From NCBI GenBank assembly GCA_937935995.1, contig CALGXF010000011.1:246-64245 (forward strand): 64,000 bases of DNA. The letters are read 5' to 3'. The stretch is from an uncultured Alphaproteobacteria bacterium. Its GTDB lineage: Bacteria > Pseudomonadota > Alphaproteobacteria > CAAHEQ01 > UBA3637. A model generated the notes under the pieces. That model was not told the DNA's origin and did no database searches. It saw only the letters and a program-made list of their open reading frames with translations. This document shows positions 1 to 64,000 of the stretch, in pieces; within the stretch, counting starts at the first letter, position 1, and the number at the start of each line of letters is the position of its first letter. The translations under genes were made by a program, and so were the position numbers.

Positions 1-30
1 TCGAGTCTGACAACAAAACAGGGGATAAAA

Positions 31-504
31 ATGGTCAAGAAAAGCTGCCTTTTCCTTGATACCATCACCAATAAGATTGATACGAAAGGTCGCGTATCGA
101 TTCCCGCCGATTACCGCTCTATTTTAGACGAACGTCAAGTTGAATTGGTTCTTTATCGTTCTTTTTTGCATCCGTGTATCGAAGGATGTACCGCCGATTT
201 ACTGGAACACATGGCCGGAACGATTGACCAGACATTCGATACTTTTTCAAAAGAACAAGATGATTTGACGGCTTTAATTTTTGCCGACTCGAAAGTCTTT
301 GTCCCGGACAGCACCGGTCGTATTTCTTTAACGCCGAAATTATTATCCCATGCCCTGTTATCGGACAGTGCTGTTTTTGTCGGAAAAGGGAAAACTTTTC
401 AAATTTGGCAACCGGCTTTATGGGAAGATTCTTTGCTAAAGATTCGGCAAAGAGCTTTTCAAGAACCGTTGACATTATCCCGTAAAACGGAGGGGATCTC
501 ATGA
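31..504 (+). CDS. mraZ: Transcriptional regulator MraZ
   Basis: 157-aa ORF, first gene of the dcw cluster. Length and position upstream of rsmH are typical for MraZ. RBS-like aggggat before ATG. Confidence 0.85.
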   Translation: MVKKSCLFLDTITNKIDTKGRVSIPADYRSILDERQVELVLYRSFLHPCIEGCTADLLEHMAGTIDQTFDTFSKEQDDLTALIFADSKVFVPDSTGRISLTPKLLSHALLSDSAVFVGKGKTFQIWQPALWEDSLLKIRQRAFQEPLTLSRKTEGIS

Positions 505-1418
505 CGTCTCGGTCCCACATTCCCGTTTTATTGAAAGAAGTCATTGATGTTTTAGACATCCGACCAAACGGTATTTATGTAGACGGCACGTTCGGTGCAG
601 GCGGCTATACGGAAACGATTTTAAATGCAGCGCCCAACGTCCGTGTCTTTGCCATTGATCAAGACGAAACTGCCATCGCCGCCGGACAAAACTTGGTTCA
701 AAAATATGCACCACGCTTGACTTTAATTCATGGGCGGTTCGGCGATATGGCAAACTTAATTGACGAACCCGTCGACGGCATTGTGTTGGACATCGGCGTT
801 TCTTCCATGCAGATTGATCAGCCTCAACGCGGTTTTTCATTTCAAAAAGACGGGCCGCTGGATATGCGCATGGGACAAACGGGGCAAACGGCCGCCGATG
901 TTGTCAATACGTTTAAAGAATCTGACTTGGCCGATATTTTTTATGAATACGGAGAAGAAAAAGCCTCTCGTCGCATTGCCCGCAAAATTGTCGAGCGGCG
1001 CACACAGAAAAAATTTGAAAACACATTGGATTTAGCCGATGTCATCCGTTCCTGCCTGCCCCGAAAACCGGGTGAAATAGATGCGGCAACACGAACTTTT
1101 CAAGCGTTAAGAATTTACGTCAATGATGAATTGGGAGAATTAAAACGCGGGCTTCAGGGGGCTAAACGCCTGCTGAACCCAAATGGTATCTTGGCAGTTG
1201 TTTCGTTCCACTCTTTGGAAGACCGAATTGTTAAAAATTTTATGGCTCAAGAATCCGGACATATTCCGAACCCGTCTAAATACATGCCGGAAGTTCAAAA
1301 AAAAGCGCCGTCTTTCGAGATTTTGACGAAAAAACCGATAACACCGTCAGCGGCCGAATTATCTGACAACCCGCGGGCGCGGTCCAGTCGGCTCCGGGCG
1401 GCAAGGAGGTTGTCATGA
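501..1418 (+). CDS. rsmH: 16S rRNA (cytosine1402-N4)-methyltransferase RsmH/MraW
   Basis: 305 aa. SAM-MTase glycine motif DGTFGAGGYT. ATGA overlap with mraZ. Conserved position in dcw. Confidence 0.9.
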   Translation: MTSRSHIPVLLKEVIDVLDIRPNGIYVDGTFGAGGYTETILNAAPNVRVFAIDQDETAIAAGQNLVQKYAPRLTLIHGRFGDMANLIDEPVDGIVLDIGVSSMQIDQPQRGFSFQKDGPLDMRMGQTGQTAADVVNTFKESDLADIFYEYGEEKASRRIARKIVERRTQKKFENTLDLADVIRSCLPRKPGEIDAATRTFQALRIYVNDELGELKRGLQGAKRLLNPNGILAVVSFHSLEDRIVKNFMAQESGHIPNPSKYMPEVQKKAPSFEILTKKPITPSAAELSDNPRARSSRLRAARRLS

Positions 1419-1747
1419 AACGATTTTTGTTTAATTGTTTCTTCCTGCTCTGTGCTTTGATTGCGTGTGCCGGTATGTTCATTTTAAAATATCAGGTGCT
1501 GGACAAAGAAGAACAATTGACGGCCTTACAACGCCAAATCATTCAAAATCAACGCACTATCCATGTTTTAAAAGCAGAATGGACCCATTTGAACGACCCG
1601 CAAAGAATCCGTTTGTTAATTGCCGGACATACTCGTTTGGATGTGATTAAGCCGTCTCAAATCATTCAATTGGAAGACGTTGCTTTTAAAGAAGCGCCTT
1701 TACCCGGTCGCAAGCCGGAAATTATTCCCGCAGCCTACGAGGAATAA
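1415..1747 (+). CDS. ftsL: Cell division protein FtsL (small bitopic membrane protein)
   Basis: 110 aa with an N-terminal TM segment then a coiled-coil-like region. Located between rsmH and ftsI. RBS ggagg. Confidence 0.7.
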   Translation: MKRFLFNCFFLLCALIACAGMFILKYQVLDKEEQLTALQRQIIQNQRTIHVLKAEWTHLNDPQRIRLLIAGHTRLDVIKPSQIIQLEDVAFKEAPLPGRKPEIIPAAYEE

Positions 1748-1749
1748 AC

Positions 1750-3483
1750 ATGCTGCGCCGCAAAAAGACTCCTTATTACTACGTCGGTCAGGAAATCCCG
1801 ACTTCATCCAACGATCGGTATCGTTTTTTAGATAAAACAACCGTCAGCGCATTAAAAACCGGCCGGTTTCGGATGCTGTTGGTTGCTTATTTGTTTTTAA
1901 TCGCCTTTGCCGTTTTAAGTGTTCGACTGTTTGAACAAACCATCTTAAAGAAAAATACCTCGCGCCCCCAACACAGCATGCTTGTTGCCGGAGACTTGCC
2001 GGTCAATCGTGCCGATATTGTGGATCGCAACGGCACGATTTTGGCAACCAGCCTGCCAACCGTCGATTTATATGTGGATGCACGCGATATTTCAAACCCG
2101 GAACAAATGGCGCGCGACATCTTAAAAATTCTGCCGACACTGGACAAAGAAGATTTATTGGAAAAATTAAAATCACAATCCAGTTTTAAATACTTAAAAC
2201 GGAACCTGACGCCCAAAGAACAATATGCCATCAACCGGCTGGGGTATCCGCAACTGAATTTTACCGACGGCGAACAACGCATTTATCCGCAAAGCCATTT
2301 ATTTTCCCATATCATCGGCCTTACCAACATTGACAACAAAGGCATTGCCGGTCTTGAAATGGCCTTTCATCAACGATTAACGACAGACAAACACCCTTTA
2401 CAGCTTTCCGTAGACACCGGCGTTCAAAACATTATCCGGTACGAACTGACCAAAGCCATGGATACATTCAGCGCTTCCGCCGGAGCCGCTCTTGTCATGA
2501 ATGCGCAAAACGGTGAAATCATTGCTTTAACGTCTTTACCTGATTTTGATCCGAATCGACCGTCCACACGAACAGATTATAATATTTTTAACCGAGCAAC
2601 TTTGGGGTTATACGAAGTCGGCTCTGTCATGAAACCGTTCACGGTTGCAATGGGTTTGGAAACGGGTTTAATTACGCCCAATGACCGAGTAGATGCCACC
2701 AAACCGCTTCGTTTGGGACGCTTTACCGTGACGGACTTTCAAGGGAAAAACCGATTTTTAACCATTCCGGAAGTGCTGATTTATTCATCCAATATCGGTT
2801 CGGCCAAAATCGGCATGGCTGTGGGCGTAGACGAGCAAAAAGCCTTTTTGGAAAGATTTGGATTATTGTCTGTTGTCCCGTGTGAACTGCCTGAACGCGG
2901 TCGGCCGATTCAACCGGATGTTTGGCGAGAAGTCAACGGAGCGACTATTTCTTACGGATACGGCATTGCGGTCTCTCCATTGCACATGGCAACCGCTGTC
3001 AGTGCTTTGGTTAACGGCGGATTATATCGGCCGCCGACTTTTTTGAAAAACGGAAACAAAGACACGCCGGCCACGCAAATTATTTCACCGAAAACGTCTC
3101 AAATCTTAAGACACATGATGCGCGCCGTCATTGATATCGGTTCCGGTAAACGCGCAAACATCAAAGGGTATCTGGTGGGCGGCAAAACCGGATCCGCCGA
3201 AATGCAGGATTTACACGGCCGATATATCAAAGGGACACTTCGCACATCGTTTGTCGGTGCTTTTCCGATGGACAATCCGCAATATGTTTTGTATGTTATG
3301 TTGGAAAACCCGAAAAAACGAAAGGAAGATTGGTACTTTAATACAGCCGGGTGGAACGCTGCCCCGACAGGCGGTGCCATGATTGAAGCCATCGCGCCTC
3401 ATTTAGGCGTTACACCCAAAGAAGAGCTTGAAAAGCCCTCCTATATTGAAGTAGCTTATGAACAGTATAAACCCAAAAAATAG
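1750..3483 (+). CDS. ftsI: Peptidoglycan D,D-transpeptidase FtsI (PBP3)
   Basis: 577 aa. N-terminal TM. SVMKP-like active-site region (GSVMKPF), SSN and KTG motifs (YSSNIG, GGKTGSAE) of class B PBPs. Confidence 0.9.
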   Translation: MLRRKKTPYYYVGQEIPTSSNDRYRFLDKTTVSALKTGRFRMLLVAYLFLIAFAVLSVRLFEQTILKKNTSRPQHSMLVAGDLPVNRADIVDRNGTILATSLPTVDLYVDARDISNPEQMARDILKILPTLDKEDLLEKLKSQSSFKYLKRNLTPKEQYAINRLGYPQLNFTDGEQRIYPQSHLFSHIIGLTNIDNKGIAGLEMAFHQRLTTDKHPLQLSVDTGVQNIIRYELTKAMDTFSASAGAALVMNAQNGEIIALTSLPDFDPNRPSTRTDYNIFNRATLGLYEVGSVMKPFTVAMGLETGLITPNDRVDATKPLRLGRFTVTDFQGKNRFLTIPEVLIYSSNIGSAKIGMAVGVDEQKAFLERFGLLSVVPCELPERGRPIQPDVWREVNGATISYGYGIAVSPLHMATAVSALVNGGLYRPPTFLKNGNKDTPATQIISPKTSQILRHMMRAVIDIGSGKRANIKGYLVGGKTGSAEMQDLHGRYIKGTLRTSFVGAFPMDNPQYVLYVMLENPKKRKEDWYFNTAGWNAAPTGGAMIEAIAPHLGVTPKEELEKPSYIEVAYEQYKPKK

Positions 3484-3493
3484 GACATATCGA

Positions 3494-6313
3494 ATGCGCT
3501 TATCAGAACTTTTTCACTTTGCAAAAATCGCTCTTCCCATTGAAAACGATGTCGAAATTCAAGGATTAGCACGCGATTCTCGGGAAGTCAAACCCGGTTA
3601 TTTGTTTGCCGCCATGGACGGGTATCAAGGCAGCGGCATCGATTATGTCAATGAAGCCGTTCAAAACGGTGCTGTGGCTGTTTTAACGAACCACCCCAGT
3701 TTGGAAACAAGTGTCCCTGTTTACTATGTCGACCATATTCGCGAAGCGCTGGCCTTGATGAGCGTCGGTTTTTACCAACCACACCCGCAACACTTGGCTG
3801 CCGTCACGGGAACAAACGGCAAAACGTCGACTGTTTTCTTTTTGCGGCAAATTTGGGAATACGCCGGACATAAAAGCGCCAGTTTAGGTACGCTCGGCGT
3901 TCAGTCCGAAGGATACATACATTACAGCGGCATGACCACCTCTGCCAGCGTAACATTAAATCAGGAATTACAAGCTGTGGCACAAACCGGTGTCACACAT
4001 GCTGCTTTGGAAGCATCCAGCCACGGACTGGATCAACATCGTTTGGACGGGTTGACATTCGAAGCAACAGCTTTTACAAATCTGACTCGTGATCATTTGG
4101 ACTACCATAAAACGATGGAAAATTATCTGAAAGCCAAAATGCGGCTTTTCACGGATTTAACGGCCGAAGGCGGAACTGTTGTTTTAAACGCCGACATTCC
4201 GGAATTTGACAGAATGGATAAAACGTGTCGTTTTCACGGATTAAAAGTATTATCTTACGGACAAAACGGCCAAGCATTGCGATTGGTAAAACAAACACTC
4301 CATGAAGCCGGACAAGATTTAACCGTCAACATCCTTGGTAAAACTTATGACATAAAACTGCCGGTTGCCGGCGCTTTTCAAGGCATGAATATTTTATGTG
4401 CTTTAGGTTTGGCCATCGGAACGGGTATCCCTGCCGAAACGGCCGTACAGGCACTTCAAACCATCAAAGCACCTGACGGACGAATGGAATTGGTCGGCCG
4501 GACACAGGAAGGAGCCAGTATTTTTGTTGATTATGCGCATACACCGGACGGATTGGAAACGGCGTTAAAATCATTGCGCCATCACACACAAAATAAATTG
4601 CATGTTTTATTCGGATGCGGCGGCAACCGAGACATTGGTAAACGGCCGATTATGGGAAAAATCGCCGGAGAATTGGCTGATGAAGTCATTGTGACGGACG
4701 ACAATCCCCGCTTTGAAGATGCGGCCGAAATCCGCCGCCAGATTTTATCGGCGGTTCCTCAAGCCACAGAAATTGACGACCGGGCAGTTGCCATTTACAC
4801 AGCCATCTCTCGGTTAAAGGCCGGCGATGTACTGCTTTTGGCCGGAAAAGGGCATGAAGAAGGCCAGCTGATTAACGGCATGATGTATACGTTTAATGAC
4901 CGGATTCAGGCTTTGTTAGCGTTAAAAGCATTAAAAGAAAAACCGCTGTGGACCAAACAGGAATTACAAGAAGCGACCGGCGGTATTTTGCCGGAAAATA
5001 TCCGGGCTTACGGCGTATCGATTGACACACGGTCATTACAACCGGGCGACCTTTTTATTGCCCTCAAAGGCGATAAACTGGACGGACACACGTATGTTGA
5101 ACAGGCCCTGAAAAAAGGAGCCGTTGCGGCCATCGTCGATCATCCGATGGTTATCCCCGATTCAGACAAGTTGTTGGTCGTTCCCGACACAGGCAAAGCT
5201 CTTTATCAAATGGCAACTTATGCCAAAAATGCAAGCAAAGCCATCCGCATCGGTATCACCGGCAGTTCCGGGAAAACAACGTCCAAAGAAATGCTTGTGC
5301 GCGCCCTTTCCACGCAAGGAAAAGTCCACGCAACCGCCGGCAATCTGAACAACGAATGGGGTGTTCCTTTAACATTGGCGCGTTTGCCGAAAGATGCCGA
5401 TTATGCCGTTATCGAAATGGGAATGAATCACGCGGGGGAATTAACACGCCTGTCTCAATTGGTGGAACCCAAAATCGTTCTCATAACAATGATTGGCTCT
5501 GCCCATCGGGAATTTTTCAAATCAGAAGAAGAAATTGCCGCCGCCAAATCCGAAATCTTTTCGCACATGATGCCGGATGGAACGGCTGTTTTGAATGCCG
5601 ATTCGCCGTTTTTTGATTTTTTGAAGCAAAAAGCGGATTCTTACGGTGTTCATTCCATTTTGTCTTTCGGGCAAAACAGTCAAGCGGACAGCCGTCTGAT
5701 TGATATGCAAACACAGGCCGGACGGACAACCGTTCAGGCAAACGTATCCGGCACGCTTTTGACTTTCACCATGAACCTGTGCGGATTGCACTTTGTTCAA
5801 AACGCTTTGGGCATATTAGCGGTTGTCGCCGCCGTTCAGGGCGATTTATCCAAAGCTGCCGACGGTCTGGCCGGCATGTCTGCCGTCAAAGGGCGCGGCG
5901 CTTTTATTCAAACCGTTTATCACGGAAAAGCCCTCACCGTTATTGATGATGCGTATAATGCCAATCCGTCTTCAATGGCAGCCTCTCTTTCCGTGCTGGG
6001 GACACAACCCGGCCGTAAAATTGCCGTTTTGGGAGATATGTTGGAATTGGGGGAATTCGCGGAAACTTTGCATACAAATTTAGCAGATAATTTGCTGGAA
6101 ATTCAAGTTGATAAAGTGTATGCTGTAGGCGAGATGATGAAAAAGCTTTATGAAAAACTGCCGCAAAATCAGCAAGGTGCTTGGGCCGAAAAAGCATCCG
6201 ACATTTTACCGGCGTTGGAAAAAGAGCTGCAATCCGGTGATACCGTTTTGGTCAAAGCGTCTAATGGCATAAAGCTTTATGAAATCGTCAAAGTCTTAAC
6301 AAGTGGGAATTAA
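3494..6313 (+). CDS. murE-murF: Fused UDP-MurNAc-tripeptide synthetase MurE / UDP-MurNAc-pentapeptide synthetase MurF (single 940-aa reading frame)
   Basis: The N half carries the MurE signature (GTNGKTST P-loop, DNPR motif). The frame runs without a stop or restart through ...FNDRIQALLALKALKEKPLWTKQELQEATGG... into a full MurF half with a second P-loop (GITGSSGKTTSKE). I checked the junction codons at about 4900-4960 directly and found no stop or start. Confidence 0.8.
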   Translation: MRLSELFHFAKIALPIENDVEIQGLARDSREVKPGYLFAAMDGYQGSGIDYVNEAVQNGAVAVLTNHPSLETSVPVYYVDHIREALALMSVGFYQPHPQHLAAVTGTNGKTSTVFFLRQIWEYAGHKSASLGTLGVQSEGYIHYSGMTTSASVTLNQELQAVAQTGVTHAALEASSHGLDQHRLDGLTFEATAFTNLTRDHLDYHKTMENYLKAKMRLFTDLTAEGGTVVLNADIPEFDRMDKTCRFHGLKVLSYGQNGQALRLVKQTLHEAGQDLTVNILGKTYDIKLPVAGAFQGMNILCALGLAIGTGIPAETAVQALQTIKAPDGRMELVGRTQEGASIFVDYAHTPDGLETALKSLRHHTQNKLHVLFGCGGNRDIGKRPIMGKIAGELADEVIVTDDNPRFEDAAEIRRQILSAVPQATEIDDRAVAIYTAISRLKAGDVLLLAGKGHEEGQLINGMMYTFNDRIQALLALKALKEKPLWTKQELQEATGGILPENIRAYGVSIDTRSLQPGDLFIALKGDKLDGHTYVEQALKKGAVAAIVDHPMVIPDSDKLLVVPDTGKALYQMATYAKNASKAIRIGITGSSGKTTSKEMLVRALSTQGKVHATAGNLNNEWGVPLTLARLPKDADYAVIEMGMNHAGELTRLSQLVEPKIVLITMIGSAHREFFKSEEEIAAAKSEIFSHMMPDGTAVLNADSPFFDFLKQKADSYGVHSILSFGQNSQADSRLIDMQTQAGRTTVQANVSGTLLTFTMNLCGLHFVQNALGILAVVAAVQGDLSKAADGLAGMSAVKGRGAFIQTVYHGKALTVIDDAYNANPSSMAASLSVLGTQPGRKIAVLGDMLELGEFAETLHTNLADNLLEIQVDKVYAVGEMMKKLYEKLPQNQQGAWAEKASDILPALEKELQSGDTVLVKASNGIKLYEIVKVLTSGN

Positions 6314-6314
6314 A

Positions 6315-7400
6315 ATGCTGTACTTATTGCTTTATCCTTTGGCCGAATACGTGAGTGTTTTCAATCTGTTGAAATACCAAACATTCCGAACGGGTGCAGC
6401 TATTTTAACATCATTAATGATTTGCTTTATTTTGGGGCCGTCGCTTATTCGGTTTTTGAAGAAAAAACAAGGAAAAGGTCAACCCATTCGTGATAACGGG
6501 CCCGAAACGCACAAGAAAAAAGAAGGCACCCCGACCATGGGCGGATTAATGATTTTAATTTCGTTGTTTTCTTCCGTCTTGTTGTGGGCAGACTTGCGTA
6601 ATCCGTATATCTGGATTGTCTTGTTTTTAACGGGAGCTTACGGCCTTTTGGGTTTTATTGACGATTACTTAAAAGTCATTAAACGTAACTACGCCGGTGT
6701 CTCCGGACATAAAAAATTATTTTGGCAATGTTTGACCGGCGCGATTGCCGTCTTTGCCGTTATGTGCTTCGAAACGCCTGAAATGGCGACACAACTGACC
6801 ATTCCGTTTTTCAAAAACTTTATGATTAATTTAGCGTGTTTTTATCTGGTTTTCGGCGTGCTTGTTGTCGTCGGCTCCTCAAATGCCGTTAACTTGACGG
6901 ACGGATTGGACGGATTGGTTTCCGTGCCGTTGATTATGGCCAACTTGGTCTTTTTGGTTATTGCGTATGTTGCCGGGAACCATATTTTTGCCAATTATTT
7001 ACAAATTCATTATATTCCGGGTATCGGTGAATTGGCTATTTTTTGCGGTGCCGTTATCGGGGCTGTTTTAGGCTTTTTATGGTTCAACGCCCCGCCGGCC
7101 GAAATCTTTATGGGAGACACCGGATCTTTGGCTTTGGGCGGCGCTTTAGGCACACTGGCTGTCGCGACCAAACACGAATTGGTATTGGCCATTGTCGGCG
7201 GTTTATTTGTGGTTGAAGCGTTATCGGATATTCTTCAGGTCAGTTCTTATAAGATGCGTAAAAAACGTGTATTCCTCATGGCGCCGATTCATCACCATTT
7301 TGAAAAAAAAGGCTGGCCGGAAACGCGCGTCGTGGTGCGGTTTTGGATTATTTCCATTGTTTTGGCTCTTATCGGGTTATCAACATTGAAGATTCGTTAA
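6315..7400 (+). CDS. mraY: Phospho-N-acetylmuramoyl-pentapeptide transferase MraY
   Basis: Polytopic membrane protein whose N-terminus MLYLLLYPLAEY... resembles the MraY N-terminus. The ORF-track start at 6303 is GTG, so I prefer the ATG at 6315. Conserved dcw position. Confidence 0.85.
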   Translation: MLYLLLYPLAEYVSVFNLLKYQTFRTGAAILTSLMICFILGPSLIRFLKKKQGKGQPIRDNGPETHKKKEGTPTMGGLMILISLFSSVLLWADLRNPYIWIVLFLTGAYGLLGFIDDYLKVIKRNYAGVSGHKKLFWQCLTGAIAVFAVMCFETPEMATQLTIPFFKNFMINLACFYLVFGVLVVVGSSNAVNLTDGLDGLVSVPLIMANLVFLVIAYVAGNHIFANYLQIHYIPGIGELAIFCGAVIGAVLGFLWFNAPPAEIFMGDTGSLALGGALGTLAVATKHELVLAIVGGLFVVEALSDILQVSSYKMRKKRVFLMAPIHHHFEKKGWPETRVVVRFWIISIVLALIGLSTLKIR

Positions 7401-7401
7401 A

Positions 7402-8541
7402 ATGAAAGGTATGCTTCCCTCTTTGCAACAAGTTCGCTTCTTTCTGGCCGAGTGGTGGCGTACCTTGGACAGATGGTTATTGTGGTCGATTTTTGCTTTA
7501 ATCGTTTGCGGCATTTTTTTAACTTTCTCGGCAAGCCCTGCCGTGGCCGAACGTATTTTAAAAACAAAAGACACATTTTACTTTGTTAAACGCCAGTTGT
7601 TCTTTTTAGTCCCCTCTGTTGTCTTGATGCTGGGCGTATCCATGTTAAATCCCAAACAAATCCGCCGGATTGCCGGGATTGTGTTTATCATATCCTTTGG
7701 CATGCTTGTCATGACATTGTTTGCCGGCATGGAAGTCAAAGGCGCCAAAAGATGGCTGTATTTTCCGGGATTTTCCATTCAACCGTCCGAATTCATGAAA
7801 CCGGCTTTTGCCGTCGTCTGCGCATGGATATTCGCATCCGGCCGCTTAATTGATAAATTCCCGGGTGTTCGCATTGCCGGGTGCCTTTATTTCATTGTGG
7901 TCACTTTATTATTGCTTCAACCCGACGTCGGTATGACCATTACGGTCAGCTCCATTTGGGGATGTCAGTTGTTTTTGGCCGGTATTTCCATTTTATGGGT
8001 GATTATTTTAGGGGCTTTGGGCATTTTGGCTTTTCTCGGGGCTTACTTTGTTTTTCCGCATGTTCAAAGCCGGATTGACCGTTTTTTAAATCCGGAAACC
8101 GGCGATGTTTTCCAAGTCAAAACGTCTTTGGAAGCTTTTCATAACGGCGGATGGTTCGGGCGTGGCCCGGGTGAAGGCATCATCAAAGGGAAACTGCCCG
8201 ACGCCCACACGGATTTTATTTTAGCCGTCGCGGCGGAAGAATTCGGATTTTTTCTGTGTGCCGGCCTGATTTTCTTATTCGCATTTATTTTGTGGCGCGG
8301 CTTTTGGGTCATGAGCAAAGAAAAAAATCTGTTTAATATGCTCGCCGTTGCTGGACTTTTAACGCAATTTGGTGTACAAGCATTCATAAATATGGCGTCA
8401 ACCTTAAATCTTATTCCGACAAAAGGGATGACTTTGCCGTTTATTTCATACGGTGGTTCTTCTTTATTGTCGTTAGCATTCGGGTTCGGCATCATTTTAT
8501 CGTTAACCAGACGACATCCGACTCAAGGAGGATTGGAATGA
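7402..8541 (+). CDS. ftsW: Peptidoglycan glycosyltransferase / lipid II flippase FtsW (SEDS family)
   Basis: 379-aa polytopic membrane protein of the SEDS family. It starts 2 nt after the mraY stop, leaving no room for murD. Confidence 0.85.
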   Translation: MKGMLPSLQQVRFFLAEWWRTLDRWLLWSIFALIVCGIFLTFSASPAVAERILKTKDTFYFVKRQLFFLVPSVVLMLGVSMLNPKQIRRIAGIVFIISFGMLVMTLFAGMEVKGAKRWLYFPGFSIQPSEFMKPAFAVVCAWIFASGRLIDKFPGVRIAGCLYFIVVTLLLLQPDVGMTITVSSIWGCQLFLAGISILWVIILGALGILAFLGAYFVFPHVQSRIDRFLNPETGDVFQVKTSLEAFHNGGWFGRGPGEGIIKGKLPDAHTDFILAVAAEEFGFFLCAGLIFLFAFILWRGFWVMSKEKNLFNMLAVAGLLTQFGVQAFINMASTLNLIPTKGMTLPFISYGGSSLLSLAFGFGIILSLTRRHPTQGGLE

Positions 8542-9638
8542 AGAAAAAATTGATTGTACTGACAACCGGCGGGTCGGGCGGACACGTTTTTCCGGCTGAG
8601 GCTTTTGCAACGGCCATCAAAAACAAAGATTATGAATTAGCTTTCATCACCGATAAACGCATTCAAACTAAAATTCAAGGGACATTGGCAACTTTACCTG
8701 TTCACTACGTTGCTGCCGAAGCCGTCACCGGCAAAGGCATTTTCAAAAAAATCATAGCAGCTTTTAAATTATTATGGGGAACGACGCAATCTGTTTATCT
8801 GTTGACGAAATTAAAACCGTCTTTAGTCATCGGATTTGGCGGATACGCTTCTTTGCCGGCAGCACTGGCTGCTCAATTTTTAAACATTCCCGTTATCTTG
8901 CATGAACAAAATGCGATTTTAGGCCGTGCCAACCGATTGCTGGCGCGACGTACCAAATTAATTGCAACATCGTTTACACCGACGACGCTCATCCCCGAAG
9001 GAATTAAAACCCAGCAAACCGGCATGCCCGTCCGACCGGCGATTTTGGAGAAAATCGGAACACCGTACCCGACAGATACAACCGAATTCAGATTACTTGT
9101 CATGGGCGGCAGTCAAGGAGCTAAAATTTTTGCTTCCGTCATTCCGGCGGCGTTAAATTTATTGTCTCCGGATTTAAAAGCCAAACTTGTGTTGCATCAG
9201 CAAGTTCGTGCCGAAAATATGGAACAAGTTCAAGAAGCTTATCGTAACAGCGGCATTAAAAGCATTACTTTATCACCATTTTTCACGGACGTGCCGGCTT
9301 TGCTGGCCGATGCCCATCTGGTCATTTCCAGATCTGGTTCCTCCTCTTTGGCTGAATTTTCGGCATTAGGTAAACCGGCTTTGCTTATCCCGCTGCCTAC
9401 ATCCGCCGATGACCATCAAACCGCCAACGCGCGCGTATTTACGGCAAACGGTAGCGGATGGCTGATGATTGAAAAAGATTTCACGCCCGAAAAATTAGCG
9501 GCTCGATTAACGGAACTGATGGAAAATCCTGCCATTTTAAAACGAGCTTCCGATTGCGCCCTGCAAACGGCACAGACTAATGCGGCCGGCGCTTTGACAG
9601 AAGCCGTAGAAAAGGTGATTAAAAAGGAAAAATCATGA
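8538..9638 (+). CDS. murG: UDP-GlcNAc:MurNAc-(pentapeptide)-PP-undecaprenol GlcNAc transferase MurG
   Basis: 366 aa. GT28 N-terminal GGSGGHVFPA motif. Overlaps the ftsW stop. RBS ggagg. Confidence 0.9.
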   Translation: MKKKLIVLTTGGSGGHVFPAEAFATAIKNKDYELAFITDKRIQTKIQGTLATLPVHYVAAEAVTGKGIFKKIIAAFKLLWGTTQSVYLLTKLKPSLVIGFGGYASLPAALAAQFLNIPVILHEQNAILGRANRLLARRTKLIATSFTPTTLIPEGIKTQQTGMPVRPAILEKIGTPYPTDTTEFRLLVMGGSQGAKIFASVIPAALNLLSPDLKAKLVLHQQVRAENMEQVQEAYRNSGIKSITLSPFFTDVPALLADAHLVISRSGSSSLAEFSALGKPALLIPLPTSADDHQTANARVFTANGSGWLMIEKDFTPEKLAARLTELMENPAILKRASDCALQTAQTNAAGALTEAVEKVIKKEKS

Positions 9639-11023
9639 TTTATTTTAAAGACAAAACGATTCATTTTATCGGAATTGGCGGCATCGGCATGAGCGCGATT
9701 GCCGAATCGTTGCACTATATGGGCATCCGGGTTCAAGGATCGAATAACATTGAAAATGCCAACTGTGACCGACTGCGGCAAAAAGGAATTCCCGTTTTCA
9801 TCGGACATACGGATTTTTCGCATTTGGATAAAGTCGACGCAGCCATCATTTCTTCGGCCATTCAACCGGACAATCCGGAATTGACGGAAGTCCGCCGTCG
9901 GGGTATTCCAGTTGGTCATCGGGCTGAAATGCTGGCCGAACTGTTGCGGTACAAAAAAGGCATTGCCGTCAGCGGAACGCACGGCAAAACAACAACAACC
10001 GCAATGATTTCGGAAATGTTGAAAATGGCCGGCTTGGATCCGAGTTTCATTATCGGCGGCATTGTTAACTCTCAAGCCAGTAATGCACGACAAGGTAAAA
10101 GCGAATGGATGGTTGTTGAAGCCGATGAATCGGACGGCAGCTTTTTAAAACTGCCGAAAACCGTTTCCGTTGTCACAAATATCGATCCGGAACACATGGA
10201 TTATTACGGTTCTTTTGACAATATGAAAAATGCTTATCAATTTTTTATGGAAACAACGGCTTTTTACGGATTTGTCTGTGCCTGTTCCGATCATCCGGTT
10301 GTCAAAGAAATTGTTTCCAAAATTAAAACGCGGCGTGTTTTAACATATGGGTTTCAAGAAAATGCACGGTTGCAGGCCATTCATGTTCGCGTGATGCCGG
10401 GTCAGCTTTTATTTGATGTCCGATTGGGTGACACCGTTTATGACGGGTTTGAGCTTAACATGTTCGGCCGGCATAATATTTTGAATGCGCTGGCGGCCTT
10501 GACCATCGGATTAGAATTAAATATTTCGATTGACGTGATGCGCCGGGCATTAGCCGAATTCGGCGGCGTTCAACGCCGTTTTACCAAAACGGGATGCAGT
10601 CACGGCATTACGGTTTATGATGATTATGCACATCATCCGGTTGAAATCGAAGCGGTATTAAAAGCGGCCAAAGAAGCAACACCCGGCCACAAAGTCGTTG
10701 CTTTGTTTCAACCACATCGGTATTCGCGGGCATTGGACTTGGCGGATGAATTCGCCACTTGTTTTAAGGACGCTGATACGGTCATCGTGGCAGATATTTA
10801 TGCGGCCGGAGAAAAACCTCTGCCGACAATCAGCAAAGATATCTTGGTTCAAAAAATCAAAGCCGCCGGTCATCCGTCGGTTTATGCTTTGGATTCTTGT
10901 CAAACGCTGCCGTCTTTTGTATTGGATCATGTTTCAAACGGCGATGTTGTTATCGGACTCGGGGCCGGAGACATTTCAAAATGGATGCATGACCTGCCCC
11001 GCCAACTGGATAAAATGGAGTAA
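9635..11023 (+). CDS. murC: UDP-N-acetylmuramate--L-alanine ligase MurC
   Basis: 462 aa. Mur ligase P-loop GTHGKTTTT and the N-terminal Rossmann motif FIGIGGIGMSA. Confidence 0.9.
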   Translation: MIYFKDKTIHFIGIGGIGMSAIAESLHYMGIRVQGSNNIENANCDRLRQKGIPVFIGHTDFSHLDKVDAAIISSAIQPDNPELTEVRRRGIPVGHRAEMLAELLRYKKGIAVSGTHGKTTTTAMISEMLKMAGLDPSFIIGGIVNSQASNARQGKSEWMVVEADESDGSFLKLPKTVSVVTNIDPEHMDYYGSFDNMKNAYQFFMETTAFYGFVCACSDHPVVKEIVSKIKTRRVLTYGFQENARLQAIHVRVMPGQLLFDVRLGDTVYDGFELNMFGRHNILNALAALTIGLELNISIDVMRRALAEFGGVQRRFTKTGCSHGITVYDDYAHHPVEIEAVLKAAKEATPGHKVVALFQPHRYSRALDLADEFATCFKDADTVIVADIYAAGEKPLPTISKDILVQKIKAAGHPSVYALDSCQTLPSFVLDHVSNGDVVIGLGAGDISKWMHDLPRQLDKME

Positions 11024-11025
11024 CG

Positions 11026-11964
11026 ATGTTTGAGGCTTTAAAGAAAAAATGGATGCGCCGAACGGTCGCAATGCAAATGCCCAAAACGAAGGCGGAAATC
11101 CGCCGGAATGTTATTTTGGCAAAAAAAACATGGCTCGGTGTCGGCGGCCCGGCCGAATTTTATTTCGAACCGGCCGATGAAAAAGATTTGGCTCGATTTA
11201 TTAAAAATAAACCGGCAATGCCGATGACAGTTTTGGGCGGCGGTTCCAATGTATTGATTCGCGAAAACGGTATCCCGGGTATTGTCATTCATTTGGGTAA
11301 AAGCTTTACAAATTACACCATTAAAGAAGACATTATTTCATGTGATGCCGGTCTATTGACGATTGATTTATCCAAGATTGCCCAAAAAAACGGCTTATCC
11401 GGATTTGAATTTTTATCCGGCATTCCGGGTTCCGTCGGCGGTGCTTTACGGATGAACGCCGGCGCTTACGGATCCGAAATCAAAGATATTTTGGTTTCCA
11501 TTCGGGCAGTAGACGGAAACGGAACAATCCATGAATTTGAACCACAATCGGATTTTTTCAAATACAGAAAAAATGCTCTGCCCGAAGACTGGATTTTTAC
11601 GGGGGCTTCTTTCCGCGGCATCAAAAAAAATCCGCAGGAAATTTTACAAACCATGCTGGATTTCAAGAAAAAACGCGAAACCAGCCAACCTATCGGCGTT
11701 AAAACCTGCGGCTCGACATTTAAAAACCCGGACGGATTAAAAGCGTGGAAGTTGATTGAAAAAGCCGGTTGTCGCGGTTTAAAAAAAGGCGATGCTCAAA
11801 TGTCGGACAAACATTGCAACTTTTTGGTCAATACCGGCAAAGCAACGGCCAAAGAATTAGAAGACTTGGGAGAGGAAGTCCGTCAAAAAGTATTCAAAAA
11901 ATGTGGCGTTCTGTTGGATTGGGAAGTGAAGCGGCTCGGCATAAAGGAGGAGATTGACGAATGA
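11026..11964 (+). CDS. murB: UDP-N-acetylenolpyruvoylglucosamine reductase MurB
   Basis: 312 aa FAD-binding (PCMH) fold with GGGSN. murB between murC and ddl is the alphaproteobacterial arrangement. Confidence 0.85.
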   Translation: MFEALKKKWMRRTVAMQMPKTKAEIRRNVILAKKTWLGVGGPAEFYFEPADEKDLARFIKNKPAMPMTVLGGGSNVLIRENGIPGIVIHLGKSFTNYTIKEDIISCDAGLLTIDLSKIAQKNGLSGFEFLSGIPGSVGGALRMNAGAYGSEIKDILVSIRAVDGNGTIHEFEPQSDFFKYRKNALPEDWIFTGASFRGIKKNPQEILQTMLDFKKKRETSQPIGVKTCGSTFKNPDGLKAWKLIEKAGCRGLKKGDAQMSDKHCNFLVNTGKATAKELEDLGEEVRQKVFKKCGVLLDWEVKRLGIKEEIDE

Positions 11965-12881
11965 AAAAAGTAGCGGTTGTCGTCGGCGGAACATCTTCGG
12001 AAAGAGAAATTTCATTGCTTTCCGGACAAGGCGTTTTTAACGCGCTGAAAGCCAAAGGATACCCGGTTGTTTTGATAGACTTAAAAGAAGACTTGGTTGC
12101 TTTTATTCGCGAACTGAAGTCCCAAAATCCGGATGTTATTTTTAATGCTTTGCACGGCCGGTTCGGAGAAGACGGTAACATTCAAGGTGTTTTTAATCTC
12201 ATGCGCATTCCGTACACGCATTCGGGATGTCTGGCTTCGGCGTTGGCAATGGATAAAAAAATGACCAAACGTCTTTTAAAAGACGCCGGTATTCCGATGG
12301 CGGCCGATAAAATGGTAACGCTTGAAGATATCCGCAAAGGAGATACGTTGCCTTTCCCGTATGTGATTAAACCCAACAACGAAGGCTCTTCCGTCGGCGT
12401 TTCAATTATCGAAAGCCAAACGGATGAAGATTATTTAATAAACAGTTGGCCTTTTGGGGAAGCCCCTGTTTTAATGGAAGAATACATTAAAGGGCGGGAA
12501 ATGAGTGTCCCCGTATTGGGCAACCAAGCCATCGGTATTGTTGAAATTGCGCCGAAAACGGGATTTTACACATACGAGAACAAATACACGGAAGGGAAAA
12601 CGGATCACATCATTCCGGCACCGTTACCGGCCGAACAGACTCAAATTTTAAAAGCGTATGCACTCAAAGCACATCAAATTTTGGGGTGCCGCGGTGTCTC
12701 CCGGTCTGATTTCAGATATGATGACACAGATCCGGAACATCCGAAAATCGCTTTTTTAGAGATAAATACGCAACCCGGCATGACACCATTGTCTTTATTG
12801 CCGGAAGTTGCGAAAAAGGCTGGTATTTCTTATGAAGATGTCGTATCTTATTTGGTAGAGGATGCTGCATGCGAAGAATAA
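11961..12881 (+). CDS. ddl: D-alanine--D-alanine ligase
   Basis: 306 aa ATP-grasp. N-terminal KVAVVVGGTSSEREISL and EGSSVG motifs. Confidence 0.9.
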   Translation: MKKVAVVVGGTSSEREISLLSGQGVFNALKAKGYPVVLIDLKEDLVAFIRELKSQNPDVIFNALHGRFGEDGNIQGVFNLMRIPYTHSGCLASALAMDKKMTKRLLKDAGIPMAADKMVTLEDIRKGDTLPFPYVIKPNNEGSSVGVSIIESQTDEDYLINSWPFGEAPVLMEEYIKGREMSVPVLGNQAIGIVEIAPKTGFYTYENKYTEGKTDHIIPAPLPAEQTQILKAYALKAHQILGCRGVSRSDFRYDDTDPEHPKIAFLEINTQPGMTPLSLLPEVAKKAGISYEDVVSYLVEDAACEE

Positions 12882-13729
12882 AAAAAACGAAAAAGAAATC
12901 AGGGATGACTGTCCGCAATACACTGCACCGGATTATCCGGCTGGTTTACCTTTTTGTTTTTCTGATTCTCGCTGCTTTACTGATTTACGGCTTTCATTCC
13001 GGATTTTTTCAACAGAAAAAAGAATCCTTTGAAAACGGCTTTCATGAAACAATGCAAAACGCCGGCTTTGCCGTAACAGACATTTTCATTGACGGCCGCG
13101 TACGCACGCCTTTATCTGACATCAAAAAAGCATTACATGTTCGGCAAGGCATGCCGATGACACAAGTCGATATGCAGGAAATTTTCGATAATCTGTCTCG
13201 GTTGCCATGGGTTAAACATGTCCAAATTCACCGCCAATTACCGAATTTGTTATATGTCCGGCTTATGGAAAAAAATCCGATTGCTTTGTGGCAAAAAGAC
13301 GGCAAACATCATCCGATTGACGAAGACGGCCGCGTGATTAATACATCGGCGGACGGATTGGAATATTTGGTCATTACGGTCGGAGACGATGCTCCGGAAC
13401 ATGCGCCCGAATTAATGAACGAAATTGCCAAGTATAAAGAACTGGCGCGACGCACCATGTCTGCCGTTCGAATTGGCGGCCGGCGATGGAATTTGATTTT
13501 AGACCATGTGACAAACGGTTTAATCATCGAGTTGCCCGAAGAAAATATCAGTGAAGCGCTTAAACGGCTGGACAGACTGGATGAAAAACATCATTTACTC
13601 AATCGCCAATTGTCTTTGATTGATTTAAGATTACCGGATCGGTTAATTGTTCAAACAATAGACAACAAACCGATTGAGTCGTTTAAACCCAAAAACCTGT
13701 TGCAAAAAGAGACCGAACAAGATGTCTGA
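12869..13729 (+). CDS. ftsQ: Cell division protein FtsQ
   Basis: 286 aa bitopic protein with a TM segment followed by a POTRA-like region. Conserved position before ftsA. Confidence 0.75.
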   Translation: MRRIKKTKKKSGMTVRNTLHRIIRLVYLFVFLILAALLIYGFHSGFFQQKKESFENGFHETMQNAGFAVTDIFIDGRVRTPLSDIKKALHVRQGMPMTQVDMQEIFDNLSRLPWVKHVQIHRQLPNLLYVRLMEKNPIALWQKDGKHHPIDEDGRVINTSADGLEYLVITVGDDAPEHAPELMNEIAKYKELARRTMSAVRIGGRRWNLILDHVTNGLIIELPEENISEALKRLDRLDEKHHLLNRQLSLIDLRLPDRLIVQTIDNKPIESFKPKNLLQKETEQDV

Positions 13730-14975
13730 TCCTATCATTAAAAACGGTTATTTAACGGCGCTAGACATCGGATCGACCAAAATCTGCTGTTTAATTGCGC
13801 GCATTTTATCAGACGGCTCTTTGCACATTGTCGGAGACGGATATGCGCAAGCCAAAGGCATCAAAAACGGTGTTATCACACACCTTGCGGATGCGGCGGC
13901 TTCCATTCAAGACGCAATCATGATGGCCGAAGAAAAAGCCGAACGGCGCGTCGAATCGGTTATTGTTAATATTTCTTCGACGGCTTTGAAATCCAGCTAT
14001 GTGGAAGCATCCATTGAATTGCCTGACAACCGTCCCGTTTCTTCCGGAGACGTTAAAAAATTAATTGACCAAGCGTTGCACAAAATTGACTTGACCGACC
14101 ATGAAGTCATTCATCAATTACCGATTTCTTACACCCTTGACGGTGAAGAAAATATTCAAGAACCGACGAATTTATATGGCCATCATTTAAGCGTTGTTTT
14201 GCATGTGATTTCGGTTCCGTTGACTCAATTGCGTAATTTAGTGATGGCTTTGGAAAGATGCCATGTATCGATTGCCGCCAAAGTGGCAACACCGTATGCT
14301 TCCGGTCTTTCCGTTTTATCGGATGAGGAAAAAGAAGTCGGCAGCACCGTTATTGACATCGGGGGTGGATTAACGTCCATCGGTATTTTCACGGAAGGAT
14401 TTATCCGGTACACGGCGATGTTGCCATTGGGGGCGCACCTTATTACCAAAGACATTGCTCAAATTTTAAAAACGCCGATACCGGATGCAGAGCGCATTAA
14501 AACGTTGTACGGCTGTGCTTTTTTATCGCCGCAAGATAAAAAGGAAACCATCAATATTCCGCTGATTGGCGAAAAGGATGATGGCGCTTTGCTCCAAATT
14601 TCACGGGCTGATTTAATTTCAATCATGATTCCCCGAATCGAAGAAATGTTGGAACTGACCGGTTCTTACCTGACAGCACAAGACGGATGCGATTTTGCGA
14701 CCCGCCGAGTCGTTTTAACCGGCGGTGCCAGTTTATTACAAGGGCTGCGCGAAAAAACAAACGCCTTGTTAGAAGCCCAAGTACGGCTCGGCAAACCGTT
14801 TGCAATCAACGGCTTGCCCGACACACCGCCGGGAGCCAGCTTCGCAACCTGCACGGGACTCTTGCGTTATGCGATAAATCGGCGTATACAGACTAATGAT
14901 AAAGAAAAAACAACAACCCCGACTTCAAACGGATTTTTAAGAAGGATGATAAGATGGCTGATGCAGAATTTCTAA
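13722..14975 (+). CDS. ftsA: Cell division protein FtsA
   Basis: Actin-fold ATPase with the [10 protein letters not shown] phosphate-1 motif. I placed the start at the ATG overlapping the ftsQ stop ([11 protein letters not shown]). The ORF-track start at 13674 lies inside ftsQ. Confidence 0.85.
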
Positions 14976-16486
14976 ACAAAGACACCGAAACAAATCTTTC
15001 CATCGGGCTGCCGGAACAAATGCCCGAAATTCTGTTAACACCCAACATCGGCGTCATCGGTGTCGGTGGAGCCGGCGGAAACGCTGTTAATAATATGATT
15101 GAATCTCATTTGGTCGGGGCTTCATTCATCGTTGCGAACACGGATGCTCAAGTGATGTCTAAATCTTTGACACATGAGCGCATTCAGTTGGGTTCTGTTT
15201 TAACGCAAGGATTAGGCGCCGGATCCAATCCGGAAATCGGGAAACAGGCGGCGGAAGAAAGCCACGATAAAATCAAAGAATCTTTAAAAGATTTGCATAT
15301 GCTCTTTATTGCGGCCGGCATGGGCGGCGGAACGGGAACCGGGGCGTCTCCGGTTATTGCCAGAATCGCCAAAGAAATGGGTATTTTGACTGTCGGCGTG
15401 GTTACAAAGCCGTTTCGATTGGAAGGCTCCAAACGCATGCGTGTTGCCGAAGCCGGCATCGAAGAATTGGCAAAATATGTTGACACGTTGATTATTATTC
15501 CCAATCAAAACTTGTTCAGAATTGCAAAAGAAAACACATCTTTTGTCGATGCATTTAAAATGGCTGATGACATTTTGTATCAAGGCGTACGCAGCATCAC
15601 CGATTTAATGATGACACCGATGTTGGTTAACTTGGACTTTGCCGACTTGAAAACTGTCATTTGCGAAATGGGTAAAGCGATGATGGGTTCCGGAGAAGCC
15701 GAAGGTGAAAACCGGGCATTAATTGCTGCGGAAAAAGCCATTTCAAATCCTTTGTTGGATGTGTCAATGAAAGGGGCAAAAGGTATTCTTATCAACATCT
15801 CCGGCGGTAGCGATTTGTCATTGATGGAAGTGGATGAAGCGGCTGAACGGATTCGCGAAGAAGTCGATGAAGATGCAAATATTATTTTCGGTGCCAGCTG
15901 TGATGAAACGTTGGCCGGTAAAATCCGAGTATCGGTTGTTGCCACCGGTTTATCCAGCGAAAACGAACAAAAACAAACTCAAGCGGCTTCTGTTTTAACG
16001 ATGGCGCCGGCTGAACCGATTGTGGTCACACCGCCGCAACCGATTGAACCCGCAGACGTTCCGACAGAATCATCTCCCGCGCCGGCAGAATCGGATATCG
16101 TTTTATCGCATATTTCATTAGAAACACCCATGCACGATATGCCGGTTTTGAATATCAATGAAGATGCGGAAACATTTATTCCCGAACCGGCAGCCGAAAT
16201 TGAAAAGCCTTTGGAAGAAGAGGAATTAGAAGAAGAAAATGACTTCATTCCCGAACCGGTCTCGTTGGTTTCGGAAAAAGAAGAACCGCAGCCCAAAAAA
16301 CGAAAATCTTTTTTAGGCGACGGCTTTTTACCCGGCATTTTCGGCGACAGATCTTCCTTTGAAACAACGGAAAAAGTGCGCCTGAAAAAAGAAAGCATCA
16401 AAACTCTTTTACCGGAAAAGGAATTGCCCCAAATCAACGAAGAAGATTTGGAAATCCCGTCTTTCCTGCGTCGCAAGAGCGAATAA
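14954..16486 (+). CDS. ftsZ: Cell division GTPase FtsZ with long acidic/proline-rich C-terminal linker
   Basis: Tubulin signature GGGTGTGA. N-terminal [18 protein letters not shown] ~150-aa disordered linker rich in E, P and S is followed by the conserved C-terminal peptide [10 protein letters not shown]. Confidence 0.95.
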
Positions 16487-17730
16487 TGGCGGATTTGGTT
16501 CGTCAAACGGCACTTACCCTTTTAAAACAGGTTCTGCGTAAGAATCAAACGATTGATGATGCATTTGAAGCGGCTTTAAAACATGTTTCGCTGGAAAAGC
16601 GAGATAAAGCTTTTTTACGCCAGCTGACAACCACAACCGTGCGCCGTATCGGTCAAATTGATGCCCTTCTTCAAAAAGCTTTATCCAAACCCTTGCCCGT
16701 GCGCGGACAGACGGCAATGGATATTTTACGGCTTGGAACGGCACAACTGATGTTTTTAAACACACCGCCGCATGCGGCTATCAATACATCGGTTGATTTG
16801 GCTAAAGCCGTCGGACAAGATTTTTATGCCGGCCTGATTAACGGTGTTTTAAGAACACTGACCCGCGCCGGAAAACATTGGTTTTCTCAACAAGACGCTG
16901 CCCGATTAAACACACCGGATTGGCTATGGCAAGCTTGGTGCGCTGCTTATGGTGAAGACAAAACACGCGCCATTGCTTTGGCTCATTTATCGGAACCGAC
17001 CTTTGACATTACCGTTAAAAGTCATCCCGAAAAATGGGCGCAAGAACTGGGCGGATTCGTCACGCCGACGGGATCGGTTCGCGTTCAATCACTGTATCAA
17101 CCGCAAACGATGCCGGGTTTTGCCGACGGTTGTTGGTGGGTTCAAGATTCTGCTGCTTCTTTGGCTGTCCAAATGTTTGATGATTTAACGGCAAAGAAAA
17201 CTGCCGATTTTTGTGCGGCACCGGGTGGAAAAACAGCTCAATTAATCACGCGAGGTGCCATTGTCGATGCGTTTGATATTTCCAAAAACAGAATGAAACG
17301 TGTCGAAGAAAACCTAAAAAGGCTTCATATGTCGGCGAACTTAATCATTGCCGATGCGGCTCAATATCCCGGGCAAACCCTTTATGATGCGATTTTAATT
17401 GACGCGCCCTGTTCGGCGACCGGTACCGTTCGTCGGCACCCGGAATTGTTATTGCACCGAACACCGCAAGATGTTCTTCATTTGACCCAAACACAGCATG
17501 CGTTGTTAAGAGCGGCTCATCGTTTGTTAAAGCCAAACGGTGAATTGGTTTACTGTACTTGCTCTTTGCAACCGGAAGAAGGCGAAGACCGTATTCAGGC
17601 GGTTTCTGATTTATTCGACATTTTGCCGATATCTTCGCCTTTTGCAACGCCGCAAGGATTTATCCGAACCTTCCCCGACCAAGACATGGACGGTTTTTTC
17701 GTTGCTCATTTACGCAAAAAGGAGGAATAA
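16486..17730 (+). CDS. rsmB: 16S rRNA m5C967 methyltransferase RsmB/Sun family
   Basis: 414 aa. NusB-like N domain plus a SAM-MTase core with FCAAPGGKTAQ and DAPCSATGT motifs. Confidence 0.8.
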   Translation: MADLVRQTALTLLKQVLRKNQTIDDAFEAALKHVSLEKRDKAFLRQLTTTTVRRIGQIDALLQKALSKPLPVRGQTAMDILRLGTAQLMFLNTPPHAAINTSVDLAKAVGQDFYAGLINGVLRTLTRAGKHWFSQQDAARLNTPDWLWQAWCAAYGEDKTRAIALAHLSEPTFDITVKSHPEKWAQELGGFVTPTGSVRVQSLYQPQTMPGFADGCWWVQDSAASLAVQMFDDLTAKKTADFCAAPGGKTAQLITRGAIVDAFDISKNRMKRVEENLKRLHMSANLIIADAAQYPGQTLYDAILIDAPCSATGTVRRHPELLLHRTPQDVLHLTQTQHALLRAAHRLLKPNGELVYCTCSLQPEEGEDRIQAVSDLFDILPISSPFATPQGFIRTFPDQDMDGFFVAHLRKKEE

Positions 17731-18308
17731 TGCCCTTAAACATTGCTTTTTTATTTTCCGGAGATGTCGACAGTCCGACAAATACGGTTTTGCTTGAAGC
17801 CATTCAACACATAAATCGGACACAATATGAACCGATTGTTCTTGTTAAAAATCCGGATGGCGTTTTTAGTCAAAAGCTGAAACAAAACCGAATTTCGTTC
17901 AAAGTTTACACCGGGACTTTGATTGATCCGACAACCGGCCGTTTTCGGGGCGCCATTCGAACATTTAAAGAATCTTTCGGTATTTTAGGAACACTCGGTT
18001 CTTTGAAAATCGATGCAGTTTTGTCGTGCGAAATGCGTTTTTTAATTCCGTGGGCTCCGGCTGCTTTTGTCGGCAAGAAACCCCTTTTCTGGATACAAGA
18101 ATCCCTGTGGGGAGATTACCCGATTGCAACCATGTGGTCAGGATACACACATTTATTTTTTCCGATTTCCGAACAAGTGATGGCCTCATTGCCGCCGGCT
18201 TTGCAAAAACGCGCGCGGCTCAAGCGTTTGCCGACACCGGAACAATTGAAACAAGACCCGTCTGCGGCAAAAAAGTATTTAGAATCGCTTTTTAAAGATT
18301 GCATTTAA
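17730..18308 (+). CDS. Hypothetical protein (weak resemblance to a glycosyltransferase N-terminal Rossmann half)
   Basis: 192-aa ORF in an operon-like position after rsmB. I recognised no definitive motifs. Confidence 0.4.
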   Translation: MPLNIAFLFSGDVDSPTNTVLLEAIQHINRTQYEPIVLVKNPDGVFSQKLKQNRISFKVYTGTLIDPTTGRFRGAIRTFKESFGILGTLGSLKIDAVLSCEMRFLIPWAPAAFVGKKPLFWIQESLWGDYPIATMWSGYTHLFFPISEQVMASLPPALQKRARLKRLPTPEQLKQDPSAAKKYLESLFKDCI

Positions 18309-18357
18309 CGGTTTTTCGTTGTACAAAGATAAAAGTTAGGAAAGATAAAGGAGTCCC

Positions 18358-18876
18358 GTGATGAAAAAAATTATTTCTTTATTAGCTGTTCTTTTAGTGT
18401 GCGCGTCTGGGGTACAGGCCGCTTCCAACAAAAAATTGGAAATTTTAGGCACGTTCGGCGACTGGACGGCCTACAGCGCGAATGAAAAAAGCGGCAAATT
18501 ATGTTATATGGCTTCGGTTCCGCAAAAATCGGAAGGTAAATATAAACGCCGCGGAGACGTCATTTTAATCGTTGCCCACCGGCCAAAAGAAAAATCTTAT
18601 GATGTGGTGAGCTTGACAACCGGATACACGTATAAAGCCGGCTCAACCGCAACGGTTCAAGTTGATAAACAAAAACCGATTGAACTGTTTACGCATGAAG
18701 ATACCGCTTGGGGGAATGATTCCAAAACGGATGCCAAAATCGTTCGCCAGATGAAAGCCGGAAATAAAGCCGTTTTCAAAGGTAAATCTTCTTTAGGCAC
18801 GTTAACAACCGATACATTCTCGTTGACCGGTTTTACAAAGGCTTATCGGGCCATGAGTAACGCTTGCGGCCGTTAA
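18358..18876 (+). CDS. Invasion-associated locus B (IalB) family secreted protein
   Basis: 172 aa. Signal peptide MMKKIISLLAVLLVCASGVQA. The size, composition and conserved Cys pair are typical of the IalB family found in Alphaproteobacteria. RBS aaggag. Confidence 0.6.
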   Translation: MMKKIISLLAVLLVCASGVQAASNKKLEILGTFGDWTAYSANEKSGKLCYMASVPQKSEGKYKRRGDVILIVAHRPKEKSYDVVSLTTGYTYKAGSTATVQVDKQKPIELFTHEDTAWGNDSKTDAKIVRQMKAGNKAVFKGKSSLGTLTTDTFSLTGFTKAYRAMSNACGR

Positions 18877-19956
18877 ATGATTGATTTAATCGGATTATCG
18901 CGGGAAGAGCTTCTTGCCGAAATGACGACTATGGGTGAAAAACCCTTCCGTGTTAAGCAAATTTGGCATTGGCTTTATAATAAAGGGGTAACGGACTTTT
19001 CCAAAATGTCGACTTTGGCAAAACCGTTGCAGGCGCGGTTGGCTGAAAAATATCTGATTTCCCGCCCTCAAGTGATAACGGAAAAAAATTCAACGGACGG
19101 AACCCGTAAATGGTTGTTACGCTTTGCGGACGGAAAAGAAGTTGAAACAGTTTACATCCCCGAAGAAGATCGCGGCGCCGTGTGTTTGTCGACCCAAGTC
19201 GGATGTCAAATGGGGTGTCGATTTTGCCACACGGGAACGCAAGGATTTCAACGTAATTTAACGGCGGGCGAAATTGTCGGTCAATTTTTGGCGGCACGAG
19301 ACAGTTACGGAGAATGGCCGACGCCCGTGGATGAAACACGGTATCTTTCGAATATTGTCGTCATGGGCATGGGCGAACCGCTCAACAATTATGATAATTT
19401 GGTGACCGCAATGCGTATTATCATGGATGGAGAAGGATTGGCCATCTCCAAACGCCGTATTACGGTATCGACATCCGGCATTGCCGACAAAATTCCGAAC
19501 TTGGCCAAAGATCTGGGGGTTCGGTTGGCTATCAGCCTGCATGCACCGAATGATACTATTCGTAATCAAATTATGCCGATTAACCGAAAATATCCGTTAG
19601 CCGTGTTGATAAATGCTTGCAAAGAATATCAACGGCTTTGCGAACACCGCCAATACATCACAATGGAATACGTGATGTTGAAAGGAATTAACGATTCGCC
19701 GGAAAACGCACGTGAATTGATTCAATTGGTTAAAGGATTGGAAGTCAAATTTAATCTCATCCCGTTCAATCCGTGGGATGGTTGTGCTTTTGAACCCTCT
19801 TCGAACAACACGATACATAAGTTTGCCAAAATCTTGGAAGATGCTTATTTTGCGGCGCCTATTCGTCAATCCAGAGGGCAAGACATTATGGCTGCCTGCG
19901 GGCAACTTAAATCTCTTTATCACCGCAAGCCAACGCCTTCGGATTCTCCTTCTTAA
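18877..19956 (+). CDS. rlmN: Dual-specificity 23S rRNA m2A2503 / tRNA m2A37 methyltransferase RlmN (radical SAM)
   Basis: Radical-SAM CxxxCxxC motif (CQMGCRFCHTG). The conserved C-terminal Cys and the GEPL motif are present. Confidence 0.9.
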   Translation: MIDLIGLSREELLAEMTTMGEKPFRVKQIWHWLYNKGVTDFSKMSTLAKPLQARLAEKYLISRPQVITEKNSTDGTRKWLLRFADGKEVETVYIPEEDRGAVCLSTQVGCQMGCRFCHTGTQGFQRNLTAGEIVGQFLAARDSYGEWPTPVDETRYLSNIVVMGMGEPLNNYDNLVTAMRIIMDGEGLAISKRRITVSTSGIADKIPNLAKDLGVRLAISLHAPNDTIRNQIMPINRKYPLAVLINACKEYQRLCEHRQYITMEYVMLKGINDSPENARELIQLVKGLEVKFNLIPFNPWDGCAFEPSSNNTIHKFAKILEDAYFAAPIRQSRGQDIMAACGQLKSLYHRKPTPSDSPS

Positions 19957-20023
19957 TCGTCCACATCTTCCACCGAAATCAACCTATTTGTATTGATTGA
20001 CGTCGATAAAAGCCATATAAAAA

Positions 20024-20052
20024 CGCCCTTTCGTTGGAAAGGGCGCTTTCTT
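20024..20052. terminator. Bidirectional rho-independent terminator between rlmN (+) and the pilin gene (-)
   Basis: Inverted repeat cgcccttt / aaagggcg with a 6-nt loop, flanked by T-rich (plus strand) and A-rich tracts. Confidence 0.6.
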
Positions 20053-20070
20053 ATGTATGCGTTTCAATGA

Positions 20071-20472
20071 TTATGAAGCATATGTGTTGAATGTAATCAC
20101 ACCGTTTTCAATTGTAACTGTACCACCGGAACGATTGTCCATCGCTTCCAAAACTTTGTCAGAAGCGCCAGTAACTGTTACGACCGGTTGATCGACTTCC
20201 GTTGCAGCAGATGTAATGCTGATGCCTGTTGCACCGCCCGGAATGGTTTCACCATCCAAAATGGCTTTACAGTCACCTGTTTCCATTTGGGAACCATCAC
20301 CGTTTGTTTGAGCAACAACAACGCAACGGGATGCATAGTCCAAAATCGTGTTGGCCCGATGGCGGTTCATCGCCATTGTGTAACCGGCCAGACCACCGAT
20401 GGACAACACACCGATAATCGCCAAAACACCCAACATTTCAATCATTGAACGACCAGCTTCAGTTTTTTTCAT
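20071..20472 (-). CDS. Type IV pilin-like protein (candidate major pilin; class III prepilin leader)
   Basis: 133 aa. Leader MKKTEAG, then a predicted cleavage site, then RSMIEMLGVLAIIGVLSIGGLAGY. Glu sits at +5 after the Gly, with a hydrophobic alpha1 helix. The C-terminal half carries a Cys pair (D-region like). Confidence 0.75.
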   Translation of the reverse strand: MKKTEAGRSMIEMLGVLAIIGVLSIGGLAGYTMAMNRHRANTILDYASRCVVVAQTNGDGSQMETGDCKAILDGETIPGGATGISITSAATEVDQPVVTVTGASDKVLEAMDNRSGGTVTIENGVITFNTYAS

Positions 20473-20520
20473 GTTTTTTATCCTTTTCCTAGTTAAAACT
20501 CGGTTTAATACCCATCTTCA

Positions 20521-20549
20521 ATTATAGCATTCCTATAACTGAAAATCAA
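20521..20549 (-). promoter_or_regulatory. Near-consensus sigma70 promoter for the small pilin gene
   Basis: On the minus strand: TTGATT, a 17-nt spacer, then TATAAT, about 50 nt upstream of the pilin ATG. RBS aggaaaagga. Confidence 0.6.
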
Positions 20550-20637
20550 GAAAATCACAACCGTTTACACGATTTTCATTTCTTGAATACAAAAATACGC
20601 CCGGCTTCCTTAATAAAGAGTAAAAAAGCCGGAAAAA

Positions 20638-21086
20638 TTACGTTTTATCGATAAAATCAGGTTCTTGCACATGAAGAGCGCCGTTTAAAAGCAACTTTAA
20701 GTATTCTATTTTATGCAAAACTTCTTTTTTCCCCAATTCGGAATGAGCTGTTTCCAATTCTTTTTCGGCTTCTTGCAAATCATGAGTCGCTTTTTGCGGA
20801 TTAATTTTATTCAAATCAACTCCCCACGCCAAAACGGAACAAATATTCCGCCGAACTTCGGCAATGCCGCGAGAGACAAAGTAACAAACGGGCTTTTCAC
20901 CTTTATTGTAAATCCACAACGCTCCCGGAACAATAAAGAAAAAAGACGGCGCTCGGTTTTTTAAAATCATCACATCCCCGCCCAAAGCCGGCAATAAAAC
21001 CTTATCCGCCACCGTATCCACCAATGACTGCGTCGGGCAGATTAAATGGAAATTCATTTTGCCTTGAACTTTCAGATTTTCAGGCA

Positions 21087-21087
<1 letters not shown>
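20638..21087 (-). CDS. atpC: F1 ATP synthase epsilon subunit
   Basis: 149 aa. Beta-sandwich N domain plus a helical hairpin. Immediately downstream of atpD with overlapping stop and start. Confidence 0.8.
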
Positions 21088-23606
<2,519 letters not shown>

Positions 23607-23610
<4 letters not shown>

Positions 23611-25430
23611 TTTTGATTTTTCTTTTCAACAAACGTTTGAACAAATTCTTTTAAAACAGAATCGAGCCGTTTCTCCAACCGTTCATCCAAAGCCGTCGCT
23701 TTCCCGATTTCATTGATTAAATCCGGCTCATCCAATTGAAGGTGCTCTAACAATTCTTCTTCAAATTTTAAAATATCCGCAGGCGCCAATAATTCCAAAT
23801 ATCCTTTAACGGCCGCATAAATCGATATAAATTCCTGTTCAAACGACAAAGGATGATGCAGCTTTTGTTTCATCATTTCCGTGATTCGAACCCCTTTTTT
23901 CAACATGTTTTGGCTGGAAACGTCCAAATCTGAAGCAATTTGCGCAAATGATAACATTTCTCGGTATTGAGCCAAATCCAATTTTAAAGAAGAGGCAATC
24001 TTCGCCAACAAAGGCCGTTGCGCTTTCGACCCCACCCGGCTGACCGATAAACCGACATTTACGGCCGGGCGCACACCCTCGTGGAATAAGCTGCTTTCCA
24101 AAAAAATCTGACCGTCCGTAATGGAAATCACATTGGTCGGAATATAGGCCGACACATCGCCTTCTTGCGTTTCAACGACCGGAATAGCCGTCAACGAACC
24201 ACCGCCTTTGTCATCACTCATCATCGCAGCCCGCTCCAACAACCGGGAATGCAGATAAAAAATATCTCCCGGATAAGCTTCTCGACCGGGCGGACGACGC
24301 AACAATAAAGAAATTTGACGATACGCATTCGCATGTTTTGATAAATCATCATAAAAAACAACGGCATTCATTTTATGATCCCGGAAATATTCCCCGATGG
24401 TACACCCCGTAAACGGTGCCAAATATTGCAAAGACGCCGAATCGGATGCTGATGCCGAAACAACCGTTGTATAATCCATTGCACCGAAATTTTGCAAAGT
24501 CCGAACAACATCCGCCACCGTTGAAAGCTTTTGACCGATGGCCACATAAATACAATAAAGCTTCTCTTCCGGTTTGCTGGCCAACGCATTTTGTTCCTTT
24601 TGGGCAATAATCGAATCAATAATCAAAGACGTTTTACCCGTTTGACGATCGCCCACAATCAATTCACGTTGCCCCAATCCAATCGGCACCAGAGCATCCA
24701 CAACTTTTATTCCCGTTTGAAACGGTTTTTGAACAGATTGTCTGTCCACAATACCGGGAGACGGCGTCTCCAACGGCATAAACAATTCCGTATTTAAATC
24801 GCCCTCACCGTCAATCGGATGTCCTAACGCATCCACAACCCGGCCGACCAGCGCTTTTCCAACCGGTACCGTTACGACGTTTCCCGTTTGAACGGCTAAA
24901 TCGCCTTCTTCCAAACGGCTGTCATCCCCCAACACAACAACATCCGAAAATTCTGGATTCAGATTAAAGACAATCCCTTGAAGCCCTTCCGGAAAATCAA
25001 TCAGTTCTCCGGCACGCGTCGCACGCATCCCGGCAACCCGGGCAATTCCGTCTTTAACCGAAACAACGCGCCCGACCTGTTCAACACGGGGTTGCATTTT
25101 TTCATCTTGTAATAATCGTTTCAGCAAATCTTCAAATGCTTCCTTTGATAAATTCGCCAAAGACACATCTTGCAACGCTTTTTGCAGTAAACTTAATTTC
25201 CGCTTCACGGAAACGTCAATCAGCGAAGATCCGATTTGCAGTTGAAAACCGCTCAATAAATGCGTATCAATCTTGATATTCAGATGAACCGTCTTGATTT
25301 TCAGCTTTTCACCGATGAGCCGAATCAAGCGTTTTTTTTGCTCTTCCGACAACGGATAAGCCGCCGTTACATCGACGGTTAATTCTTCAAATACAAAGTC
25401 TGTTTTCTTTTTCACAGGCATTTTCAACAC
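23607..25430 (-). CDS. atpA: F1 ATP synthase alpha subunit preceded in frame by a delta (OSCP) C-terminal domain remnant
   Basis: Residues ~110-607 are canonical alpha (GDRQTGKT P-loop). The first ~100 aa match the delta subunit C-terminal domain, written here with E. coli AtpH residues in parentheses after the corresponding residues of this ORF: VDVT(S)AYPLSE(Q)... KID(KS)... IDV(GS)SVKR(GR)L. A TAA lies 3 codons upstream of the GTG start, and the SixA-like gene takes up the space where the delta N-domain should be. Confidence 0.85.
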
Positions 25431-25501
25431 CCCTTTTTATTCATCTTTTGTTTTAACACGAACCATTTCGAGGTGCAAGACCAAACACTTAAAAAAACAG
25501 A

Positions 25502-26011
25502 TTAAGGCGAAAAAATTTCATCCAAAACCGCCTGTTTATAATTAAAGCCGACCCACCGCGTATCGTCTTTTAACCGCAGGCGGATTAACGTGCAAGGTGT
25601 CACATGCAGTGATTGAGGCAGCAAATTGCTTTCTTTTTTCAACAACAGATAAACCAAATTCGTTAAAGACGTTTCATGGCCTAAAATTAAAATATGGCAG
25701 ATTGAATCATCCACCAAATTTAAAAGCTCCAACAAAGAATATTCAGACGCCAAGTACAAATAATCATGATAAACAATACGTGCATTCGGAAAATAAGGCT
25801 TTAAATAAGCACACGTCTGTCTGGCTCTTTTTGCTTTGGAACAAAAAATGACTTCCGGAGCAATCGGATGCTTTTTCAAATGATCACACAAAACGATCAA
25901 ACGCTTCTTTCCCCGCTCTGACAAAGGACGCTCAAAATCCATCAGCGATGTTTGAAGGCGCCGGCCGCCGGCATGACGCAACAAGTATAATACTTTTTCC
26001 TGCTTGGCCAC
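25502..26011 (-). CDS. Histidine phosphatase superfamily protein (SixA-like phosphohistidine phosphatase)
   Basis: 169 aa. LYLLRHA... PLSERGKK... LILGHETSL pattern of branch-1 histidine phosphatases. Confidence 0.55.
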   Translation of the reverse strand: MAKQEKVLYLLRHAGGRRLQTSLMDFERPLSERGKKRLIVLCDHLKKHPIAPEVIFCSKAKRARQTCAYLKPYFPNARIVYHDYLYLASEYSLLELLNLVDDSICHILILGHETSLTNLVYLLLKKESNLLPQSLHVTPCTLIRLRLKDDTRWVGFNYKQAVLDEIFSP

Positions 26012-26066
26012 GTATAATCCCCTTTATTTTCAAGAGATTACAACCTATAGTTGCAGATTGCAAGCA

Positions 26067-26534
26067 TTATTTACGTTTTTCTAAAACATTTTTTTCAATT
26101 TCTTTCATTCGAGCCCGCGCTTCGGACTGAATAAAAGATAACGATTCTTCTTTTGGTAAAAACGGTTGCATGTCCGGAGAAAAGTCCGTTGTTTCCAGCC
26201 AAGCATCTTCTTTGGGTGATGCCAGCGGCGCAGGGCCGGCACTTTGAACCGGTCTGTATGTGACAACAGGTTGTTGAGGCGGTGGAGCCGACCGCTGATA
26301 ACGTCCTTTTCCCGTTCCCGACGAAGATGTTTGTTTAGAGCCCACAACAATCGAATCGTCTTGTTGATATTGTTCAACCCGTGAACACATGTAAAAAAGC
26401 CCGGCGGCAATTCCGACAATCAACAAAATTTTAACGAGATACCGATTAAAAATAAATAAAAAAGCCCCCAGATTGTTTACAATCTTATGCACAAACCAAA
26501 TCGGTGTCTTACGGCGTTTGACTTTAGGACGCAT
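26067..26534 (-). CDS. Hypothetical membrane-anchored protein with Pro/Gln-rich region
   Basis: 155 aa with one TM segment and low complexity. I assign no family. Confidence 0.4.
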   Translation of the reverse strand: MRPKVKRRKTPIWFVHKIVNNLGAFLFIFNRYLVKILLIVGIAAGLFYMCSRVEQYQQDDSIVVGSKQTSSSGTGKGRYQRSAPPPQQPVVTYRPVQSAGPAPLASPKEDAWLETTDFSPDMQPFLPKEESLSFIQSEARARMKEIEKNVLEKRK

Positions 26535-26546
26535 CAGCTTTCTCGA

Positions 26547-26819
26547 TTATTGAGCATTGGCAAACGGATCGACAGGTTCCGTTTTATTATAAACATCCTG
26601 CGCTTCTTTGAACCGTGCATCGCCGGCATTTTTCAACTTCTCGGTTGAATTCATAAAATCAGAAAAGCCCGTGCTGACTCCTTTTCCGAAAGCCACGATT
26701 TTATCTTTCACGACAATCGGGAATTGTTTCGGCGGAATATCCCACACAAACCACGCAATCGCCAAAATAATACCGATAGCAATTATCCATTTAACCAATC
26801 CGACAAAGAAATCTTTCAT
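26547..26819 (-). CDS. Small bitopic membrane protein (possibly TatA/TatB-like)
   Basis: About 90 aa from MKDFFVGLVKWIIAIGIILAIAWFV. A single N-terminal TM helix is followed by an FGKG hinge-like motif and an amphipathic, charged tail. The likeness to Tat components is only loose. Confidence 0.35.
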   Translation of the reverse strand: MKDFFVGLVKWIIAIGIILAIAWFVWDIPPKQFPIVVKDKIVAFGKGVSTGFSDFMNSTEKLKNAGDARFKEAQDVYNKTEPVDPFANAQ

Positions 26820-26921
26820 CCTTTTTTCCTTTCGTTTGATAAGACTTATTTTCAACCTTGATGATAACCATAGCGTATTTTATTTCATTTGTCATTCGTT
26901 TTTAAAAAGAAAAAACTTTTT

Positions 26922-26950
26922 TTGTAAAAAAGGGAAAAATCGGGTATACT
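26922..26950 (+). promoter_or_regulatory. Candidate sigma70 promoter upstream of the ycgN-like gene
   Basis: TTGTAA, a 17-nt spacer, then TATACT. It ends about 20 nt before the ATG at 26970, inside an AT-rich divergent intergenic region. Confidence 0.45.
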
Positions 26951-26969
26951 GGCGACAAAGGATACAAAG

Positions 26970-27413
26970 ATGAAACAAGAAAAACAAACCCCTTTTTGGG
27001 AAAATAAAAAGTTGGAAGAATTATCTCCTGATGAATGGGAAGCCGTGTGCGCCCGTTGCGGAAAATGCTGTTTAATGAAAATCAAATGTTTCCGCGTTCA
27101 TTTTACAAATGTTGCTTGTCGCTATCTTAATCTTGAAACGGGGGCATGTCCCATTTACGAACAACGTCGGCAAATTGTGCCGGAATGTATGAAGTTGACA
27201 CCAGACAATTATAAAAAATTGTCAAAAGCACTGCCCAAAACATGTGCTTACCGTTGGCTGAAAGAAAAAAAGGGATTGCCACCGTGGCATCCTTTGATTT
27301 CCGGTTCGACTGAAACCATTCATGACATGGGGATTTCCGTCAAAAACCGAGCGATTTCGGAAAGCCCCGAAATTGAATTAGAGGAACACATCGTATCATG
27401 GGACGATCTTTAA
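26970..27413 (+). CDS. YcgN/UPF0260 family Cys-cluster protein
   Basis: 147 aa. N-terminal FWENKKLEELSPDEWEAVCARCGKCC matches the YcgN-family signature. Confidence 0.6.
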   Translation: MKQEKQTPFWENKKLEELSPDEWEAVCARCGKCCLMKIKCFRVHFTNVACRYLNLETGACPIYEQRRQIVPECMKLTPDNYKKLSKALPKTCAYRWLKEKKGLPPWHPLISGSTETIHDMGISVKNRAISESPEIELEEHIVSWDDL

Positions 27414-28081
27414 TCATTGACGGCATTGAAATAACGGTCATCCGGCAATTCAACGCAAAATCCATGCGCTTAAAAATCGACCGGAAAACAGCTTTGCCCG
27501 TCATGACAATTCCCTATTTTTGCCCGCTTTTTACAGCCGAACGATTTGTACGCTCTCATTTCGTCTGGTTGACCAAGCAATTGGAATTAACACCGCCCAA
27601 AACATCCTTTCAAGACGGCATGACAATATCCGTTTTAGGCCAAGAAGTAACCATCTGCCATGCTCCGCAAAAACGATGCGGCGCTCGGATTGAAAACGGC
27701 GTTCTCTATGTTTCCGGCGATGCCGCCCATTTACACCGACGCGTGACGGATTTTATCAAAGAACAAGTTCGACATTATGCCGGTCAAAAAGCTTTGGAAT
27801 TTGCCGCTTTATCCGGTGTTCATGTTAAAGCTGTCGCCGTTCGCGATACGGTTTCCAGATGGGGCAGTTGCTCGGCGAACGGTCATTTATCTTTTTGTTG
27901 GCGGTTGGGATTAGCACCGTTGTTTGTCTTGGATTATGTTATTGCACACGAAGTATCTCACTTAAAAGAAATGAACCATTCGCGTCCATTTTGGAAAGCC
28001 GTTACAACGCTTTATCCTGACACGGAGAAAGCCAAAAAATGGCTCACGCATAACGGCAAGGATCTGCATCGGTTTAATTAA
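27398..28081 (+). CDS. YgjP-like metal-dependent hydrolase (DUF45/M48-like, HExxH)
   Basis: 227 aa. WGSCS... HEVSHLKEMNHS zinc-binding motif characteristic of the YgjP/DUF45 family. Confidence 0.65.
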   Translation: MGRSLIIDGIEITVIRQFNAKSMRLKIDRKTALPVMTIPYFCPLFTAERFVRSHFVWLTKQLELTPPKTSFQDGMTISVLGQEVTICHAPQKRCGARIENGVLYVSGDAAHLHRRVTDFIKEQVRHYAGQKALEFAALSGVHVKAVAVRDTVSRWGSCSANGHLSFCWRLGLAPLFVLDYVIAHEVSHLKEMNHSRPFWKAVTTLYPDTEKAKKWLTHNGKDLHRFN

Positions 28082-28170
28082 GTTGATTTTTCATTAAATT
28101 TTTATTGAACCGCTCCACAAAATAGCTTAAACTAAACCCTAACGAGAAAAACAAACACAAGGGTTAAAAA

Positions 28171-28956
28171 ATGTTCTTTTGGCTTGGATTACTGACTTTT
28201 ATTGCCAGCCTTCTTTATTTCAGTTTCTTTCCCAGAAACGACGGTTTGCGCTTGATTGACAAACCGCAAGCCGATGCATTGGTTGCACCGTTTGTGGCTC
28301 AACATATGGCGGCCCTTAAAGCGGTTAAGCACAAAAATGAAAATGATGTCCCCGATTATATAAGTGAAATGTTGAACACCAGCATTAATCTTTTCAATCA
28401 AAAAAGTGCCAATATCGGTGTCGTTTCAAGCCCGGCCATTCGTTCTTACCTGCCGCAAGGAACAGTTTTGAATGACTTTTCGGACAACTTAAGCGGATCC
28501 GGTTTTGCCAGCATTGTTTTATGTATCAATAACACCACCGGTGAATTATCGGCCTCGTGCGGCCTGACGGATGAAAATGCCGCCTACACCACATCGGATT
28601 TTTTAATCACTTACGGGGCTATTCCGACTTATTGGGGAGACTATTTCACGGCTTTGTCTCCGCGGGCGCTCGGAGAACGGTTGTTCTTAACGGACTACAC
28701 CCAACAATATCATTTGCCGGCAACATGCGGCGTTTTATCTTGCACCGCACCGACCGCGCCGGCCGGAACAGACTATCAACCCGGTTCTAATTGCGTTGTC
28801 GATACAACGCGTTACCGTGTTGTTTATCTGCCGAATGCCTTTATGGATAAAGTGCCGCTTCCGGCTGACCGAGACGTTTTGGTCTGTATTTCCCGTCTGT
28901 CCACGGCTTATTCATTTAAAACAAATCCCCCGCAAATCATCTATCCACAATTGTAA
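28171..28956 (+). CDS. Hypothetical membrane-anchored Cys-containing protein, co-transcribed with the 570-aa pilin-like gene
   Basis: 261 aa. N-terminal TM segment (FFWLGLLTFIASLLYFSFF). The stop lies 12 nt before the next gene. Confidence 0.4.
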   Translation: MFFWLGLLTFIASLLYFSFFPRNDGLRLIDKPQADALVAPFVAQHMAALKAVKHKNENDVPDYISEMLNTSINLFNQKSANIGVVSSPAIRSYLPQGTVLNDFSDNLSGSGFASIVLCINNTTGELSASCGLTDENAAYTTSDFLITYGAIPTYWGDYFTALSPRALGERLFLTDYTQQYHLPATCGVLSCTAPTAPAGTDYQPGSNCVVDTTRYRVVYLPNAFMDKVPLPADRDVLVCISRLSTAYSFKTNPPQIIYPQL

Positions 28957-28968
28957 AAGAGGTACAAA

Positions 28969-30681
28969 ATGAGACACACACTCACACAAAAACAAGAACA
29001 AGGCTCTTTAATGGTAGAAGTCTTGGCTGTACTCGGGCTGATTGCCCTGATTACGCCTTTGTTGTACCAGCAAATCAATCGGCGGAACGAGGAAATTTCA
29101 AACGCCAATATCGCGACGGAAGTTCGTACGATTAAGGATGGTGTGACGGCCTATATTCAATCTTATGAACAACGATTGGCGGCGCAAGATTGTAACTTAA
29201 TGTTAAACGGCGAATATAAAAACGTCACCACCATTCAACAATGTACATCGGCGGAAGGTTCATACAGCGATGAATTGCAAGGAACGGGTTTCTATCCGGG
29301 TATTGATGAAATTTTGGATGATTATGACATTAATTTGTTTGCTTACACATTACCTGCCGGTTATCAAAAATTTGATGAAAACGAAGATGCCCGGGTTCAG
29401 GTATATCGCCCTGTCATTTACGGCGTAATTACCGAAAAAGCCGTGGATGAAAACCGGCCGTTAAGACGGTCTGCCAAAATTGCTTCCTTAATCGGATTGG
29501 ACGGCGGCGTTGTTATGGGAAACGTCATCAACGGGATGGATGGGACTTGGATTGTCGAAAACACAATGGATGCTCCGGAACGCGGCATTGCGGCGATTAC
29601 GGCTTATGATGCGGCCACCAATTCCGCCCTTTTAACGGATGTTAAGATTGAACACTTTCGCGGGGATACGTTACAAGCCAACATCGGTGTGACGGATCGG
29701 TTGCACGCACCGACATTCTTTTCGGTTGGTGACATGACTTATAACTGTGTTGAAAACTACGGAAATGATACGCTGGATATTCGCAAGTCCGGCGATACCA
29801 TCACCGGAGAAGACGGCAGCAGTGTTGTGTGTGCGCCGTTATTTGAAGTAGATGCCGAAACCGGAAAAATCAAAATGAAAGAAGGAAATATCGAAACAGA
29901 TTTGGTTGCTTTTTCGTCTTCTTCCAGCTCTGATGATAACACGAAAGCGGCATTAACGCCCAACAGCGGCATCAATATAAGCGATTTATCGGAAGACGGA
30001 GAATATGCCGTTTACCAAATTGATCCGGCGTATACATCCGTGATGAACGACATTAAATTGACGTCACGCGGCGGAGCGCGGCTCAGCGACATTTTACCGA
30101 CTTATATTAACAAAGGCATCACACCGATTTCCGGAAGCGGTTCGGTTGCTTACCCCAGCTGTCCGGTCGGTTATGCGCCCGCCATTGCCGTTATTCCGAC
30201 ACAGATTGATTTGTCAAAAGCTCGGCTCAACACGGATAATTTTCACACGCCGGTATCCAGTTCGAATTTAAGCGTGTCGACCAGTACATCTGTCGCCGGG
30301 AATACTGTTCCTTTAACGAAAACGACAGCAACTGTCAGCGGCACTTCTGTTTTAACGGACGTCACGACATCCAGCCACGGACACTCTGCGACATCAACAT
30401 CTACCGTTCAAAGCACGAACCTTGATTTAGAACGTAAATCAACGGCAACAAGCGATTTTTCTCAAGCCGGTCATCGCGTTCGAATCGGTACCAATGCAGA
30501 GGCAACGGAACAAGCGGCAACGAACACAACCGCAAACGTATCCGGTTCTTGGACTGTCACTTTGGAACAAGAAACCGAATCCGGATGGGAAACGTCGACA
30601 GATTCAAAAGCGCTTGTTTACACATATTGCTATTACGATTCAACGGCGTTTAATACACCGACACGTGTCAGACCCGACTAA
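28969..30681 (+). CDS. Large type IV pilin-like (pseudopilin/minor pilin-like) protein with Ser/Thr-rich C-terminal region
   Basis: 570 aa. Leader MRHTLTQKQEQG, then a predicted cleavage site, then SLMVEVLAVLGLIALITPLLYQQ, with Glu at +5 and a hydrophobic helix. The C-terminal 150 aa are rich in S and T. Confidence 0.6.
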   Translation: MRHTLTQKQEQGSLMVEVLAVLGLIALITPLLYQQINRRNEEISNANIATEVRTIKDGVTAYIQSYEQRLAAQDCNLMLNGEYKNVTTIQQCTSAEGSYSDELQGTGFYPGIDEILDDYDINLFAYTLPAGYQKFDENEDARVQVYRPVIYGVITEKAVDENRPLRRSAKIASLIGLDGGVVMGNVINGMDGTWIVENTMDAPERGIAAITAYDAATNSALLTDVKIEHFRGDTLQANIGVTDRLHAPTFFSVGDMTYNCVENYGNDTLDIRKSGDTITGEDGSSVVCAPLFEVDAETGKIKMKEGNIETDLVAFSSSSSSDDNTKAALTPNSGINISDLSEDGEYAVYQIDPAYTSVMNDIKLTSRGGARLSDILPTYINKGITPISGSGSVAYPSCPVGYAPAIAVIPTQIDLSKARLNTDNFHTPVSSSNLSVSTSTSVAGNTVPLTKTTATVSGTSVLTDVTTSSHGHSATSTSTVQSTNLDLERKSTATSDFSQAGHRVRIGTNAEATEQAATNTTANVSGSWTVTLEQETESGWETSTDSKALVYTYCYYDSTAFNTPTRVRPD

Positions 30682-30692
30682 AGAGAACAAAG

Positions 30693-31616
30693 ATGACAAA
30701 CGAAGAATTACAAAAGGCAGTTAAAATCCTGCAAGCCGGCGGTTTGGTCGCTTTTCCGACAGAAACTGTATATGGTTTGGGTGCCGTATCAACCAATGAT
30801 AAAGCTGTGGCGAGCATATATGAACTCAAAGGTCGGCCGTCTTTTAATCCGCTCATCGCGCACGTAGACGGCCCTGAAATGGCGGAAAAATATGTCGAGG
30901 TCACACCCGTTGCCCGTCAATTAATGGATGCTTTTTGGCCGGGGCCGTTAACACTTGTTTTAAAGCGCAAAGTGTCTTGCCCGGTTTCCTATTTGGCAAG
31001 CGCCGGATTGGATACATTGGCTGTTCGAATGCCGAACAATCCCATCGCGCTTCAGTTAATTACAAAAACAGGAATTCCGATTGTGGCACCCAGTGCGAAC
31101 CCGTCAGGACGAATCAGTCCGACAACGGCTGACCATGTGGCTACGTCTTTCAGAGAAAAAGCACCGATGATTTTAGACGGTGGCCCTTGTCCTGTCGGCG
31201 TTGAATCAACGGTTTTGCTGGCAACGGATAAAACACCCGTTCTGTTGCGTTACGGCGGTTTATCCGTTGATGATATTGAAGACGTGGTCGGTTCGATTAT
31301 CCGTCCGGAAAAAGACCCGACGGCTCCGCAAAGCCCCGGACAAATGAAAAGCCATTATGCACCGACAATTCCTTTGCGCATGAATGCTTTGGAAGCCGAT
31401 GCGAAAGAAGCTTTATTAGGGTTTGGGCCGGCACCGAAAGCTGTTTTAAATTTAAGTGAAAAAGAAGATTTAAAAGAAGCGGCAGCTAATCTTTTTTCCA
31501 TGATGCGACAACTGGATAACGGAAAATACACAGGCATCGCCGTCATGCCAATCCCGATGCGCGGATTAGGGTTAGCAATTAATGACCGATTAAAACGCGC
31601 CAGTTACAAAAAATAA
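30693..31616 (+). CDS. tsaC: L-threonylcarbamoyladenylate synthase (Sua5/YrdC/TsaC, long form)
   Basis: 307 aa. YrdC motif LVAFPTETVYGLGA, plus a Sua5 C-terminal domain. Confidence 0.85.
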   Translation: MTNEELQKAVKILQAGGLVAFPTETVYGLGAVSTNDKAVASIYELKGRPSFNPLIAHVDGPEMAEKYVEVTPVARQLMDAFWPGPLTLVLKRKVSCPVSYLASAGLDTLAVRMPNNPIALQLITKTGIPIVAPSANPSGRISPTTADHVATSFREKAPMILDGGPCPVGVESTVLLATDKTPVLLRYGGLSVDDIEDVVGSIIRPEKDPTAPQSPGQMKSHYAPTIPLRMNALEADAKEALLGFGPAPKAVLNLSEKEDLKEAAANLFSMMRQLDNGKYTGIAVMPIPMRGLGLAINDRLKRASYKK

Positions 31617-31618
31617 AA

Positions 31619-31640
31619 GGAGCCGTTTGGCTCCTTTTTT
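31619..31640. terminator. Bidirectional rho-independent terminator
   Basis: GGAGCC-GTTT-GGCTCC hairpin followed by T6 on the plus strand and preceded by A-rich sequence. It sits between convergent tsaC and the minus-strand pilus-operon end. Confidence 0.7.
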
Positions 31641-31648
31641 GAAGTGAA

Positions 31649-32014
31649 TCATTCACACAACGCGCGGTTCGGATTACTCCGACTGCTGTAGGTCACGAGT
31701 CCATTTGAGGGATTAACGTAAAACGCGTTATCTCTACCGCTTGCAGTTGCCGTCCAAGCAGTTTTACTAATAGAACTGGCAATCACAGGACATTTTCCGC
31801 CTCCCGTGTTTCCGTCCCAATCGGGGCAAACTTCATACATAGTCGCTAAATGACGACCATTTGCTTTACACCAATTTGATGCACTCCACCAGTTGAGTGT
31901 AATGTCACTGATACAAAATTGACCATCATCTGATAACGTCCCGCCCTCACATGCGGCATGGGCTGACGTGGCCATAAAGGCTGCTACGATGGTTGCTAAT
32001 AAAATTTTCTTCAT
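31649..32014 (-). CDS. Secreted Cys-rich lectin-like (C-type-lectin-like fold suspected) protein; stand-alone homolog of the C-terminal domain of the giant pilin at 59396-60799
   Basis: About 121 aa from MKKILLATIVAAFMATSAHA (signal peptide). It shares ...W.A..C...G..LAT..E(V/L)CPDW(D/N)G....G..CP... and a C-terminal Cys with the last ~90 aa of the second giant pilin. Confidence 0.55.
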   Translation of the reverse strand: MKKILLATIVAAFMATSAHAACEGGTLSDDGQFCISDITLNWWSASNWCKANGRHLATMYEVCPDWDGNTGGGKCPVIASSISKTAWTATASGRDNAFYVNPSNGLVTYSSRSNPNRALCE

Positions 32015-32030
32015 TTTCTTTTCCTTTCTT

Positions 32031-51015: not shown

Positions 51016-53466
51016 ATGCTCATGAAAAAAGGTTTTTTGATGCGATTTTTATCTATGATGGTCAGCCTGTTCTTTTTGGGCTGTTTTGTCATGCTCGGAA
51101 TCGGGCTGTTTGTTGCGGTTCATTTTTCACGGGATTTACCCGATTTCCATCAATTGGAAGTGTATGAACCGTTAATTACCAGTCGCCTTTATGCCAACGA
51201 CGGACAATTGTTGGCCGAATATGCCGAAGAAAAGCGAATTTATGTGCCGATAACGGCGATTCCGAAACAAGTCATCCATGCTTTTATTTCGGCAGAAGAC
51301 AAAAACTTCTATAAACACAACGGTATTGATTTCGTGGGCATTGCCCGTGCCGTCATCATTAACTTAAAAAATATCGGGACAAACAGACGGTTGGTCGGGG
51401 CTTCTACCATCACACAACAAGTGGCTAAAAACTTTTTGCTGACCAACGAAATGTCTTTCAAACGTAAAATCAAAGAAGCTTTGTTGGCACGGCGAATTGA
51501 ACAAACGTTTGATAAAGACCACATTTTGGAACTGTATATGAACCAAATTTACTTGGGCATGCGTTCTTATGGCGTTGCGGCTGCCGGGTTAATGTATTTT
51601 AATAAATCTTTGGATGAATTAACGCTGGCCGAAACAGCTTTTTTAGCGGCTTTGCCCAAAGGCCCCAACAACTATAATCCGATTAAAAATCCCAAAGGGG
51701 CGACACAGCGGCGGAACTGGGTATTAGACCGCATGGTTGAAAATGGTTATATCACGCCGGAAGAAGCCGAAGCGGCCAAAAAAGAACCGATTGTGGTTCA
51801 AGAACGTGAAATCAGCGAAACCGTCAAAAATGCCGATTATTACAATGAAGAAATTCGGCGGATGATTGAAAAGACATATGGAGAAGATGCCCTTTATCAC
51901 GGCGGATTGTCCATCAGAACGTCATTGGATCCTAACTTACAAAACATCGCCGTTAATACATTAACAAACGGGCTGATGGCGTATGATCGCCGACACGGAT
52001 ATCGAGGGCCGGCCGCGCACATCAAAATGGATGACTCATGGCCGGAACAATTGGAAAAAGTGGCGATGCCGTCTTATTACCCCGACACATGGCGCAAGGC
52101 TGTCGTATCTAACTTATCGGACGAACAAGCAACGATTTTACTATCTGCCGATGAAAAGGGATACATTATTTTAAAAGACTTAAAATGGGCGCGCAAAGCA
52201 TTACCGGAAGGGCATATTTCCGCAACAGAAATTAAAAAACCCGGAGATGTTTTAAAAGTCGGTGATGTCATTTTTGTTGAGCCGCGTCAAAATACCGACA
52301 ATTTGCCGTTATATACGTTGCGGCAATTCCCGTTGGTAGACGGTGCAATTGTGGCTTTGGATCCGCACACCGGTCGCGTGTTGGCAATGGTCGGCGGGTT
52401 ATCATTTAAACGGTCTCAATTTAACCGTGCCGTTCAAGCTTATCGGCAACCGGGTTCCTCTTTCAAACCGTTTGTGTACTTAACGGCACTTGATTCCGGA
52501 TTTACGCCGTCAACTTTGATTTTGGATGCGCCGTTGGTCGTCGATCAAGGCCCGGGTCAGGAAAAATGGAAACCGCGGAATTATACTAAAATTTTCTACG
52601 GTCCCAGTACGTTGCGCATGGGAATCGAAAAGTCCAGAAACTTAATGACCATTCGATTGGCACAAGCCGTCGGCATTCAAAAAACCGTTCAATATGCCAA
52701 GAAATTCGGGATTGCAGACGATTTGCCGCCCGTGTTATCCATTGCTTTGGGGTCGGGGGAAACAACCCTTTTGCGGTTAACTTCCGCTTATGCCATGCTT
52801 GTCAACGGCGGGAAAAAGATTACGCCGAATCTGATTGACCGGATTCAAGACAGAACCGGCAAAACCATTTACAAACATGATAAACGGCCTTGTTTAATGT
52901 GCCAATCCGATGACGCAACCAATGCCGTTGTGCCACAAATTCCGGACGAACGCGAACAAATCCAAGATCCGGTCAGTGCCTATCAAATGGTTAATATTAT
53001 GACAGGCGTGGTTCAACGCGGAACGGGTAAAATTGCACAAACCGTCGGCAGAACTTTAGCCGGCAAAAGCGGTACCAGCAACAGCAACATTGATACATGG
53101 TTTATTGGATTTTCGCCTGATTTGGTTGTCGGTGTTTTTGTCGGCTTTGATAATCCGCAAACATTGGGCCCCAAAGATACCGGCGGTGTGGTGGCTGCAC
53201 CGATTTTCCGTGATTTTATGAAAGAAGCTTTAAAAGACAAACCGGACATTCCGTTCCGTGTGCCGCCCGGCGTCAAACTGGTTCGTGTTAATTACAACAC
53301 CGGAAAACCGGCGAAACCGGGGGATAAGCTGATTATTACCGAAGCTTTCCGAAAAGACACCGATATTCGCAAGGACGCTCCCGTTATCGGGGAAATTGAA
53401 GTGGGAGAAGAAGTCATTGCGCCCTCAACACAAGACGATATTCCGGACGTAGGAGGCCTTTATTAA
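51016..53466 (+). CDS. mrcA: Penicillin-binding protein 1A (bifunctional GT51 glycosyltransferase / transpeptidase)
   Basis: GT51 motifs (EDKNFYKHNGID, RKIKEALLA). Transpeptidase SxxK (SSFKP), SRN-like and KSGT (GKSGTS) motifs. The ORF-track start at 50986 is TTG, so I chose the first ATG. Confidence 0.9.
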   Translation: MLMKKGFLMRFLSMMVSLFFLGCFVMLGIGLFVAVHFSRDLPDFHQLEVYEPLITSRLYANDGQLLAEYAEEKRIYVPITAIPKQVIHAFISAEDKNFYKHNGIDFVGIARAVIINLKNIGTNRRLVGASTITQQVAKNFLLTNEMSFKRKIKEALLARRIEQTFDKDHILELYMNQIYLGMRSYGVAAAGLMYFNKSLDELTLAETAFLAALPKGPNNYNPIKNPKGATQRRNWVLDRMVENGYITPEEAEAAKKEPIVVQEREISETVKNADYYNEEIRRMIEKTYGEDALYHGGLSIRTSLDPNLQNIAVNTLTNGLMAYDRRHGYRGPAAHIKMDDSWPEQLEKVAMPSYYPDTWRKAVVSNLSDEQATILLSADEKGYIILKDLKWARKALPEGHISATEIKKPGDVLKVGDVIFVEPRQNTDNLPLYTLRQFPLVDGAIVALDPHTGRVLAMVGGLSFKRSQFNRAVQAYRQPGSSFKPFVYLTALDSGFTPSTLILDAPLVVDQGPGQEKWKPRNYTKIFYGPSTLRMGIEKSRNLMTIRLAQAVGIQKTVQYAKKFGIADDLPPVLSIALGSGETTLLRLTSAYAMLVNGGKKITPNLIDRIQDRTGKTIYKHDKRPCLMCQSDDATNAVVPQIPDEREQIQDPVSAYQMVNIMTGVVQRGTGKIAQTVGRTLAGKSGTSNSNIDTWFIGFSPDLVVGVFVGFDNPQTLGPKDTGGVVAAPIFRDFMKEALKDKPDIPFRVPPGVKLVRVNYNTGKPAKPGDKLIITEAFRKDTDIRKDAPVIGEIEVGEEVIAPSTQDDIPDVGGLY

Positions 53467-54576
53467 TGAAAGCTGAAGCTATTGCTGCTCAAACTGCCAT
53501 TTTGCAATCGTTGGAATTGCAAAGGAGGTATCTTTGACGTCGACAACGCCCGCATGCGATTATCCGAACTGGACGCATTGACGGCTGACCCGCATTTATG
53601 GGACACACCCGAAAATGCGCAAAAGTTGATGACTGAAAAAAATCGGTTGCAAGAAAAATTAAATGAATATGATTCATTGGAACAACGATTAAAGGACTGC
53701 ATGGATTTAATCGAACTGGCGGAAGCAGAAAAAGACACAGCCGTTTTGACGGATACGGAAAACCAGTTGTTTGACTTGCAAAAAGAAGCGGCAGCCAAAG
53801 AATTGGAAAGCCTGCTTTCCGGTGAAGCGGATCCGAATGATACTTTCTTGGAAATTCACGCGGGCGCCGGCGGTACGGAAGCGCAAGATTGGGCGGACAT
53901 GTTGCTGCGCATGTATAACGGTTGGGCGAACAAGCATCATTATAAAGTTGAATATTTGGAAGAAAGTCCCGGAGAAGAAGCCGGCATAAAATCCGTTATC
54001 ATCAAAGTGAAAGGTAAAAATGCTTACGGTTGGCTTAAAACCGAAAGCGGTGTTCATCGGTTGGTTCGAATTTCGCCGTTTGATGCCAATGCCAGACGGC
54101 ATACGAGTTTTGCTTCCGTTTGGGTGTACCCCGTTATTGACGACAGCATTCAGATTGACATTAATCCGGCAGATTGCCGTATTGATACATATCGGGCTTC
54201 GGGCGCCGGCGGACAGCACGTCAACAAAACAGACAGCGCCGTTCGCATCACGCATTTGCCGACCGGGATTGTTGTTCAATGCCAAAATCAACGGTCTCAG
54301 TTTGCCAACAGAGACGAAGCTTGGTCTATGTTGCGGGCGCGATTGTATGAATTTGAATTACAAAAACGGGCTGAAAAAACAAAAAACATTGAAGACACCA
54401 AAGCCGATATCGGATGGGGGCATCAAATTCGGTCTTACGTGCTTCAACCGTACCAATTGGTCAAAGATTTAAGAACCGAAGTTGAAACATCCGATACAAG
54501 CGGTGTCCTAAACGGGGAGATTGATTTATTTTTATCGGCGTCTTTGGCGGCGCATTTAGAGACGGCTTCATCATAG
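53466..54576 (+). CDS. prfB: Peptide chain release factor 2 with programmed +1 ribosomal frameshift
   Basis: ORF0 reads ATG...AGG AGG TAT CTT TGA C ([23 protein letters not shown] then stop, at 53466-53537). The +1 frame continues from GAC at 53536 as DVDNARMRL..., carrying the SPF and GGQ motifs ([13 protein letters not shown]). Confidence 0.9.
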
Positions 54577-54590
54577 CCGAAGGGGGTTTT

Positions 54591-55247
54591 ATGAACGACT
54601 TTACCTTTTTTAAAAAAACGCGTGAAATTGACAGCAAAATCACCGAGTTTTTCAATAACGTTTCGGAAGGCGGATTATTATTTCAACGTGCCGTAACGCT
54701 TTATTTGGATCAGGGTATCAATGAAGATTTTTCACAAAAGCTCAAACAAGTCAGTGCTTTTGAAACGCGAAACGACCAATTGCGCCGAGATGTCGAATCA
54801 CAGCTTTATGAACACACCTTGCTGCCGGATTCCAGAGCGGATGTTTTGGAATTATTGGAAGGCGTTGACCGCGTCATCAATAAATACGAAAGCAGCCTGT
54901 TCATGTATTCGATTGAAAAACCCATCATTCCGGAAAATTACCATATCGGATTTAAAGAACTGACCCAAACGGTAATTGATTGTACCGAAGCTTTGATTGC
55001 TTCATCGCGCAGTTTTTTTGCGATGAACGGAGAAATTGAAAACACGCTCCACAAAGTCATGTTTTTTGAAAAACAGGCCGATTTACAAGGAACTGATTTG
55101 AAACGCCAAATCTTTGACAATCCCGGATTGGAGTTGGCTCATAAACTGCAGCTTAAATCATTTGAAGCAGCGATAGAAGACATTTCCGATATTGCGGAAG
55201 ATGTGGCTGATGCCTTAACCGTTATTGCCGTTAAGAGGTCATTTTAA
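54591..55247 (+). CDS. DUF47/PhoU-like protein associated with PiT transporter
   Basis: 218 aa helical protein immediately upstream of, and overlapping, the PiT gene. This pairing is typical. Confidence 0.6.
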   Translation: MNDFTFFKKTREIDSKITEFFNNVSEGGLLFQRAVTLYLDQGINEDFSQKLKQVSAFETRNDQLRRDVESQLYEHTLLPDSRADVLELLEGVDRVINKYESSLFMYSIEKPIIPENYHIGFKELTQTVIDCTEALIASSRSFFAMNGEIENTLHKVMFFEKQADLQGTDLKRQIFDNPGLELAHKLQLKSFEAAIEDISDIAEDVADALTVIAVKRSF

Positions 55248-56296
55248 TGGACATATCAACTCTCTTTTTTTTGAGTAGCGGATTATTTTTGGGATGGACA
55301 TTAGGCGCCAATAACATGAGCAGTGTGTTCGGCACGGCTATCGGCACGAAAATGGTTTCATTCAAAAAGGCGGCTTTTATTGCCAGCGTCTTTGTCATTT
55401 TAGGTGCCGTCATCAGCGGTCAGGGTGTTTCCGAAACGTTGGAAGGGTTGGGAAAAATCAATACGCTTCCCGGCGCGTTCATGACAGCATTGGCAGCCGC
55501 CTTAACCATGTTGTTAATGACACAGGCGCGCATCCCTGTTTCAGCCACGCAAGCTATTGTCGGCAGCATCGTCGGATGGAGCATTTACAGCCACACGCAT
55601 GTTGACCTTGTTATCATTACCGAAATCGTTGTTTCATGGTTTACCAGCCCATTGTTAGCGGCTCTTGTTGCTTTTTTGCTGATGATGGGGGTTAAAACAT
55701 ATTTAAAGGCCAAACCGATTCCGCTTTTATATCGAGATGCCTACACACGGTTGGGCTTAATTTTGGCCGGGGCTTTCTCTGCATACAGCTTGGGAGCCAA
55801 CAACATCGCCAATGTCATGGGACCGTTCATGTCCGTCGTCCCGTTAAAGCCTATTCCAGTGGGCGGATTGTTTGTCTTTTCATCGGATCAGCAACTTTTT
55901 TTATTAGGCGCAATTGCCATCGCCGTCGGTATTTATACTTATTCACATGACGTGATTAAAACCGTCGGCAATAACATGTTGAAAATGTCGCCGATTGAAG
56001 CCTGGGTTGTTGTCATGGCGCATGCATTGGTTTTATTTTTGTTTTCATCAACGTCTTTGCATTTGTTTTTAACCCGACACGGATTACCGGCGATTCCGTT
56101 GGTTCCGTTATCCAGCGCCGGCGCGATTATCGGCGGGGTTGTCGGCGTTTCTTTAAATAAAAAAGGGCAAGGCTTAAAAATTTATGAACTGTACCGCGTG
56201 ATGCGGGCATGGATTTGGACGCCCGTTTTGGCTGCCATCATTTGTTTTTTTGCTTTATTTTTCATGGAAAATGTCTTTGGGCAACAGGTTCATTAA
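55247..56296 (+). CDS. Inorganic phosphate transporter, PiT family
   Basis: 349 aa polytopic protein with duplicated GANDVAN-like motifs (LGANNMSSVFGTAIGT and GANNIANVMGP). Confidence 0.8.
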   Translation: MDISTLFFLSSGLFLGWTLGANNMSSVFGTAIGTKMVSFKKAAFIASVFVILGAVISGQGVSETLEGLGKINTLPGAFMTALAAALTMLLMTQARIPVSATQAIVGSIVGWSIYSHTHVDLVIITEIVVSWFTSPLLAALVAFLLMMGVKTYLKAKPIPLLYRDAYTRLGLILAGAFSAYSLGANNIANVMGPFMSVVPLKPIPVGGLFVFSSDQQLFLLGAIAIAVGIYTYSHDVIKTVGNNMLKMSPIEAWVVVMAHALVLFLFSSTSLHLFLTRHGLPAIPLVPLSSAGAIIGGVVGVSLNKKGQGLKIYELYRVMRAWIWTPVLAAIICFFALFFMENVFGQQVH

Positions 56297-59200
56297 ATGA
56301 AAAAAAGCAAAGTATTTCATATGATTGCAAAACTCATCTGGCGCTTGATAGAAATCGTGCTGGCGTTGATGTTTGTTTTGTTTATTCTGGGCGTTTGGCG
56401 ATTAGCCAAAGAACCCGTTGAATTGAAATACGTTGCACCGATTTTGGCTGATGTTTTAACACCCACAGAGTCGGATTTAACCGTCGAGATTGATAAAGCT
56501 TATTTGGAATTGGCCCTAAAACGCGGTCATTTATTAGATATCAAAGTCACCAATTTGACCGTTTACCGGCCGGATGATACCATTTTAGCATTCATCCCCG
56601 AAGGGAACGTTTCTTTAAGCATTTTAGGCCTCATTAAAGGCGACTTTATCCCGACTTCCCTTTATTTACAAAAACCATATTTAAACATCCTTGTTTCAGA
56701 AAAACAAAAAAAGGCTCCATCTTCCGCATCCGCATCGACAGCGATAATTGATTCCATCACTTTTATTTTAAACCACATGGTTTCTTTAGACCACTTTGAA
56801 ATTGAAAAAGGTGAGTTCGTTTTGGATATGAAATCCCAAAATACATCCGTTATGATTCCGGAATTTAACTTTTCGATGGAAAAACGCAGTCAAGATGAAT
56901 TGGATATTCAAGGAACGACAACTTTATACATAGACGGTCAATTCACGCCTTTTTGGCTGACCGGTTTATACAACACCCAAAACAAATTGTTGTCGTTTGA
57001 AGCCAATTTTAAAGAACTTGATGTGACACAGTTGGCTTTCACTTTGCCGATTTTCAAAGGTTTGCAATTAAATGTCAACGGACAGGTAAACGGGGCTTTG
57101 AATTTAGCGGATCGGCAAAAAGGCCTGCGCTATATCGTTGACAATTTAGCCTTTTCGGCAACCCTTAACCATGCCGGGACGATTTATCTGCCTCAACCGC
57201 TGGATATTTACTATTCCGTCCAAAATATGGCGGTTAAAGGTGCTTTTACGCCACACATGGAACAACTCAACATGTCGGATTCTTTCGTTGATATCGGCGG
57301 GCCGACGGCAGAAGTTGCCGCAACGACAACCGGAATCGGTTCTTTTTTAGACACAAATGATTTTTCCAAAGTTCAAACAACATTCACGGCTTCCGTACAC
57401 AATGTGCCGGTTCTCTCCGTTCCTGATGTTTGGCCGTCTTCTTTGGGCCCGGATGCCCATGCTTGGGTCAAAGAAAATATTTCCGGCGGCATGGTGAATG
57501 ACGCTCATTTCGTTTTAACGTTAAAAGGCGAAGAATTAACGTCCGTCAAAGGGTTATTAGACGTTCAAGACACAACGGTTCGGTACATGGAACACATGCC
57601 GATTGTCGAGCATGCTTCCGGCAAAGTTATTCTCCAGTTGGGGCGCGTCGACATCGAAGCCACAAAAGGCGTCAGCGGGAATTTAATCCTTGACCGCGCG
57701 TTATTGAATTTAACGCAGCTATTGGGAGATGACCCGATTGCCCACATGGAAATATCGGCGCACGGCCCGCTCAATGAAGCACTTTCGTTAATCAACCAGC
57801 CGCCGCTTTATTTCGCTGATGAATTTCAAATCAACCCGAAAACAGTTCAAGGTTCCGGTTCAACGAATTTGATTTTAGATTTTCCGTTGGATGAAGATAT
57901 TGAACTCAAAGATGTTCAAGTTTCCGTCACGGCGGATTTAAAAGACGTTCAAATGCCGGTCATGGACACACCGTTCACGTTAGATAACGGAGCCTTAAAA
58001 TTAACAGCATCAAATGATGATTTGACCGTCACCGGCACAGCGCTCTTAAACGGACAATTTGAATCTATTTTGGCCTGCTCGCAATCTTTCTTGCCATCGC
58101 GGTCTTATGATTCCAAATGTCATGTTCAAACGGTTCTTTTAGGCGCTGACTTGGCACCTTTCTCGGAAGAATTGCCTGACTTCATTGCTGGGCCGTTGGA
58201 TGTTGATTTAACCGTTATTCAAAAAAACAAACGCGAAACGGAACTGAATTTAAAAGCAGACATGACACAGGCAACGCTTAATTTATGGCCGATTTCTTAT
58301 ATTAAAAATCCGAAAGACCCTTCTGTTTTGACCGGAACGTTTGTGTTGAAAAACAACACGTTGACGGACATTCCGAAGATTGCTTTCACGGCCGAAAAAG
58401 ATCAAGTACAAATTAAAGGAAACGCCTCTTTCAAAAACGGAACATCCTTTCGTTTTGACACGATTAAAGCACCGCGAAATGACGCTTCCGTTTTATTCAA
58501 ACGAGATCAAAATGACTTGGTTACGTTTGAAGTCAAAGGAAAAGCGCTTAATTTAACGGAAGCCGCTCACGGACGCCGGTTAAATGAGCCCAAAACGCCC
58601 GAAGAAGTTGCGGAAGAACAGGCTCATCGTATTCGGTCATTTACCGGAAAAATTCAGTTGGACAAATTATATTTATCGCCCTTAACGCCGTTGACGAACG
58701 TTCAAGTTCATTTAAGAAAAGAAAACGATATGTGGCAAGAAATTGATGCCGTTGCTTTTGCCGATTCGGATAATATCAGGTTCAAATTGGATAAAAATCA
58801 AAAAGAATTAATCGCTTCATCGGATAATATCGGCAAAATTTTAAAACAAGCCGGTTATACATCTCGTATTCAAGGGGGGACTTTGAAATCGACGATTAAA
58901 CAAGATTCAAAAGGAACGCTTTCGGGAACAATTCATGTTCAAAAATATCAATTGACCGGTGCGACGTTTTTAATGAAAGCCGCAACGATTTTAGGTATTT
59001 TAGACGCTTTTACGGGCGACACGATTGACTTTAAAAAAGCAACCATTCCGTTTACGTTAACACCGGAAAATGTCTTGACGATTAAAGACGCCGTCGCATC
59101 CGGAACAACGCTCGGCATTACATTGAGCGGAACATTGACATATGACCAAATGAATTTTAAAGGCAGCGTTATTCCGGCTTATGCCATTAACAGCCTGCCC

Positions 59201-59359
59201 GGCAAAATCCCCCTCATCGGCCGATTGTTTTCCGGTGACAAAGGCGGCGGTCTGTTCGGTCTGTCATTTGAAGCAACCGGACGCCCCGGCGAGGCGGACG
59301 TATCCTTTAATCCGACAAGCATTCTGACGCCCGGTATTATTAGAAATATTTTCAATTAA
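56297..59359 (+). CDS. AsmA/YhdP-like large inner-membrane-anchored protein (DUF3971-type)
   Basis: 1020 aa. An N-terminal TM anchor, a long beta-rich body and a conserved C-terminal region (GRLFSGDKGGGLFGLSFEATG) typical of the YhdP/AsmA-like family. Confidence 0.6.
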   Translation: MKKSKVFHMIAKLIWRLIEIVLALMFVLFILGVWRLAKEPVELKYVAPILADVLTPTESDLTVEIDKAYLELALKRGHLLDIKVTNLTVYRPDDTILAFIPEGNVSLSILGLIKGDFIPTSLYLQKPYLNILVSEKQKKAPSSASASTAIIDSITFILNHMVSLDHFEIEKGEFVLDMKSQNTSVMIPEFNFSMEKRSQDELDIQGTTTLYIDGQFTPFWLTGLYNTQNKLLSFEANFKELDVTQLAFTLPIFKGLQLNVNGQVNGALNLADRQKGLRYIVDNLAFSATLNHAGTIYLPQPLDIYYSVQNMAVKGAFTPHMEQLNMSDSFVDIGGPTAEVAATTTGIGSFLDTNDFSKVQTTFTASVHNVPVLSVPDVWPSSLGPDAHAWVKENISGGMVNDAHFVLTLKGEELTSVKGLLDVQDTTVRYMEHMPIVEHASGKVILQLGRVDIEATKGVSGNLILDRALLNLTQLLGDDPIAHMEISAHGPLNEALSLINQPPLYFADEFQINPKTVQGSGSTNLILDFPLDEDIELKDVQVSVTADLKDVQMPVMDTPFTLDNGALKLTASNDDLTVTGTALLNGQFESILACSQSFLPSRSYDSKCHVQTVLLGADLAPFSEELPDFIAGPLDVDLTVIQKNKRETELNLKADMTQATLNLWPISYIKNPKDPSVLTGTFVLKNNTLTDIPKIAFTAEKDQVQIKGNASFKNGTSFRFDTIKAPRNDASVLFKRDQNDLVTFEVKGKALNLTEAAHGRRLNEPKTPEEVAEEQAHRIRSFTGKIQLDKLYLSPLTPLTNVQVHLRKENDMWQEIDAVAFADSDNIRFKLDKNQKELIASSDNIGKILKQAGYTSRIQGGTLKSTIKQDSKGTLSGTIHVQKYQLTGATFLMKAATILGILDAFTGDTIDFKKATIPFTLTPENVLTIKDAVASGTTLGITLSGTLTYDQMNFKGSVIPAYAINSLPGKIPLIGRLFSGDKGGGLFGLSFEATGRPGEADVSFNPTSILTPGIIRNIFN

Positions 59360-59395
59360 GACATTTCATTTTATACGAAATTTCCTAAATATAGA

Positions 59396-60799
59396 TTACT
59401 TACAAAAAGCGTAACCTATGCCACTACTATATGGCATACTTGTAACGAATCCATCCCAAGTAACAGCTAGAAGGTAGTCTTCTTTATAAGAAACATTTGT
59501 CCAAATAAAATGTCCGCCCTCCCCAAGAGTTACATTGGGACAGTTTTGTTCACCACCGTAATAAACGGTTCCATTCCAATCAGGACACAACTCTTCTAAA
59601 GTTGCCATATTTAATCCCTGTTCCTCACACGCGGTGACAATATTACTTACAGGCGACAAGTATTCATATGTATTCGGATCCCAAGCACTTTCCCACTCAA
59701 CGCTACAAAATTGCTCCCCATTATTTAGCGTATAAATATCACCATTTTCACAAAAGACTGTTCCGATACATACGCCTGCTTGACATGTCCCGGACTGATT
59801 GTCGGTTGTCGTACAGGCGGTTCCGTCAGCGACATTCGTTAATGTCGGACAAGTTCCGCTCGTGGCCACCGTCACCGTTTGACATGCCGTCGCCGTTAAC
59901 TCTTCACAACATTGACCCGCCGTTTCATTGTACGTTGAACCATTTTCACAATCCGGACGACACGTCCCGTCACTTTGACATGTTCCATCACACGTCGGTG
60001 TACATTTTGGCGGCGTAATCGGATTTAACGAACAACTTTCTTGCGTCGTTCCCGGATGATAACAACAGCCATGTTCATTCAAGGCTTCGTCAATCAAAAT
60101 AGTTATTGTTCCGACTTCTTTTGTCGGACGACCACACACATCCTCCGGCCCCGTCAAAGCACAACAACTTTCTCCGTCACAAGTTTCCGCGGCCGGACAT
60201 GGTTCACATGTACTGACAGAACAATACGTATCTTCTGCACATGTGATTTTCTTTACCGTCACACAACCGTTTTCATCCATCACATTCTCTGTCAGATTAC
60301 AATCTTGCGTCACCGTTATATTCTCACATAGGTCTTCCGGTTCCATTCCGCTGCCTGAACCGCCGGATGTCCCGCCCGATGAAAGGGAACCATCGTATAA
60401 AAACATAAAGCCCATCGTTTGGGAACCTGAACAAGTCGTATGCCCTTCCGAACCAACATAAATCTCTTCTATCGACGTATCATCAACAGTCATGATTTTA
60501 TCACATACTTTTTCCGATACGTCCGATACAGTTACGACAAAACCATTGGCATATGTTGTCGTATCAATCCCGAATGTCATGCCGGACTGCGGGTAAAAAT
60601 CTGAAGGCACTGTATCTTTGCCCGTGTCCATGACATGCAATGCCAATAAATGCACATCATGGTAAATGCTGTTGGCTTTGTGTTTATCCAGAGCATATCG
60701 AAATCCCATCAAGGCTGCCACACTTAACACCCCGATAATCGCCAAAACAGCCAACATTTCCAAAAGTGTCCGGCCGTGTTGTTTGGTTTTAAAATCCAT
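59396..60799 (-). CDS. Giant Cys-rich type IV pilin-like protein, paralog 2, with C-terminal lectin-like domain
   Basis: 467 aa. Leader MDFKTKQHG, then RTLLEMLAVLAIIGVLS. An SGGTSGGSGSG linker and a Cys-rich module. The C-terminal ~90 aa are homologous to the stand-alone secreted protein at 31649-32014 (ELCPDWNG... NCP... AVTWDGF... C). Confidence 0.7.
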   Translation of the reverse strand: MDFKTKQHGRTLLEMLAVLAIIGVLSVAALMGFRYALDKHKANSIYHDVHLLALHVMDTGKDTVPSDFYPQSGMTFGIDTTTYANGFVVTVSDVSEKVCDKIMTVDDTSIEEIYVGSEGHTTCSGSQTMGFMFLYDGSLSSGGTSGGSGSGMEPEDLCENITVTQDCNLTENVMDENGCVTVKKITCAEDTYCSVSTCEPCPAAETCDGESCCALTGPEDVCGRPTKEVGTITILIDEALNEHGCCYHPGTTQESCSLNPITPPKCTPTCDGTCQSDGTCRPDCENGSTYNETAGQCCEELTATACQTVTVATSGTCPTLTNVADGTACTTTDNQSGTCQAGVCIGTVFCENGDIYTLNNGEQFCSVEWESAWDPNTYEYLSPVSNIVTACEEQGLNMATLEELCPDWNGTVYYGGEQNCPNVTLGEGGHFIWTNVSYKEDYLLAVTWDGFVTSMPYSSGIGYAFCK

Positions 60800-60844
60800 T
60801 TATTTTCTCCTATTTATTTTCCGTTCAAATAGGTGTATACGCTA

Positions 60845-60856
60845 CCCCCCCCCCCC
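60845..60856 (-). repeat. G12 homopolymeric tract (C12 on plus strand) in promoter of giant pilin 2
   Basis: Direct count gives 12 consecutive C. On the minus strand the arrangement is TTGACA-tttagt-G12-tagcgTATACA, about 35 nt upstream of the GGAGA RBS. Confidence 0.9.
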
Positions 60857-60881
60857 ACTAAATGTCAAGCAAAAATTTAAC

Positions 60882-60910
60882 TTGACTCTTTAAAAAGAAT
60901 CCGGCATAAT
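60882..60910 (+). promoter_or_regulatory. Candidate sigma70 promoter for ffh
   Basis: TTGACT, a 17-nt spacer, then CATAAT, about 110 nt upstream of the ffh ATG. It diverges from the pilin-2 promoter. Confidence 0.5.
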
Positions 60911-61018
60911 GCCTTCACATTTTCCAAGAACTGTGAGAAAACAGTCTCTGCGGAGATCCACCTGCCGGCGAATACGCTCACAGGTGTTGTTGGTTTTATA
61001 GGCTTTTAAAGGGCGTAC

Positions 61019-62404
61019 ATGTTTCATACACTCACCGACCGTTTGGGTCAGATTTTAAACAAAATTAAAGGTCGCGGCATTCTAACGCAGGAAATGGTCG
61101 ACGAAGCCATGCGCGAAATCAAAATCGCGTTGTTGGAAGCTGATGTGGCTTTGCCCGTTGTCAAATCGTTCATTCAAGATGTCAAAGAACAAGCCGTCGG
61201 TCAAAACATCATCAAATCCGTTCAACCGGCACAACAGGTTGTTAAAATTGTCAATGATGCTTTGGTCAAAACATTGGGCGATGACAACAGCGCTTTGAAT
61301 TTTTCACCTCTTTCCCCGACGGTGATTTTGATGGTCGGCTTGCAAGGTTCCGGCAAAACGACTTCTTCGGCTAAACTGGCCGTTCGCTTGAAAAAAGACG
61401 GTAAAAAAGTGTTGATGGCGTCTTTGGATATTTACCGGCCGGCGGCACAGGAACAATTAGCCGGTCTCGGAACACAAATCGGTGTAGACACGTTGCCGAT
61501 TATTGCCGGACAAAAACCGTTGGATATTACCAAGCGAGCGTTGGATGAGGCCAAAAAAGGCGCCTATGATGTCTTGATTTTGGATACCGCCGGCCGATTA
61601 CATGTCGATGATGACATGATGGATGAAGTCAAACAAGTTGCTGCCAAAGCAAACCCGACCGAAACATTGTTGGTAGTTGATTCTTTAACAGGACAAGATG
61701 CAGTTCATGTCGCGGACTCTTTCCATGCAGCGTTGCCATTAACCGGTGTTATTCTGACACGCGTCGACGGAGATGCGCGCGGTGGTGCTGCTTTGTCGAT
61801 GAAAGCCGTCACCGGTTGCCCGATTAAATTTTTAGGCGTGGGCGAAAAAACGGAAGCTTTGGAAGTATTTGATGCCAAACGCGTCGCCGGGCGGATTTTA
61901 GGCATGGGCGATGTGGTCGGATTAGTCGAAACCGCGATGGAAAAGATTAATCAGGAAGAAGCTCTTAAAACAGCCGAACGCATGATGAAAGGCCAATTTG
62001 ACATGAATGACATGTTGGGTCAATTGCAACAAATCAAAAACATGGGCGATGTCAAAGGCATCATGATGATGATACCCGGCATGGCTAAATTCCGCGAAAA
62101 AATTGAACAAGCCAACATTGATAACAGCATTTTTAAACGACAAGAAGCGATTATCTTGTCAATGACGCCGTTCGAACGGCGCCACCCGGATATCTTGAAA
62201 GCATCTCGCAAATTGCGGATTGCTAAAGGAGCCGGCGTAACTGTGAATGATGTGAACAAGCTCATGAAACAGTATGAACAAATGGCGCAAGCCATGAAAA
62301 AATTCAAGAAAATGGGACCGCTGGGTTCTCTTTCAGCAATGAAAGGGTTATTTGGCGGAAACCCCTTGATGAACAAAGGGGGATTTCCTCCTTTTAACAT
62401 GTAA
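61019..62404 (+). CDS. ffh: Signal recognition particle protein Ffh
   Basis: SRP54 N and G domains (GLQGSGKTT, DTAGR) and a Met-rich M domain. Confidence 0.95.
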   Translation: MFHTLTDRLGQILNKIKGRGILTQEMVDEAMREIKIALLEADVALPVVKSFIQDVKEQAVGQNIIKSVQPAQQVVKIVNDALVKTLGDDNSALNFSPLSPTVILMVGLQGSGKTTSSAKLAVRLKKDGKKVLMASLDIYRPAAQEQLAGLGTQIGVDTLPIIAGQKPLDITKRALDEAKKGAYDVLILDTAGRLHVDDDMMDEVKQVAAKANPTETLLVVDSLTGQDAVHVADSFHAALPLTGVILTRVDGDARGGAALSMKAVTGCPIKFLGVGEKTEALEVFDAKRVAGRILGMGDVVGLVETAMEKINQEEALKTAERMMKGQFDMNDMLGQLQQIKNMGDVKGIMMMIPGMAKFREKIEQANIDNSIFKRQEAIILSMTPFERRHPDILKASRKLRIAKGAGVTVNDVNKLMKQYEQMAQAMKKFKKMGPLGSLSAMKGLFGGNPLMNKGGFPPFNM

Positions 62405-62430
62405 CTAACTGAAACAAGAAAGGAAAATAG

Positions 62431-62916
62431 ATGTCAGTTCGTATTAGATTAGCTCGTGGCGGATCCAAAAAACGCCCTTTCCATAAAATCGTTGTTGCCG
62501 ACAGCCGCGCTCCGCGTGACGGTCGTTTCATCGAACAATTGGGATACTACAATCCGTTGGTTGCCAAAGACCATCCGGAACATTTAAAAGTTGATGTGGA
62601 AAAAGTTAAAGTTTGGCTGGGCAAAGGGGCTCAACCGACAGATCGTTTGACTCGCCTGTTTGCAACACTTGGTTTGGTTGAAGCGCCGGTTATTAAAACC
62701 AACGAACAACAACCGAAAAAATCGGCTCCGAAAGCAAAAGCGCAAGAACGCTTGAAAGAACAAGCCGAACGCGAAGCAGCCAAGAAAGAAGCGGAAGAAC
62801 AAGCAAAACGCGAAGCCGAAGAAGCTGCTAAAGCGGCTCAAGAAGAAGCCACGGCGGAAGAACCGGCTCCGGCTGCTGAAGAAGCACCGGCTGCTGAAAC
62901 ACCGGCAGAAGCTTAA
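62431..62916 (+). CDS. rpsP: 30S ribosomal protein S16 with Ala/Glu/Lys-rich C-terminal extension
   Basis: N-terminus [35 protein letters not shown] is canonical S16. A ~80-aa low-complexity tail follows. Confidence 0.9.
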
Positions 62917-62931
62917 TTCGGAATTGACGCC

Positions 62932-63438
62932 ATGACACGTTTGGTAAAAGTCGGTCAGATTGTTGCCCCGCACGGGATTAAAGGGATGGTGAAAATCAAC
63001 ACCTCTTTGGAAAACCCGCGTGCGCTGACACAATATGGGTCGATTTACACGCAAACGGGTCAATCGATGGCTGTTCGAATTGTTTCCGTCAAAGGAGAGC
63101 AAGTTATTGCGGCTCTTGACGGTATCTCGGACAGAAATGCGGCTGAAAACATGCGCGGAACACAGCTTTTTATCAACAGAGACAACTTGCCGCCGACTCA
63201 AGAAAAACAATATTATTATTGCGATTTGATGGGATTGACGGTTATGGACGAAAACAAAACCGTTATCGGAATGGTCAAGTCTGTTGAAAATTACGGTGCC
63301 AGCGATATCTTGGTCATTGAAACAAAAACAGGGTCTGACATTTTGGTTGCGTTTACGAATGAAACGGTTCCGACCGTGGATTTGGCAAACAAAACCATAA
63401 CTGTGATTATCCCTGATTTTGCAAAGGAGGAAGCATGA
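62932..63438 (+). CDS. rimM: Ribosome maturation factor RimM
   Basis: 168 aa. RimM N-terminal beta-barrel and PRC-barrel. Conserved ffh-rpsP-rimM-trmD order. Confidence 0.85.
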   Translation: MTRLVKVGQIVAPHGIKGMVKINTSLENPRALTQYGSIYTQTGQSMAVRIVSVKGEQVIAALDGISDRNAAENMRGTQLFINRDNLPPTQEKQYYYCDLMGLTVMDENKTVIGMVKSVENYGASDILVIETKTGSDILVAFTNETVPTVDLANKTITVIIPDFAKEEA

Positions 63439-64000
63439 ACATTACCTGTTTAACGCTTTTCCCTGAAATGTTCCCGGGATTTTTGGGTTATTCTTTGGCC
63501 GGCAAAGCCATGAAAGAAAACCTGTTCTCGTTAAAAGCCGTCAACATTCGCGATTACGCGACAGATGCTTATAAAACGGTAGATGATGTGCCTTTCGGCG
63601 GCAGTGCCGGCATGTTGATGAAAGCGGATGTTTTAGATGCGGCCATTCAAGCAAATTACGTTTCGGGACCTCTGATTTACATGTCCCCGCGCGGCAAGAC
63701 ATTGACTCAAAACCGCGTGGTTGAATTGGCTAAAGAAGAAAATCTGACAATCATCTGCGGACGGTTTGAAGGCATTGATGAACGGATTTTACAAAGCTGG
63801 CCGATTGAAGAAATCAGCATCGGTGATTTTGTCTTATCCGGTGGAGAGCCGGCAGCGTTAACAATGCTGGATGCGGTGATTCGATACATTCCGCATGTAT
63901 TGGGAAATGTCGATTCTTTATCGGAAGAAAGCTTTGCCAACGGCTTGTTGGAATACCCGCAATATACGCGCCCGCAAGTTTGGAACGGCTTATCGGTTCC
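63435..64000 (+). CDS. trmD: tRNA (guanine37-N1)-methyltransferase TrmD (partial, runs off window end)
   Basis: ATGA overlap with rimM. N-terminus MNITCLTLFPEMFPGFLGYSLAGKA. SPOUT knot motifs ICGRFEGIDER and LSGGE are present. Confidence 0.85.
   Translation, partial: MNITCLTLFPEMFPGFLGYSLAGKAMKENLFSLKAVNIRDYATDAYKTVDDVPFGGSAGMLMKADVLDAAIQANYVSGPLIYMSPRGKTLTQNRVVELAKEENLTIICGRFEGIDERILQSWPIEEISIGDFVLSGGEPAALTMLDAVIRYIPHVLGNVDSLSEESFANGLLEYPQYTRPQVWNGLSV

What the first reader, a model, noticed from the sequence alone, without database searches (positions are those of the whole stretch)
3494..8541. dcw cluster with an in-frame murE-murF fusion and no murD between mraY and ftsW
The MurE C-terminus (...GKGHEEGQLINGMMYTFNDRIQALLAL) continues without a stop, start or RBS into a complete MurF (KPLWTKQELQEATGG...), giving a 940-aa two-P-loop ligase. 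The ftsW ATG lies 2 nt after the mraY stop, so the murD gene that is almost universally located there is missing from the cluster. Every other dcw gene is present and tightly overlapping. A fused tripeptide and pentapeptide ligase plus a relocated or absent murD suggests remodelling of peptidoglycan precursor synthesis, for example by channelling.
Basis: seen in the sequence. Interest (0 to 1): 0.5.

Follow-up and report, generated by a model that had tools for sequence, protein, structure and literature searches.

The report
Fused MurE-MurF ligase, murD outside cluster

Summary
Both parts of the observation are correct. A single ORF at 3494..6313 (939 aa) encodes a complete MurE followed in frame by a complete MurF. 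The ftsW ATG comes 1 nt after the mraY stop codon, and no third Mur ligase exists anywhere in the 64 kb window.

It is not an assembly error. Two independent assemblies of the same species (99% identical, no indels) and more than 120 full-length homologues (47-99% identity) keep the junction in frame. dN/dS at the junction is 0.08.

Fusion and missing murD occur together in every lineage I sampled (9) of one clade of gut Alphaproteobacteria MAGs. Elsewhere the two traits occur separately.

MurE-MurF chimeras are the commonest known Mur fusion: NCBIfam has a model (NF008896), PDB 8F5D is a structure, and PMC10214165 surveys them. This one arose independently. It scores below the NF008896 cut-off and keeps the MurF N-terminal 'cap' that the Bordetella enzyme lacks.

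dcw clusters without murD are also known, for example in most Clostridia.

I could not find where murD lies in this clade. Relocation is inferred, not shown. The 'remodelled pathway' or 'channelling' reading has no specific support.

Verdict: a new member of a known kind, of low interest. As a side finding, the same clade carries a conserved fusion of a truncated ATP-synthase delta subunit to the alpha subunit.

The parts
3494..6313 (+). murE-murF fused gene (939 aa plus stop), a bifunctional UDP-MurNAc-dipeptide:meso-DAP ligase and UDP-MurNAc-tripeptide:D-Ala-D-Ala ligase
3494..4924 (+). MurE module (aa 1-477). P-loop VTGTNGKT, DHLDYH...K motif and DDNPR meso-DAP motif. The last helix is ...NDRIQALLAL.
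   Evidence: aligns to E. coli MurE 1E8C and to B. pertussis 8F5D residues 33-503
4925..5005 (+). Junction (aa 478-504, KALKEKPLWTKQELQEATGGILPENIRA). There is no stop, ATG or disordered linker. It contains the retained MurF N-terminal 'cap' helix (PLWT..EL..AT.G), which matches the N-termini of free-standing alphaproteobacterial MurF.
5006..6313 (+). Remainder of the MurF module (aa 505-939): YGVSIDTR..., P-loop ITGSSGKTT, DDAYNANP
6315..7400 (+). mraY (361 aa). Its ATG lies 1 nt after the murEF stop.
7398..7404 (+). mraY stop (TAA), 1 nt, then ftsW ATG. This is the place where murD normally sits, and there is no room for a remnant.
7402..8541 (+). ftsW (379 aa)
31..3483 (+). Upstream dcw genes: mraZ (31-504), rsmH (501-1418), ftsL-like (1415-1747), ftsI (1750-3483)
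8538..16486 (+). Downstream dcw genes: murG, murC (9635-11023), murB, ddl, ftsQ, ftsA, ftsZ

Best explanation
The window comes from an uncultured, gut-associated alphaproteobacterium (about 45% G+C). In its whole clade murE and murF have merged into one gene, and murD has been cleanly removed from the dcw operon.

Origin of the fusion (inferred). Free-standing relatives have a murE stop that overlaps the murF start (..GCATGA..), with murF in the frame one nucleotide behind murE. A one-nucleotide insertion or a two-nucleotide deletion near that overlap would therefore join the two frames. The product keeps a complete MurE, about 5 bridging residues and a complete MurF, including MurF's N-terminal cap helix.

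Function (inferred from orthodox family membership and invariant catalytic motifs; not assayed). The 939-aa protein adds meso-diaminopimelate and then D-Ala-D-Ala to UDP-MurNAc-L-Ala-D-Glu. The fusion guarantees 1:1 co-expression and permanent proximity of two consecutive enzymes.

murD (inferred, not shown). D-Glu addition is most probably done by a murD gene elsewhere in the genome.

The fusion and the murD excision are two separable events that both became fixed on the stem of this clade.
For: Reality of the fusion and selection on it:
- Independent assemblies of the same species carry it, with 0 indels.
- More than 120 full-length fused homologues exist, 924-950 aa and 47-99% identical, and the junction length is conserved to within 1 residue.
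- dN/dS is 0.09 for the whole gene and 0.08 across the junction against an 80%-identical relative. Against the same-species Logan contig L081, 26 of 32 differences in murEF are synonymous.
- P-loops, the His/Lys catalytic positions and DNPR are invariant in 36 clade sequences.
- The AlphaFold2 model has pLDDT 92.5 and pTM 0.81 with a structured junction. Its halves match solved MurE (TM 0.87) and MurF (TM 0.89).

Clade-wide pairing of the two traits:
- Window, L081/L082, L083, L084-87, L001, L002, L004, L172 and L173 all show murEF-mraY-ftsW with a gap of 20 nt or less, or an overlap.
- These loci group together in a neighbour-joining tree of five other dcw proteins, apart from 17 alphaproteobacterial loci with unfused genes.

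Separability of the two traits:
- Betaproteobacterial loci L020, L022 and L043 are fused and keep murD.
- L133 and L088 are unfused and lack murD.

Origin: the ATGA overlap and the M..PLWT MurF N-termini are seen in relatives.

Intact peptidoglycan pathway in the window: murA, murB, murC, ddl, mraY, murG, ftsW, ftsI and PBP1a are all present.
Against: - murD was not found. It is absent from the 64 kb window and from about 257 kb (with redundancy) of clade loci.
- Two database searches with MurD profiles returned only generic alphaproteobacterial MurDs. The five candidate representatives I looked up all lie in mraY/ftsW contexts.
- Relocation therefore rests on pathway logic alone.
- No enzymology or proteomics exists for this protein. 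Internal initiation or processing into two chains is not excluded.
- The tree is neighbour-joining without support values.
Confidence: 0.8

Rival explanations
1. The fusion is an assembly or sequencing artefact: a missed stop codon or a frameshift between separate murE and murF genes.
For: Unfused relatives have a 4-nt ATGA overlap, so a single-base error could mimic a fusion.
Against: - Two other assemblies from different samples have the same junction with substitutions only (6 in 301 nt) and 0 gaps.
- More than 120 homologues down to 47% identity have the same in-frame junction.
- dN/dS at the junction is 0.08.
Confidence: 0.01
2. murD is truly absent from the genome. D-Glu (or another residue) is added at position 2 by a non-orthologous or highly divergent enzyme, so the stem-peptide pathway really is remodelled.
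For: - No MurD lies in the window or in any clade locus examined.
- Profile searches did not surface a MurD that could be assigned to the clade.
Against: - Only a small fraction of any clade genome was visible, and the searches were not able to target the clade.
- The MurE half is an orthodox MurE equivalog, whose substrate is UDP-MurNAc-L-Ala-D-Glu.
- All other peptidoglycan genes are intact and under selection.
- Lineages that lack murD in the dcw cluster, such as Clostridia, are described as rearranged, not murD-less (PMC8136486).
Confidence: 0.05
3. The fused ORF is transcribed as one unit but yields two separate proteins, either by internal translation initiation near the junction or by proteolysis. 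The fusion would then have no consequence at protein level.
For: An in-frame TTG codon exists in the ALLAL stretch. Nothing tested here excludes processing.
Against: - No ATG and no Shine-Dalgarno-like purine run precede the MurF part.
- The junction is conserved in length and is predicted to be structured (pLDDT 86-93 for residues 471-500), with no flexible linker.
- The B. pertussis chimera is purified as one active polypeptide (PMC10214165).
Confidence: 0.05
4. The fusion was acquired by horizontal transfer from lineages already known to carry MurE-MurF chimeras (Bordetella-type Betaproteobacteria, or gut Clostridia with fused genes) rather than arising in place.
For: Fused genes occur in gut Clostridia MAGs that also lack murD (L008, L021, L026) and in Betaproteobacteria (L020, L022, L043).
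Against: - Identity to those proteins is only 32-35%, against 43-49% to the unfused alphaproteobacterial MurE and MurF genes of the loci.
- The protein scores below the cut-off of the Bordetella-type model (878 < 1023) but above the cut-off of MurE model NF001124 and MurF model NF010693.
- The retained MurF N-terminus (PLWT..E..AT.G) matches alphaproteobacterial MurF starts.
- Flanking dcw proteins give the same clade.
Confidence: 0.03

Closest known systems
Bordetella pertussis MurE-MurF chimera (PDB 8F5D; NCBIfam NF008896/PRK11929; Shirakawa et al. 2023, PMC10214165)
   Same: One polypeptide with MurE at the N-terminus and MurF at the C-terminus. It is linker-less and six-domain, is encoded at the murE-murF position of the dcw cluster, and has both P-loops and catalytic motifs. 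It is the best PDB sequence hit (388 bits, both halves aligned).
   Different: - It arose independently: about 33% identity, and it scores 878 bits against a cut-off of 1023 for NF008896.
- 27 residues, including the MurF 'cap' helix, lie between the MurE-homologous and MurF-homologous parts. 8F5D has only 4 there, and its cap is replaced by the MurE C-terminus.
- The predicted relative orientation of the two halves does not superpose on 8F5D (TM 0.46, rmsd 16.6 A), although each half fits solved monomers. This is a prediction only.
- Betaproteobacterial loci with a fused gene (L020, L022, L043) keep murD after mraY, and this clade does not.
Linker-containing alphaproteobacterial MurE-MurF chimeras (Stappia, Pseudovibrio; PMC10214165)
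   Same: Alphaproteobacterial MurE-MurF fusions with a complete MurF.
   Different: Those carry disordered linkers of 200-300 residues. Here only about 5 residues bridge the MurE C-terminal helix and the MurF N-terminus.
Canonical proteobacterial dcw cluster (mraZ-rsmH-ftsL-ftsI-murE-murF-mraY-murD-ftsW-murG-murC-murB-ddl-ftsQ-ftsA-ftsZ)
   Same: Same genes, same order and the same tight packing. 15 of the 17 unfused alphaproteobacterial loci in the tree (and further unfused loci outside it) show the full order including murD.
   Different: murD is missing between mraY and ftsW, and murE and murF form one ORF.
Clostridial DCW1 cluster without murD (Garcia et al. 2021, PMC8136486)
   Same: mraY is followed directly by the ftsW/spoVE gene with no murD. 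Some gut Clostridia MAGs (L008, L021, L026) even combine this with a fused murE-murF.
   Different: A different phylum and an independent history. Those clusters, in the loci seen here, also lack murC and ddl and are otherwise split.

Membership tests
MurE-MurF bifunctional chimera (general class, PMC10214165) | A single ORF encoding complete MurE then complete MurF (two sets of Mur ligase N, M and C domains) | tested here: met
   Pfam finds two stretches each of Mur_ligase, Mur_ligase_M and Mur_ligase_C. NCBIfam MurE and MurF models cover residues 28-493 and 494-948.
MurE-MurF bifunctional chimera (general class, PMC10214165) | The fusion is a conserved gene, not an error | tested here: met
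   Independent assemblies carry it, more than 120 fused homologues exist, and dN/dS at the junction is 0.08.
MurE-MurF bifunctional chimera (general class, PMC10214165) | Both ligase activities reside in one polypeptide | not testable with these tools
   Only the catalytic motifs were checked (P-loops, His/Lys, DNPR), and they are invariant. No assay was possible.
Bordetella-type MurE/MurF equivalog (NCBIfam NF008896) | Score at or above the curated cut-off of 1023 bits | tested here: not met
   878.5 bits.
Bordetella-type MurE/MurF equivalog (NCBIfam NF008896) | The MurF cap is absent and the MurE C-terminus covers the MurF hydrophobic patch | tested here: not met
   27 residues (478-504), including helix 488-495, are retained, against 4 residues in 8F5D.
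MurE, meso-DAP-adding (NF001124 / TIGR01085) | Score above the cut-off, and a DNPR motif | tested here: met
   699 bits against 476, and 559 against 257. DDNPR is present and D, N and R are invariant in the clade.
MurF (TIGR01143 / NF010693) | Score above the cut-off | tested here: met
   552 bits against 289, and 547.3 against 544.
Canonical proteobacterial dcw cluster | murD between mraY and ftsW | tested here: not met
   A 1-nt spacer separates them, and there is no MurD hit in the window.
Canonical proteobacterial dcw cluster | All other genes present in the canonical order | tested here: met
Complete cytoplasmic peptidoglycan pathway (MurA-F, Ddl, MraY, MurG) | MurD encoded somewhere in the genome | tested here: inconclusive
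   It is not in the window or in about 257 kb of clade loci. Database searches could not be aimed at this clade.

The most novel reading that the evidence does not exclude
This whole clade of gut Alphaproteobacteria has lost murD altogether. Position 2 of the stem peptide would then be filled by a non-orthologous or unrecognisably divergent ligase, or the clade builds an altered stem peptide. The MurE-MurF fusion would be part of a re-organised precursor pathway.
Probability: 0.04. Interest if true: 0.8.

Novelty: new member of a known kind. Interest (0 to 1): 0.2.

Why it matters
The finding adds an independently evolved, cap-retaining, linker-less MurE-MurF chimera from an abundant but uncultured clade of gut Alphaproteobacteria to a class of fusions that is already known. 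It also shows that fusing murE and murF and losing murD from the dcw operon are separable events. That bears mildly on the idea that dcw gene order reflects the assembly of a Mur enzyme complex: here the MurD step is encoded away from an otherwise intact operon. It would matter much more only if murD proved absent from these genomes. Together with the second conserved fusion (ATP-synthase delta fragment joined to alpha), it hints that this clade tends to fix fusions of neighbouring essential genes.

Tried and rejected
1. Looking for murD in the window. I used six-frame phmmer with the window's MurC, MurE and MurF and a purpose-built MurD HMM. Only paralogue cross-hits came back.
2. Two ~470-aa ORFs without NCBIfam hits (32031..33449 and 37305..38738) were considered as a divergent MurD. 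Pfam shows an EGF-like-domain protein and a PilO pilus protein, so they were rejected.
3. The genome-contig scan with the fusion used species-specific peptide patterns. It did not retrieve the source species, but it did give comparative loci.
4. The metagenome-contig scan with the clade alignment fell back on generic motifs (VTGTNGKT, DYAHTPD). It returned mostly unrelated environmental loci and added nothing about where the clade keeps murD.
5. A MurD profile search of the 5.8-billion-protein set and of the 50%-identity representatives returned generic alphaproteobacterial MurDs. Filtering by composition and by tree, one cluster look-up and five context look-ups (P0321, P0339, P0325, P0265) found only murD genes next to mraY and/or ftsW. 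No contig-length coincidence linked these hits to clade contigs.
6. Horizontal transfer from Clostridia or Betaproteobacteria was rejected on identity and model scores.
7. L090, a 55% hit at 45% G+C, turned out to be a lone MurE in an unrelated context.
Full report
**Observation**

The window opens with a complete dcw cluster on the + strand. It contains mraZ (31-504), rsmH, a 110-aa FtsL-like gene, ftsI (1750-3483), one long ORF, mraY, ftsW (7402-8541), murG, murC, murB, ddl, ftsQ, ftsA and ftsZ (to 16486).

The long ORF is open from 3458 to 6313. ATG 3494, 10 nt after the ftsI stop, is the start used in gene calls of relatives and gives 939 aa.

Pfam finds two full sets of Mur-ligase domains in it. 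NCBIfam assigns residues 28-493 to MurE (NF001124, 699 bits against a cut-off of 476). It assigns residues 494-948 to MurF (TIGR01143, 552 bits against 289; NF010693, 547 bits against 544).

The junction reads ...FNDRIQALLALKALKEKPLWTKQELQEATGG... with no stop and no ATG. mraY (ATG 6315) ends with TAA at 7398-7400, and the ftsW ATG is at 7402.

No third Mur ligase exists anywhere in the 64 kb. I checked with six-frame phmmer using the window's own ligases, and with a MurD HMM built from 36 murD genes that sit between mraY and ftsW in other loci. Both hit only the fusion (169 bits) and murC (144 bits), whereas genuine MurDs score at least 428 bits.

**Not an artefact**

A Logan contig (SRR31227708) and an ENA contig (ERZ25299746) from other samples are 98.95% and 99.09% identical to the window over 16.3 kb and 5.6 kb. 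Both have zero gaps, and both carry the same fusion and the same mraY-ftsW junction.

The protein search returned more than 120 full-length fused homologues of 924-950 aa and 47-99% identity. Those that carry a name are labelled 'MAG: Alphaproteobacteria bacterium'. In an alignment of 36 of them the junction varies in sequence but by at most one residue in length. The two P-loops, the DHLDYH...K and H...K catalytic positions and the DNPR motif are invariant.

Against an 80%-identical relative, dN/dS is 0.09 for the whole gene and 0.08 for codons 456-516.

**Distribution**

Every member of this group whose context I could read has murEF-mraY-ftsW with an intergenic spacer of 20 nt or less, or an overlap. 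There is no murD remnant. These members are the window, L081/L082, L083 (80% identity), L084-87 (58%, Hadza gut), L172 and L173 (about 49%, human gut), and L001, L002 (horse faeces) and L004.

In a neighbour-joining tree of FtsI, MraY, FtsW, MurG and MurC, the fused loci that had all five proteins (window, L081, L083, L084, L001, L004) form one group. They stand apart from 17 alphaproteobacterial loci with separate murE and murF, 15 of which carry murD in the usual place (no support values).

The two traits are separable. Betaproteobacterial loci L020, L022 and L043 are fused but keep murD. Alphaproteobacterial loci L133 and L088 have separate genes but no murD. Many gut Clostridia loci lack murD after mraY, and three of those (L008, L021, L026) also have a fused murEF.

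The literature agrees. The DCW1 cluster of most Clostridia is listed without murD (PMC8136486). Lineage-specific absences of individual dcw genes are described as common (PMC8871954).

**How the fusion arose and what it looks like**

In unfused alphaproteobacterial relatives the murE stop overlaps the murF start (..GCATGA..), with murF in the frame one nucleotide behind murE. MurF there begins M-(2-6 residues)-PLWT..E...AT.G.

The window protein runs from the MurE C-terminal helix through about five residues (KALKEK) straight into PLWTKQELQEATGG. A one-nucleotide insertion or a two-nucleotide deletion at the overlap is enough to explain this. This step is inferred.

The AlphaFold2 model, built on the clade alignment, is confident (pLDDT 92.5, pTM 0.81). 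It shows a structured junction, with helix 469-481 belonging to MurE and helix 488-495 being the MurF cap. Each half superposes on solved MurE (1E8C, TM 0.87) and MurF (4QF5, TM 0.89).

**Comparison with what is known**

[quoted passage not shown] It is reported in alpha-, beta-, gamma- and delta-proteobacteria, both with and without linkers. The B. pertussis enzyme has been purified and solved as 8F5D (PMC10214165). NCBIfam has an equivalog model for it, NF008896.

The window protein is the same kind of object but not the same lineage.
- It scores 878 bits against a cut-off of 1023 for NF008896.
- It is about 33% identical to 8F5D.
- It has 27 residues, including the MurF cap, where 8F5D has 4. 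In Bordetella the cap is missing and the MurE C-terminus takes its place.
- The predicted arrangement of the two halves does not superpose globally on 8F5D (TM 0.46, rmsd 16.6 A over 817 columns). This is a prediction, and Mur ligases are flexible.

The paper already describes linker-less chimeras in which the MurE C-terminus abuts the MurF N-terminus. I therefore file this as a new member of a known kind.

**Mechanism**

*Shown.* There is one conserved ORF under purifying selection. Both halves are orthodox MurE and MurF with intact catalytic motifs. The operon around them is intact and tightly packed. The window also holds murA (46918-48195, minus strand) and a class A PBP (50986-53466).

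*Inferred.* The protein adds meso-DAP and then D-Ala-D-Ala to UDP-MurNAc-L-Ala-D-Glu. The fusion fixes 1:1 stoichiometry and proximity. Channelling is not supported by anything specific. Even in 8F5D the two sites are about 50 A apart, and channelling is offered there only as a possibility.

**murD: relocated or lost?**

I could not locate murD.
- It is absent from the window and from about 257 kb (redundant) of clade loci.
- A MurD profile search of the 5.8-billion-protein set returned generic Rhodospirillales- and Kiloniellales-like MurDs. A search of the 50%-identity representatives did the same.
- Four representatives chosen by composition and tree position all sit next to mraY and/or ftsW, so they are not from this clade.

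Relocation is therefore an inference. It rests on the orthodox MurE, whose substrate needs D-Glu, on the intact pathway, and on precedent in other lineages. I put true loss at about 4-5%. The decisive test is a MurD HMM search of complete clade MAGs (GCA_965350215.1, JAZLAQ01, JAKSVT01, JAZRDB01).

**Side finding**

ORF 23607..25430 on the minus strand (604-607 aa) is a full ATP-synthase alpha subunit. It is preceded in frame by about 95 residues that match only the C-terminal part of the delta/OSCP subunit (profile positions 102-172 of 172). The next upstream gene is unrelated.

This architecture is conserved in about 85 protein clusters of 591-631 aa and 52-100% identity. Several lie on the same contigs as the murEF relatives, and it is reproduced in three assemblies of this species. 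It may deserve its own evaluation.

**Verdict**

The object is a real, clade-wide, independently evolved MurE-MurF chimera in a dcw operon that lacks murD. Both features have precedents. Interest is low (0.2) unless murD proves absent from these genomes.

Noticed in passing
window 23607-25430 (- strand); relatives P0410-P0497; loci L174-L176: The ATP-synthase alpha subunit carries an in-frame N-terminal extension of about 95 aa that matches only the C-terminal part of the delta/OSCP subunit (Pfam PF00213 positions 102-172). No separate atpH lies upstream, and the delta N-terminal domain is not in this ORF. The fusion is conserved in about 85 clusters (591-631 aa, 52-100% identity) from the same clade of gut Alphaproteobacteria, and it is reproduced in three independent assemblies. 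A few longer forms also carry an ATP-synt_B domain (P0495, 762 aa).
   Followed up: partly
window 22537-23610 (- strand): The ATP-synthase gamma subunit is 357 aa, yet residues 4-356 span only 283 positions of the 285-position Pfam profile. This implies an insertion of about 70 residues.
   Followed up: no
window 32031-42606 (- strand): A type IVb / Tcp-like pilus cluster: TcpQ-domain protein, secretin, PilO-like accessory protein, T2SSE ATPase and T2SSF platform. It also holds a 472-aa protein with an EGF-like motif, and two ORFs within the cluster (36428..37330 and 41407..42606) have no Pfam hit. A 467-aa protein with a prepilin N-methylation motif lies at 59396-60799.
   Followed up: no
window 43608-46073 (+); L172 3382-5823: A lone VirB4/TrbE-like ATPase (821 aa) has no obvious type IV secretion partners nearby. 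A similar 813-aa gene lies just upstream of the dcw cluster in the distant clade member L172.
   Followed up: no
L008, L021, L026 (gut Clostridia / Lachnospirales / Oscillospiraceae MAGs): These Bacillota loci also combine a fused murE-murF ORF with mraY directly followed by ftsW and no murD. The same pair of traits has therefore arisen outside the Alphaproteobacteria.
   Followed up: partly
L133 (UOEJ01000138.1) and L088 (PJTZ01000130.1): These alphaproteobacteria-like loci have separate murE and murF but no murD between mraY and ftsW. In L133 mraY and ftsW overlap. They are independent cases of murD leaving the cluster without any fusion.
   Followed up: partly
L031 (uncultured Micavibrio) and L177 (Logan SRR33155360): These dcw clusters go ftsI-murE-mraY-murD with no murF between murE and mraY. 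In L031 a MurF-like ORF lies on the opposite strand at the end of the locus.
   Followed up: no
window 28171-30681 (+) and 17730-18308 (+): Three sizeable ORFs (261, 570 and 192 aa) have no Pfam hit. In one strain (L174) the 570-aa gene is called as two genes of 388 and 145 aa, which suggests strain-level disruption.
   Followed up: no

What the first reader, a model, noticed from the sequence alone, without database searches (positions are those of the whole stretch)
25120..25501. ATP synthase delta subunit reduced to its C-terminal domain and translationally fused to alpha
The atpA reading frame opens with ~100 aa that align to the C-terminal, b-subunit-binding domain of delta/OSCP. Delta's N-terminal alpha-binding domain (~75 aa) is absent. 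The space upstream holds only 70 nt before a convergent SixA-like gene, and a TAA sits 3 codons before the GTG/ATG start. Either atpH suffered a 5' deletion and the remnant is carried as an N-terminal extension of alpha, or the true atpA start is the internal ATG (MQPRVEQ) and the remnant is a pseudogene. A full-length atpH elsewhere would be expected if the enzyme is functional.
Basis: seen in the sequence. Interest (0 to 1): 0.55.

Follow-up and report, generated by a model that had tools for sequence, protein, structure and literature searches.

The report
Natural delta-C-domain/alpha fusion in ATP synthase
An uncultured alphaproteobacterium makes its ATP synthase alpha subunit with the stalk-binding half of the delta subunit fused to its front end; engineers built the same design in 2025 to give the enzyme up to three stator stalks and twice the protons per ATP.

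Summary
On the minus strand, one ORF (23607..25421, 604 aa from the ATG) encodes the delta/OSCP C-terminal domain (aa 13-86), a 6-aa linker, then a complete alpha subunit that keeps its N-terminal helix. The delta N-terminal domain is absent from the whole 64-kb window.

It is neither an assembly error nor a pseudogene. The exact protein sits in a 30-member cluster seen on dozens of independent contigs. Syntenic relatives at 57% identity keep the fusion, with synonymous sites saturated. The internal Met is not conserved and has no Shine-Dalgarno sequence.

The protein is collinear, gap-free across the junction, with PDB 9jc1. That is the engineered Bacillus PS3 deltaDeltaN-alpha fusion, which assembles up to three peripheral stalks and a-subunits and doubles H+/ATP (Ueno et al., Nat Commun 2025). 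That paper already noted natural fusions in Acidaminococcus. The window's alpha and beta are alphaproteobacterial, and the Firmicutes-type fusion loci rank last in similarity, so this is an independent origin.

Verdict: a new (alphaproteobacterial) member of a recently recognised kind. The fusion is shown. More than one stalk is inferred. Whether a free atpH exists elsewhere in the genome could not be tested.

The parts
23607..25421 (-). Fused deltaDeltaN-alpha gene (604 aa plus stop). The alternative upstream GTG start is at 25430.
   Evidence: ORF. Pfam OSCP C-terminal part plus three alpha domains. TIGR00962 at 718 bits. The exact 604-aa product is in a 30-member cluster.
25428..25435 (-). 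Shine-Dalgarno-like AAGGGGTG, 8 nt upstream of ATG 25421.
   Evidence: Sequence read. A similar AAGGGA precedes the ATG of the relative L081.
25386..25421 (-). Short N-terminal tail (aa 1-12), predicted disordered.
   Evidence: AlphaFold pLDDT below 50 for aa 1-10.
25164..25385 (-). Delta/OSCP C-terminal (b-subunit-binding) domain, aa 13-86.
   Evidence: Pfam PF00213 positions 102-172 of 172. Paracoccus delta 5dn6_H residues 115-187 of 188, E 9e-11. Local delta HMM positions 108-179 of 181. Predicted four-strand sheet plus two helices.
25146..25163 (-). Linker SLANLS (aa 87-92) joining the delta C-terminus to alpha.
   Evidence: Aligns column for column with the GGSGGS linker region of the engineered chain 9jc1_I. 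Predicted coil.
25086..25145 (-). Retained alpha N-terminal helix (aa 93-112). It contains the non-conserved internal Met109 (25095..25097).
   Evidence: TIGR00962 from model position 4. Alignments to normal alphas start at their residues 2-15. Helix 93-105 in the model. No SD before Met109.
23610..25085 (-). Alpha core: beta-barrel crown, nucleotide-binding domain and C-terminal domain (aa 113-604).
   Evidence: PF02874, PF00006, PF00306. PDB alpha chains at E about 1e-180.
25422..25501 (-). 80-nt spacer between the SixA-like stop and the fusion ATG. It holds no remnant of the delta N-domain.
   Evidence: Sequence. Six-frame delta HMM search of the window found nothing.
25502..26011 (-). SixA-like histidine phosphatase gene, co-directional and upstream. 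This neighbour is conserved in relatives.
   Evidence: PF00300 and TIGR00249 weak hits. Orthologue upstream of the fusion in L081/L082.
22537..23610 (-). atpG (gamma, 357 aa). Its start overlaps the alpha stop (ATGA). It carries a clade-specific 59-aa insertion at 22792..22968.
   Evidence: PF00231. Alignment with gammas of 80 loci, median 298 aa; the insertion is shared only with the fusion-bearing relatives. Coordinates.
21087..22526 (-). atpD (beta, 479 aa from the ATG).
   Evidence: Pfam. 83% identical to L081 beta and 70-73% to alphaproteobacterial MAGs.
20638..21087 (-). atpC (epsilon, 149 aa).
   Evidence: PF02823.
20600..20633 (-). Terminator-like hairpin plus T-run that closes the F1 operon.
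   Evidence: 13-pair stem followed by a T-run. This is a consensus match only.

Best explanation
This is a genuine, expressed and selected gene fusion. The 5' half of atpH, which encodes the delta N-terminal domain that caps F1 and binds the alpha N-termini, was deleted. The atpH stop and atpA start were also lost. Every alpha subunit is therefore made with the b-binding delta C-domain attached covalently, through a 6-residue linker, to its own N-terminal helix.

How it works:
- The covalent bond replaces the non-covalent delta-N/alpha contact that normally fastens the peripheral stalk to F1. A free two-domain delta is then dispensable.
- All three alphas carry a docking site, and the symmetry-breaking delta N-domain is gone. 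The enzyme is therefore expected to be able to bind more than one b-dimer/a-subunit stator.
- More stators would raise H+/ATP and lower the proton-motive force needed for ATP synthesis. This was measured for the engineered Bacillus PS3 deltaDeltaN-alpha enzyme.

What is shown: the fusion, its domain boundaries, its conservation, and its collinearity and structural match with the engineered chain.

What is inferred: loss of free delta from the genome, binding of b, and above all the presence of two or three stalks. I put more than one stalk at about 0.45.
For: Domain anatomy.

Not an artefact: the exact 604-aa protein is in a 90%-identity cluster of 30 members, mostly 604 aa, from NCBI, Logan and ENA, on dozens of contigs up to 126 kb. 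L083 is 99.3% identical with the same ORF.

Selection, window against the syntenic relative L081:
- Delta C-domain: 57% aa identity; nucleotide identity at codon positions 1/2/3 of 0.55/0.77/0.35; dN 0.40 with dS saturated.
- Both differences in this domain between the window and L083 are synonymous.

The fusion is also present in further lineages: L086/L087, P0002, P0009, and the more distant L089, which also has a YgjP-like neighbour.

Invariant residues G58, D69 and S71 of the delta C-domain are kept in all fusions.

Match to the engineered design:
- Window aa 20-149 align without a single gap to 9jc1_I residues 10-139, and aa 20-598 align in one stretch.
- The AlphaFold model of aa 1-235 (pLDDT 69; 70-86 in the domains) finds 9jc1 chains I, K and J as the top three PDB hits over 213-219 columns. 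Ordinary alphas reach about 97-157 columns.

Function of that design: up to 3 stalks and 3 a-subunits, H+/ATP 5.8 against 3.0 (PMC12229609).

Complete operons a-c-b-[dCTD::alpha]-gamma-beta-epsilon without atpH exist in Firmicutes-type loci L084 and L085.
Against: Only 64 kb of the genome is visible. The Fo genes (a, c, b/b') and any second atpH lie elsewhere and could not be examined.

No stoichiometry can be read from sequence. In the engineered enzyme most cryo-EM particles had lost stalks.

The retained alpha N-terminal helix could in principle still bind a free delta N-domain.

Two relatives carry a single in-frame TGA in alpha. This could be read as relaxed selection on the enzyme in this clade, although everything downstream of the TGA remains well conserved.

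The AlphaFold model has moderate confidence (pTM 0.48).
Confidence: 0.75

Rival explanations
1. Covalent anchor only. The fusion replaces free delta, but the native complex still assembles a single peripheral stalk and one a-subunit. Supply of b/a, c-ring size or assembly factors might set that limit. Two of the three delta C-domains would stay unoccupied and H+/ATP would be normal.
For: Nothing in the sequence fixes the stalk number. In the engineered enzyme, single- and double-stalk particles predominated and triple-stalk particles were rare. Fo genes are not in the window.
Against: In the engineered enzyme, removing the delta N-domain and fusing was enough to roughly double the average a and b content and H+/ATP. 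Chloroflexus shows that natural F1Fo can carry two stalks and two a-subunits (PMC12002316). The same design recurs independently in two phyla, which suggests a selected property beyond mere attachment.
Confidence: 0.35
2. A normal full-length atpH exists elsewhere in the genome and forms the real stator cap. The fused delta C-domain would then be an accessory or regulatory appendage.
For: The genome outside the 64-kb window was not searchable. The alpha N-terminal helix that binds the delta N-domain is retained.
Against: atpH is normally immediately upstream of atpA: all 80 comparison loci have it there. That slot is the one occupied by the truncated copy. No delta N-domain signal exists anywhere in the window. 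Firmicutes-type fusion operons are complete and lack atpH. Three fused C-domains would compete with a free delta for b.
Confidence: 0.1
3. Decaying pseudogene remnant. Alpha really starts at the internal ATG (MQPRVEQ), and the upstream 108 codons are untranslated or non-functional.
For: An in-frame ATG exists at 25097. Relatives show in-frame TGA codons in alpha.
Against: The Met is not conserved; it is Leu or Ile in relatives. No SD precedes it. It would cut off the conserved alpha N-helix. The upstream part has an SD plus ATG that is conserved in relatives. It shows 57% aa identity at saturated dS with no frameshifts or stops.
Confidence: 0.02
4. Assembly or sequencing artefact: a missing segment or a lost stop codon between atpH and atpA.
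For: None beyond the a priori possibility in a MAG contig.
Against: The same 604-aa ORF occurs in about 30 sequence variants from three independent assembly sources on dozens of contigs. It also occurs in divergent relatives from other samples.
Confidence: 0.01

Closest known systems
Engineered deltaDeltaN-alpha fused Bacillus PS3 FoF1 (PDB 9jc1; Ueno et al., Nat Commun 2025, PMC12229609)
   Same: The architecture is the same: delta residues about 105-178, a short linker, then alpha from about residue 2. The delta N-domain is deleted. The window protein aligns gap-free across the junction and in one stretch over the full length. The three 9jc1 chains are the top three structural matches.
   Different: The window protein is natural, not designed. 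Its components are alphaproteobacterial: about 35% identity in the aligned N-terminal part, and the best delta hit is Paracoccus. The linker is SLANLS rather than Gly/Ser. Epsilon is full length. Gamma carries a 59-aa insertion. Stalk number and H+/ATP are unmeasured.
Natural deltaDeltaN-alpha fusions noted in Acidaminococcus fermentans (UniProt D2RLW6), G4Q3K6 and A0A1I2C5T3 (PMC12229609). Firmicutes-type loci L084 and L085 found here belong to this type.
   Same: The delta C-domain is fused to alpha, there is no delta N-domain, and there is no separate atpH in the operon.
   Different: Those have a single a-c-b-[fusion]-gamma-beta-epsilon operon and an extra N-terminal helix of about 25 aa. 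The window has the alphaproteobacterial split F1 operon and only a 12-aa tail. The window's alpha core and beta are least similar to them among 85 loci (54-55% and 64-67%, against 62% and 70-73% to alphaproteobacteria). This indicates independent origin.
[quoted passage not shown]
   Same: It is a natural F-type enzyme in which alteration of the delta N-domain goes with more than one stator. Its delta C-domain is homologous (E 1.7e-6).
   Different: There, delta is a free subunit with a shortened N-domain that dimerises on top of F1. Here there is no N-domain at all and the link to alpha is covalent.
Mycobacterial b-delta fusion (PDB 7jg5_d) and the N-ATPase b subunit with a delta-like C-terminus (TIGR03321)
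   Same: The delta C-domain is fused to a neighbouring stator subunit. Both match the window's delta part.
   Different: The fusion partner is b, not alpha, and the stoichiometry remains one per complex. The mycobacterial protein keeps the delta N-domain.

Membership tests
deltaDeltaN-alpha fused F-type ATP synthase (engineered 9jc1; natural Acidaminococcus type) | The delta C-terminal domain and alpha are encoded in one reading frame, with delta at the N-terminus. | tested here: met
   Single ORF with no stop. One-stretch alignment to 9jc1_I.
deltaDeltaN-alpha fused F-type ATP synthase (engineered 9jc1; natural Acidaminococcus type) | The delta N-terminal (F1-capping) domain is absent from the polypeptide. 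| tested here: met
   Only OSCP profile positions 102-172 match. Only 12 residues precede the domain. In-frame TAA upstream.
deltaDeltaN-alpha fused F-type ATP synthase (engineered 9jc1; natural Acidaminococcus type) | There is no separate full-length delta gene. | tested here: inconclusive
   None in the 64-kb window in any frame, and none in the canonical slot upstream of atpA.
deltaDeltaN-alpha fused F-type ATP synthase (engineered 9jc1; natural Acidaminococcus type) | There is more than one peripheral stalk and a-subunit per complex, with raised H+/ATP. | not testable with these tools
   Needs biochemistry or cryo-EM. Known only for the engineered enzyme.
Canonical F1 alpha subunit (TIGR00962 atpA) | The score exceeds the curated cut-off over the full model. 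| tested here: met
   718.4 bits against a cut-off of 484.45, model positions 4-502 of 503.
Canonical delta/OSCP subunit (TIGR01145 / PF00213, two domains) | [quoted passage not shown] | tested here: not met
   TIGR01145 scores 53.5 bits, below its cut-off of 57.5, with only positions 103-172 matched. No N-domain is present.
N-ATPase (alternate F1Fo, atpDCQRBEFAG) | Alpha and beta match the alt_F1F0 models above cut-off, and the operon has the N-ATPase gene order without delta. | tested here: not met
   TIGR03324 scores 534 bits, below its cut-off of 750.5. The operon order is alpha-gamma-beta-epsilon.
Mycobacterial-type b-delta fusion | Delta is fused to the C-terminus of a b subunit. | tested here: not met
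   No ATP-synt_B domain or transmembrane segment precedes the delta C-domain.

The most novel reading that the evidence does not exclude
An uncultured, probably gut- or rumen-associated alphaproteobacterial clade has independently evolved a natural multi-stalk F1Fo ATP synthase. It would have two or three b-dimer/a-subunit stators docked on three alpha-borne delta C-domains, with a co-evolved gamma insertion, giving roughly 2-3 times the usual H+/ATP. This would be convergent with Negativicutes, and it would lie in the bacterial class from which mitochondria derive.
Probability: 0.4. Interest if true: 0.8.

Novelty: new member of a known kind. Interest (0 to 1): 0.6.

Why it matters
H+/ATP was long thought to be set only by c-ring size. 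In 2025, work on an engineered delta-C/alpha fusion and on Chloroflexus showed that the number of stators also sets it. Natural delta-C/alpha fusions have so far only been mentioned for Acidaminococcus and two UniProt entries, and none has been characterised.

This locus adds:
- a second, independently evolved lineage (Alphaproteobacteria);
- many sequence variants for comparison;
- a syntenic clade in which the event is old;
- an accompanying gamma-subunit insertion.

It gives experimenters a natural test case for two questions: whether multi-stalk F-ATP synthases exist in the wild, and whether they are an adaptation to low proton-motive force.

Tried and rejected
1. Rfam scan of the window for rRNA or other markers to place the organism: no hits.

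2. Exact look-up of the beta ORF from its TTG start: not on record because the start was wrong. The gamma look-up worked.

3. Genome-collection scan. The host genome, its Fo operon and any second atpH could therefore not be inspected.

4. Protein database searches returned only short or interrupted fusion products. The window's own 604-aa cluster, which is in the collection, was not returned. Counts of natural fusions from these searches are therefore biased and were not used quantitatively.

5. TGA reassignment in relatives was considered and rejected. In-frame TGA occurs only in alpha, and TGA also ends genes there.

6. Promoter scan of the SixA-atpA spacer: no consensus site, so uninformative.

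7. N-ATPase and b-delta fusion identities were considered and rejected.

Full report
**What is there**

The ATP synthase F1 genes lie on the minus strand: a SixA-like gene (25502..26011), a long "atpA" ORF, atpG (22537..23610), atpD (21087..22526) and atpC (20638..21087). A terminator-like hairpin follows.

The long ORF runs from a GTG at 25430 (607 aa). An ATG at 25421 is preceded at 8 nt by AAGGGG, and independent gene calls use it as the start, giving 604 aa. All numbering below uses the 604-aa form.

- Pfam places OSCP (delta) profile positions 102-172 of 172 at the N-terminus, at 51 bits against a cut-off of 22. The three alpha domains follow.
- The atpA equivalog model TIGR00962 matches from its position 4, so alpha is complete and keeps its N-terminal helix.
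- The anatomy is: a 12-aa tail; the delta C-domain at aa 13-86; the linker SLANLS; the alpha N-helix at aa 93-112; the alpha core at aa 113-604.

I built a full-length delta HMM from 17 deltas of comparison loci and ran it against all six frames of the 64-kb window. It hits only this ORF, at HMM positions 108-179 of 181. No trace of a delta N-domain exists in the window.

The corrections are:

- The genes are on the minus strand.
- The SixA-like gene is co-directional, not convergent.
- The delta part is about 74 aa.
- The internal Met (M109) lies inside the alpha N-helix.

**Real, or an artefact or pseudogene?**

The exact 604-aa sequence is in the public protein collection. It sits in a 90%-identity cluster of 30 members, most of them 604 aa. 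These come from NCBI, Logan and ENA assemblies, on dozens of contigs up to 126 kb. One such contig (L083) differs at 14 of 1815 nt. Both differences in the delta part are synonymous.

A syntenic relative (L081/L082) has the same neighbours: YgjP-like, SixA-like, then gamma, beta and epsilon. It carries the same fusion. Across the delta C-domain the two share 57% aa identity. Nucleotide identity at codon positions 1/2/3 is 0.55/0.77/0.35, and dN is 0.40 with dS saturated. That is the signature of purifying selection on a translated sequence.

Further lineages also have the fusion: L086/L087, P0002, P0009, and a more distant alphaproteobacterial group. That group includes P0020, which NCBI names "Alphaproteobacteria bacterium", plus P0162/L089 and P0015.

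The internal Met is Leu or Ile in relatives and lacks a Shine-Dalgarno sequence. The pseudogene/internal-start reading and the assembly-error reading are both rejected.

All 80 loci retrieved from species-representative genomes have a separate full-length atpH directly upstream of a normal atpA. Their best alpha identity to the window is 58%, and the best-matching loci are mostly alphaproteobacterial. The fusion is thus a derived state of one clade.

**What it works like**

A literature search found Ueno et al. (Nat Commun 2025, PMC12229609). They deleted residues 2-104 of Bacillus PS3 delta and fused residues 105-178 through a short linker to the alpha N-terminus. Their reasoning was that the delta N-domain sits on the pseudo-threefold axis and limits the enzyme to one peripheral stalk. 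The results were:

- up to three b2 stalks and three a-subunits in the engineered enzyme;
- about 2-fold more a and b on average;
- H+/ATP of 5.8 against 3.0;
- ATP synthesis at half the proton-motive force.

The deposited fusion chain (9jc1_I) aligns with the window protein in a single stretch, aa 20-598 against 10-577. It is entirely gap-free through the junction, aa 20-149 against 10-139. The natural SLANLS lies on the designed GGSGGS.

An AlphaFold model of aa 1-235 was built from an 18-sequence alignment (mean pLDDT 69; 70-86 in the folded parts). It shows these elements in order:

- the four-stranded sheet plus two helices of a delta C-domain;
- a short coil;
- the alpha N-helix;
- the beta-barrel.

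Its three best PDB matches are the three 9jc1 fusion chains, over 213-219 columns. Ordinary alpha chains align over only about 97-157 columns.

The mechanistic reading follows directly. The covalent bond substitutes for the delta-N/alpha contact. Each alpha offers a b-docking site, and nothing occupies the symmetry axis. The fusion as stator anchor is well supported. More than one stalk is an inference from the engineered analogue. It is also supported by the natural two-stalk, two-a-subunit enzyme of Chloroflexus (PMC12002316).

**Relation to known natural cases**

Ueno et al. already noted that Acidaminococcus fermentans (D2RLW6) and two other UniProt entries have a deltaDeltaN-alpha fusion, and they predicted natural multi-stalk enzymes. 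I found Firmicutes-type loci of that kind (L084, L085). Their operons read a-c-b-[dCTD::alpha]-gamma-beta-epsilon, with no atpH.

The window differs in several ways:

- It has the alphaproteobacterial split F1 operon.
- Its delta part is most similar to Paracoccus delta.
- Its alpha is most similar to mitochondrial and alphaproteobacterial alphas.
- Among 85 loci, its alpha core and beta are closest to alphaproteobacterial MAGs (62% and 70-73%) and least similar to L084/L085 (54-55% and 64-67%).
- The Firmicutes type also carries an extra N-terminal helix of about 25 aa.

The two groups are therefore best explained as independent fusions. I found no paper describing the alphaproteobacterial case.

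The protein is not an N-ATPase: TIGR03324 scores below its cut-off and the operon order is wrong. It is not a b-delta fusion either.

**Limits**

The Fo genes and the rest of the genome could not be examined. "No free delta" is shown only for the canonical slot and for the 64-kb window. Stalk number cannot be read from sequence.

The database searches returned mostly truncated or interrupted fusion products and did not return the window's own full-length cluster. I therefore make no claim about how common natural fusions are.

The habitat is inferred only from the names of the nearest MAGs (rumen and gut) and from sample labels. It was not verified.

**Verdict**

This is a real, conserved delta-C-domain/alpha fusion. 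It is a new, independently evolved alphaproteobacterial member of a kind recognised in 2025. I put about 0.4-0.45 on it forming a natural multi-stalk ATP synthase.

Noticed in passing
window 22792..22968 (-), within atpG: Gamma is 357 aa, against a median of 298 aa in 80 comparison loci. The difference is a 59-aa insertion ([11 protein letters not shown]...LLKEGTRP) just before the C-terminal helix. It is shared and conserved only in the fusion-bearing relatives (L081/82 and L086/87, gamma 360 aa). It may have co-evolved with the fusion. Its position recalls the chloroplast and cyanobacterial gamma insert.
   Followed up: partly
L081 3988..3990 (also L082); L086 codon 215 of the fusion gene (also L087): Two relatives each have a single in-frame TGA in the fused alpha gene, at different sites that are I/L or L/V in other sequences. 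Each was seen in two independent samples. The sequence downstream is fully conserved, and the neighbouring genes have no in-frame TGA. The cause could be readthrough, a split alpha or recent nonsense alleles; it is unexplained. The search tools appear to surface interrupted forms preferentially.
   Followed up: partly
database proteins P0006, P0008, P0012, P0019, P0022; P0004, P0005, P0016: Some free proteins of about 145 aa consist of two tandem delta C-domains with no N-domain. Some full-length deltas carry one or two extra C-domains (Pfam OSCP in 2-3 stretches). These may be other natural routes to several b-docking sites per enzyme.
   Followed up: partly
database protein P0096 (297-aa fragment): This fragment appears to be a triple fusion. 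A b-like transmembrane N-terminus (ATP-synt_B, 23.7 bits, below cut-off) is followed by a delta C-domain and then the start of alpha.
   Followed up: partly
window 3458..6313 (+): A 951-aa ORF in the dcw cluster holds two complete sets of Mur-ligase domains. This is an apparent MurE-MurF fusion, a second gene fusion in the same genome.
   Followed up: partly
window 20071..20472 (-), 32031..33449 (-), 59396..60799 (-), 28969..30681 (+): Several proteins have a type IV pilin/pseudopilin-like N-terminus (GRTLLEMLGVLAIIG...). N_methyl (PF07963) was detected in one of them. Some are unusually long (about 470-570 aa), and one has EGF-like repeats.
   Followed up: partly
window 42781..46073 (+): A VirB2/VirB3/VirB4-like type IV secretion gene set. 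The CagE_TrbE_VirB domain was confirmed for the 821-aa protein.
   Followed up: partly
window fusion aa 20-85 (607-aa numbering) against TIGR03321: The C-terminus of the N-ATPase b subunit model (positions 180-244 of 246) matches the delta C-domain (E 9e-5). N-ATPases, which lack delta, therefore seem to carry a delta-C-like module on b.
   Followed up: no

What the first reader, a model, noticed from the sequence alone, without database searches (positions are those of the whole stretch)
60820..60910. Second G12 tract between TTGACA and TATACA upstream of giant pilin 2, back-to-back with the ffh promoter
Minus-strand sequence: gc-TTGACA-tttagt-G12-tagcg-TATACA-cctatttgaacggaaaataaata-GGAGA-aaataa-ATG. 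A consensus -35 is present. The G12 tract makes the -35 to TATACA spacing 23 nt, which is non-permissive. Shortening by about 5-6, or use of alternative -10 sequences, would be needed for expression. This may therefore be an OFF-state allele of a phase-variable promoter, whereas the paralog-1 tract sits closer to an ON configuration. The divergent ffh promoter (TTGACT-17-CATAAT) lies only about 25 nt away, so tract changes might also affect ffh transcription through local supercoiling or UP-element geometry.
Basis: seen in the sequence. Interest (0 to 1): 0.7.

Follow-up and report, generated by a model that had tools for sequence, protein, structure and literature searches.

The report
Poly-G switch promoter for giant pilin
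A run of 12 G's sits inside the promoter of a giant pilus-tip-like protein gene in an uncultured gut alphaproteobacterium; it belongs to a promoter module reused by many related genes and most likely acts as a classic slippage-driven expression switch, but whether this copy is currently on or off cannot be read from the sequence.

Summary
G12 lies on the minus strand at 60845-60856, flanked by TTGACA and TATACA, upstream of a 467-aa pilin-like gene and next to the ffh promoter. It is not chance. The only two G/C runs of 8 or more in the window are both G12 and both lie upstream of giant-pilin paralogues.

The same module (CTTGACA, 2-6 nt, G11-14, TAnnGTATnnT, leader hairpin, SD, ATG) occurs upstream of relatives in several other gut Alphaproteobacteria MAGs. 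At this locus, other strains carry G13. Many independent assemblies break in the tracts. The pilin genes are hypervariable between strains.

This is a promoter-spacer homopolymer contingency locus, as in porA, tp0126 and Bordetella fim, in a new host and gene family.

The "OFF allele" call is not secure. A second conserved -10-like hexamer, TAGCGT, overlaps TATACA and lies 18 nt from TTGACA. The conserved leader hairpin favours that hexamer.

The proposed ffh coupling has no support, because the tract lies outside the ffh promoter. One strain lacks the pilin gene but keeps TTGACA plus G13, with the breakpoint inside the tract.

Verdict: a real feature and a new member of a known kind. Interest is moderate.

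The parts
60845..60856 (-). G12 homopolymeric tract (C12 on the + strand), the variable spacer element
   Evidence: Other strains carry G13 at this locus (L002, L192, L191).
60863..60868 (-). TTGACA, candidate -35 (family-wide CTTGAC)
   Evidence: CTTGAC is present in all cassettes where this region was assembled, except L188.
60857..60862 (-). tttagt between the -35 and the tract. Carries a 4-nt TTTA insertion relative to the family consensus TTGACAgt. Could also serve as a weak alternative -35 (TTTAGT, 17 nt from TATACA).
   Evidence: L191 at the same locus has TTGACAgat without the insertion.
60839..60844 (-). TAGCGT, the proximal -10-like hexamer immediately after the tract, 18 nt from TTGACA
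   Evidence: TAnnGT or TAnnAT is conserved at this position in 12 of 14 cassettes. It is the best-scoring configuration in the crude sigma-70 model.
60834..60839 (-). TATACA, the distal -10-like hexamer, sharing its first T with the proximal hexamer. Lies 23 nt from TTGACA.
   Evidence: TATnnT is conserved in most cassettes. This allele lacks the final T; alleles L002 and L192 have TATAGT and TATACT.
60809..60833 (-). Leader stem-loop CCUAUUUG/UAAAUAGG. Its 3' arm runs into the Shine-Dalgarno sequence.
   Evidence: dG -5.1 kcal/mol, z -3.9, 0 of 200 shuffles as stable. Analogous hairpins with different sequences occur in the other cassettes.
60806..60810 (-). GGAGA Shine-Dalgarno sequence, 6 nt before the ATG
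59396..60799 (-). Giant pilin paralogue 2 (467 aa): prepilin N-terminus, type IVb pilin-like head, Cys-rich middle, and a possibly lectin-like C-terminal domain
   Evidence: The gene is hypervariable between strains.
60882..60910 (+). ffh promoter TTGACT-17-CATAAT, back to back with the pilin -35. The two -35 boxes form CTTGAC-N11-GTCAAG.
   Evidence: The sequence is identical in L001-L005.
33419..33449 (-). Paralogue-1 cassette: TTGACT(33449-33444)-ct-G12(33441-33430)-TATGGT/TATGTT. Lies directly after two terminator-like hairpins.
   Evidence: Seven independent contigs cover it; two span it with G12 and five end inside the tract.
32031..33386 (-). Giant pilin paralogue 1 (451 aa), the last large gene of a type IVb pilus operon

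Best explanation
The G12 run is the length-variable spacer of a conserved, portable sigma-70-type promoter module. The module reads: A/T-rich upstream, CTTGACA, 2-6 nt, G11-14, TAnnGTATnnT, leader hairpin, SD, ATG. It drives individual members of a hypervariable family of giant, modular, type IVb pilin-like proteins. These are probably pilus-tip adhesins, in uncultured gut Alphaproteobacteria.

Slipped-strand mispairing during replication adds or removes G's. This changes the distance between the -35 and the -10, and so sets the transcription of each paralogue independently, either on/off or graded. The organism can thereby vary stochastically which adhesin it displays.

Shown here: the anatomy, its conservation across paralogues and genomes, a 12-versus-13 length difference between strains at this locus, and the hypervariability of the genes.

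Inferred: that slippage is frequent, that TTGACA is the -35, and that expression follows tract length.

The current state of this copy cannot be called. It is 23 nt from TATACA, which would be off, but 18 nt from the overlapping TAGCGT hexamer, which would be near-optimal. The position of the leader hairpin favours TAGCGT.
For: 1. Non-random placement. The only two G/C runs of 8 or more in 64 kb are both G12 and both lie upstream of pilin paralogues.

2. The same module occurs upstream of homologues in other genomes. These are L018, L012 and L016, L179, L187/L188 and L190, partial copies at contig ends in L178 and L189, and L124. At least four tracts occur in one MAG, BRZ_AF bin11 (L011, L016, L018, L188).

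3. All six closest homologues examined (P0001-P0005, P0010) have a tract or a contig break at its position.

4. Alleles at this locus are G12 (window, L001) and G13 (L002, L192, L191), with substitutions in the -10 region.

5. Assemblies break in the tracts. This holds for 5 of 7 contigs at paralogue 1, four of them after exactly 10 G. At paralogue 2, L003, L004, L005 and L193 break there.

6. Fixed promoters in the same window use 17-nt spacing: ffh has TTGACT-17-CATAAT and the short pilin has TTGATT-17-TATAAT. Spacing is therefore expected to matter.

7. Paralogue 1's cassette follows terminator-like hairpins, so it is an autonomous promoter.

8. Divergence between strains is about 1 per 100 nt in the flanks. 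It rises to 3-35 per 100 nt in the pilin genes, starting at the tract. This is typical of surface contingency genes.

9. The protein has a prepilin motif and a type IVb pilin fold, with top PDB matches CofA and TcpA.

10. There is precedent for the mechanism in porA and tp0126 (PMC7864442) and Bordetella fim2/fim3/fimX (PMC1891110).
Against: - No read-level data were available, so within-population length heterogeneity is not shown. Contig breaks could come from Illumina errors in long G runs.
- Assembled lengths fall in a narrow range (G11-G14). One apparent difference, L187 G14 versus L188 G13, is a T-to-G substitution rather than slippage.
- No transcription start site is mapped. Two overlapping -10 candidates give opposite readings of which lengths are permissive.
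- In every cassette the assembled spacing is off the 17-nt optimum. It is 18-24 nt to the distal hexamer, or 13-15 nt to the proximal hexamer in the common form. No clearly ON copy was seen unless paralogue 2 uses TAGCGT.
- One strain keeps TTGACA plus G13 with no pilin gene downstream (L191). The tract can therefore persist without its presumed target.
Confidence: 0.65

Rival explanations
1. Only TATACA serves as the -10, so paralogue 2 at G12 (23-nt spacer) is deeply OFF. It would need to lose 5-6 G's to be expressed, making it in effect a silenced reserve copy.
For: The distal hexamer TATnnT is conserved across cassettes. In alleles L002 and L192 it is a good -10 (TATAGT, TATACT), while the proximal hexamer of L002 is poor (TCGTGT). 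Relative to the family consensus, paralogue 2 carries a 4-nt TTTA insertion that lengthens the spacer.
Against: TATACA in this allele lacks the critical final T. TAGCGT at 18 nt scores higher in the crude model. A start site set by TATACA would fall inside the 5' arm of the conserved leader hairpin. Six contraction steps is not a rapid switch. The gene is nevertheless an intact ORF in the window and in the L177 allele (P0001, 90% identical). Contigs L001 and L192 cover only part of it.
Confidence: 0.25
2. An activator-dependent promoter, as in Bordetella fim. Here the conserved CTTGACA box and A/T-rich upstream would be, or would overlap, a regulator site. The tract would set the distance between regulator and -10, so long distances of 19-24 nt could be the active state.
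For: In the Bordetella fim promoters, activity was modelled as requiring more than 22 bases between the activator site and the -10 (PMC1891110). Here all assembled cassettes have spacings longer than 17 nt to the distal hexamer. The arrangement of unlinked paralogous pilus-subunit genes, each with its own tract, is the same.
Against: CTTGACA is a perfect sigma-70 and alphaproteobacterial -35, and no separate conserved box was seen upstream. No regulator was identified. Canonical 17-nt promoters exist in the same window.
Confidence: 0.1
3. The tract is not a fast switch. It is instead a stable structural element, or a recombination or deletion junction of a mobile promoter-plus-gene cassette. 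G12-13 would reflect mutational equilibrium, and expression would be set by other means.
For: The length range is narrow (11-14) across diverged copies. In L191 the pilin gene is replaced by 76 unrelated nt, with homology resuming inside the tract and the -35 plus G13 retained. Divergence between strains jumps at the tract. The near-identical leader and 5' coding region of P0002 sits in a different genomic context.
Against: G runs of 12 or more are intrinsically slippage-prone in every system studied. A 12-versus-13 difference is present at one locus among 99%-identical flanks. The constant position of the tract between promoter hexamers is hard to explain by recombination alone.
Confidence: 0.12
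4. Tract length also modulates ffh transcription, through a shared divergent promoter region, supercoiling or UP-element geometry.
For: The two -35 boxes are 13 nt apart and form an inverted repeat. The pilin -35 lies within the expected UP-element region of ffh. The -35 plus G13 persists next to ffh in the strain that lacks the pilin gene.
Against: The tract lies distal to everything in the ffh promoter, at about -61 to -72 from the predicted ffh start. Its length therefore does not alter ffh -35/-10/UP geometry. The cassette sits beside unrelated genes at other loci. ffh is an essential housekeeping gene and a poor candidate for stochastic control. This differs from H. influenzae hifA/hifB, where the repeat lies inside both promoters.
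Confidence: 0.04
5. Sequencing or assembly artefact (a poly-G artefact).
For: Two-colour Illumina chemistry produces spurious G runs at read ends. One unrelated contig in the metagenome scan ends in G51.
Against: The tract is internal, with unique conserved flanks on both sides, in independent assemblies from different studies and assemblers.
Confidence: 0.01

Closest known systems
Neisseria meningitidis porA (poly-G between -35 and -10) and Treponema pallidum tp0126 (poly-G between -35 and -10)
   Same: A G homopolymer lies in the spacer of a sigma-70-type promoter of a surface-protein gene. Expression is optimal when the total spacing is 17 nt (as summarised in PMC7864442).
   Different: Here the host is an uncultured gut commensal alphaproteobacterium, and the gene is a giant type IV pilin-like protein. 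Two overlapping -10 candidates and a leader hairpin are present. The start site and the length dependence are untested.
Bordetella pertussis/bronchiseptica fim2, fim3, fimX, fimN C-stretch promoters
   Same: Several unlinked paralogous pilus-subunit genes each carry a long C/G tract (7-20 nt) in a conserved promoter box, which allows independent switching of alternative subunits (PMC1891110).
   Different: The Bordetella genes encode chaperone-usher fimbrial subunits and depend on the activator BvgA. Here the genes encode type IV pilin-like proteins with a canonical -35 and no known activator. The two are not homologous.
Treponema pallidum tpr subfamily II and tprL poly-G promoters
   Same: A paralogous family of variable surface-protein genes, each with a poly-G in its promoter. 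Length varies within isolates and modulates transcription (PMC7864442).
   Different: In tprL the start site is 4 nt after the tract, and only tracts of 8 G or fewer are permissive. The geometry and the proteins differ.
PilV adhesins of IncI plasmids R64 and TP114 (the shufflon)
   Same: A type IVb pilus operon ends with a large minor pilin. Its variable C-terminal part determines binding specificity, and alternative versions are expressed stochastically (PMC9045228).
   Different: The IncI plasmids vary a single gene by site-specific DNA inversion with the Rci recombinase. Here there are many separate paralogues, each with a poly-G promoter. There is no Shufflon_N match.
Type IVb minor pilins CofB/TcpB, and modular pilins such as S. 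sanguinis PilB
   Same: A pilin N-terminal module carries extra grafted domains and is probably located at the pilus tip (PMC6048534, PMC5207764, PMC8179133). The fold search gave type IVb pilins CofA and TcpA as the best matches.
   Different: There is no detectable sequence homology beyond the N-terminus. The middle region is Cys-rich and EGF-like. The gene family is much expanded, with 538 tblastn-confirmed stretches among species-representative genomes; the 80 loci listed are almost all gut or rumen Alphaproteobacteria MAGs.
Haemophilus influenzae hifA/hifB TA-repeat divergent promoters (from my own knowledge; van Ham et al. 1993)
   Same: Divergent back-to-back promoters with a simple repeat in the intergenic region of a pilus gene.
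   Different: In hif the repeat lies in the overlapping spacers of both promoters. Here it lies only in the pilin promoter and outside the ffh promoter.

Membership tests
Promoter-spacer homopolymer contingency locus (porA / tp0126 type) | Slippage-prone simple repeat (homopolymer of about 9 nt or more) | tested here: met
   G12 at 60845-60856. Shuffles give a mean of 0.07 G10 matches.
Promoter-spacer homopolymer contingency locus (porA / tp0126 type) | The repeat lies between the -35 and -10 of the regulated gene's promoter | tested here: inconclusive
   TTGACA lies upstream, and two overlapping -10-like hexamers lie downstream, in this and 10 or more related cassettes. No transcription start site is mapped.
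Promoter-spacer homopolymer contingency locus (porA / tp0126 type) | Repeat length is polymorphic among strains | tested here: met
   The same locus carries G12 (window, L001) and G13 (L002, L192, L191). The sample is small and consists of assembled consensus sequences only.
Promoter-spacer homopolymer contingency locus (porA / tp0126 type) | Repeat length varies at high frequency within a clonal population | not testable with these tools
   No reads were available. Contig breaks inside the tracts are compatible with this but could be sequencing error.
Promoter-spacer homopolymer contingency locus (porA / tp0126 type) | Expression changes with repeat length | not testable with these tools
   Only a crude position-weight model was run.
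Bordetella fim-type C-stretch promoters | Multiple unlinked paralogous pilus-subunit genes, each with its own tract in a conserved promoter box | tested here: met
   There are two cassettes in the window, at least four in one MAG, and two in GCA_964308455.1.
Bordetella fim-type C-stretch promoters | Chaperone-usher fimbrial subunit proteins and BvgA-dependent activation | tested here: not met
   The proteins are type IV prepilin-like. No activator site was identified. The locus therefore works like this family but is not a member of it.
hifA/hifB-type shared-repeat divergent promoters | The repeat lies in the spacer of both divergent promoters | tested here: not met
   The ffh promoter at 60882-60910 does not contain the tract. 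The tract ends 25 nt upstream of the ffh -35.
Type IVb minor / modular pilin (PilV, CofB, TcpB-like) | Prepilin N-terminal cleavage/methylation motif with Glu at +5 | tested here: met
   PF07963 scored 23.6 bits against a cut-off of 21.2, and TIGR02532 scored 25.1 against 16.3. The sequence is G|RTLLE.
Type IVb minor / modular pilin (PilV, CofB, TcpB-like) | Type IVb pilin fold of the N-terminal module | tested here: met
   AF2 model with pLDDT 78.7. The best Foldseek PDB matches are CofA (9iuf) and TcpA (8uhf), with E 4e-3 to 6e-3 and probability 1.0. The E-values are weak.
Type IVb minor / modular pilin (PilV, CofB, TcpB-like) | Encoded in a type IVb pilus operon | tested here: not met
   Paralogue 1 meets this: it follows TcpQ-like, secretin, PilO, PilP, T2SSE and T2SSF genes. 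Paralogue 2, the gene of this finding, does not: it lies alone between a yhdP-like gene and ffh-rpsP-rimM.
Type IVb minor / modular pilin (PilV, CofB, TcpB-like) | Sequence membership in the PilV/Shufflon_N family | tested here: not met
   There is no such Pfam or NCBIfam hit at E 0.01 or better.

The most novel reading that the evidence does not exclude
The module may be more than a one-dimensional spacer switch.

(a) It has two overlapping -10 hexamers 5 nt apart (TAnnGTATnnT), which would give two separate ON windows of tract length. The two windows would yield mRNAs with or without the anti-SD arm of the leader hairpin. This would couple transcriptional slippage to translational efficiency or mRNA stability. 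G12-13 in the common form would lie in the trough between the two windows.

(b) The -35 plus G-tract may also serve as the portable junction at which pilin cassettes are exchanged or lost. The evidence for this is the strain that lacks the gene with its breakpoint inside the tract, and the same leader found at different loci.
Probability: 0.12. Interest if true: 0.65.

Novelty: new member of a known kind. Interest (0 to 1): 0.4.

Why it matters
Slippage-driven contingency loci are known almost entirely from cultured pathogens such as Neisseria, Haemophilus, Bordetella, Campylobacter, Helicobacter and Treponema. In gut commensals, phase variation is mostly ascribed to DNA inversion.

Here an uncultured gut alphaproteobacterial lineage appears to run a large, hypervariable family of giant lectin-like pilins. 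Each closely related copy examined sits behind a reusable poly-G promoter module.

If confirmed, this would give a direct handle for reading adhesin expression states from metagenomes, since tract length is a countable marker. It would also add a second route, besides the IncI shufflon, to varying the tip adhesin of a type IVb pilus. The mechanism itself would not surprise a specialist.

Tried and rejected
- **Metagenome pattern scan.** I searched metagenome contigs for TTTTYGCTTGAC-N3-7-G8. It returned 91 loci, essentially all unrelated environmental promoters. Only L124 resembles the family, and it has no intact gene. The scan gave no population sample of the tract.
- **Exact-protein look-ups.** Neither pilin paralogue is on record. 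The look-up of the yhdP-like protein gave contigs that end inside the pilin gene, before the tract.
- **Rfam.** The whole window gave no hit at gathering thresholds, so no known leader RNA lies here. The ffh leader folds no better than shuffles (z -1.5).
- **Single consensus leader structure.** RNAalifold found no shared structure across all cassettes. The hairpins exist but in different registers, so I do not claim a single RNA family.
- **Upstream tract scan.** My first scan of the 80 genome loci used a 250-nt window and missed L012 and L016. Rescanning whole loci corrected this.
- **Length change that was not one.** L187 (G14) versus L188 (G13) first looked like a length change. It is a T-to-G substitution with unchanged total spacing.
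- **Extended -10 (TGn).** This is present only in paralogue 1 and L124, so it is not a family feature.
- **Literature.** Searches for pili or phase variation in RF32-type gut Alphaproteobacteria found nothing relevant.
- **G-quadruplex.** I considered this and rejected it, because a single G12 is too short for a standard intramolecular quadruplex.
Full report
**1. The observation**

The coordinates are:
- G12: 60856-60845
- TTGACA: 60868-60863
- TATACA: 60839-60834
- ATG: 60799

The ORF 59396-60799 (-) encodes 467 aa. It starts MDFKTKQHG|RTLLEMLAVLAIIGVL and passes the Pfam and NCBIfam prepilin N-terminal methylation models. The consensus scan finds the divergent ffh promoter TTGACT-17-CATAAT at 60882-60910. 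ffh itself is 61019-62404.

The whole 64-kb window (45% G+C) holds only two G or C runs of 8 or more. Both are 12 long, both are on the same strand, and both lie just upstream of ~450-470-aa pilin paralogues. Dinucleotide-preserving shuffles give a mean of 0.07 G10 matches, against the two loci observed.

**2. Organism and gene**

Relatives of the protein come almost entirely from uncultured gut and rumen Alphaproteobacteria MAGs. A scan of species-representative genomes found 538 tblastn-confirmed stretches, with many copies per genome.

Paralogue 1 (32031-33386, -) is the last large gene of a type IVb pilus operon. That operon encodes a TcpQ-like protein, a secretin, PilO, PilP, a T2SSE ATPase and a T2SSF platform protein. 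A short 133-aa pilin with the same N-terminus lies at 20071-20472.

Paralogue 2, the gene of this finding, sits alone among housekeeping genes, between a yhdP-like gene and ffh-rpsP-rimM.

An AlphaFold model of paralogue 2 (pLDDT 78.7) gives the type IVb pilins CofA and TcpA as its best PDB matches. It also gives weak C-type-lectin and Lcl-like matches for the C-terminal domain. I infer that these are modular, tip-adhesin-like minor pilins, comparable in role to PilV, CofB and TcpB (PMC9045228, PMC6048534, PMC5207764, PMC8179133). They do not match the PilV/Shufflon_N family by sequence.

**3. The tract belongs to a conserved promoter module**

I fetched the DNA around close homologues and neighbouring genes and rescanned the genome loci. 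The cassettes are tabulated, with L192 and L191 added:

| Locus | -35 and pre-tract | Tract | Post-tract |
|---|---|---|---|
| window paralogue 2, L001 | TTGACAtttagt | G12 | TAGCGTATACA |
| L002 (same locus) | TTGACAtttagt | G13 | TCGTGTATAGT |
| L192 (same locus) | TTGACAtttagt | G13 | TAGTGTATACT |
| window paralogue 1, L180, L181 | TTGACTct | G12 | TATGGTATGTT |
| L018 | TTGACAgt | G12 | TATTGTATACT |
| L012 | TTGACAgt | G12 | TAATGTATGAT |
| L016 | TTGACAgta | G11 | TATTATAAGAT |
| L124 | TTGACAgt | G11 | TATGATAGGAT |
| L179, L190 | TTGACAgt | G13 | TAGTGTATGCT |
| L187 | TTGACAgt | G14 | AATGTATGAT |
| L188 | (-35 garbled: TTGTGCCA) | G13 | TAATGTATGAT |
| L178, L189 | contig starts inside the tract | at least G8, G10 | TAGAGT... 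|

The module is therefore: A/T-rich upstream, CTTGACA, 2-6 nt, G11-14, TAnnGTATnnT, about 30 nt of leader, SD, ATG. It occurs next to unrelated genes in different genomes, so it travels with the pilin gene. Each of the six closest homologues I could examine has a tract or a contig break at its position.

**4. Evidence bearing on variability**

Length differs between strains at this locus. It is G12 in the window and L001, and G13 in L002, L192 and L191, with flanks 99% identical.

Assemblies often break at the tracts:
- At paralogue 1, two of seven independent contigs span the tract (both G12). Four end after exactly 10 G and one after 4 G.
- At paralogue 2, L003, L004, L005 and L193 end at or next to the tract.
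- L177, L178 and L189 start inside or just past it.

This pattern fits length heterogeneity in the reads, but it equally fits Illumina errors in long G runs. No reads were available, so within-population switching is not shown.

One apparent length difference, L187 G14 against L188 G13, is a T-to-G substitution with unchanged total spacing.

Divergence between strains is about 1 per 100 nt in the flanking housekeeping genes. It rises to 3-35 per 100 nt inside both pilin genes, beginning at the tract. Variable surface genes typically behave this way.

**5. Is G12 here an OFF state?**

But there are two overlapping -10-like hexamers that share one T.

- The proximal hexamer, TAGCGT (60844-60839), lies directly after the tract and 18 nt from TTGACA.
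- The distal hexamer, TATACA, lies 23 nt from TTGACA.

At the proximal position, T1, A2 and T6 are conserved in 12 of 14 cassettes while the middle bases vary. Those are the three positions that matter most in a -10. The distal position is also conserved as TATnnT, but this allele has A at the critical last position.

I ran a crude sigma-70 weight model over tract lengths 4-16. The base frequencies were recalled from E. coli compilations, so the model is approximate.
- For this allele the best configuration is TTGACA-17/18-TAGCGT. The scores are 13.9 at G11 and 12.7 at G12. A second, lower peak appears at G6 with TATACA.
- For the common two-nucleotide form, including paralogue 1, there are peaks at G10 (distal) and G15 (proximal). 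The trough falls at G12-13, which is where the assemblies sit.

Fixed promoters in the same window use 17 nt: ffh and the short pilin, TTGATT-17-TATAAT.

Every cassette leader also has a hairpin whose 3' arm runs into or encloses the SD:

| Cassette | Stem | dG (kcal/mol) | z |
|---|---|---|---|
| paralogue 2 | CCUAUUUG / UAAAUAGG, 60833-60809 | -5.1 | -3.9 |
| L192 | CUCCUAUUUG / UAAAUAGGAG (10 bp) | -9.6 | -5.4 |
| L018 | CUCCUAUUAA / UUAAUAGGAG | -11.8 | -4.3 |
| L179 | GUUUCC / GGAAAC type | -11.4 | -3.2 |
| paralogue 1 | CUGUUAA / UUAACAG | -6.8 | -1.6 |

The arm sequences differ between paralogues while the pairing is kept. The registers also differ, and no single consensus structure emerged.

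If this hairpin acts in the RNA, the start site must lie at or before about 60833. That fits a start about 7 nt after TAGCGT. It does not fit a start about 7 nt after TATACA, which would fall inside the 5' arm.

On this reading paralogue 2 (18 nt) is the copy nearest to ON, and the common form (13-15 nt) is too short. The state cannot be decided without a mapped 5' end.

**6. The ffh idea**

The two -35 boxes are 13 nt apart and form CTTGAC-N11-GTCAAG. However, the tract lies on the far side of the pilin -35, at about -61 to -72 from the predicted ffh start. Changing its length therefore leaves the ffh -35, -10 and UP region untouched. Only indirect effects through polymerase occupancy or supercoiling remain possible, and nothing here supports them. 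The cassette sits next to other genes elsewhere.

One strain (L191) lacks the pilin gene altogether. Window 59358-60846 is replaced there by 76 unrelated nt, and homology resumes inside the tract. TTGACAgat-G13 remains beside an intact ffh promoter. This may be a deletion derivative with a tract-associated breakpoint. It also shows that the tract can persist without its presumed target, which I count as mild evidence against a purely pilin-directed function and as support for the cassette-junction rival.

**7. Mechanism and comparison**

The best-supported explanation is a promoter-spacer homopolymer contingency switch. Slipped-strand mispairing changes the -35/-10 spacing and so the transcription of each pilin paralogue independently.

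The closest functional precedents are:
- N. meningitidis porA and T. pallidum tp0126: poly-G between the -35 and -10, optimal at 17 nt (PMC7864442).
- The T. pallidum tpr family: paralogues each carrying a promoter poly-G (PMC7864442).
- Bordetella fim2/fim3/fimX/fimN: unlinked alternative pilus-subunit genes, each with a C-stretch in a conserved promoter box (PMC1891110). This is the closest analogue in logic.

The locus is not a member of the Bordetella system, because the proteins are different and there is no BvgA. It is not of the hifA/hifB type, because the repeat does not lie in both promoters. Biologically it parallels the PilV shufflon of IncI plasmids (PMC9045228) but uses a different variation mechanism.

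**8. Verdict**

The feature is real and correctly observed. Its general interpretation as a phase-variable promoter is well supported by comparative evidence but unproven at the population level. The specific OFF call and the ffh coupling are not supported. It is a new member of a known kind, in a lineage and gene family where this had not been described in the literature I could search.

Noticed in passing
L191 1842-1930 versus window 59358-60856: One strain (Logan ERR11591952) has no pilin gene between the yhdP-like gene and ffh. A 1489-nt stretch is replaced by 76 unrelated nt. One breakpoint is at the yhdP stop codon and the other is inside the G/C tract. TTGACAgat-G13 is retained.
   Followed up: partly
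window 31649-32014 (-): A 121-aa ORF lies 17 nt downstream of paralogue 1. It has a signal peptide plus a Cys-containing domain that resembles the C-terminal domain of giant pilins P0002 and paralogue 2 (motif ATMYEVCPDWDGN versus ATLEELCPDWNGT). It is probably co-transcribed with paralogue 1. It recalls the secreted partners of type IVb minor pilins, CofJ and TcpF.
   Followed up: partly
L011 2917-3010: In another family member the homopolymer (C13) lies inside the coding leader, in frame (MLFIHNKLIPPPPHQ...GRSMIEML). Slippage there would shift the reading frame rather than alter the promoter. The same MAG, BRZ_AF bin11, also carries promoter-type tracts (L016, L018, L188).
   Followed up: partly
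window 60809-60833 and the leaders of L018, L179, L190, L012, L016, L192: Each cassette leader forms a hairpin whose 3' arm overlaps or encloses the Shine-Dalgarno sequence. The arm sequences differ between paralogues but the pairing is kept (z down to -5.4). No single consensus register was found.
   Followed up: partly
window 59396-60799 and 32031-33386 versus L177 and L180: The pilin genes diverge 3-35% per 100 nt between strains whose flanking genes differ by about 1%. The jump starts at the tract. Contigs L200 and L201 also break in the middle of the paralogue-2 gene.
   Followed up: partly
window 20071-20472 (-), promoter about 20505-20535: A short 133-aa pilin shares the N-terminus of the giant pilins and is probably the major subunit. 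It has a fixed canonical promoter, TTGATT-17-TATAAT, with no tract. It lies next to ATP synthase genes, far from the pilus operon.
   Followed up: partly
L012 2791 onward, L016 2740 onward: Some homologues carry very long basic N-terminal leaders of about 60-90 aa before the G|RTLLEML cleavage motif. This is unusual for type IV prepilins.
   Followed up: no
window 42689-42715 and 43608-46073: A9 and A8 runs lie in the intergenic region upstream of the first gene of the pilus operon. A VirB4/TrbE-like gene lies just beyond. The type IVb pilus may belong to a conjugative element, as in the IncI and PAPI-1 systems.
   Followed up: no
L090, L100, L104, L110, L125, L135, L140, L142, L152, L171 (lake and other environmental metagenome contigs): A recurring, unrelated element reads TTGAC-ttgcgc-G8-11-(agg)TATAAT and is followed by a conserved hairpin-forming sequence, GGTGGCATCATGGYGATGCCTACCTGAGCAGTTAC. 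Many copies lie at contig ends. Its identity is unknown.
   Followed up: no
L028 1120-1131: A C12 run lies directly upstream of a TTGACA box of an unrelated gene in another Alphaproteobacteria MAG. The tract sits upstream of the -35 rather than in the spacer.
   Followed up: no
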